Source: Magallana gigas
Lineage: Eukaryota
DNA length: 64,000 bases
Direction: 5' to 3'
NCBI RefSeq assembly: GCF_963853765.1
Contig: NC_088854.1
Location: 54,622,001-54,686,000 of the forward strand
Shown: in pieces, positions 1 to 64,000 of the stretch
Position numbering within the stretch: the stretch's first letter is position 1
Layout of the letters: the number at the start of each line of letters is the position of its first letter
Translations under genes and position numbers: made by a program
The notes under the pieces: model-generated
The model's database searches: none
Told to the model about the DNA's origin: nothing
The model's input: the letters and a program-made list of their open reading frames with translations, nothing else

Positions 1-11977: not shown

Positions 11978-14900
11978 ATGCCAATGACACTTCCAATCAA
12001 TAGCAACTATCACGATAAAGGTGAGCAAATCCAAACTCTACTCTGTAACCCTTTATAAATTTTAATTTCATTTCCAGCAATCTGTTCAAAGCTGAAGTAA
12101 ACGAAGTTTGTTGGAGTTTCCTTTATACTATGGACTATTGTTCGTATTTGACTCTTTGATATGTCTTTTTTAAACAAAACAAACTTTGAACTAACTTACT
12201 GATATTTTCCTTGTTGTTGTGTAGATGCCCAGACACTGCTGGAGTACTTACCTCATCTTCAGTCGCAGCTCTCCGTGGGTGAGGAGGAGGTGGCCTTCCT
12301 CAGGAGGTTCCTTAGAAGGAAGGAGGTGCAGGCCACCATGAAAGTAAGACTTGGTACCACTTGTAGGTATGAGAGTAACTAATACAGGCCACCAGGAAAG
12401 TAAGTGCTACTAGTTATGAGAGTAAATTGTTCATGTCACTTAGAAAGTAAGTAATCAGCACTGTGTGAATGAATAGTATAGGCCGCAATAAAAATAAGTC
12501 AGGTGGTCACAATGAAAGTAAGTACTATTAATAATGAGAGTGAATAATAAAGGTCACCAAGAAATTCAAAGTGAGAAATACCCAGTACTACAGTGTGAGT
12601 GAATCGTTGGAAAAACTCGCTTTTGAAATTTAGTTAAAGAAATGTATTACTCTTTCGGCCAAAATGAACTTGACTCACGTAAAACAAACGTCAAATATCC
12701 TCATATTTTTTAAATTCACGACCGTTGCCATATCTTGCTATGTTTTATAACGACTTTCTGAGTATTTGTTTCCAATATATAGTTCAATTTTATTTCACAA
12801 AGAATTATTATCACGTGTGACGTTGATATGAATATGAGAAATTAGACTCTCGCTTTGATAAAACAATATCCTTCAATTTCTTTCGTTGCAGTCCTATAAA
12901 AGTATATCAATTCTAAGCTACAGAAAATTGCGTCCAGTTTCCATGGCAGCCGTTGCTCTCGCGGCAAATGTGAGTTCCTTTTGATTTCCATTTATATAAT
13001 TATTTTCTATCTGCCACTAGGAAATTTACTTTGACGTAGTTAAAATGTGTTTGTTTTCATTGAATCTTGTATTAGATATAGATGTCTACCACATCAATAT
13101 ACAAGCACAGCAAAAATAAGTACATTAAGACGCAATTAATCAATTGTTCATCATTTATTTTTTATTTTGAAAACTTAGAGACCAGTATCGGATTAGCATT
13201 GCCTTGTTACTGAAATGGTTTACTCTTCTAAAGTACCCTGTTAATTATCAAGATACTGCACACGGCGGTCACAATTGTCCAATTCGTTCTAACAGTTTTA
13301 TTGCCCTTTTGTAATAAGACTTTCCATTCTCTGGTGAACGTGCGTGACAGCGACTTCCTTTGAGAGGGAATCCAAGTTTTATGGTCCTCTTTATGTCTGT
13401 TACGGTCTCCAATTCCAGCTCTTTGAAGCGTCTTTGCAGTTTGTTGAATGAGTTCATGGTTATTTTGAAGTTTTGATTACAGATTTTCTGTGATATTCGA
13501 AGATGCAACGACCATTCTGAACTTTCTGAGGAACTGCTAGAAATTCTGTCAAAACCAAACGTACAGGTACACTACCTATTTTTAATTAGTATTTGGCAGT
13601 TAAGAACGTCATCAGACATATGTTGTCCATTGTGCAAATCACTTTCAAGTGCTAAACTTCTGTGAAACTGTTTTCTAACAAGATGCAATGACGCAGCAAT
13701 GGCGTATTGGTAGAACAGTTTTATGTTGCCCCGACAGGTCAGTCAACGTAACAATTGTTCGACTGTCGATTTATTTTGTCAGAAAAAGTATATAAATATA
13801 TGTATATACAGATATTTCTTTTAAAGTCCGGTGTGTAATCTAATGATCGAAAAACTAAATATATAATATATAACTGTCCAGCTTACAAAAGATGATTCTT
13901 TGATATACCTAAATAGAGATTCTATTCTATTTCAGGGAATGTTTTCTGGTGCTTTTGCATAAACAAATTATGTGTTGCTGTACGTGAGAATATCAATAGT
14001 TCTGTTACCATGAGTACATCAAAAGATAGTAACACTAGACAATACTTAACCTTTGCTTCAAAACATACAACAAATTGAACAAATTTTTTTTTGTAAGTTG
14101 ATTGCTGTGTACGAGCTTGATGGTATAGCAATCAATATCTAATCAATCTCGTACACCTTTTCAAACGAGCTTCATACTCTTTGATTGCAACTAAAGGTAA
14201 TTGCATTACGTAAAAACTGGCTCCAGGATTTGGACTACTGGTGTAAAGTATCCCATCCAAAACCTCGAGTCGGGAGTTCTAGAGCTCCAAATCTGATTTG
14301 ATTACGATAGAGGCGATTTCCTATGAGAGAAGACTCGCAGAAAACTCATCGAAACACTGAATAGACAATATAACGTTCGTTGTAGCGAATATGGAGATAG
14401 TATTCACATACTAAAAGATGCATTATTCTACGTATTTAGACCTTTTTTGTACATTGTACAATAACAATATCGACCACATCACCTTAACAATACCGTATGT
14501 TTCATTGATGTCAAATTAGTATTTTCTTTCAATAGTTGAACTAAAGACGACGTTGAAAGGGAAAAATCAATTCAATTTAAATTTTCCTCAATAAAGTGGT
14601 TAAAGTGACACTGTGATTCAAAATAGATATTTTACTTTTTGATTATGACAACGGAAATAAGAAGAGTTACTCGAAGTGTCATCATGCTGGAGGTTTTTAA
14701 ATTCCCCATCGCTTGCTAAGCTATGAAGCGGAAGAAAAACTCATTGTTTTTGTGTTGGGCTAACGCTTAATTCTGTATTTCTTTTTTCAATTTGATTAAT
14801 TTACCTTTGAACACCTTAATTTTTCAACAGTTCATCTTTTCATATGATATATAGAATTTGTGGAAATCGTGTAAAAATTCGATATTTGCTAAATCATGGG

Positions 14901-17347
14901 TTTGTGCGTCACCATGTCCCTTTAAATTCAAATTCACTTAGTTTCTAACAAATTATGTCACTCTGTGCATTCTGAAGTTGTCTACTATTCTATAATAATT
15001 TCAATTTCTTTCGAAAATTGTTGAGCGAATGTACCGAGATATATCGACCTTAAACAAACCAAATTATACCTTTCTAGGCCTTGCTTTACACACATGACGT
15101 CGTTGCCAAACGTGACTACGACACCGGAAATTGCAATTCCAAAGTAGACAGACAAAGAGAGGAGAGTAATGTTAAGGTTGTGCAGCTGGTGAAAAAAGAC
15201 GAACCGCTGGTGAGACCAGACTCTGAGCTTCCTGTGAAATCTATTGTTACAGAGTGAGACCAATCGACTGGGGATCTAATGGTAGTCTGTTCTTCTTCTT
15301 TATAGGGAGTAACAATTCAGGAAAATGAAAACACAGGCATTATAGAAATTGCCCGGATATTGCACGGCGGAGCAGCCCATAGAAGTGGTCAGCGGTTTTT
15401 TCTATTTTGTAGACGAAACAAACCTAGCAATTAAAGTTATTCCGCATTCTACACTGTTAAGTCTAAATTAACAAAGAAAAAAAGTTCTTTCAATACTCAA
15501 ATTGAAAGCAGATGTCTACGGTTTCTGGCTGCTTAATTAGAAATCAAACTATTTCATTTGCTCAGAAAATAAAAGTCATAAAATAAAAGTGATTGTTTTC
15601 TACACATTTCTATCAGGTCTAATTCACGTGGGAGATGAAATTCACGAAATCAATGGAATCAAGTTCATGGGTCGAAATCCAGACGACATGGCAAACTTGT
15701 TGGTAAATGTATAACCGTTAACATTGCTATAGTAGTTAAATTGTGTCGCAATATAGCCAGTGTCAATCAAATCATAAACATTGGAAATCCACAGATAGTG
15801 GACTGGAATTATACAGAATTGTCAGGTTTTTTTTTGCATATTTACATTTTCTTATTTATATCATTATTTCCCGAATTGTACCGTGACAAAAAAAATGACA
15901 ATAAATTTCAGAAAACACCTTATATCGTATTGCATTTCATTATAGGCCAGAATAACTGGACCCGTGACACTGAAACTCGTACAAAGGCAGGAAGAGCCCT
16001 CCCAAAAACGGGCAAGTAATGTAAGAATAATTACATAAAGGAATATCGTTTGGAAGTTTTAAAAAAGACAAAATTGAAATGAGATTACAATTGTATGATT
16101 TTATTTCGGCTTTATTTATAGACACGAGTGAAAGCACTGTTTTCTTACGACCCAAAAGAGGATACAATTATACCTTGTCAAAATGCTGGTCTTTCCTTTA
16201 CAAGAGGCGACATTTTGCACATTGTTTCCCAAGAAGACCCAATGTGGTGGCAAGCTAGACCTGAAAAGGACTTGGAAGGGATGACGGGTATAATACCGTC
16301 ACAGCTTCTACAGGAAAGGCGAGTACAGCTAGTGCATGCAGCTTATCTATATATAAAACCAAAAGTTTCAAAACTAAACGTTTATTTTTGTTTTTTCCGG
16401 GTTTTCTTTTGACAGACGTGAAATGTTGCAAGAACTTACAACAAAGAAAGAAGTAAAAAGCAGAAGAGCACGTAGGTACATAGAGTCTTGGCTGTCATTA
16501 ATGTGTGTATTGTTACAGCACAACGCTAATTCAATTCAGAGGAGTTTGGTAACTTTTGATTTTAGGATCGGTCAGTCCTTGTAAAGTTAGTCCTCGTATC
16601 CCAAGGTCAAAGAAGGTCAAAAAGGTCATGTATCAAGCAGTTCAAAATGGAGGTATGATGCATTCTGAATCTGCATCTTCAGCAAAGCCATACTCAACAT
16701 CCTTTGGATAATTACATTTAATGCATATTTTCAGAATTTGAAATGGGCAATATTCCTACATATGAAGAGGTAGAGTTGATGAAACCCGATCCCGACCATA
16801 ATAGGCCGCTCATTCTGGCAGGTTGGTTAAGGACCCTCTAAGATACATTCACTTGTCTTTTTTTAAAGTACCTAATATATCAATAAAATCAACTGTTACC
16901 ATCAGGTGAATAAACATGTTTCTTCTGATGAACGCACGATGAAGACTAATATGGATCGTTTTGAGCAGTAGTTTTGACTATTGATTGTATAGAGTGGTTG
17001 TATGATGGCTATAAACGACAATGATGGGAACTACTGACATTATCATTTATATCTCCAACTACAATTGGATTGCGGCCTCTAACTCCCTTTAGGGGCATTA
17101 AGATGTCGAGTGCAATTCCACTTAGCTGGACAATTCAAGAAATGTAAATGTTTTTATTGAGTCTTTTACCCCATTTAGGTGTTTCTAACGTTGGCAGGAA
17201 CGAGCTGAAACAGAGACTGATGGGAAGCAATCCGTCACAGTTTGTTGATGTTGTCCCATGTACGTATTAGTCTCTTCTTTATGGAGTAAACGATTTTTGG
17301 TTTCTTTGAACACAGCCACTTACCATTCATTACTTGATCGTCTAACA

Positions 17348-17410
<63 letters not shown>

Positions 17411-20400
17411 GCAAACCTTTGTGAAAACTGAAAAGGCAAGACTTATTAGCATGTAAGTGACAAATCAAAGTTTTGAACAATTAGCATGTTTTGAAAATAT
17501 TGAAAGAAGGATCCGAAAATGTATATAGTTTCGGAGAAATTGTTTGAAATTACAAATACATAGGGAAAAAGATATTATCCATATCTTATTCTATTGATAC
17601 AGATACCTCAAGACCACCTAAATCCTATGAAGTCCAGGGTCGAGAATACAACTTTGTAACAAGGAGGGAAATGGAAAGTGCAATTTTAGCTAGAAGGTAT
17701 TCATTACCAATTAAGTTAAGACGTCATTAAAGAGAAAGTTCTGGTCAATAAATAGCATGCTAGATGTAGATGTTTCAAAACATATTCCACTACAAGATAA
17801 TGTTCCATTCTTCAGATTTGTTGAACACGGAGAGTACAAAGGTCATCTCTATGGAACCAGACGGGATTCCATTTTGTCTATAGTAGATTCTGGAAGAGCA
17901 CCCATTTTAACTCCAAGTGCAAAGGTTGGAAAATCGTTACCCTATCATGTATAAAGTGTCAAAGATAATGTGTCCATGCAATCATCTACAAGTTTAATAG
18001 ATTTAAATAATACTCACCATTGAGATGTTGACACAAAAATAAATACTTGCATTTTTAAAATTAGATATTTCAATTTAAATCACGTAAAATACAAGTAAAT
18101 CTCATCAAATATTTAAAAGTTTAAAGGTAACACTGTGTTTAACTTAAAATATTAAAGTACAGGATCCGGTTGCACGAACGTCAGTTAAATTTAACTAGCC
18201 GTTAACTTGACGTTAACGTGACGTTAAAATTAACGGCGAGTTAAACGGGTTGCTCAAAAGTTAACAAGCTGTTAAAGCTTAGTTAAGTATCTAATTTAAC
18301 TTACAGATTTAACTCAGGTTACATAGGTACATTAAATATTTAACTAAGCATTAAAATCAAAATGGCGAACTTGTTGTTGTTTGGTAATTTGTTTGCTGGA
18401 AGAAAAGAGAGAGTATACAGGCAGAGAATAGAGATGAACGATTTAAGTGACGATCAAATCCGATCCAGGTTTCGTTTCAAACGAGAATCAATTCTGTTTA
18501 TCGCAAACCTGCTGCGTGATGACCTACAAAGGGCTACTAAAAGAAGCCAGTCAATTGCCGTGGAAACGCAGGTATGTCATACGGGTATATCTATTTTTAT
18601 TTTATTTTTATTTCATGGATAGGCTAAGTAATCATAACACGTTACATGTTTACGAAATACCCCCTCCCCCTCTCTCTCTTTCTCTCATTGAATTAAAAAA
18701 GTACAAAACTGTATGTCTTAAAAATTGTTTTAGAGAGCTACAAGTAATGCAATATGTGTATAGTATATTTCTTCAAAACATATATATATATATAAATAGG
18801 ATGTATTTGCATGTATGTATGCTATTTTGTTTTACTTTTTTCTCTAAACGAACGTCGAATATGACGTCATTTTTACTTTGACGTCATAAAATAAGTGCCC
18901 TTTATTTTTTTCACGGGATCCTGATATTATACGTTTTCTCAAAATTTCAAAACCATGTAAATATAAGGTAGACATTTATACCATTTACCTGATAGATAGA
19001 GGGTGTTTATTTTTATTACTAGAGAAATACATATAACGCCTGTGCATTTTTACTATAAATTTTTTGTAATATTCTGAAATCTCCTGGAAAAAAAGTTGTA
19101 GAAAATATTGGTATGAAAACGTGATAAGTAATGTTTATGTACATGTGTTATGCCGATCATTAAAAATCAAAATAATGAAGTATGAACGGGAATTGATATT
19201 AACTATTAGTAATCATTTTAAACTCCTCCACGATATGTAATTTCGCATGGCAAACTGTTCGAGTAGTTTCTTAGATGTACTTGAATAATTACGCTTATTT
19301 ATTTCTTATATGAAAATTGGGCTGAACATAGGGCTTTTCGAACTACAGACGGAAAACCTCATATGAATCATGTTGTGTACTATATATTTTTATTAACTGA
19401 TTTCTTATGATTGTTTATCAACCATAGTATTGCATTCTACTAGCTTTAGTTGAGTACGAAATGAAAAATAAAATAAAATTTACACACAATGAAATGTTAA
19501 GGTGGCTGGGCGGTCAACAAATTAAGATCTACCGAAATTTACCTAAATTTTAAGATTTTAACTATTGTTGTGTAAAGAAATTATCCGTATAATTCACCTT
19601 TTAAAGTTGTGTATTTCCCTATATTTTTATAGAGTTCTTCTTTAACTGGCCACGACCATCGAGTCCTCTTAAATCACAGACACTTGGGGCATGCCCCCCC
19701 CCCCTTTCAATTGATTTTAAATTTAAAAAAAAATGAGCTGTAACACACTTTTTTCTTGTTTAATTTTCCCAATATGCGTAATATATCACGGATTATGCAG
19801 TCCATTCGTCTCTACAAATTATTTTTAAAAATCGTATTTCTCGACTGACAATAATAAAAAGATCTGCGGTAAAATTTCAGATACAATTGGTAGTATTAAT
19901 CTAACAATGTAATGTGCGGAAACTTAACACATCGATCTTAAATTTTGGAATTGCTCAAGTTTTTTCTACAAAAGCATATTTTTATTCTGTGTGAAGAAAG
20001 ATTACCATGATCATCTTATACAGGTGATGCTTGCACTTCGATTCTTTGCTTCTGGGAGTTTTATGGAAGTGATAGGGGACACCATGGGCTATGATAAAAG
20101 TACGGTGAGCCGAGCCGTGGAGAACGTAACAAATGCACTGCTTACCAAAAAAGACCAATTTTTAAAATGGCCTACGCAAGAGGAAATTAAAAAATCAAAG
20201 GAGAACTTCTATTTGCGTGGTGGGTTCCCGGGTGTCTTTGGGTGTATCGATGGTACACATGTGAGAATACAAGCACCATCAGACAACGAACCAACTTACG
20301 TGAACAGGAAAGGATGGCACTCCATAAATGTGCAAGCAATCTGCTCTCATGACGGTGTGTTAATTTGAGTGTACACTGCATGTAATTTATATTAATTTGT

Positions 20401-23400
20401 CATAAATAAATTCTTATTTAACGACAATTAAAGACAACAAGATGTATGTAGAATTGTAATTTACTTTAAAATTTTAAATTTTGATTATAGTCTAGTATAT
20501 ATTTCCACTAATTACTGAAGCTTAATTCTGAACTGTTTTTAAGGAAACAATATTATATGGAAAAAGTCAGTATATTATAATATGACTTTGTAAGATATTA
20601 TAATTAGATTGTGTATTTTCTCCTTTATAGGGAAATTCATTAATGTTGATGCCCACTGGCCTGGTAGTACGCATGACAGCCACATTTTTCGGGCGTCAGA
20701 AGTCAGCGCATACCTCGAAAATCATCATCGAGGAGTAGACGATGGGTATTTGCTAGGTGACAGCGGGTATGCTTGTTCCAGATTTCTGTTAACACCGTAT
20801 CTTCATCCATCGAACGCCTCTCAGGAGGGCTATAACTCGGCCCATTGTCGCACGCGCAACACTATCGAGAGGGTGTTTGGTTGGTGGAAACGAAGATTTC
20901 ATGTGTTGCATAGTGAGGTTAGAATGAAGCCCGCGAAAGTCTGTAGAATCATTGGCGCTTGTGCAGTTCTACACAACATTGCACTGAGTTTAAAGGAAGA
21001 GATGGAGGATGGTAATCCTCAACAGGATAATGCCGCTGGGCAATTAAATTATCAAGGACCGGAGGATGGCAGGGCAGTTAGGAACTTCATTACAAGAACA
21101 TATTTCTAACGTAACAAATAAAAATAAAAACCTACAAACAATTACATTTTAACACATGACCTGTGTACTTATTTAATTCATAATTTTTTTACTCATCAGA
21201 TAAAGCTTGCAATGCAAGCAAGGCATTTTCATTTTGCGCAAGATTTTGTTTTAAGAGCTCAATTTCATGGGTCAACTTGGCATTCCGCAGCCTCAAGTTT
21301 TCAGTTTCAAGTTCTGACCGCTCAATGTCCTTCTGAATCTTCGCATTCTTGAGTCCGATGTGTGTCTTTTGACAGCATAAAACCTTAAATAAATGAAATC
21401 AATATTAAACCTGCTTAGAACATGCCGGTATTTATCTGTGTAGGAAACTATTCTGATATTCTTTGAATCCATGCACGAACAAAATTGTTGATTCCTTTAA
21501 TATTTTATGCAAGAATTTGATTTATTTTGTTACCTCATACTGCATTCTTTGCAATTCATCAATTGAAATTTTCTTTCGTTTCTTGGGTCGAGAATCCGAT
21601 ACTGGGGGTTCATTTAAAGTGCAGGCCTTGGTCCCCAACTCTGATTCCTTTTCCTTTTCCGCATTGTGCATAGAAGGAAGTATTACAATTTGATTGGTAT
21701 TGCTATTAAATACAAAAAGAAAACAGATATATGGCGCAAACACTATACATTTTTTTTTAAAACGTACGAATAAAATATCATATTATACAAGTGTATATCA
21801 AAACATTAAAAAATCATTTTTTCCATCAACTATAATCATTTGTATGTATTTTATATAAGGGGTTTAATTTTGTCAAATATGCACAATTCATCTTTCACAA
21901 TCAATTAATGAAGAACGTTTCGATTCTTTGTGCCAAACAATATATTTTTTCAACAAAAAATTCCAATAATGTGAAATGAAAAATAGTAAATAAAAAAATC
22001 GTGAAACACACTCGAAATTTACGACTTCAGGAACGTCTTCAACAGCTTCGGTTTCAGTTGCCTTGCGGACTTTCTTCGTATTCCAAAGAGGAAGAGGTAC
22101 CGGGAGCATCTAACTCAGCATCCTTTAAAACCCCTACAGAAAGAAATTTATAAAATTATAATAATAGAGTAATGCTACAACTTTAAGAGTAAGAAAAAAA
22201 CTGTTCATAATATAATCAGACATAACCCTTAATATTATACAAAATATAAAACACTTTATTTAACTTTTTAAACTTTTTTACGTTTAGTGTACGAGATTGT
22301 AAGTGATTAATTTTCAAACACAGTTACCGATTAATAAATTATTGATAAATAAATTGATAAAACTGATAAAAGATTTTGCAGGCACCTAGCATCGGGGAGG
22401 GGGGGAGGGCGCTACATTTTTGCGCAGCAAAGATTTTTCTTAAATTTTTATACAAAAAAACTGAATTAACATGGAGTTGCCCCCCCCCCCTTTTTAGGGA
22501 CCATGTAAAATATTGAAATGATAAAAAGGAAATACACAGCGAAATTGAAGATAAAGGTAAACTCCCCCCCCCCCCCCTTCCACGGATATTTGTTGTCAGG
22601 ATTTTGTAAAGTAATCTTTTTCCCTTTTTTTGTTTGCTTTTCAAGATTTTTTGGATTAGTCCCCCGCCCCCCCCCCCCCCCCCCCCCCACTTTCAAAAAC
22701 GATGATACGTGTGTTTTTACTTTAAATGAAAGCTGAAAAAAGAATAATGTATAAAATATTAAAACAACCTATTTTGCACCCCAATATTGACGTCATTTTC
22801 TTAAATGAAGTAGGGGGGCTAACCCAGATGGTTTTAATGAATGGTGCGTGATGTGAGTATCAACTTTTGTATGTTAAAGAAACGTAATGTATGTATAGAA
22901 AGTATTAGGCCTACTGTATAGTTTTTATGTGATTTAATGAAGGATATGATGGATTGACATTTGTGAAATCCAAACTTTTAATAACAAGTCATAGATTATG
23001 TTATTGCTTGTTATAACGTTAGGTGTTTTTGCACAGAAAAGCGAATATGGACACGATAGCTTTGAATATCATTGTGGTGAAAGAAACATGTGCCAGTTTA
23101 TAAGTATCATCCTTGTACAAGTACTTAATATAAGGTAAGAACTGGTATATGTATTAATCACAAGTTTTAAGCTTGTCTGCATTCGGGGAATCCCCTGTAA
23201 TTTCAATCATCAATGTGTTCCCATAATTGACGTCATCAATTTGTGAGGTGTTTGTCAGACGACAATGTAAACAAACCATACAATCTCAGTCATCGGTGAA
23301 ATTTTCCAGTAAAATTGATAATTGTTTTATTTCAAGGATTTGCATTAATTTATTAATTTATCGGTCAAAAACCCACATTGTGTCATACCTGTTGTGGCGG

Positions 23401-25564
23401 GCATTGAGGACTCGAAGCCCCCAACAATGCCGCTGAAATTAGGTCGATCTTTCATCATATCGATGATTTTCTCTTCAGCCGCGGTTGGGGGCTTTGGTGG
23501 AGGGCCTCCGCCAGTGAGTTTAGCCTGTTTCCGTGCAGCGCTGAAACTTTTCTTGGCACTTTGCTGCAAGTTACCCCACTTGAATTTTACCTGGTCAACC
23601 GTGCGCCGCTGAATCCCCACTGCATTTATTATTTCGGTCACCTCTGCCCATTTTGCGTTCTTCCGCGAATTAGTAATCAAATTGCTTTGCTTTGCCTTCA
23701 AAACATCTTCATTTTTCTCAAAAAATTCAGTCAAAATACTGATTTCTGACAGTGACCAATTACTGCTTCTTTCTCGCTTAGTCGCCATTGTCACTGTCAG
23801 ACGGCAGGGTAAAGGCGCGTGCAGACGGCTTTAACGATGAGTTAACTAAGTTCGCTCTGTTAAATCCTAGTTAGCTAATAGACACTTAACAATATTTCGA
23901 GCAACCCAAAATTAACTCCTAGTTATGTAACTTGCCATTAAAAAATTAACAGCTAGTTACGGTTTTAACTAAGAGTTAATTTAACTGACGTTCGTGCAAC
24001 CGAATCCTGATCCCCATCCCTAATAAACTTGAAAATTAATTCATAAAACGCATAAAACCGTTGATCTCGTGCATGCTAAAGGGGAAGGAAACTAAAGATA
24101 TGTTGTACAATACATCAATTAATTATCATCTACAATAATTGTTAATCGTATTTATTTTCATTAAAAACCCCGGAACAATGAATAAATCAAGAAAATCGAT
24201 CGCTTAATTTAAATTTCCCGCCGCCATGGGGGCTGCGATTGAACTTTAATCTATGACGTCACACCATCTATTCCGGTTTGTCTTATCAACATAACATCAG
24301 TATATTCGCTCTAAATGACAAGTTCTGGAAAATTTGAAACAATATTGATTTGAGACCGTTCTTTTATCTTTGCAAACTACAAACTAACGTCAAATGGAGC
24401 ATGTTCGTTGAAATCTAAAAGTGGAGGTTAGTGTCGGAGAAATCTCCGCGTAAATGTGGAAATTGTCAACAGATGCCAAGTACCATAGAATATGTCTGCC
24501 GTCGTTATTTCGACATGGTAATTCCGACTTTAAAGAATGAATTTTAAACATCCCGATTACAATTATAACATTTATTCAGTTAGCGAAGAACTTGACTTGG
24601 AATAAAAAATTTAATCGAGGTCGTTTTCAGCTTTGAATGATAGCAAATTAACAGCTGTCATTTACTTATGAAAATGCATATATTTATGCATACAATGATA
24701 CATGTATTTATTCTTTAGATTGACGTGTGAACTCAAACATTATCAAATTTGTTTAGTCGATTATTTGAGTAACAGAAACTCAAAGGCATAAACCAGCGTT
24801 AATTATATTCAGAGCACTGTGTACATTCATTTGTATATGTAAACCAAACCGGAATAGATGGTGTGACGTCAAAATAATTAATTTTTTTGGTTTTTAATAC
24901 AAAAGAGTTCTACATCATGTCAGCCTCCAGTAAATACGATTTCTCCAACTTCAAACGTTCATTAAAGCTTAATTTCGTATTTTATTTTCAAAACAGCATG
25001 ACCACATGTGATAATTTACACCACTCTATTAAAATAAAAAAATTATGTTTTTGACTTTCCTTCCCCTTTAAGTTATATTTACTGATTGCTTTTTATCTAA
25101 CAAAAAACATTTCTCGTGTGTTTACAGGCATTACGGTATTTACGGACATCAGAGATCAAACCATTCATTATCTTCATCAAACCCCCGTCTTCCACTTGTT
25201 TTCTGGAATCACGGCTCAAATACAACGCCATGTTTACCAGCGAGGACGGCAGCGCCACTCCTTGTTCAGTAAGTTATCGGCCCTTGTTAATATATATTAA
25301 CATCACCCTCTTCCATTCAACAATTTCATCTCTTAAATCGTAGAATTTGCACATGTACATAAACTTTCTTTTTTGTCGTTTGGTAAGGAGGGCATCATAT
25401 CAGCTGTTATTGAAAAAAGTGCCAAACTTGAGAACAACTTTGGACATCTGTTTGATTTTGTTATTGTTAATGACGACATATCACGTGCTACGGAGGAGCT
25501 TATCAAGGTAGCGGGTAGTGTATCCAAAGATCTCCAGTGGGTGCCAGCTGCGTGGGTGGAATAG
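11978..25564 (+). CDS. MPP7: MAGUK p55 subfamily member 7-like (L27-L27-PDZ-SH3-guanylate kinase)
   Basis: Exons: 11978-12020 ([14 protein letters not shown]), 12225-12343 (L27), 12892-12969, 15078-15209, 15306-15387 and 15617-15702 (PDZ: [37 protein letters not shown]), 15946-16020, 16122-16318 (SH3: ALFSYDP..WWQA..GIIPS), 16416-16471, 16566-16652, 16735-16821, 17179-17259, 17603-17696, 17816-17924, 25128-25268, 25388-25564 (GK: [30 protein letters not shown]). Phases are consistent. Choice of paralog (MPP7 vs MPP3/4/5) is by resemblance; one expected L27 exon was not found. Confidence 0.88.
12330..12600 (+). repeat. degenerate ~50-bp tandem repeat made from the exon end plus splice donor
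   Basis: ggccaccatgaaa|gtaaga (12344) is re-echoed as ggccaccaggaaagtaagt (12400), gtcacttagaaagtaagt (12447), ggtcacaatgaaagtaagt (12518), and ggtcaccaagaaa..aaagtgaga (12571). Confidence 0.75.
14604..14921. mobile_element. TTAA-flanked MITE (Kolobok-like)
   Basis: TTAA at 14600-14603 and 14922-14925; TIR agtgacactgtga / tcaccatgtccct. Confidence 0.55.
17351..17407. repeat. (AG)n microsatellite
   Basis: Direct reading of the sequence. Confidence 0.95.
18362..21109 (+). CDS. Harbinger DDE transposase (HARBI1-like nuclease), 3 exons, ~339 aa
   Basis: Exons 18362-18571, 20024-20354, 20631-21109 join in frame. Motifs [89 protein letters not shown]. No internal stop. Element-borne, so no host gene symbol is given. 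Confidence 0.93.
21189..23788 (-). CDS. Harbinger Myb/SANT-like (trihelix) DNA-binding protein with C-terminal coiled coil; exon 2 problematic
   Basis: Exon 23788-23389 ([46 protein letters not shown]); candidate exon 22133-22023; exon 21702-21534 ([19 protein letters not shown]); exon 21383-21189 (heptad-rich [29 protein letters not shown]). Confidence 0.82.
22379..22712. mobile_element. poly-G/C-tract MITE nested in an intron of the Myb-like gene
   Basis: Ends aggcacctagcatcg / cgatgatacgtgtg are imperfect inverted repeats; shares ttgaaagtgggggg with the element at 50323. Confidence 0.5.
24080..25067. mobile_element. Kolobok-like non-autonomous element with internal 27-bp perfect inverted repeat
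   Basis: TIR aggggaaggaaa / tttccttcccct flanked by CTAA and TTAA; inner IR tgacgtcacaccatctattccggtttg (24254-24280) and its exact reverse complement (24845-24871). Confidence 0.7.
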
Positions 25565-27688
25565 AAAGACGGAAGTCTGAACCCCTCAAAATACTAGAAA
25601 TATGCATATCTGATAAATCAAAATAAATTGTTGTATATTATGTTGTTTTTTCAATTTTTATGCAAAGTGACAACGGTCAGCTGAAAAGGAGTAGGCCTAT
25701 AAGGAAGGTGGGTGAATATCATTTGTAATCTAATTTGGTTAAAATATGGACGTATTACACCATTTACAGGAATGTCTTGAAGTAATAAGTTTATAATTCC
25801 AATATTTCAAGAGCGTAAGTGTATTCTTCTTTAAGAACAGAAAATTATCATTCAATATTATTTCCATAAATTTTAAACTGTCAAACATCTAAATTTATAA
25901 TTAAAATTAAAAAATTAGATCCCACTTAAGTATCAGTAAATGTAAAAATAATCATTTAAAAAGAGGACAACTAGATTTATATCAGGTAAATCAATTTTTG
26001 TTTTAGTGTAAGAAACAGTCAATGGAGTGTACCCTTGCTCCAATTAAAAAAATGGTAAATAAATGTTAGTTTCGCGTTACTCGAATTTCTATTATTTAAC
26101 GTATGTAACTTAGCCACGCCTACTAACAGCTTTATTATTGGTTCACGTTTCTAGAAGTTGTCTTTCGTCGAACAAGATTGACTGAATATGAAAAAAAAAA
26201 TACCCCGAGTACAGTGTACATATATATTGTATATGTCACAGCACTTGGAAAATGAAGCGATCTCTGCAGGTCCAGTGACTGCAAAGTGCCCGATAATTCA
26301 CGATACCTTTTCCTCGCAGTCGGTATTGTGTTCAGCTTGTTATCAGCGAATCCAGACTTACCTATGAACACTACTGAACATTGCCTTCTATTTTAAGTGG
26401 TTTGAATAAACTATTTCAAAGATGCTGACCATCAAAGTCAAAACAGTCACAGTGTATATTTGAACTACATGTAGTATTACTTCTGATGTATTAATAAGAC
26501 GTTACTTTACTATGCAAATTGTCTATGACATATAGCATAATTACAACATTCTCATTTGAATTTCAATAAAATATGATTAAATTAATTAACGTTCTCAACC
26601 TACATGTAAATGGTTCTTTCATGTTGATCTTTTTGATAAGAAAGCTACCCACTCGATATTTAAGGATTCGTGTACCGTGTCTTTCGATAAATATATTCTA
26701 TTGTAACAAATAAATTCATTTTTAACACTTATGAATGGTTTTGCCATCTATCATTCAATTATGGCTAAATTAATTCATTAACACTATAAGGAATCCGAGG
26801 ATTTTACAAAAAATATGCAAGAAGCATTACCAATAGCCCTTGATTACGTGAATATTTTAATAAAAGGATTGGAAAATTTGCTGTAACAACAATTTAAACA
26901 AATTTAAGAAATTCTTCTGAACATATTGCAGGTATACATGTACCTATAACGATGTGTTAGAACAGTTACACGTGAGGTAGTTTAAACATTTACAGGTAAC
27001 ATAGACACACTATCTAAACGATCTACTAATATTAAATACCCGTACCATTTGCCAGCGAGGGGAGGCCACGCGCCATACGCTGGGACAATACCCGATCACA
27101 GACCTTGGAGATGATAAGAAAAAGGTTCCTTCATTTAGACACCGGGCAGTCATAAACAGTGGAGGTAGATTTATCCCGAAGCTATTTACACGATAAAGAA
27201 TAATATACTTAAACAGTTTCTTTATTAAGTTTTATCAAAGTTTCTTAAAATAAAAGAGTATTTATTGTTTGACTTTATTATATAAATTTTAAGATTCTAG
27301 CTGTATTGCCCTGGAAGTTTATTTTTTATTTAATATATAAATAAATTTTTTAGTTTCATAAACATTTTTTTATCCCAATTTGAAATATTCGATATATATT
27401 CAATTTGACCAATGCTTACACATGTACATGTATGTATAAGATAAGCAAGCAAAAAAATCTATGCGTTATTATTCTATGAGAATCATAACATTTAAGGCCG
27501 ATCTGTGATAACGGGGACACCATTATGACAATGGCGCGGTTATGATGCATTAAAAACAGATACAAGATAACAGGTGAACAATCAAGCTTTAATTAGGGTT
27601 GACATTGCCTATACGGACCGTCATGTCGACACAAACCCTCACCCAGAGGACAGCCACTAAGGGGATGTTGTAGTGCCATGTCGTCATT

Positions 27689-30600
27689 ATGGGATTACAT
27701 TGGACAACATTTCTATTTCTGGTAACACTTTCTTCCGTGGGTCACGTGATCGCTCTCTCTGTCGAGCCCGACTGTCTCCCGTACGAGCCCCCGGACTCGG
27801 ACAGTGTGTTCCTGGACAGTAATGTAGAACCACCAGGGTAAGAGAAACTAACCACGACAGAATATTGTTCAGAAAAATAACCATGGGAAAACATCGTGAA
27901 TTTTACTGTATTATAAATTGCTGCAATTTAATCTAATTACAAGAACTAAAGTCGTATCCATCAGTTTCATAGTATAAAGGAATTTGTCACCATTTTTAAC
28001 GTTTGGCTCACATTCAAAATAGTGTAACAGAATGAGATAACACTTTAGAGTCAGAGATTTGTGTTGTTTTAAACTTCTTTTAAACTTGTAGTCAAATTAT
28101 TACCGAACGTTTATGCAATATTAAACTGTTGGTGGGTTTTTTCCGCTATCTCTATTGGTTTGAAGAAACTCGTTTTGATTGTAGTATAAACGTGTGTTCA
28201 GTGAACTATACTCGGACCAAGACAGAAGACAGGCCGTGCGCCGGGATCCCCACCTCTAACTGTCCGGTGGACGTGTAAGTATTGCCGATTGTTGAAAGAA
28301 AATCAAACCACAGATACAGCACTTGATAGAAAATAACGCTTCAGCGATAGAAAAGACGATAGAAAATAACATTTCAACGATATAACAGTTATATGAAAAC
28401 AACACTTCACTTGTGGGACAATTGATAGAAAAAAAACACTAATATGTCAGTTGATAGGAAAAAAACGCACGTCTCTGATATGACAGTACATGTAAAATAA
28501 CTATTTATCTATAGAAGATTGAATAAAAAACCGAAACCAATTATAGTACAGCTGACAGAAAATCACATAGTTATTAGAAACACACGTCATAAACAAACAG
28601 AACCGATGGTAAAATATACAAAATATTACATATAAATAATGGAACAATCAACATAAAAATACACTTTAGTGATAAAACAAGTGAAAGAATATAACATTTG
28701 TTGACAGAATAATTGATAAAATATGGGCAACATTTTTGTCTTTAGGTCCAACAAATAATATGTTGTCTTTGTATCCAGTCAACAACTGAATAATATAACA
28801 TTTATAAAACAAAGATAGAAAATCTTCAATCAAAAGAAAGGCGTTTTTAAACTGAGTTATGTTACATTCATATTTATAATATTGCATACTTACTCATAAC
28901 ACCTTATAAAAACCTACTGTCCGATCCAGCAAGAGTATTGTTTGAAGAGAATCCCAATACACAGTTCAAGTGTCTAAGCAAGAGTAAATTGATAGACATA
29001 AAGTGTATTGCTCTGAATGAGAAAGAAGAATCATCATTGATTAAATTGATACTCTTTCTTAGGACGGTAATCTGTCCAAGTTACAAATGTTGTAAAGGGT
29101 ACTCCACAGAGTCGGACGCCGACACAGAATGTCCTGCAGGTACTTTATAATAATATGACAAAAAAACAAGACTTTATCCACATTGAAGTTTATAACCGCA
29201 TCACCGTTAAAAAATATAATTTGTGTGAAATGTGTCGATTTTGCAGCGATTTGTGATGGTCAGATCACAAGTACAGGTGCATGTCAAAATACAGCGGACG
29301 GTGGTCTATACCAGCTGATAAAAGGGACGAGGGTGTTCACGAGTAGTGGGCAATGTAACGAGCCCGAGGTCTGCTCTAATTGTGGCTCGGGCTTTTATGC
29401 AGATGGACCCAAATGCAAAAGTAAAGTATATTTGGTCCTCTTTACTTCATCGGTTACAAAAACGTTGAAACAAGCAATACGTGTATTATTAATGCAAAAA
29501 AATACTTAAGATTAATGATTGTAATACAAATCATATTGAAAATAAGATTATATTCAATGGAAAATAGCTTGAAAACTCACAACTTCAAAAAATGTAAATA
29601 AAGGTATCATTCCATATAATAATATTCAACATGGAATTCTTCTTCATAATTTTAAAATTCATTAGATAAGGAATTGAAGAATCTTGATAAAAAGAATGTT
29701 TTTTGGTGAACAGTCTGTGCAGCCATTGCAAATTGCGAGCATACAGAGTGTTCGAATGGAACCTACACCCAATGTGTTCAATGTGAAGGGACGGTAATTA
29801 ACGCAGTGTACGGGCGAGCCTTGACCCCAGCGGCTGACAACGGTCAATCTTGTCAAGGCAAGACACTTAGAGCAATAAATAACTAAATGTGATGATTTTA
29901 TTGCTAGATGGAAAATACTTGAGAATCTTATTGCAAACTTACAACATGTTTAATATTAATTCTTTTTAATTACCCCCATCTGCTTACTGGTTATAATTGT
30001 CATTTAGAATAAGTGAGAGAGTGAAAGTTTGTGTTCTGTCTTTTCTGTGTTTCTCTTAATTCATCGAACAAATGTACTTGTAATAAAAATAAAGCATTGA
30101 AAAAATATTTTAATAACTAAACTTACTACACTCTATGAATATTTTGTAAAGGCAAGATATTAAGAGCAATATATAACTAACTTACAAACATCTACAATCG
30201 TGAACATCGCGTCAAGACAAGTTTTAAATGTTTATGAATCACTGTTACCCCATCTGAGTTTCCATACGCTTGTAATTGAAATATTTCGTACATCATTTTA
30301 AGTGACATGTTCATGGAGAAGTGACAGCACACGATGCTACCCCGGGACTTGTCAAGATGAGCTAGCAACCAACTGTAACTGCTCCACCGGGTTTAGTGGC
30401 ACGCACTGCGAAAAAAGTAAATACCCTTGGCTCCATATTTGTTTTGTGCTAGTATTTTTTAAAACTTTTGCGTGACTAACGTTTTTCAAACTTTCTAATT
30501 TTTAGTTACGGAACCAGTTTCTGTGACTTATAATGAAGCAGCATTAGAATTTGGAATCAGCACCAGCAAAAATCCTACCGATCCTAATAATGTCACCCAA

Positions 30601-33600
30601 CCACAGCCAACGATATGGGCGAATGAACTGCAGTTTAACACCCTCAAGACCAGGATAACAGCTTCCTGGGTTCCATCGGTAACGCCTCCGGATATTACGA
30701 ACCATTACGTCACAGAGTTCCAAGTTGGTCTTGTAGAGGGCTCCGTCGATTATGAACTCACACAAGGTAGTGCTTGACAATACATCATTAGACATATTTT
30801 GAATTTAAACATTTTAATAATGCACAAATCATGTTGCATCTTTAAGCACTGAAAGGATTACTATATATGGTATGTTTTCTGTAGCATCTGGCCTTTTGGT
30901 GACCGGTACCAAGAGTTGTAGCGACCTCACCGTACTGGCCCCAAAGACGTCCGCTTACACCTGTGAAGTGGACTTTACGTTTGCTAGTTTGTTCAGTCAC
31001 AATGACACGTACGTAGAGAGTATTTCAGTCATTCTATACTGTATAAAAGAGTAAAATCCGTATCAGTTATCAGTGTCATTACCTTAGTTTACTCAATAAA
31101 ATTATCATAAAGATGTAATTTTCAACTAGGTTGAAGTGGTCCTACAAAATGAAAAATGGTGGATTTGTCAAAGTTTTGAATAGAGAAACATCCACTGAAG
31201 ATATATTTTACTACGAAGGACAAGAATCTACGGCTAGTTACATTTACCACTTCGACTCGGTAAAACCAACTTCCGGTAGTGATGAGCCGCTGGTCGCACC
31301 CGACCTTACAAACATGGTAATACTCCTTTCTTCAAACTAGTAAATAAGGTTATCAAAATATAATTGAGTATATACCAGGTCTCGTTCTGATTCCAAATGA
31401 ATATCTGTTGTTCTTAGTCCCTGATTACGATAACGTGGAACAACTGGACAGATGACCTGTCGGGAATATCTCATTTTGAATATGAGCTCACAGATATCGG
31501 ATACGGAACGACAACGCTTGTGAAAAAGGTCTCCAATATCACTGCTGATGTTGAATCGGTATGATACTACTCTTTTCTCATTTCATTAGTGCATACTAAT
31601 TCTGTATGTGAACTTTGTTAAACGCATATTTTTTTTTTCTATTTTCACAGGAAACATTTACAGCTCCTGCTGACGGGCTTTACCAAGTTGTTCTTACATG
31701 CTACGATCTAGCCGGGAATTTTAAGTCTGCCCGACAAATATTTCTCTATGACAGTTCCTCTACAATCGACATCACCCCAGGTCATAAGATTTCTGACTCG
31801 TTGTCCTCCACAAACACTACCCACACGTGGGTCGTCACCCCCGCCACTAGTGTGACGATAGAGTGGGATGGACACTTTGTGAACACCCGCCATAAAAACA
31901 ACCAGTGGCTGACGGGTGTGAAGGCCTATGGTGGGATAGACAAGACTTCTAAATATGAAGACAGTACAGGAGTTATTACAATTAACAGCATTGATCATGA
32001 GGACGGTAAGTGATGAGTACTAAATAAAAAACGTGTTCGAATGGTTTTGAATTTGAAGAATATCTACATTACACAATTCTATCTTTGTCTAGGTATCACT
32101 GATTTTAAAGTAAAATTGGAAGTAAACAAGGACGAAACAACAGTGACGCAACACATTGCAGAGTATTCAGTGTTCAACATCCACAAACAGTCGGAGACAT
32201 TCACAGGAATCACGTGGGGCGATGGAGATCGCATGAAGATAACAGTGACTGCTTTTGACATAATGGGCACGACTCGAGAAGACAATGTTGTACTGTACAA
32301 AGATATGACACCCCCGAATATTACAAATCTATGGCTAACCCAAGATGACGAACTTGGTGTAAATGTGTTTGGTCTGACAGATTTTAATAAAATGACGTAA
32401 GATGTAGTAGAATTTTAAACTCAATTTAGCTCATTATTAATTATATCAATCTGGATGCTACAAACCTGTTTTGTATGTGATATATAACCTTTTTTGCAGC
32501 ATTGAGTGGTCAGCAGAAGATCTACATAGTGGCTTAGATAGTATAACGTGGAGAATATACGATGCAGATGACACCACATTGCAGCATGGAATAGAACATG
32601 TTCCTCCTCAAGGAAATTCAGAGGTTCTTTGCAAACTCCAATTCTAAATTCGTTGATAAACACTGTACTTGTATATGGTTAAAGTCCGGTGTATTAATTC
32701 TATTGTTTGCAACTGCAGAATATGACAGACTGTATCTACAAGTATCAGACAACTGCACGTGGAGCAGATTGTTATTGCACTGCATTTGTTGGTTGCTTCC
32801 ATCGCCATTTTGTTGTCAAACCAACCGTCCCTAGCAACGGTCTTCAGGGTGTCCATGATGCAGATTATTTCATAGAAGTGGTGGCTACCAACAAGGCACA
32901 GCTCCAAACAGTAGCACAGACAAGAGTAAGAACATATAGACTTGTGGATTTTGTTTTCATAAAGGATGGAAACATCTTAACTTTTTGTATACTTATGCTG
33001 TACTTCTGTTGTGTGAATAGATCAGTGTTGATACAACCCCGCCCCATGCAGGGTTCGTTATGGATGGGTCGCTTGGACAAGATGAGGTCGATTACCAGCA
33101 AGGAATGACTCTGCAAGCTCATTGGTCGGGCTTCTTCGACAGAGAAAGTGGCGTTCGCTTCTATCAATATGGTTTCTCCACTGAATGTTTAAAATCTGAA
33201 AACTTTTCTCTCGTTGCCAACAGCAGCACTATTGTAAGTCTTTTTGTATGTAGTACATTTTTCTGAATTGAATTAATTTTTGTACTTATTAATAAAAACA
33301 TTAACGTTTGTGCATGTAAGTTGGATTTTATGTTTCAGGTTAAAACAACCATGTCCAATGATGCAAGCATGACAGTGACATCAGAGGATACTTATTACAT
33401 CACAGTTGTTGCGTACAACGCCGCATTCATGCCCTCAGACCCAGTTTGCTCTGATGGAGTGACCATAGACACAAGTGACTCTCATATCAAAGAATTGTCT
33501 ATTAGTAACGCTCGAGTCAGAGGAGGGTTGGTCGTAGCCTCCGGGGAGTACTGGATGATCTCTGACGACCGATCCAGGAAGAGGATATACAACACAACAA

Positions 33601-36600
33601 GCTGCAGGTTCAATGTCATGCTATAATTTGAAGTTATCTATTCTCAAAGATAATATATTAACAGCTGTTTTCTTAATATTGTTACAGTTCCAAAGCCACC
33701 GCCATTACAGGCTTGGATTTGATTCCCATTGAGAGAGACCCTGATGGTAATATCATGGAGGTTGATGGAGATTCGGTTTGTGCGAGTACAGCAGGTGCCC
33801 CCGCAGATCTGACCCCTGTCCTCTCAAGTGCTACAACGGTGCGGTTTGTATACGTATATAATTCTAAAAAAATAGTTGCATACCTAAAAGAAGTATGCTT
33901 AAAAATAGAAATACTGGTTTAACAAGAGAAATACAATCGTATTATATTTTAGTATCACCTGGATTGGTTAGAAAATGCCGGAAAAAGTGGGATTTATAAC
34001 TTCGAATTCGGAATAGATTCTACCCCAAACAGTGCCAGCCCATCCATTTTGCCGTTTACATCAACTGAACACCACCCTAGCTTCAGACTTCCGGCAAATC
34101 TGCTGCCCCTCAATTCTGAATTTTATTTAACCATCAAAACCATCACCAAAGCAAACAAAGAAAGCATTCAGGTATAGTGGTTATAACAAGGATCGCTCCT
34201 CGAGAATAATTTTCATTGAAAAATGTGTAAGTGTTCATTTCTGTACTTCATTTTTTGAAGAGTGTGAAATGTATCCTGGATGTCACGGCACCAGTTTTTA
34301 CTGGCACAGTGACAGTCTCGATCAGTAGCGACAACAAATACCTCACGGCGTCATGGCTGACAGCAATCACCGATACAGAAGATCCGTTTGAATTAGATAT
34401 AGAATTTGCAATAGGTATGTAACAATATATTTCCAGTTCTACCATAAACTGCAGTAGACAGTAAGCATGACAATTTATTTGGTTTACAACATCACGTTCT
34501 AAATTTAGGAACTGAGGAGTACGGAACACAGATTCAGAAGTTCAGTCCTCTTCAAACTGGAGGAAGTTGTACGTCACTGAGCCCCGCCCTTTGTACAGGT
34601 GTCGCTATAGACTCATTGGACTGGGATCTGCATGGCTTCCACGTGTATTACGTCACTGTCAAGGCTACGAACAGGGCAATGCTGTCTACACAAGCCGTGT
34701 CGCCTCCATATGAACACGGAATACAAAAAGTCACTGCTGGATTAGTGATCGAAATACCACCAGCGGTTAGAAGATACACGAAATTTCAAAAGAATTATCA
34801 ATTTTAGAAACTACGAAATAAAGAAATAAGTATCACTATTAAATAAGTATATTCTTGATTATTCTTATTCTTACAGGATAATAGGCCATACATTCCAGTA
34901 CTGGTAAGATTTACCTGTAACTTTACTGAAATTTGTTATATTTTATGGGCTAATATTTATTGAAAAAAGCATTGTTTTAAAATATTAATTAATGTTATGT
35001 CGTTTAAGGATATTGAGGACATCGATTTTCAAAGCGAGACAGACAAGATTTCTGCGCGGTGGAGAGGTTTTTATCACCCACATTCAAACGTGACTTTCAC
35101 GATGTCGGTTGGCTCCACTAAAGGAGGGACTGATGTGGTGAATGCCCAGAATGTGGGGACTAACACCAAGTACACCCTCACCGGCCTCTCCCTGACCAAC
35201 TTACAAGTAAGAATAAGAGATCTCGCGAACAGTGGGGATGACTTAAGGGGTATTAATAAAAATATATATAATTATTAGAAAATCACAGTGCGTAATTATT
35301 ATATTGAAACCTAGGTATAAAAGCACATAACATCCAACACAGTTTAGACTGTTGACGTCAATAAAATCGTATCTTAAATGTCATAATTGCAAATTATTAT
35401 TCACCATTTGACTTTCCCAATAAGCAAAGTTGAAAAATCAAAACAAATTACGAAATCTTTGTTTTGAAGACGTATTACGTGAGCATCACGGCGTCTACGC
35501 CCTATCAAGATACCACTGTGACGTCAGACGGAGTGACGGTGGTACAGGACAATACACCGCTTTCTTCTGTCACCATTAATGACGGCGTACCATGCACCAT
35601 GAATGGTAAGAAGTTCTAATTTAAATGGAATTGGTTAGATAAACATCTTTGTTTATCAGGTGTTTTGTTTTCCTCAAAATCGATACACTCGTTTTCTCGT
35701 TCTTTTTAGTTGACAACAATATGACGGTCTTTACCCATCATGACGTGGTAGGTTAAAATGACGTCAAAAATCAACGTTTATCATTTAGTTCTTTATAAAA
35801 CATAAAAAAGAAGATATGGTTTGAAATTTACCGTAACAATCTTATCATAGGACAATCGTAAGAAGTGTGAGGATGACATTGACTACCAATCGTCCTTCAC
35901 GACGCTGTCGGCTCACTGGGACATCCCCGCGGGCGAGGACCACTACCTCACCGACGTCTTTATCAAGGTCGAAGTAAAGAATGGAGGTCAGATACTAAGA
36001 ATTGATACAATATTCACCGCTATTGGATAATACTTTGGTTTCATCAATATTCGTTGATTACCAATTTTCGTATGTTCATTGAATGAAGTGCAGGTTCTAA
36101 TTACATAATTATTGTATTTTAAAATAAGATTATTGGCCACGAATTTACCTATCTTCTCATAATTAACAACGAAAAGGAATGTTCACTCATATAATAAAAT
36201 CACAGTATCTTAACAACAGTGTTTTGTCATTTTTTGTCCATTTGGCTGTCGAGATAAGAGAAAAAATAATGAGAGTAATGATATGTTTTTATGGATGTAA
36301 AAATCAAGACTGACTTACATAAATCTATAGGGTCCTGGTCAGGAGTGACACAGTGGGTGTACCTGATGACCCACTACCACCACACCTTCACCGGCCTGAA
36401 CCTCTCTCCGGGCCACACCTACAGGTCCTCCGTCAAATTCTGTGCCAGACTCTTCTGTTTTGTCCCTTTTAATAGCAATGGTGTAACAGTACTGGCTAAT
36501 AACCCTATTACTGGAGCCCTGACTATAAACCACCAAGGTTCCGGAACTGAAACGGTTAGTTGGAAAATTTTACTTGAGATATTTGTTAATAAATGATAAA

Positions 36601-39600
36601 AATGTTGTAATATTTTTGAAAATAAATGAGATACATGTACCTTTTCTCAGCTGGCCATAGAGTTTGATCAGTTTTACGACCCAGATGTTCTTCTCCCTGG
36701 CGATAAATATAATGTAGTTGATAAGTATGAATATGCAGTTGCCGACAATTCAACCAATGGCAACGTGCACACAAGATGGGAGACCATTACTTCTGCTCCT
36801 TCTGGACAAAAGGTACAGTGGAATCTACAACTACTGTATCAACTGTTAAAAATTCCCACTTGTTACTTACAATGTTTTAAGGAAGGAGTCTTTTCTGGTT
36901 TTCGACTTGTCAAACGTAAATTTGATTAATTGTTCGTTAAATCAAGATGAAAGGAAATTAAAATAGTATATTTTTCTTTCTTTTTTACTATCATACAACT
37001 TGGCATAGAAAAATGTAATCAATGTTTAGAATGGAACAAGGACTATATTTTTGGCGTAGGAAAATATCACATGTTGCGCAATTCAGAATTGCTGCAGATT
37101 ATATATATATAATGAGTCTGTTTTATCATTTTAAAAACAATAACAATAATGTTGGATTTTTTTTTACTAATGTGAACTAATAATATGATACTTGGGTTTC
37201 AGAATATGATTTTAAAATATAATTTGCCTATCAAATAACATTTTTATTAGCTTTTTAAAGCGCCCATTCTATACATTGATTTTTGTGAAAAAATCACTAA
37301 AATCAGTTTTTCTCTCTTATGAAACGGTCAATATATTAGCTTTTCTGTCAATTTATATCTTTATATAAAGTCTTCATAATACATAAAAATTAGAAATATT
37401 TTATTATTGGAAGCATAAAAAAATAATCAAAATTTCTTCAAAATTTAAGAAAATTAGAGGAAATGCGGGCTAAGCAATATCAATTTTAGTATAAATATTT
37501 ATTCTAATTTAGTAGTATAAGCTGATAGACACTCTCATGGTCTATGATTTCATTGAAGATTTGAATCTTCAAATCTTAAACAAATGTCTACAGAACTATA
37601 AAGAGCTACACTTATTTTTATCACTCTTTATGTTGAGGAAAAAGGTAGTGACCTTGACCTGACCTTTATCGAAAACAAAAAGGTCAAATTTAATTAAACT
37701 GATAGAATCATTAAGTAATATGATCCGTTTGACTGTGTCAAAATTTCATGCATTTCTTATTATAAGAAGTATGTTTGATAATAAAAAGACTCCTTCCTTA
37801 AGGAGACATTTTTTTATTTTCATTTAGATATCTTTCACGGTGACTCTGACTGGTACAATGGATTTTAGTAAGTGCAGAAACATTGTCATCAGAGGCTATA
37901 ACAAAGCAGGGCTCCATAGCACGGTATCTGCTGGCATCAAAGACTGTGCTCAGTTCAATCCCATTCTGATTGTCCCCAATGTCATCGTAGATGCCGTGGG
38001 TCCCGCTGATCCAGCGGACGGTAACGTACATTCCCGTGCAAATTCAAATTGGTTCATGTGTGTTATTTTGTTTGGGTTTCAATTAAATACATGTTCAGTT
38101 AACCAAATTAAGGTGACGACTTGCAATTTTCAGACAAGAATGGTTTAGGCGTGTCTCTTCCGGAGAATGCCGTTTGGACTGTGGCTGATGCCGACTACAC
38201 GCCATTTCGGACAGTATTATCTGCTGTCTGGCATTCTGGGAGATATTCCTCATATAAGTGGGCCGTTATAGAAGACAGAAGCCCAGAACCAGTCACATAC
38301 AACACACAGACTTCTCCTCTGTCGCTGAGAGACCCTTGCTCCCACGCTGACGTCGTGCATTCCAAATGTGGAACTACGAGTATGCTCTGTGTCAATGGTT
38401 TACTGCATACAGGGTTATTTTCGCCCAGTGTTATTTTCCCTCTTCTTCGCTTGCGAACGGTTTCGCCCCATCTTGAATTCGCCCAAACATAGTTGTTTTG
38501 TTTCAAAGTAGAATAATTTGAGACATTTGAGAATTAGCCCGCTGATAACGAGGGCGAAAGAGGCAAAATTGAAAAAATGACAATAACAAACTGTCAACCA
38601 TCTCAAAAATCCATAAAACGAAATACAAATTCAAAGCAGAGCAACACAGACCTCTAAAAGATAGAGGTATGATCATGTGCCATGGAGGAGTGAGCATCCT
38701 CTGCTGACCTGTCACACCCGCCGTGTGCTCTTTGTCGTAATCGGGAAAAAAATCGGAAAAGTCCGTTGACAATTAGGTGATTAATTATGGTCTAACAATT
38801 AGTATGAAAAATGTCAGCATGCAAAAGTAAAACGGAGGCGAATATTTCCCTGTATACAGTACACATGTATTTTGTGTCACGTATCTTACCATTCGATTAA
38901 TCAATAATGGTTTTAAAATAATATACACTATTTTGCAGCAAATGAATTTGTAAACGTCATTTTCAATGAAAACGAATATTTGGTGCATGGGAAAACCTAC
39001 ATGATATGTATCCATGCCGACGAGGAGAATGTGACCAATGAGCTCTGGACAAACCTTCTACCTGAGCTTAGTGTGTGTACTGACGGGGTGGTCGTGGATC
39101 TCACTAACCCCACAGTGGCAGATGTCTGGCTTGGAAACGTTAAAAATACCAAATACCAGGTAACAAATACTATCAGACTAGTTATTCCGTTGTAGTGAAT
39201 AATACAAAGGCCCATATATCATTTCAGTTGAGACTCTCTTTGATGTTTTCATCTATTTGTAGGTTGCTGCGTCTGACTTTTACGTCAACTGGAAATCGTT
39301 TGTTGACATTGAGGAACTTGGGGTAGGAAAACATCATACGGGCATCAGTTACTACGAAGTCATCATCGGTATGCCCAGTGTTTGGAGCCCATACTCTTTT
39401 TTATATATAGGATCACATAAATGCAAACCATAATATTAACGATTTCCATTCTTAGGATCAACGGAAGGAGGAAATGACGTCGTGGACAACACAAATGTAG
39501 GGGTGGTTAACCACGCCCACTTTGGATCCCTCACCTTGCACTCGGGTCACAAATATTACGCAACAGTCACAGGTATATATATTTATTTATACATTCATCC

Positions 39601-42600
39601 ATATTTGATGCAATATGTGTGTTTTCGAAAACGTTGTTGAATTTTTTTTCAGGATATGATTTTGTTGGAAGAAAAGCCAGTAAAACTTCTGAGTCTGTCA
39701 TTGTGGATTTTACTCCCCCTGTTATCACTGATGAGCCAATCAAACTTAGAACTGGTCGACACATTATATCAACAACTGAAGTTTCTGTTTGGTAACATTT
39801 TAAAACTTTTTGTATCCAATATTTTGCCAAATCTTGCCTAGTTTGACCATAGAAGTAATTTATCATAGCCTTTGTTTATTTTTGCTTTTTATTTCATAGC
39901 TGGTCAAATATTTTCGATGACAAGGAAAGTGGACTTGATTATTTCTTGTGGTCTGTTGGTTCCATGCCGGGATACAATGATATGATGGAATTTAAGAAAG
40001 TTAACGATGTGTGTGCGACGAATGGTCCTTCAACGTTAACCATGGAAGAGGGGCATGCTTATTACATCAACGTTAGAGTAAGTATTGTCGATAGTCATCA
40101 AAAATACATTTTGTTTAGCATACTTACAAGTGTCATGCTTAAATTAAAGTCATTTCGTTCATAGGCTTATAACAAAGCTGGTCTCTCCACTACTGTGACG
40201 TCATGGGCCTTTACTGTGGAGGCCTCGCCTCCAGTTGCTGGTCACGTGTTTGATGGCGACAAATCACAAACCTCAGACCAGAAAGATCTGGATTTTCAAA
40301 CACATTTAGATTATTTATCAGCTTACTGGGAGGGGTTCAATGACCCACATTCTACAATCACAGAATACTACATCAGTATCGGCACGTGCATCCTCTGCCA
40401 GGACGTGCTTCAACATCAGGCATTAGGAATCGTTTACGGTACATATGTTTCATGTTGTTTTTGCAATTGCAATGTTTTCTTTGCATAAACGATATCATTT
40501 TTTTTTCAAGGTAATAATTTGAAAATTTCACAAGTTTCTTATGATATTTAGAATATCGACTTACGGGTATCGGACTAGCCGTCGGAATGACGTATTACAC
40601 GTCAGTTACCGCCTGTAATACAGCAAACCTGTGCACTACCGTGACCTCTGATGGCGTCATCATTGATAATAGTCCGCCAAGTCCAGGGCGTGTGAAGGAT
40701 GGACCTGGAACAGAAGACATTGAGTATCAGGCTTCAAGGTTAAACTTTCTCTTACGAGTCGTTTTATAGTTTGTACTTGGCATGCAATGAGTCTTTCATA
40801 ACATTCTCTTCAATTTGTACGGGTTTTGTTTCCTTACAGATCTCACATTTCAGCATCTTGGAACGGTTTTTCGGACCCACAGTCAGGATTGCAGAAATTC
40901 GTCTGGAAGGCAGGAACCAAACTGGGTGGAAATGATATATTCAATGTGACGTTCCAGCACCTTCATTTGAGCCTGTTTGCGAGAAGCTTACCCCTTCCTG
41001 CCAATCTTCCAGTTGGGGTTAGGATTTATGTAACCGTTGGCTGCTATAATAACGCTGGTATGTAATAAACTTTTTTTTTTAATTTTGAGGTATTTTACGA
41101 TGATCAATCGAGTATAGTACCTCTTAACCACTGTGATACTATGAATGAAAAAATAAATCTTTGGTGTTTTTGATCTATAGGTCTGTATGTGGAATCATCA
41201 TCTAACGGTTTTATCGTGGACGATACTGCTCCTGAGGTCGCCTTAGAGCCCTCTTTTCCCGCCAATATGGTGACGTACGACACTGATACTGACCAGTTTT
41301 ACCAGGTACATAGGACAACGCTCAAAGTGGAATGGCAGACCAGCGATCCAGAATCTTACATCGAACGCCAGTATCTCACTATTAAGTCCCATATTGGGGG
41401 AGAATTTAACAGTGCTCCTACACAGGTACTTGATAATGAAATCGTCATAATTTATATATCAGTTAATCATTATTGTGATTGAAAGATTTAATTGCAGAAA
41501 AAAACCCGAAAAGAGCCTCGCTAGTAGAATCTATGATATATAGATCACTTGAATCCATCATTTCGTCTTATAGATCAACGGAATAGTACGGGACTACACG
41601 TTCAGCGACTTAGACCTGCATGATGGGGTGGAGTACTTCGTGGTACTGATAGCCTGTAATGGAGCGGGACTCTGTTCCAACGCCACCTCCAAACCCCTGC
41701 TGGTGGACAGCACGCCCCCAAACAGAGGTCAGTCTGTAACCTCCATCTCTCAACAGTTTACTAATGAAGACAAGTTAATGTCATCCAAATAGAATATTAT
41801 GACCCCACTATCGATATCCACCTCATCATTGTGGAGTTTGAATCGTCAAAATGCTGGCAAAGATGATTTTACCGTGCGTTTTTGTACAGTGAGAAAAAGT
41901 TCGTCTGCCGTTAACACATGTATAATTAATTTTTCGTTTATAATTCATTTTCTAGGGATGTTTGCCATTCAGACAGACCATGCCGCCAATCTGTCCCGCC
42001 ATGTTGATGGTCACATGACCTGGACGTACAAGAAGACGGTGTCGGTACTGTTGGCGTGGATAGGATTTGATGACAGTCACTCAAATATCCGTCATTACAG
42101 TGTCAACATTGGATCCTCATTCTTTTCATCGGATCTGAATCAAGTACTTAAACAAAACACCAATTACTCTTTCTACATATCAAAATTGTTTCTTCTTTAG
42201 ATGCTTTCTTGATGATATTCGTTTTCTATTGCTCTAGGACCCTGGAATACCATTTGTTATTCCCCATAATAACACCGGTGAAACGAAAGAGAACGAAGGC
42301 ATTGTGCAATCGAGCACTCTTCCTACACAGAGCCTCACAAGGCATACTTTTATATACATCCACATGTGGGCAGAAAACATGGTTAGTGCGTTTCCATAAC
42401 AGTTGCTTCTTAATCCATGTGTCAAGATTGCGGTATTTAATTAAATCCAATCGGTTTATTTATTGTTTCGTAGGCTGGACTGAAGAGCGCCATCATTCAT
42501 TCCAAATTCAAGAAAGAGGCTGGTGGTCCTCTTCACTTAGTTCGGCGTTGTGATGCCTACACGTGTGAAGGTCACTGTACATGCGCAGCCCAGGACGAGA

Positions 42601-45600
42601 GATGTCCAATCAAAGCATCTCTTACATGCGTCAATGACACAGACAGTGAGACTAATTTTGTCTTCTTAATAATCCTTTTAATACTGATATACCTTTTTGT
42701 TATATATTTGTTCATTTCTATGATTTAATGTTATTTCATTTTTAGCTGGTTCACACAGTATTGTCATGGTAACGGACCACATCGGGTTCGGATCCAACGA
42801 CGTAGATTACACGCCTTCAGACACTGTACTGCAAGGTTCTTGGACAATCACGCAGATTCAGAACTACAAGCCTGTCTGGTACTAAACAAGTCAAACTTAA
42901 AACAATTTTGATAAACCAAAGAAGGGGCGAAATTGCAAATTATTTGAAACATTGAATAATAAATGGATAAATTAAGTTTCGATTCGAGCAAAAAAGGTCT
43001 CGCTGTATATATATTCCGATGACGCTGGAATTAAAGAAATTAAAAAAGAACTAGAGTATATTATGTTTATATACTATATATTATGAAACGAATAAAGTAA
43101 ATAATCTTTATTCATTTTGCTTGATAGTTGCCGTCTTCGATTAATTTTTAATGAACAGGTACCAGTGGAGTGTCGGGTATACCAGCGAAGACGCTCCAGA
43201 AGGCGTCTTTGATGCGTCCTCAGAACTCGTTTGGCATGACGCAGCGTCAATCACTCAAATGACCTTCACCACAAAGAAAGGTTTGTTTGCACGATGTTAC
43301 CATCATTAAAAAATCTGTTAGATAAACTTTCTAAAATAATTATTACATTACACTGGAAGATAAACTACTTTGTATCTATATGTTTTTAATGCATTTACTA
43401 GGCAAAAAACTGAAACAAGGAATGAAATACTCATTCTTTGTAAGAGTGTGGTATTCAACAACTGTGTTTGGCGACTTTAAGTCTGATGGGGTGATTGTCA
43501 CAAGTCAACCTCCGATTACAAGAGTACTGAACGGGGCAGCGGTATGTTGTTTTAACAATAAATTAATACAAACAAAGCCTCCTTGTCTTTTCTTTAGAGA
43601 AATTGTCTAAAATGGTTAAAAACTAGTTTTATATTTGGTTTAGGTTACAGAGGTTAGAAGATACAGTAAATTAAGAGACATGGACTTCATCAAGTTTGGT
43701 TCACAAATCACAGTCGATTGGGCCCACAAGTTTGTGAATGCTTCTAATGATGTTTCCAAAATCGAGTTATACGTCAGTACCAGGCCTGGAGGTATAAACA
43801 TTTCTTCATACAAGCAATGCTTGATTTATATAATTTAGTAATGATTTGATAAATTACTAACATAAATATTAATTAATAATACATGCACACATTAGGTCAT
43901 AATATTCACTCGGAGGCGACCAGGTTGGGTTCTTCTGACACAAGCTTCAATATTCTGACTATGGATGGTAGAAGTGGGGTGCGGTACTACAGCAATGTTA
44001 TTGCCTACACCCATTCTGGTATACACCGTACGGAGTCCTCTGACGGGTTTGTCCTTGATTCCGATCCACCAATAGAAGGGGTCGTCTACGACGGTCCAGG
44101 TGACGTCAACTATCTATTTTTCCTATCAAAAAGTGGTATCCCAATATATGTGAAACTTTTGTATGCATGAACTATTACATTGTGTATTCAGGTATCACTT
44201 AATATTGATCGATCTCCTAATGTTAAGATGCTGCGTTTATGACTTTTTAAAGAAATGGAGGATAGAATAGAGATAGAAAATATTATCAGCGCAAAGTAAG
44301 GTAACAATTTCAAAATATTTCGCAGGGCTGAAAGATTTACAGTTCCAAGATTCTGACTCTACTGTCTCCGCTCACTGGCACGGTTTTATTGACCTGGTCT
44401 CTGGCATAAGATGGTACCACTGGTGTGTGGGTTCCACCTCCGCGTTGTCTGGCCCTGCTTGCGATGTGGTGTCTTGGAGGAATGTAGGCCTCCATACCAG
44501 AATGACATTACAGCTGTCAACCACTCTTCCAAGTAAGACTGGCTGGCTTTGTGAACACTGTCCTGAGTTACTAGTATAAGTCAAATTTACTAGACGTATT
44601 ATTTTATATTTACGCATATTTACTATCCACGTAAGATTATATAAGTTGTTGATATATATGAATTATAAAAGTTTGATTTTTCAGGATTACAAGATTGATA
44701 TTCGTAGTCCTACAGAAATCCTACATCACAAAATTGATTTCTATTTCTTTTTTTTTCAACTTTGTAGGGTGTGTGTATAACAAGGTGTATGCCACTGATG
44801 TAGTAGGATTTAACTCCCCTGTGGCTGTATCCAATGGTTACTGTTCCGACACTACGTCACCAGTTCCTTTGTATCTGGCAACTCTGGAACACAATATTGT
44901 TGTAAATGGCGCCTTCAACACATATAAACATAGTGTCAAATTTACGGACTTGAACACGACAGACATTTGTGATGGGACCAATAATATCGGGGTCCCCGGG
45001 TGGTCCCTTCAGCCCGATGCTTGTGCCGTTGTTGTGGAATCAAGTTTATCCCAGACTGAAAACTTTTTCATCCACGTGCGTGGTGGGGTTCAGCAAGAAG
45101 TGTCACTCTCCCCAGGCTTACACAGACTAACTTTTGTTTCTAGTCACGTGCATATTAACGCTGCAAGAACTACAAACCGAGAGGGATTTGCATCACTTGG
45201 TGTACAGCGCCACATTTTCATATTGTACACAAAACCATACCGCCAAGATGGGCATAGTTTAGAATCAGAAAGAAAGATAGTGTCGTGGCATAATCATACA
45301 TTCTACTTCAATGTCACTATAGAGGGAATGTATGACCTTGTGTTAGGGTCGGTAGGTCATCATAGTGGGCTCTATATTGATGACGTTAGGTTACAGTTGG
45401 TGAATACAAGTGACGTAACTGGTTTGGTCAGCAATGACACAGTTCACGGTCATACTACCTTTTTGCACGAGTGGTCTTCTGTACATGCAGGATGGAGCTT
45501 CTATAATCCAGGACCAAGTCCAATTACAAACTATATGTGGGCTATTGGTATGTGAAAAAAATCATTCAGATTAAATTTTGTTTACTGCGTAAAATGTTTG

Positions 45601-47452
45601 TCTGATCTTGTTTTAGTATTGCTTATTTTTCTGCTTTTAGGTTTCTCTCACGGTGGAATTCAGATTCAAAATTTTAAAAGCACTGGTTTAGTTCCATTTG
45701 GTTCTAAGAACGATGTGACATTGGTACACAATGCCTCGGTATATTATACAGTCATAGCGAGTAATGCAGTCGGGAAAATGGCCGTATCGTATTCGGGGAG
45801 AATTCTTGTTGATTTGACCCCTCCACTAATACCAGAAGTCAATGATGGACGAGGTAAGCGGAAATATTTGTTTGTTTGGTTTTTTTTTCTTTTGTTAATG
45901 TTAATTTATGATTTATTAATGAATCATCAATTATAATCTCAAAAGGTCATACTAAAGATGTTTATCTCATAAAGGTCCCGATGAAGATTTCAGTGGAATC
46001 AGCACAGTGTTCGTGAACTGGGAGGCTAATGACCCAGAGTCTGGAATAAGAATATGTGAATGGGCAGTTGGTAAGTGGGTGTTTTATAGGGAATTCAAAT
46101 GTATATCTATTTATGTATTTAGTTTTTCCCTGCCCTAGTATTTTTATTGACAGTCGTAATTTTGATCCTTCGAATTTTGGCACAATTTCCAAAACTTCAA
46201 TAAGTTAGATGTGTATTCAAAAAATTACGAACAATACAACATGTAATATTCAAAAAATTCTTTACAAATTCACAAACTTGTACATTTTTTATTATCTCTA
46301 AAATTTTCAAAATGGCACACAGATTTGTTGTAGAAATATAATTCTGCTATTTGCTGTACTGTTCAGGTTATTCGCCAGAATCTTCTGACCTGAAGAAGTT
46401 TAGCGTTATGACGACGTACTCCGGATACATTGACGTCAATTTCACGGACACGGAGAACAACACTATCTACAGCACTGTCCGATGCACGAATCACGCAGGG
46501 CTTATCACGTACGCTTACTCCGACGGAATAAAGATCTCTCAAAATGCACCAAACTCATCCAACGTTCAAATTAGTCACGTGGCTCTGTCTCAGACCGAAT
46601 ATTCTCCATCCGACGGATTTCAAGGGGTTTCCGATTCCCTGCGATTGTATTGGTCTGGATTTGATGACACTTTTGGAATAAGCTCCCATAAAGTAAGATC
46701 CATGACTGACTTGTAATTACATGTATCTAAGCTAAGATCTCTTTTTCCGGATTATTAAATTGTATGTTTAAATTCATACTATTATTCTCAGATGGAGATC
46801 GATTTTGACAAGTCGGAGGATGACCTGTTCACAACCATGACATTTGCACAGAATCAGACGGTGCAGTACGTACACCTTAGCAAGCTCGCCATGAAAGATG
46901 GTGTTCAAAGGGTCAAGGTCAATACGAAAAATGCTCTTGGAATATCAAGCGAACACGTTTTTTACAATGTTTCGTTATATACTTTGCCTCCAGTCAGGAA
47001 CAGTAAGTGGAAAAGCCATGTAGCTATAATAAATATTATATTTAGGTATTCTCGTTAAAACTTTCGGATTTGTTTGTTTGTTTTATTTTGTAGGGGGTGT
47101 GGCTTTGTACCTGAAATAATGATAAGGTACGGTAATGATGTATTGGCTTCATTTTTTAATAGATAGTTTCAATCCAAAAGTGACTTGGAATGCGGCGACC
47201 CAGAAGTTTAGTGCTTCGTGGCCTGATGTATTTTTCTCTCCTCACCCTCTAAGGTTTGAGGTCTCTGCTGGTTTAGCTGAGGGTGGAGCCGAAATTTTAC
47301 AATGGGCGGAAACGTTGAACACCACACTGGAGTTTGAAATGCCCAAAAGCATAACAGACTTTAGAGGATATGACGTTTTTGTTTATATCCGGGCAATTAC
47401 AGTTGGAGGGTTTTACACTGGTGTGAAAGGAAAAGTGAAATTGCCGTCGTAA
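27689..47452 (+). CDS. giant secreted multidomain protein (~3,428 aa): signal peptide, EMI-like, Cys-rich/EGF, FN3/Ig-like array, galactose-binding-like domain
   Basis: 54 exons assembled by eye: 27689-27837, 28185-28274, 29063-29139, 29247-29420, 29714-29857, 30303-30416, 30506-30766, 30885-31008, 31130-31316, 31418-31558, 31651-32005, 32093-32396, 32500-32623, 32719-32925, 33021-33233, 33339-33607, 33688-33838, 33953-34171, 34261-34414, 34509-34765, 34877-34903, 35009-35206, 35470-35605, 35710-35747, 35851-35986, 36331-36554, 36651-36812, 37828-38020, 38134-38379, 38939-39159, 39263-39368, 39456-39572, 39653-39791, 39900-40077, 40165-40438, 40552-40738, 40840-41057, 41181-41425, 41574-41727, 41956-42143, 42238-42381, 42474-42645, 42746-42878, 43159-43280, 43402-43541, 43644-43791, 43896-44099, 44326-44532, 44768-45547, 45641-45853, 45975-46070, 46367-46692, 46792-47002, 47163-47452. 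Summed length is 10,287 nt (divisible by 3), and phases are consistent where checked. Confidence 0.85.
28321..28620. repeat. degenerate minisatellite (gatagaaaataac-like units) in intron 2 of the giant gene
   Basis: Repeated tgatagaaaataac / gatagaaaagac / tgatagaaaaaaaac / tgataggaaaaaaac units at irregular spacing. Confidence 0.55.
38540..38770. mobile_element. interspersed repeat fragment, probably Penelope-associated terminal repeat
   Basis: gagcaacacagacctct..gaggtatgatcatgtgccatggaggagtgagcatcctctgctgacctgtcacacccgccgtg resembles a very common bivalve repeat recalled as PLE-linked. Class is from memory and unverified. Confidence 0.4.
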
Positions 47453-48328
47453 CGATTTACTTTATCAAGGCCATTCTGTTGGTGCTTCTATAAAAATGGC
47501 GCTTTAACATATATGAAACTAAGTTACCAATCTATTTTCATTCATTATTTTTTTTTTTACGAATCGGAAATACAAGAGTACTTTTCATCTTGTTCATTAA
47601 TGAAAGATACAATGTACATGTATAATGTCGTTAGTAATGGTTGTGTAGTATCGAAGACTTGTGTATCAGCTGTTGTTTCTATCAGTATTTTGGTACCTGT
47701 TATAAAGGATGCGAATTCATTCCACTTTGAGCTCTGTGAAATTATAGTACAGTATTCTAAACATAGGACCTTACTTTCTCTCTGGTGGGTTTCAAAATAT
47801 ACTTTTCACCTAAAGGAACAAATTCTTAGTAAATATATGAGCGCTGAGTCCTTGAATATACCCATCACAAACTTGTCTTCTGTCCCTGTGTAAAGTAAAA
47901 AGTAACTTTGTACGTGTGTTGTACTTTGCACAAAAAATCGCCTTTAAGTTAATACTCGTGCTCCAAGTCCAAAGTTGTTTCTACTTTTAACATTACCTCT
48001 AAGGCACAAATATTCAAACACATGATTTTTTATTTATTATTCATATATGCAGATGCGAGTATCTAGTAGACTGAGTTTTTGATGATCCATTCTGTCAGTT
48101 ATACAGACAATCCCCTTTGAGTATCCATCACATTTATATCCCACAATGTGCTCAAAAATTAAAATCTATATATACAGTTTGTTGATTTCTTAGTTGCAGA
48201 AGTAACACTATACTAGAAAGGATAATGTTGGAAGTAGAGATTGGTTGGGTTTTTGCTCTTTAATTTCAAAACGACATTTCCTCCTATATATACGGTTTTG
48301 TGTTTCGTTAAACATAGAATTCACTTAA

Positions 48329-48806
48329 AGGAACTTGGACACGATTTTGTATCAAAATTTTCTTTTTCTTTTTTTATGTATAAAATGGTTTATTTGTTCA
48401 TTTTGAATGATTGACCTAAATATGAATGTTGGAAGTCAAGTTATAAGAGAGATACAGCGGTAAGAATTCATTGTTATGTATACAAAGCTCGAGTCTTATA
48501 TTTGTTTACAAATAAAGTAAAGTATGGAATAACCATTTCTTTGACCAAATTAACAAGTAAAACTGATTTAATATGTTCATAGATAATATGATAAACAGAA
48601 ACAAACAAAATTTAATTAAGAATTTTACCAATAAAACACATTTGTTTACAAAACAAAGATTTTCAAACTCTGTATTTTGCTTATAACTCAATGTTTGACT
48701 TTCAAATTTTGATGAAGCATTAAAAGTACCTATGATAACCATTCTAAGCATTAAAATTGGAAAAATAAAATTTTGAATTTTGAGCTCAAATCTTGTACAA
48801 GTCCCT
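48329..48806. mobile_element. TTAA-flanked MITE (Kolobok-like)
   Basis: TTAA at 48325-48328 and 48807-48810; TIR aggaacttggacacgattt / aaatcttgtacaagtccct. Related to the copy starting at 61884. Confidence 0.7.
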
Positions 48807-49206
48807 TTAAGCCTTATATATCTGTTGTCTGATTAATGATTCAGTTTATTTCTGTCATGATGTATGTTTACTTTTGGGAAAAACGATTTCTTATTTTAAA
48901 AAAATATACAGTTTTTTGTCAAAATGACAGCAATTTAATATATTCATCTTTTGTGTTTTTCTTTCTTTCTGGATTTGCGTATTTATTCAGATTTGAGTAT
49001 ACACATACTATCAATTGTGTGAAAATAAAAGATTTTAATTTTGTGATTCCCAGTTTTTCGAAAGAATAAAGACAATGGGTTTAGGAACAAATCACTACAC
49101 GTCTTTCATCATGTTTAATTACCGTTAGTGGTAGCCTTTTATCATGTTGTTTCTGTTTGTTTTATCACATAAATCTTTGAATAATTTAGATGTGTGTTTC
49201 TTTTTT

Positions 49207-49553
49207 GGAGTTGATTTTAATCAACTCTCCGGCAAACCGAAAGTGAAACAGTGTTTGGACCTAAGCACAAATCATCACCGCTGACAAGACGTAGATCTTG
49301 AAAATAATAGATAAATTCGGTGTACTGTATGCTGTACCTTAGTTTTTCAAAAGAAACGTATTTATAAATACCTTGAATATAGTCAGATTTTATATGGTAC
49401 GAACAATTTAATTGTTTTTTGTAGCTGCATGTATTCCTTCGCCATAGTCTCCTTCAACCAGACGCTCGGCTGTCTCCGTAAATCTCCGACAAGCAGAGAG
49501 CCTCTCTTGGTTGTCGGATATTAACGGAGACAGCGTCTGGTTGAACGAGACTA
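49207..49553 (+). repeat. interspersed repeat copy 1, with TA-flanked 105-bp hairpin cassette (49447-49551)
   Basis: Aligns by eye with 61597-61879. Cassette gtctccttcaaccagacgct..gctgtctccgt / acggagacagcgtctggttgaacgagac forms a long hairpin bounded by TA on both sides. Confidence 0.75.
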
Positions 49554-50002
49554 GAGTTCAATATTGCTTGGATCCAGACGTGTATAATTTTTGGAAACAT
49601 TTCGATTACTGATAAACAGTTTGATGGAATTTATTCTATCTTTAAATATTACACAACATGATTCATACGGGGTTTTCTCGAAATTCTTGTCGGAAAAGTT
49701 CGAGAATTCATATTATAAAAATGGGCGAAATTCAAATACAGATTAAAAACTACTTGCCAGGAAAAATAATATATCGTTAATTTTAAAATTGAAAATAATC
49801 AATAAAATCAACCCCCGACAGTATTTCAGTACTTTGATCTATATATTAAAATTCATAGCACGTACATGTATGAAGCGCCTAAAAATCTTTTAATTTTAAC
49901 AATATTTACATTACATTTATAATTTACCGTTATTTCAGAAGAAATCCGATAGCCTGCGGTGTTCTTATCTAAACCTAGGTCGGTCTTTCCAGTTTAGAGC
50001 AA

Positions 50003-50006
<4 letters not shown>

Positions 50007-50068
<62 letters not shown>
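50007..50068. repeat. (TA)n microsatellite
   Basis: Direct reading of the sequence. Confidence 0.95.
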
Positions 50069-50073
<5 letters not shown>

Positions 50074-50322
50074 ACACATTAAGCGAGTATATAGTATTTC
50101 CCATTTCTAAAGGAATTTGATTGTTTTCAAACGTGTACAGTTACTACCAGATCCCAATCTATCAAATATCGATCAGTCTGCGTATGAATATGAAATTCCT
50201 TAAACTTTAATTAAAAACTGCCTTCAAACGCATTATTTAGATAGCACATCCAGTTTTGTTTGTTAAAAATATAATAAATCAAGCAATTTCATTGATTCAT
50301 ATAAGCGACATAGAATATATAA

Positions 50323-50736
50323 CATAGGCGTCGGAAGCAAATTGAAAGTGGGGGGGCTAGACTAATCCTCAGAAATATTGAGAAAAAAGTAATTCCCAAA
50401 ATCATGGAAATCCTAATCCGTGGGGGGGGGGGGGGGGGGGGGGGGTAGGTATGCCTATACTTCCAGAAAAAAAAAACAATTACTTACCCAAATTTTTTTT
50501 TTCCAAAATCATGAAATTCCTAATCCGTGGAGGGGGGGGGGGGGGGGGGGGCTTATCTAACTTCTCAATCTTTCAAGGTAAATTAGGAACGATAATCTTT
50601 CCTGCGAAAAAAGTGGGGGGGGGGGGGGGGGGGCTGAACCCTTTATCATGCTATGTTTCTAATGGTTAGGTATAACTTTGCAAAAAAAAGTGGGGGGGCT
50701 AAGCCCCCCCTAGCCCCCCCGGTTCCGACGCCTATG
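50323..50736. mobile_element. poly-G MITE with 14-bp perfect TIR upstream of NOP58
   Basis: CATAGGCGTCGGAA / TTCCGACGCCTATG; TATAA on both sides; internal duplication aatcatg(g/a)aa(a/t)tcctaatccgtgg. Confidence 0.75.
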
Positions 50737-51192
50737 TATAATATTCAACGTATCTCGACCTAAAAAGGATAAAAATAGGACCCCTTTAAACAGATGAATA
50801 CATTGTGAAAAATTAAATCATAAATATCTTATTTAGTGATCCGGTCGAAATGTTTTACATGTGGCTACATTGAGAGTACGGGTTGCACGCACAGATTTTA
50901 AGGACTTTTACTTGTGATATAATTGAAATAATTGTATGTAAAGATTTTAAAAGAGGGATGTAAATTTTAAATATTGTCATTCATGCATTATGTTATAATA
51001 GTTTTGTTAAAATCGTAACTCCTGGAATAATAATAGTGTCCTGGAAGGTTTCACATAATGATATTAAGCGATATTATATTTTAGTCGATGTGCAATGCTA
51101 CATGTAGCCCAACTTTATAAATATTTTCATGCAGATCCAATTCTGTTCAACCCCCCAATTAAATCGGGATCGATAGTCAAAATTTTCTGAAA

Positions 51193-51204
51193 TGCGCATG
51201 CGCA
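51193..51204. promoter_or_regulatory. NRF1/Ewg-type palindromic site in the NOP58 promoter
   Basis: Exact TGCGCATGCGCA, 60 bp upstream of the ATG; matches the NRF1 consensus YGCGCAYGCGCR. Confidence 0.65.
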
Positions 51205-51263
51205 GTAGAAGGAAAGGAACCTCGTGGTGTTGATGTGCGAGGAGATCATTTTATGAAAACAAA

Positions 51264-54200
51264 ATGTTGGTATTATTTGAAACAGCAGCCGGTTATGCGG
51301 TGTTTAAAGTAAGTTATTAAGTCTTTTAGTGGATGCAGTTTCATTAAATCGAGCTGACAAATGAAATTGTCATAAAATTTGTCCTTAAAATTATAGATAT
51401 TTGTATATAATATTGCCACAACGTGGAAAACATGTCTAACAAATGCAAACAAATGCAATCATTAAAAACATGTATTTTACAGCTGCTGGATGAAAAGAAA
51501 TTAAAGAAAACAGAAAATTTGTATCTAGATTTTGAATCAGCAGAAAAGGCTAATCAATTGTAAGTTGTTTATATTAACAAAAATGATTTCGAAGATGCTT
51601 GCATGCCAATCAGCTGCCAATGTTAATGTGAAAGGGATTATGTGTTTTAAACAATTAATTTCAAGAACTTAATAAAAAATGTATTAAAAATTTTTTTAAA
51701 AAATGATTCTTGATAATTCTTGTAACATGTGCAGTGATTGACTGATTTATATTGGTGTTGTATTGATTAAAGGTTGAACTTGTTTCAGATTGAAAATGAA
51801 GCATTTCAAAAAGTTCCAAGACACAACTGAAGCCCTTGCAGGTGTGTAAGATTAATAGCAACTTTCGGTTCATTTAGGTTTTGTGAAAAATATATGTTCA
51901 ACAGAATCTCTCCATGACTCCTCCAATCTATGTTCGCAGACGCAACCCTTGCTAAGCTCATGATCTCCATCCACTTTCCTCTTTCTCCTTCATGACTGTT
52001 CTTCAACATGTTGTTTGGGGTCTTCCTCTCATTTCTTTGTTAATGCAGTCAGAATAAATAAGTTAAAACCTTACTTTTTTCCCTATTGCAGCTGCCACGG
52101 CCACTGTTGAGGGCAAGATGAGTAAACCTTTGAAGAAACTCATGAAGAAGGTCATAGCATCAGATGCCCAGGAAGAATTGGCAGTTTCTGATGCTAAGCT
52201 GGGGAACGTTATTAAGGTGTTAGATCAACCAAATTTATGAATTGATCAGCCATTTAGATATTTTTGTTAATTGAAAACTTTTGAATTCAAAGAAAATGAT
52301 TGTCTCATTACCAGAAAATTTTAATTGGCATATTTAGTTTTAATAAAGTAAAGCAATTTTCTTGTATGAATAGGAAAAGTTTAATATCAGTTGTGTCTCA
52401 AACTCGGCTATTCATGAGTTGATGAGAGGAATCAGATCCCAGATGGACAGTCTTATAACAGGCCTGCCACAGAAAGAAATGGCAGCCATGGCGCTAGGAT
52501 TAGCACACAGGTATATTACAATCTCTCCAACTTTGCATGTTTTTGATATGGTCCATTTCCTCTCTTTGTTGTGATATTGCACAACTTTTGTATATGATTG
52601 AGGACAACACTGATGTCCTCAGACATTACATTTCATTATGATTGTGCTGAGAAAGAAGTCTTAAAAATAATTGTTCTGCAGCAATACTCCTATTGCCTAT
52701 TTTTAGCTGTGACAGAACAATTATTAGCTCACTTTAGCTGAAAGCACAAGTAAGCTTTTCTGAACAAAATTTGTCTGTTGTCTGTAGGCCTTGGCATTGT
52801 AGTAAACTTTTCACATTTTCATCATTTTCTGCTCCAGAACCCATGGGCCGATTTCAACCAAACTTGGCATAAAGCATTACTTGGTGAAGGGGTTTCAAGT
52901 TTGTTTAAAAAAGAAGGGCTAAACCCTCTTTAAAGGAGAGATAATTTAAAATTATTAAAAATTTGTTGGTATTTTTCAAAAATCTTTGTCTCAAAATTGA
53001 TTAGGCTAGAAAAGCTGTAACTTATATGGAAGGTAGTATAGATTCAAGTTTGTTAAAATCATGGTCCCCAGGGGTAGGATGGGGCCACTATTCGGGGATG
53101 GAATTTTATTTAAGGAATATGTAGAGAAAATCTTTAAAAATCTTCTTCTTAAAAATTGTTAGGTTAGAAAAGCTTTAACTTGTGTGGAGGCATCCTCAGG
53201 TAGTGAAGATTTAAATTCCTTCAAATCGCGGTTCCCAGGGGTAGGGAAGGGCCACAATGGGGGTCAAATTTTTACATGGGAGTATATAGAGAAAATCTTT
53301 AAAATTCTTCTTAAAATCTATTCAGTCGGAAAAACTTAAACTTGTATGGAAGCATCTTCAGATAGTGTAGATTCAAGTTTGTTTAAGTCATGGTCCCCGG
53401 GGATAGAATGGGGCCACAATGGGGGGATGAATTTTTACATAAGAATGTATAAAATAAATCTTTAAAAATCTTCTCAAAAACTATTAGGCCAGAAAAGCTC
53501 AAATTTGAGTGGAAGCATCCTCAGATATTGTAGATTCAAGTTTGTTCAAATCATCATCCCCGGGGTATGATGGGGTCACATTATGGGGGGGGGGGGGGGG
53601 GGGGTGAAATTTTTACATAGGAAGAAATAGGGAAAAAAATCTTTAAAAATTTTCTTGAAAAGTATTCAGTCAAAAAGCAGCAACTTGTGTGAAAGCACAG
53701 GTTGTAGAGATTAAAGTTTGATCAAACCATGATTCCCTAGTGAAAAGAAAGGGGGGGGGGGGTTATATAGGAAAAGAGAAAAATCTTCTTACAAATACTA
53801 AAACAAAAAAATGGCCTTGGTATTTACCATAAAAATATGTGGATAAAAATCGATTTTTTTAACATTTTTTAGGCAAGACCTACTGTACTTAGTTGTCAAG
53901 ATATTTTGATTTTTATGCTGTAATGCGGATTTGATCAGAGTTAAAGTTAATGTAGCTCAGGTGAGCGATGTGGTTCCTGGGCCTTTGTTTTTTATTTTAC
54001 ATGTAGTTCATTTAAAAGAAAAACCATTTCATTCCTGAAGTATTACTAAAAAGTAATTTTTTCTTGTAGTCTATCTCGATACAAACTGAAGTTCAGTCCA
54101 GACAAAGTTGACACTATGATTGTTCAAGCTATATGTAAGTATGCACGTACAAAGAATTACTATTGTATACCAAGAATTCACAAGACTTAGTACCAATATT

Positions 54201-57200
54201 CATCACAAGTCCTGTGCATGACAATATTCTAGGCTATTAATTTGTTGAATTTGTTTTATGCAAAGTAACCCTTGGTTAGCAAATCAAAAATTTGAAAAAA
54301 TGCTGTTAATACATCACCACTATTGCAATCCTGTTGGATTTAATGCAGAATGCGTACACTTTAATCGTAATTTTTGTTCTGAGAGTTGAGTTATAACAGA
54401 AAATGGAGAAAATGTTAGCAAATTATCTTAACAATGCATATAAGACAGTGATCATAAAATTTCAGCATTATTGGATGATCTTGACAAAGAGCTGAACAAT
54501 TACATAATGAGAACCAGGGAATGGTATGGTTGGCACTTTCCAGAGCTCACAAAGATCATTGGAGACAACCTAGCGTATGCCAAATCTGTCAAGAAAATGG
54601 GTAATCTTAACTTGATTTAAGAAGATAAGAAACTGCTTATTGCTAATTTAATTAATATCCATTCTATATTAAAATCTATTATAAACAATCACTTATCCTT
54701 GCTTCCATCAGGTTACAGAACAAATGCAGTCAACACAGACCTCTCGGACATCCTACCGGAGGACATAGAACAGGAAGTGAAACAGGCAGCAGAAATCTCC
54801 ATGGGAACAGAAATCTCAGAGGAAGACATTTTGAATATCACATACCTCTGTGATCAAGTAAGTTATTTACTTTTTATTAATAGATTTAATTACAGCAGAG
54901 GCTGTAAATTCTGGCCTCCTTAATGACAACCGATGATGCATAAAAATAATTATCATCTGATGAATATTGATGTCTCATTATTTCGTCACTACCACTGAGG
55001 TTGTCTTGCTAAAAAGACAAGAAACAATATTCAATGTTTAGACTATTGATTGTTTAAGATTCAAACAAAATTTGGAATTTTGATGTGAATTGGTTGCTTG
55101 TTGTGATAGAAAATACCTCTCTAGATGTTTTTCCAACTGTCTTAGAGTTTTGTTTTATGTCTCTTTTCACATGGACAAAGTTTTGATGTAATCATGGTGA
55201 ATTGTGTACTATCATTACATATGTTATGAGTCAGGGTTTCAGTTACTGTAGGACACCTTACATATTTATTATAAAAGTAATTAGACATTCTGTTCTTAAT
55301 CTTTAAGTCATCAATATTCTCTTGTACATCATATTTTTAGCTGAATGCAATAAGTTTATAATCAAAGATAAAAATCTACATACTTGTTGCCTTCTTTGGA
55401 GGGGGGGGGGGTGAATGTTGTTTTCTTTACAAAAACTAAAGTGATGTTCTTCACAAAGATTCCCATGAGCACCCTTGATGACAACCGATGATGCATAAAA
55501 TAATTATCATCTGATGAGTATTGATGTCTCTTTATTTCGTCACTACCACTGAGGTTGTCTTGTTTTAAAAAGAACAAACTTTGTTTTCTGTGGAGACAAT
55601 TTAATTGTTAAATTTCAAATAAGATTTGAAACTTGAACATATATTGTGTTCATCAGCACTTGGAAGTTGTTTTATCTGAGTTTTAAAAGTTCTGTTTTTA
55701 ATAAAGTAGAAAGAACTCGCACACTGACAGCTACAACCAAATCTCCTAGTGGGAGTTGTCTATGAATGTTTTCTCAGATTTGTCTTTTCTTGGATTTTGT
55801 GCTATTGATATATGCCTGTTATACAGTTGAAAACAGTGTGTAAATATTGTTATTTGGTTGGAACTAACTTTATCAAAATAAGGTGTAAGAGGGTTGAAGG
55901 TGTCCATGGTTAGAACATAGTTATAGCAAAAACGCTTATTATGCATTGATGCTTACAGCAAAATGATTTTTATTCCCCAAGACTTGATTACTTGTTGTAA
56001 ACTTGATGGATACAATGATTTATGTTTATAACTAGGTAAAATCGCCCGTCCTGTGAGTATTACTGTATTAATATGACATGCAGTAAAAATCTTTTTGTAC
56101 GAACATGGATATAACAAAATCTCGGATATAGCAAAGTTTTATGGAGTCCCAAGCAGCTTTCTTAACAAATTATTGCAAAATTTTACCGAGATAACTATTT
56201 TATGGATATAGAATGATTTGATTTGTAACATATATTTTCAAATCACAATCTGATTATTTTAGGTTTCATTCAAAATAATTTATTGCGGAAGTAAATACAA
56301 ATGTGTAAAAAAAAACAACATGTTTTAGCTAAATTCACTTTGCAATTAGTTATGAGTCCAATATACCGTTATACCGAAATATGTAGATATAGCAAAGTAA
56401 ATCCAGTAGTCGTTAGAAGTTTGCTATAACCACATTTCACTGTACTTTGTTTTAAAATAAACAAAGAATTGTCTGAAACTGTATATTTTTCTTATGATTT
56501 GGGTGTATAATAACATCACAATGAGTTTTAAGCAACAGCTACTGATCTGAAGGGCATGAGTTTAAAACCTTCAATGGCCTCTAAGTTTGTTTGTTTGATA
56601 CCAATCAAAATATGTCATTCAAAGAATCAAATATCATTGGTTGTCTATTTATCAATCAGTTGAAAACATTATGATTAAAAACAGCCTACCCCAGCATGTA
56701 CTCCCACCAGCCCATGATGAGGTAGTATTCTGAGCTGAATTCTCTGATATGTCGTCATTTGTTTGTCTGACCTGAGGCTACGGGAGGTTTAAAGTAGCTG
56801 TCTTGTAATTTAACCATTCTAAATGATCAAAACAACCCCTTTCTGTAAAATGATTGATATTCAGTATGTTATGTTATGGTTCTCTTGACACTAACACACA
56901 TCTGTTGTTATTTTAAAAACCTATGTTAATGAAAGGAAGCCCACACTCAACAGGTATGTATATTTATATACCCATTTATTTTCCTTTCTTGATACTGTCA
57001 AGTTTACAGAGTGTGATCCGATTTTCCGGATTCCACACTGTGGATTTCCGATTCCGTTTCACCACTCTCTGAAACAGATGACATAGTACACATTAAATAG
57101 CGTCTGTATTTTAGCACGTTTTAAAAGTGTTCGTTTCAAAATAGCTGTTACATAAGTTAACGTCCTACAATAGATTTAATTTGTACATGTATATGTCACT

Positions 57201-60005
57201 GACTCTCGGGAGGTTGACTATATCCGTTCTTTTGGAAGTGAAAGGCGTGGGGTTTACTTAATAATGAATTTAATTGTTTAACAAGTATTTGGCAATTTTA
57301 TTGTCTCTTGTATACCAGGTATGATAAACAGAGTGGGCCAAACAAGCTACAGACTTTGAATTAGATTTCAAAAGATTTGTTGTTATCATAATTTTAGCTT
57401 TATTGTACAACTTCTTTGGGATAAACGTTTTCTTTCCCTGTGATGATTTATCCAGGTTTTAAGTTCCTGAAGCTTCATTGTTACAGTCAATGATGTGTCA
57501 ATATTCTGATCATCTGATTGTTTGTGAGGACAAGAAATGTCTGAGTATATCTGAGACTGTGAGCCAAGAACATAGGGGCACCTGTTGCAGTAATCTTTTG
57601 CATCCTTGATAAAGTGACAGAAAACTAATTCTTTGATGTGAAATGTTTCTGAAAGAAAATAACTGTCATTAGAAAAATTCAAAAACTTGTTTCATGAAGA
57701 GTGAAAACACTTTTACTGTAATATATTCTTTCAGTCATGCACTTTACAAATTGAGAATAAAGATTTCATAAAGATCGCAAACCTTTTGTTTTTGTAGGTC
57801 ATAGAGATTACTGAATACAGACAGCAACTGTACGAGTATGTGAAAAACAGGATGATGGCTGTGGCGCCCAACCTAACCGTCTTGGTAGGAGAGCTGGTGG
57901 GAGCTCGACTTATAGCTCATGCAGGTAACAATATGAGGAGTGTTCATCATTTGATACGCAAATGTGCTTAACCAAATCATGATGCTGTTTTTATGGTTGG
58001 TGCCTAAGTGTTGTTGAGGAGGTGTTAAACACAAGGAGACAAATAATCTGTGATTATAATGTCACACATACCACTCCTCTCGATGTAAAAATGGCATGTG
58101 CCTCTTTTGCAGGCTCCCTGCTGAATTTGGCTAAGCACCCTTCCTCCACAGTTCAGATTCTTGGGGCCGAAAAAGCTCTATTCAGAGCCCTGAAAACCAA
58201 GCATGACACCCCAAAGTATGGTCTCATTTACCATGCCTCTTTGGTCGGGCAGGCCAATCAAAAACTCAAGGGAAAGGTGGGTTCTTGGAAAACTACTTAC
58301 ATTAAATGGTATTAATGTGAACTTTTATTCTGGTTTATGCATGAAATTACTGCAATAAAAAGACTTGATGATGAACCTACATGTATTTGTTATTAGATGT
58401 CTAGAATGCTTGCTGCTAAAGCTGCCCTCGCGATTCGTGTTGATGCATTAGGAGAAGACACTAATGTTGAGCTAGGAATGGAGCACAGAGCCATGTTGGA
58501 AAAACGCATGAGATCATTAGAGGAGGGAAAGGTTGGTACCCCAGGGGTGTGGGCTCCACTTGTCAGTGACAGCACTGCTCCAGGGCTCCGCTGTTTATTG
58601 ACAACTTTGCTCTTGATTTGTTTGGTAATTAATTGAAAGTAAAGAAATTAAGCACCATAAAATTATAAGTTTATTTCTGCTAATATCATCAGACTTATAC
58701 AAAGCAAATGTTGAGACCTAATGTGACATAAAATGGTTGTAGTCAATAATCAAATTTAGGGTTTTAATTGTACATACTTATGTAATTAGACTTGAAGTAT
58801 GCTGTTTATGGTCTGTTGCTTAAATAGTTTTGAAACATGAGTTATATCTATTTTCAGGCAAGAAAAAGCACAGGAAGTGGAAAAACTCCTGTAAAATTTG
58901 AGAAGTATTACAACAAAAGGTAAGAATTACTTCAGGGACTAAAACCATTCACAGTTTAGTAAGAACATGTGGTCAAACACCATAGATAACTAGACTTCAA
59001 CTTTATTGATGTCCTTTTGGGAGTTGGCGAACAATAATCTTAACAAGAAAGGTTGTAAATATACGTCTGCATTTTCGCTTTTCAAGAAGTTTTATGGTTT
59101 TTATGCATTTTTTACTTTCAGTGAAGTAAAAACATATGACACAGCATTTGACTCAACTTTGCCAAGTGCCTCTAAGAAACGAAAATTTGAGGAGAATGGG
59201 GATTTGGAAGATGTAAAGCCTAAGGTCGCCAAAGTGGAAGAAGGTGGGGATGCCCCAAGCTCAGAGAAAAAGAAGAAAAAGAAGAAGGAGAAGAGGAAGA
59301 GCGAAGAACCTTTGGAGGAAGGTCAGTATAGCATTATTTATCAAGTGTTCAAATACAGCAACAATAACTAGCTTGATTAATACTGTAGATTCATTATATT
59401 ATGCAAGTATAGTCAAACCCCGTTATCTCGAACTAAATGGGACTGGTTAAAAACTTCGAGATAATCAAGTATTCTAAGTGTTTGGGACTTAAAATCACTT
59501 CGACAAATCCATGGTATTCGAGATATCGGTGTTTGAGATACCAAAGTTCAACCGTTCTTCGTTCTGCATTAAATCGTGAGAGGATAAAACCGCCAGTGAT
59601 AAAGTTTTATCCTGCTTTCATTTAGTTTACATCTGTCTGAAAATAAAAGCAAAATTTTAAAATCTGTGAGATGTGCTGTTCGCGATTTTACGTGGTTATT
59701 AATTCCTTGTGTGTTGATTAGAAATCTACAGTATACATCGGCCAATTACATGTATGTTATTTTAAGGTATTTATTCATTGTACAAGTCAATTCATAGGTG
59801 AATACCTTCATGATATTATTGATGAAAACAACAATGACTCGTAATTTCACTTGTGATTCAATTTGTAGGCAGGCCACCCCATGACAGGGTGAATGTTACT
59901 TATGCAATTGATTATTGTTTATTTTTTCCAGTTCTGCCATCTGGAGACTCAGAAAAGAAGAAGAAGAAAAAGAAGAAAATTAAAGAAGAACCGGATAGTG
60001 ACTGA
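51264..60005 (+). CDS. NOP58: nucleolar protein 58 (box C/D snoRNP core)
   Basis: Exons 51264-51308 ([15 protein letters not shown]), 51483-51559, 51789-51841, 52092-52216, 52374-52510, 54070-54134 ([21 protein letters not shown]), 54466-54600 ([27 protein letters not shown]), 54712-54857 ([10 protein letters not shown]), 57798-57924 ([24 protein letters not shown]), 58113-58276 ([30 protein letters not shown]), 58397-58531, 58858-58919, 59122-59321, 59932-60005 (Lys-rich tail). The N-terminus and FSPDKVD motif fit NOP58 rather than NOP56. Confidence 0.96.
52722..53988 (+). mobile_element. Helentron/Helitron non-autonomous element carrying ~5 Cg170-like ~166-bp satellite monomers
   Basis: 5' ttagctcac..agctgaaagcacaagt; 3' ctcaggtgagcgatgtggttcctgggcc (subTIR plus short hairpin). 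Tandem units ...ggccacaatggggg..tttttacat..aaaatctttaaaaatcttc... start near 52980, 53150, 53312, 53475 and 53657. Confidence 0.85.
54925..55005 (+). ncRNA. SNORD70: box C/D snoRNA, SNORD70-like (copy A), predicted 18S rRNA 2'-O-methylation guide
   Basis: Terminal stem GACAACC/GGTTGTC; C box ATGATGC at 54933; D' CTGA at 54957; D CTGA at 54995. Guide TTTCGTCACTACC is complementary to the conserved 18S segment GGUAGUGACGAAA; the D+5 base targets the A of GGUAG (human Am512 as recalled). Human SNORD70 is recalled to be NOP58-hosted and to end TTCGTCACTACCACTGAG. Confidence 0.85.
55480..55559 (+). ncRNA. SNORD70: box C/D snoRNA, SNORD70-like (copy B)
   Basis: Near-identical duplicate of 54925-55005, 555 bp downstream, with about three differences, none in the boxes, stem or guide. 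Confidence 0.85.
56081..56442. mobile_element. degenerate Tc1/pogo-type MITE
   Basis: Ends cagtaaaa.. / ..tttcactg followed by TA; internal repeats of gatata(a/g)caaa and cgttata. Confidence 0.45.
56701..56786 (+). ncRNA. orphan box C/D snoRNA candidate C
   Basis: Perfect C box ATGATGA (56714), D box CTGA (56772), stems AGCC/GGCT and CTCCC/GGGAG, and extra internal CTGA motifs. No target recognised. Confidence 0.65.
57481..57562 (+). ncRNA. orphan box C/D snoRNA candidate D
   Basis: Stem ACAGTC/GACTGT, C box ATGATGT (57490), D' CTGA (57506 or 57514), C' GTGAGGA (57524), D CTGA (57551). No target recognised. Confidence 0.7.
59410..59554. mobile_element. degenerate Tc1/pogo-type MITE
   Basis: TA-tagtcaaaccccgttatctcgaac at the left end; gtttgagataccaaagttcaaccg at the right end; internal ttcgagata repeats. 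Confidence 0.45.
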
Positions 60006-61596
60006 TGATGTCATAATGACATCATGTGATCAACCATTTTATCATGTGTTCATCTTGTTGTTTTATAGACTGGTCAGAATGTTAAAAGAAGAAAGAGAGA
60101 GAGAGGTGGAGAATGTGCTGGTTGTATTCAGAGTCATCTATGTCAACTCTTTGTTAAGGATAATTTGTTATATTTTACCTCCAGTAAATAGACTGATTGG
60201 ATTCATATACCCAATCATGTTAGTAGTTTTCATTTATATGACTGTATGAGGTGTTGAGAGGTCTTGCTTTTTAAAAAAGAAAGACAAATCAAGCTCAAAA
60301 AAATCACAGGCACTATGAAAACATTTACCGGGTATTTTTATAAGTTGATTATTTCCTTTTGTACTATGATATAACAAAAACATTGATATTAGTACAGTAT
60401 GGGCAATTATTTACTTACAAAAAGAAATGTCTTGCATGTCAGGACAAGTGTCTGTGCCAAAAACATAGGAAAAAATGTTCCATCTTAAATGATCTGTTTA
60501 AAAAGCAAAAGCAAAAAATCCATTAGTATTGCTGCTTCTTGAAAGTAGATATACTGTTGCAATATAAGATTATTTCGGTAAATTATGAAATGACCTTGAT
60601 GTATTAAAAAAACTTTTTACATATACTGAGTATGAATCCCTCTATTTCTTGCAAAAACTAGTTAATTCATAGCTCTATAGAAACAGCCAAACTGAAATAT
60701 ACAAGGCCGGTTTATTGATTGGTCGAAACCTACAGTGATCTAAGAATAATTAAGGACTGTAGGAACTAATCATGATGAAGCCAGACTCAAATTCCAATAG
60801 GAGACAATTTGGCTGTTTCTTTTAGCTGATGTACATTTACAGTAATTTAGTGAATATGATATACTTTTTACAATCAGTTTAAAGAAAGATTTATGTATAA
60901 ACAATAAAATTCTCACTTTGGTGATTTATTTGGGTTATGTAGTTTTTCTAGTCTGTGGTCGCCTTCATGTCCCGCATAAATTACCAAAGAAAGCATTTTA
61001 TTCTTTAAAAGGAGCAATCTTCTCGAAAATAGTTGGTAAATATATGGAAGAATCGCCAGGTAGTATCAAATCAAGGTTGCTGAAATAAAGATCCTCAGGA
61101 GTAGGGTTCACCAAATGGGGAGGGGATAGGGTCACTTTTCACATAGAAACACAATTGCTTAAATTTTATTTGCAATTGATATTCATTCGGCGTCATATAT
61201 TTTAACTTCTTTAAAACTAGCATGCAATTCGATGCATCTAATGCAAAGAGATGGGTTCTAAAGATAGGGCGAAGATGGTAAAGTTTTTCATTTTTTAAAT
61301 GCTTTGGGAAAGAATATCCGTCTGGTCATGGAGGGGGGGGGGGGGTGAAACATGAATACTAGCCATTTTTAGTCATTGTTTTTGAAAACACGCTCATGTA
61401 AAAGCTATCTTGAACAAATTATGGGAAAACCATTTCCTATCATTAGAGTCTTGCACCTCTTTAGTATCTGGTCATGCACTCTTATTATCTTTAATTTTTT
61501 CACCAAAATGTAAACATTTCACATATATATAGTCCTTGTTGCAAGATTTCTGGTAGGTAAGAGGGTGTGATCATAGTCATACTTGGAGGTTTTTTG

Positions 61597-61879
61597 GGAG
61601 TTGATTTTAATCAACTCTCCTATGCACTTACTCGAGCAAACCGAAAGTGTAACAGTGTTTGGACCGAAGCACAAATCAATACCGCTGACAACACAGTTCT
61701 TCAAAATAATCGATAAATTCGATGCAATGTATTCTGAAACATTGTTTTTCAGGAAAAATTACTTAAACATTGTGAGATTTTAAATGGCACAAACAGTTTA
61801 GATATTTTTTAAAGTCGTATGTATTCCTCCGCTAGAGTTCAATGTAGTCTCGTTCAACCAGACGCTCGGCTGTCTCCGT
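61597..61879 (+). repeat. interspersed repeat copy 2, truncated by a Kolobok-like insertion
   Basis: Same orientation and motif order as 49207-49479 (ggagttgattttaatcaactctcc..caaaccgaaagtg..cttcaaccagacgctcggctgtctccgt). Confidence 0.75.
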
Positions 61880-61883
61880 TTAA

Positions 61884-62065
61884 GGGGCATGATCACGATT
61901 TTGGTCAAATTTTATTTTTCTGTTTTTATTATTTACAATGCCTTAATTAGGAATGGATTTCTAATGGTCAAATGAAATTTGGGTGCCAGTCGATGAGTTT
62001 TAAGCAAGATACAGGGCTCACAATTCTTCGTCATGTAAATAAGGCTCGTGCCCTGTTTTTGTTTA
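61884..62065 (+). mobile_element. 5' part of a TTAA-inserted Kolobok-like MITE (same family as 48329-48806)
   Basis: TTAA-ggggcatgatcacgattttggtcaaatttt..gtttttattatttacaatg..agcaagatacag..ctcacaattc parallels the 48329 copy. Confidence 0.6.
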
Positions 62066-62916
62066 CGAATTTTGCCACGGCCCGGGTTAGCATACCCATT
62101 TTACCAAGACTCGTATTCGATACTTCTAAAACGAGGTTCTTTGTTTAAAGCAGCCATGACATTATACGAAAAAGGGTCGATCTGACTATGATGAATTTGC
62201 TTGTTGTGCAACAGTTCGCGTATGAAGGGAAATTTTTGAAACATGCAAAATATCTTGGTGCCGATTTTGTGAAGTAAATTGAGGCTAAATATTTCAATGC
62301 GTCGACAGTTTTCACACATGACGGTGGTGTTAGCTTGTTCTGATTTTCGTTTCGTTTTCATTATTTATTATGCTTTGTAACCCGGGAACTATCGTCTGTA
62401 TTTCGTGATTTTTACGTATCAAATCAAACAGAGACTTCGGTAAATCAAACACTTAACTGTTTACCTGCCCAAATGAAGCAAAATCTGATGTATCAAAAAG
62501 TACTGAAATACAATTCATTCTATCGGTAATTCGGCATTATCTTTTGCGTAATGGTAGATTAATGCAATAGGTTTTGTTAAGATGCTCGGCATTTTCTCGA
62601 GTTAATTCAGTTTAAATAGAGTTTGATACCGCTGACGGAAATATGTAGGTATATATACATGTATATATATGATTCATTTCGAAAAAATAAATTGTGTTCT
62701 TTATTTGTTATAGTGTTTAATTGTTTACAATTTCTATTTACTAACCATATTTGAGGGTTAAGCTTCGAATTATAAGCAAGATACAGAGATTTGCTCACAA
62801 TTCTATGTTTGTACACAGATTTTAAAAACTTAAGATTAAAAAAGTAAAAAAAATTGTCAATATTTTTAAAATTTTTTTCAAAGTCTGTTCTTCCAGAAAC
62901 CAACTTAAACGACTTA

Positions 62917-63409
62917 GGCCACACCAATTTGATTTCTTGGTCGCCGGATCTGCGCGCACGTGACTAAGGGCTTTCCAAAAAATAATATTAAAAAATAAAT
63001 CCCGCACCTGGAAATTTGAGTTCCGTTTCCCACTCCATTTTTGGTTATTTTATTTTTTTTATTAGTCATGATTGCCCTTTTTAACATTGATCATACCAAA
63101 CATTTCCTGGTAGATTATAAGCAAGTTTTACAAGTAAATAATGCCAGCATGTGTGGATAGAATAAGCGATCAGGAGGGGTCTGATACAATAATGCGAATA
63201 CGGTCACCAATTTTTCACTGCTTTTTACATGTATTGCAAAGGAAAAATGACATTTTAAAATAAAATTTAATCGCTCGCTTAAATTTTTTTTATGTCGCCC
63301 CAAAATTTTCAAATTTCAGTTTTTTAATTTTAAAATTAGTAAATCGCCCGCTCGCCCCAATATTTTTTTGCTTAGAATCCGAAGACCAAGAAATCAAATT
63401 GGTGTGGCC
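62917..63409. mobile_element. PIF/Harbinger-type (Tourist-like) MITE
   Basis: Perfect 26-bp TIR GGCCACACCAATTTGATTTCTTGGTC; 3-bp TTA on both sides (62914-62916, 63410-63412); no ORF. Confidence 0.65.
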
Positions 63410-64000
63410 TTATTGTATTGTAAACTTAACCTTTTTTCGTCATTATTACTCCTACTGTACATGTGATCCTTGACTGTGTTTGTGTACATTTGTATTAACT
63501 ACATGTAATTTTGAACCTCAAATACCAGTGAACTGGTCTTGAGTGAATAAAGAATTGAAAATCTTAGGCCATTCTTTTTTTCCATTTTAAATGCTGAATA
63601 GGAAATACCAAGTTAAAAATCTTAAGCTGAATGTAATAAACTCATGTGAACAAAATATGACTCAAACCCAGGCGAACTGTGAGCTCTGTATCTTGCTTAT
63701 AATTCTACGATTGACGCTGAAATTTTGGTTGAACATTAGGAATTCTATATGAATTAGAGTATGTTAAATACTTGTACAAACAAAATAAAAGAATGATATT
63801 CTGTATATACCTACTCTCTGGGGCCCCCTTGACACATTTCTGTTGCGGGGATAAAGTAATTATTGCTATTCCTAAGAAAATATCACAGCGGAAAATTATC
63901 CTGGTTTGTACGCGAGGTAAATAACAGTCAATTAATTTATAATTGAGAAGACAAATTAAATTTTTGAATATTTTTAATTGAGGAATTGAGCACATTGAGG

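What the first reader, a model, noticed from the sequence alone, without database searches (positions are those of the whole stretch)
27689..47452. Uncharacterised ~375-kDa secreted EMI-EGF-(FN3-like)n-lectin-like protein
The model has a signal peptide (MGLHWTTFLFLVTLSSVGHVIA), an EMI-like start (GINVCSVNYTR..C..C..VICPSYKCCKGY), CxxC-rich and EGF modules (CNCSTGFSGTHCE), then well over ten beta-sandwich repeats. The repeats share an acidic linker and core: DG..D+D(F/Y)Q....+SA.W.GF.D..SG+..Y.+.+G. There is no TM or GPI tail. EMI+EGF heads occur in Nimrod/Draper/MEGF10 phagocytic receptors and EMILINs, and the D-x-D linkers suggest a Ca2+-stiffened rod. A secreted extended opsonin, mucus or shell-matrix scaffold is plausible. 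I know no described function for this architecture.
Basis: partly seen in the sequence, partly recalled or inferred. Interest (0 to 1): 0.72.

Follow-up and report, generated by a model that had tools for sequence, protein, structure and literature searches.

The report
Giant secreted FN3-rod protein with sugar-binding module
This oyster gene encodes a real, transcribed, roughly 376-kDa secreted protein: a cysteine-rich head, about 26 fibronectin-III-type modules and a carbohydrate-binding-type domain near the tail. It belongs to an uncharacterised family found in molluscs, annelids, nemerteans, echinoderms, hemichordates and amphioxus.

Summary
A 54-exon gene on the + strand (27689-47452) encodes 3,424 aa (376 kDa), with a signal peptide and no TM or GPI tail. 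RNA contigs confirm at least 15 GT..AG junctions. One 9.9-kb contig would, by my model, run from about exon 9 to past the stop.

- **Repeats:** 22 copies of a ~108-aa module are detected. They are true FN3 domains (profile against contactin-2 FN3, E 1.4e-5; the AF2 tandem pair has pLDDT 95).
- **"Lectin-like" domain:** this is a DUF642/CBM4-type jelly roll. Foldseek finds CBM4-2, CBM16 and CBM22, and Arabidopsis DUF642 proteins, at E about 1e-6. Pfam DUF642 hits 22 of 40 family domains.
- **EGF:** supported by the cysteine pattern and sub-threshold HMM hits.
- **EMI:** only weakly suggested.

The protein is not an orphan. It aligns end to end at 33-45% identity with ~3,400-aa "uncharacterized" proteins of bivalves, abalone, sea stars and amphioxus. 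Further full-length relatives occur in nemerteans, annelids, hemichordates and other echinoderms. This genome holds at least 10 paralogues, and the window copy is the divergent one. The same FN3 module fills giant bacterial surface proteins.

No characterised orthologue or paper was found. The most likely mechanism is inferred: a long extracellular rod, probably Ca2+-stabilised, that presents a glycan-binding module. The scan had noted nothing comparable elsewhere in this genome.

The parts
27689..47452 (+). Whole coding region: 54 exons, 10,275-nt CDS, 3,424 aa
   Evidence: Splice-aware model. It aligns end to end with 12 homologues. RNA junctions confirm 40165-46072.
27689..27754 (+). Signal peptide (aa 1-22); first ATG of the open frame
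   Evidence: Read directly from the sequence. Hydrophobic core TTFLFLVTLSSVG with a V-I-A cleavage motif. No SignalP was run.
28185..29139 (+). Two exons (28185-28274, 29063-29139) encoding the EMI-like Cys-rich segment ending in CCKGY
   Evidence: The Cys pattern is conserved in the family head alignment A2. The profile match to the N-terminal regions of TGFBIp and periostin is weak, E~0.1. No Pfam EMI hit.
29247..29857 (+). Two exons (29247-29420, 29714-29857) of further Cys-rich head; the second probably ends at a GC donor (29858-29859)
   Evidence: Invariant cysteines in A2. The GC-donor choice keeps the conserved C-x3-C before CSWRS. Not confirmed by reads.
30303..30416 (+). EGF-like module (CSWRSDSTRCYPGTC...CNCSTGFSGTHCE)
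   Evidence: Six-Cys EGF spacing. Sub-threshold Pfam hEGF, EGF_2 and EGF_Teneurin hits in family heads. Profile against TGF-alpha and factor IX EGF gives E 0.024-0.2.
30506..31271 (+). Conserved post-EGF region (aa ~250-425) of unassigned fold
   Evidence: Conserved in alignment A5. No assignment for this stretch from PDB, Pfam or the Atlas.
31272..44850 (+). FN3-type module array, part 1 (repeats 1-18, aa 426-2815), with a short Cys-rich insert at 42519-42750
   Evidence: jackhmmer. Repeat profile against FN3 of contactin-2, E 1.4e-5. AF2 tandem pair and tandem-FN3 structural matches.
44768..45547 (+). Single 780-nt exon: end of repeat 18, DUF642/CBM4-like jelly roll (core about 44851-45400), start of repeat 19
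   Evidence: AF2 pLDDT 82.8. Foldseek PDB finds CBM4-2, CBM16, CBM22 and CBM70 at E about 1e-6. AFDB Swiss-Prot finds Arabidopsis DUF642 proteins. Pfam DUF642 hits 22/40 family domains. RNA confirms both exon borders.
45403..47449 (+). FN3-type module array, part 2 (repeats 19-22) up to the stop codon at 47450-47452
   Evidence: jackhmmer. The C-terminus aligns to the last residue of the homologues.
40165..46072 (+). Stretch whose splicing is confirmed by RNA contigs
   Evidence: 15 listed GT..AG joints in four runs. One 9,890-nt contig continues 4,547 nt upstream and 1,816 nt downstream of the pieces listed for this stretch.

Best explanation
The gene encodes a secreted, glycosylated ~376-kDa extracellular protein that works as a long rod carrying a glycan-binding module.

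- **Head:** a Cys-rich N-terminal head (EMI-like segment, further Cys-rich segments, one EGF) is probably the anchoring or assembly end.
- **Rod:** about 26 FN3-type modules form a rod of roughly 100 nm. This is my estimate from about 3.5-4 nm per module. The inter-module junctions carry conserved Asp/Asn residues and are probably stabilised by Ca2+.
- **Binding module:** four modules from the C-terminus sits a DUF642/CBM4-type jelly roll that most likely binds a polysaccharide or glycan.
- **Proposed role:** the protein would tether or cross-link carbohydrate polymers at a distance from the surface or matrix that holds the head. Candidates are mucus or apical matrix, chitinous material, or microbial and algal glycans.

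Shown here: gene structure, transcription, secretory features, domain folds, the family and its distribution. Inferred: glycan binding, Ca2+ rigidity, the head's role and the biological setting.
For: **Gene and transcript**
- Spliced RNA contigs confirm the junctions, and one contig covers about 87% of the CDS if my upstream model is right.
- The protein has a signal peptide, 38 N-x-S/T sequons, 73 Cys, pI 5.0 and no TM.

**Rod**
- The repeat profile hits solved FN3 domains (contactin-2 at E 1.4e-5).
- The AF2 two-module model has pLDDT 94.9 and pTM 0.81, which points to a defined junction.
- Its best structural neighbours are tandem FN3 pairs.
- Among two-domain superpositions, the Ca2+-binding giant adhesin SiiE fits with the lowest rmsd: Z 10.1, 3.3 A over 180 residues.
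- Acidic or amide residues are conserved at repeat positions 9, 19, 38, 58, 92, 103 and 108 across 350 repeats. By FN3 topology (established knowledge), most of these sit in the N-terminal linker, the BC and FG loops and the module's C-terminal end, and so at the junction.

**Glycan-binding module**
- The jelly-roll model matches CBM4-2, CBM16, CBM22, the hyaluronan-binding CBM70 and Arabidopsis DUF642 proteins.
- Pfam DUF642 hits 22 of 40 family domains, best E 5.9e-7.
- The domain starts with NIVVNGAFN, which from my memory resembles the start of CBM4_9 and DUF642 modules.

**Conservation**
- Every family member tested has 21-23 modules, the same C-terminus and the jelly roll in the same place. 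This argues that the length and the position of the module matter.
Against: - No binding, Ca2+ or localisation data exist.
- The window's own jelly-roll sequence gets no Pfam DUF642 hit at E<=0.1. Membership is by homology to family members that do.
- The CBM-type fold is also used for non-lectin roles. HpiC1 cyclases and Cry protoxin domains are among the matches.
- Structural matches are at TM 0.4-0.6.
- SiiE is only one of many similar-scoring two-domain hits, and ordinary FN3 arrays such as titin need no Ca2+.
- No tissue of expression is known.
Confidence: 0.55

Rival explanations
1. It is a soluble pattern-recognition molecule or opsonin. The jelly roll recognises microbial or algal polysaccharides, and the head or rod is recognised by haemocytes. 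The gene family diversifies to follow targets.
For: This genome has at least 10 paralogues, several in tandem clusters of near-identical copies on C5, C6 and C9. The window copy sits on a long branch (0.93 changes per site). The protein has a CBM-type domain and is secreted without an anchor.
Against: No expression or infection data were obtained. The architecture is rigidly conserved from molluscs to amphioxus, which suits a structural role better than an arms race. Nothing shows a haemocyte-binding part.
Confidence: 0.2
2. It is a purely structural matrix protein of shell or periostracum, cuticle or basal lamina. The jelly roll mediates protein-protein contacts or matrix assembly rather than sugar binding.
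For: FN3 arrays and EGF and EMI-like heads are typical of ECM proteins, and tandem FN3 proteins are the closest structures. The CBM-type fold has non-lectin uses (HpiC1 and Cry domains).
Against: The family occurs in shell-less animals (amphioxus, sea stars, acorn worms, nemerteans), so a shell-specific role cannot be ancestral. The shell-proteome papers that my literature search returned were not opened.
Confidence: 0.12
3. It is a gamete or egg-coat recognition protein of broadcast spawners.
For: The only support is circumstantial. Most taxa in the hit lists are marine animals that, from my own knowledge, are largely free-spawning. There are lineage-specific duplications and one fast-evolving copy.
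Against: No gonad expression data were obtained. The family also occurs in freshwater mussels and Pomacea. No ZP, REJ or other gamete-recognition domains were found.
Confidence: 0.05
4. It is an artefact: two or more genes wrongly joined, or a decaying pseudogene.
For: The 5' 12 kb of the model is not covered by the reads I could lay. Two very short exons and one GC donor are model-dependent.
Against: There is one open frame of 3,424 codons. It is colinear with full-length homologues from N-terminal head to last residue, with no missing or extra block of 8 aa or more downstream of the signal-peptide region. A single RNA contig of 9,890 nt contains the laid stretch and more on both sides. The RNA shows no indels.
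Confidence: 0.03

Closest known systems
The orthologous or paralogous '~3,400-aa uncharacterized protein' family (e.g. Saccostrea echinata LOC133189645, Ostrea edulis LOC125647098, Mytilus, Haliotis, Patiria and Acanthaster, Branchiostoma floridae LOC118405866)
   Same: End-to-end alignment at 33-45% identity. The same head, 21-23 detected FN3 modules, the jelly roll in the same position and the same C-terminus.
   Different: None is a close orthologue. The window copy lies outside the oyster+Pinctada clade that holds this genome's other nine copies. No member has a described function.
Plant DUF642 cell-wall proteins (Arabidopsis BIIDXI, TEEBE, DGR1/2) and bacterial CBM4, CBM16 and CBM22 modules
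   Same: The jelly-roll fold (Foldseek E about 1e-6). Pfam DUF642 and CBM_4_9 hits in family members.
   Different: By the hit lengths, the plant proteins are about 370 aa and the matched part is their C-terminal half. The bacterial CBMs mostly sit in glycoside hydrolases. Here a single module is embedded in a 3,424-aa FN3 rod with no catalytic domain. Identity is only 12-16%.
Giant bacterial surface proteins built from the same FN3 module (Acidimicrobiia MAG protein P0168, Schekmanbacteria P0169, P0170, P0245)
   Same: The same ~105-aa module, including the P-x-x-G-x-V-x-D-G...D-x-x-Y-Q linker and the W-x-G-F-x-D-x-x-S-G motif. Each bacterial copy scores 80-112 bits with the animal repeat HMM, with 18-25 copies per protein.
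   Different: The bacterial arrays are near-identical copies, without the Cys-rich head, the EGF or the jelly roll. The direction and age of any transfer were not tested.
Ca2+-stiffened bacterial adhesins (Salmonella SiiE; Marinomonas MpIBP from memory)
   Same: A long rod of ~100-aa beta-sandwich modules with acidic junctions. SiiE superposes on the two-module model at Z 10.1 and rmsd 3.3 A over 180 residues. From memory, MpIBP has a sugar-binding module near the distal end.
   Different: Their modules are named BIg, not FN3, and they use a different secretion route. No sequence relationship was shown. This is an analogy of mechanism, not membership.
Animal FN3-array and EMI/EGF matrix proteins (contactins, neogenin, pikachurin, titin; EMILINs, TGFBIp, periostin, MEGF10/Draper)
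   Same: FN3 domains. An EGF-like module and an EMI-like Cys pattern.
   Different: None of them combines these with a DUF642/CBM module. There is no TM, gC1q, FAS1 or EGF array here. No vertebrate or arthropod protein appears among the 179 rows of the two full-length searches.

Membership tests
Fibronectin type III (PF00041) | Sequence profile similarity to bona fide FN3 domains | tested here: met
   The repeat profile A3 hits contactin-2 FN3 at E 1.4e-5, and also contactin-1 and -4, fibronectin and monobodies. Pfam fn3 scores above cut-off in homologues (48 bits against 25). Single window exons gave no fn3 hit, because the exons cut through the modules.
Fibronectin type III (PF00041) | Seven-strand beta-sandwich, tandem arrangement | tested here: met
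   AF2 model of two modules of the closest homologue (P0109:1972-2190): pLDDT 94.9, all-beta. Top Foldseek and VIA hits are tandem FN3 pairs. The window's own spliced sequence could not be submitted.
DUF642 (PF04862) / CBM4-like galactose-binding-like jelly roll | Pfam HMM match | tested here: inconclusive
   The window domain gets no hit at E<=0.1. 22 of 40 aligned family domains hit DUF642, best 5.9e-7. P0042 scores 26.5 bits against a cut-off of 27. Precomputed PF04862 is listed for several orthologues. The window domain scores 273 bits with the family-domain HMM.
DUF642 (PF04862) / CBM4-like galactose-binding-like jelly roll | Beta-jelly-roll fold like solved CBMs and DUF642 models | tested here: met
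   AF2 pLDDT 82.8. CBM4-2 at E 1e-6 with TM(target) 0.62, plus CBM16, CBM22 and CBM70. Arabidopsis DUF642 proteins at E about 1e-6.
DUF642 (PF04862) / CBM4-like galactose-binding-like jelly roll | Carbohydrate binding | not testable with these tools
   Needs glycan arrays or pull-downs with the recombinant domain.
EMI domain (PF07546) | Pfam HMM match | tested here: not met
   No EMI hit in any of 12 family heads at E<=5, nor in whole homologues.
EMI domain (PF07546) | Cys pattern ending in CC-x-G-(Y/W), and similarity to solved EMI domains | tested here: inconclusive
   The pattern is present and partly conserved. The profile matches the N-terminal regions of TGFBIp and periostin only at E 0.1-0.2. 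The window version is shorter than in most homologues.
EGF-like domain | Six-Cys spacing with C-x-C and G-(F/Y)-x-G before the last Cys; HMM match | tested here: inconclusive
   The pattern is met: C214, 223, 228, 236, 238 and 247 with CSTGFSGTHC. HMM hits are all below the curated cut-offs: hEGF 19.4 against 29.3, EGF_2 14.5 against 22.1. PDB TGF-alpha EGF at E 0.024.
Nimrod/Draper/MEGF10 phagocytic receptors | Transmembrane receptor with an EMI domain followed by an array of EGF/NIM repeats | tested here: not met
   There is no TM anywhere. There is one clear EGF module and then FN3 modules.
Ca2+-stiffened repeat adhesins (SiiE/MpIBP type) | Conserved acidic residues at every inter-module junction | tested here: met
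   D/E/N make up 56-96% at repeat positions 9, 19, 38, 58, 92, 103 and 108 across 350 repeats, and similar shares in the window's 22.
Ca2+-stiffened repeat adhesins (SiiE/MpIBP type) | Ca2+ bound at junctions, rigidity dependent on Ca2+ | not testable with these tools
   Only indirect signs: pTM 0.81 for the pair and an SiiE-like arrangement with rmsd 3.3 A.

The most novel reading that the evidence does not exclude
This is an ancient bilaterian family, lost or unrecognisable in vertebrates and ecdysozoans. Its members would be the animal counterpart of bacterial long-reach adhesins: a Ca2+-stiffened rod built from an FN3 module shared with giant bacterial surface proteins. The rod would carry a functional DUF642/CBM-type polysaccharide-binding domain, which to my knowledge has no described function in animals. 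It would serve to capture or organise glycans at mucociliary or other external surfaces. In oysters the family has expanded to at least 10 genes.
Probability: 0.3. Interest if true: 0.75.

Novelty: new variant of a known kind. Interest (0 to 1): 0.55.

Why it matters
Several invertebrate phyla keep multiple copies of a ~3,400-aa secreted protein whose module count and order are almost unchanged since before protostomes and deuterostomes split. None of these proteins has a name, a paper or a function.

The family places a DUF642/CBM-type module in an animal extracellular protein. I know this fold from plant cell-wall proteins and microbial glycan-degrading enzymes. The rod is built from an FN3 module that also makes up giant bacterial surface proteins.

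If the module binds glycans, the family would be a new class of animal lectin or matrix organiser. It could bear on mucus, feeding, biofouling, host-microbe contact or biomineral scaffolds in aquaculture species. It would also be a clean case for studying how animals and bacteria share building blocks for long extracellular rods.

Tried and rejected
**Pfam on window exons**
- Ten single window exons gave only noise, because exons cut across modules.

**Earlier gene models**
- Model 1, without homology, missed exons.
- Model 2, with a strong homology bonus, ran exons into introns: only 10 of 15 RNA junctions were recovered.
- Model 3 dropped exons 2 and 5.
- Parameters were then tuned on the RNA junctions (14 of 15). 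The junctions were forced, and the head was fixed by hand from homologues.
- One search was an empty script, and one search was a mis-specified range.

**Searches that found nothing**
- The PDB sequence search with the jelly-roll profile had no hit at E<=1. Only fold comparison worked.
- The post-EGF region (aa ~250-425) could not be assigned. The A5 profile covering aa ~253-680 gave no PDB hit and only weak Big_3_2 in Pfam, further downstream. The Atlas leads for the first part scored below 0.9 with few shared features.
- Literature searches were DUF642 with oyster or FN3, DUF642 with metazoa, and six LOC identifiers of homologues. They found nothing on this family. An oyster single-nucleus atlas mentions FN3 genes only generically.
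- Earlier notes of this scan hold nothing comparable.

**Readings considered and rejected**
- Sea-urchin hyalin or HYR repeats were considered from memory. They were dropped because no HYR hit appeared in any Pfam scan.
- The automatic names 'SCARF2' and 'ADGRL2' on two Branchiostoma lanceolatum homologues are probably annotation artefacts of the EGF and lectin parts, not evidence of orthology.
- Three intronless JGI 'hypothetical proteins' with the full animal architecture (P0243, P0251, P0253) looked like bacterial homologues. They are more probably metatranscriptome cDNAs of animals.

**Not done**
- No protein-protein complex prediction was run, because the report claims no specific protein pair.
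- The window's own spliced protein could not be given to the fold or search tools, as it has no reference. Homologue ranges and single exons were used instead.

Full report
**1. Is it there?**

The window has no N and has the composition of an invertebrate genome. RNA and DNA runs that hold the stretch are labelled as oyster.

I built a splice-aware gene model and tuned it on junctions seen in RNA. I then corrected the head by comparison with homologues.

The final model has 54 exons, a 10,275-nt CDS and 3,424 aa. That gives 376 kDa, pI 5.0, 38 N-x-S/T sequons and 73 Cys.

**2. Is it one transcribed gene?**

Contigs of four RNA runs laid on 40165-46164 skip 15 listed introns, plus one inferred from loose ends. 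All are GT..AG, at exactly the modelled borders, with no indels.

One contig of 9,890 nt holds this stretch plus 4,547 nt upstream and 1,816 nt downstream. By my model that is from about exon 9 (window ~31273) to ~890 nt past the stop.

The first eight exons are supported only by homology. Twelve full-length homologues align from the head to the very last residue. No block of 8 aa or more is missing or extra, apart from 17 residues around the signal peptide.

The least certain details are these:
- the short exons 34877-34903 and 35710-35747;
- the GC donor at 29858, which I chose because it keeps a family-invariant cysteine.

**3. What are the parts?**

*Head (aa 23-250).* The family alignment shows about 22 invariant positions, mostly Cys.
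- The last module has the six-Cys EGF spacing. It gets sub-threshold EGF hits and matches TGF-alpha EGF at E 0.024.
- The first segment ends in CC-x-G-Y like an EMI domain. It gets no Pfam EMI hit. It matches the N-terminal regions of TGFBIp and periostin only at E~0.1. EMI is therefore a lead, not a finding.

*Post-EGF region.* About 175 residues after the EGF (aa ~250-425) are conserved but could not be assigned.

*Repeats.* jackhmmer finds 22 copies of a ~108-aa module in the window protein and 21-23 in each of 15 homologues. Gaps between them leave room for four or five more divergent sandwiches.
- The repeat profile hits solved FN3 domains, with contactin-2 at E 1.4e-5.
- An AF2 model of two consecutive modules of the closest homologue has pLDDT 94.9 and pTM 0.81.
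- Foldseek returns tandem FN3 pairs: neogenin, pikachurin, titin and L1CAM.
- By VIA-align, titin A77-A78 leads (Z 11.8). The Ca2+-binding adhesin SiiE superposes over both modules with the lowest rmsd (Z 10.1, 3.3 A over 180 residues).

*Junctions.* D/E/N are conserved at seven repeat positions. By FN3 topology, most of them sit in the linker, the BC and FG loops and the end of the G strand. They therefore crowd the junction between modules.

*Jelly roll.* The 780-nt exon 44768-45547 encodes the end of repeat 18, a ~175-aa insert and the start of repeat 19.
- Its AF2 model (pLDDT 82.8) matches CBM4-2, CBM16, CBM22 and the hyaluronan-binding CBM70 (E about 1e-6, TM by target ~0.6).
- In AFDB Swiss-Prot the top hits are Arabidopsis DUF642 proteins.
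- Pfam DUF642 hits 22 of 40 aligned family domains, but not the window's own copy.
- ESM-Atlas features also pointed to CBM_4_9 and MAM-type sandwiches.

"Lectin-like" is thus right, and can be sharpened to DUF642/CBM4-like.

**4. Relatives**

phmmer with the jelly-roll exon found 91 cluster representatives. Two full-length searches listed about 110 animal proteins of about 1,650-3,660 aa. Named members come from:
- bivalves: oysters, mussels, scallops, clams, unionids, Solemya, Pinctada;
- gastropods: Haliotis, Lottia, Pomacea, Batillaria;
- a nemertean and an annelid;
- sea stars, a brittle star and a crinoid;
- two hemichordates and amphioxus.

A sea-anemone protein is a more distant relative with a different plan. 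No vertebrate, tunicate, arthropod or nematode protein appears. These searches are word-seeded and capped, so absence is not proven.

All names are "uncharacterized" or "hypothetical", or are automatic labels. No paper was found.

The window's own genome (564 Mb, 29 contigs) has at least 10 intact copies of the jelly-roll exon: one on C2 (this gene), four on C5, two on C6 and three on C9.

In a maximum-likelihood tree of the domain, nine of them fall with Pinctada and other oysters' copies in well-supported subgroups. Some are near-identical tandem copies. The window copy sits outside that clade on a long branch, with one unnamed metagenome fragment. It is 33-45% identical to the 12 aligned full-length homologues and has no close orthologue among the hits.

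**5. Bacterial connection**

The same module, linker motif included, fills giant bacterial proteins: an Acidimicrobiia MAG, Schekmanbacteria and others. These hold 18-25 near-identical copies that score 80-112 bits each with the animal repeat HMM. They lack the head and the jelly roll.

The module also occurs in other animal architectures, with VWA, sushi, C-type lectin, SRCR or cadherin-like domains. Whether this reflects transfer, and in which direction, was not tested.

**6. How it most likely works**

Shown:
- the product is secreted, glycosylatable and very long;
- its module number and order are held constant across phyla;
- it has a CBM-type domain four modules from the C-terminus.

Inferred:
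- the FN3 array is a rod of roughly 100 nm, made stiff by Ca2+ at acidic junctions;
- the jelly roll binds a polysaccharide or glycan;
- the Cys-rich head anchors or assembles the molecule.

In effect it would be a long-reach glycan tether or cross-linker. That is the design of bacterial adhesins such as SiiE, and of CBM-plus-FN3 arrangements in cellulolytic enzymes; CbhA FN3-like modules are a VIA hit at Z 10.7.

I give this mechanism about 0.55. The biological setting stays open among apical matrix or mucus, immune recognition, structural matrix and gamete coat. Gene-family expansion favours an environment-facing role. The rigid conservation favours a structural one.

**7. Verdict**

EMI is weak, and the Draper-type kinship is not supported.

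The gene is a divergent member of a widespread but unstudied family. I rate it a new variant of a known kind: an FN3-array extracellular protein with a CBM/DUF642 module. Interest is moderate to high.

Noticed in passing
window 20594-21106 (+): An open segment of 171 aa matches the PIF/Harbinger-type DDE transposase domain (DDE_Tnp_4, E 1.8e-27). It is a transposon remnant or a domesticated copy upstream of the gene.
   Followed up: partly
window 25337-25561 (+): A short open segment has a weak guanylate-kinase-domain match (E 0.001, below the cut-off). It may be the last exon of a MAGUK-type gene that ends just upstream.
   Followed up: partly
window 52067-54920 (+): The downstream neighbour is a NOP56/NOP58-type gene. 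The Nop domain scores E 1.5e-16 in exon 54444-54617.
   Followed up: partly
window 50393-50551 (+); similar poly-G/poly-C tracts around 22509-23609: Two direct copies of a 52-nt unit end in runs of 20 or more G, 107 nt apart. G/C homopolymer-rich open segments also occur upstream of the gene. This may be a repeat family; it was not examined.
   Followed up: no
window 29858-29859: There is a probable GC-AG intron (CAAG|GCAAGA). It was chosen over a weak GT donor 15 nt upstream because it retains a cysteine that is invariant in the family. It needs cDNA confirmation.
   Followed up: partly
G000 C5:35.29-35.43 Mb, C9:2.88-2.93 Mb, C6:30.26-30.33 Mb (loci L003-L010): Paralogues of this gene form tandem clusters. 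Some copies have almost identical jelly-roll exons, with branch lengths of 0.003-0.04. This points to recent duplication or gene conversion.
   Followed up: partly
proteins P0168, P0169, P0170, P0245 (bacterial MAGs and metagenome contigs): Giant bacterial proteins consist of 18-25 near-identical copies of the same FN3 module as the animal family, conserved linker motif included. The origin of the shared module is unexplained.
   Followed up: partly
proteins P0243, P0251, P0253 (JGI contigs of 9.5-21 kb): These intronless contigs encode N-terminally truncated proteins with the complete animal architecture, including the jelly roll four modules from the end. They are probably metatranscriptome cDNAs of unidentified marine animals.
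   Followed up: partly
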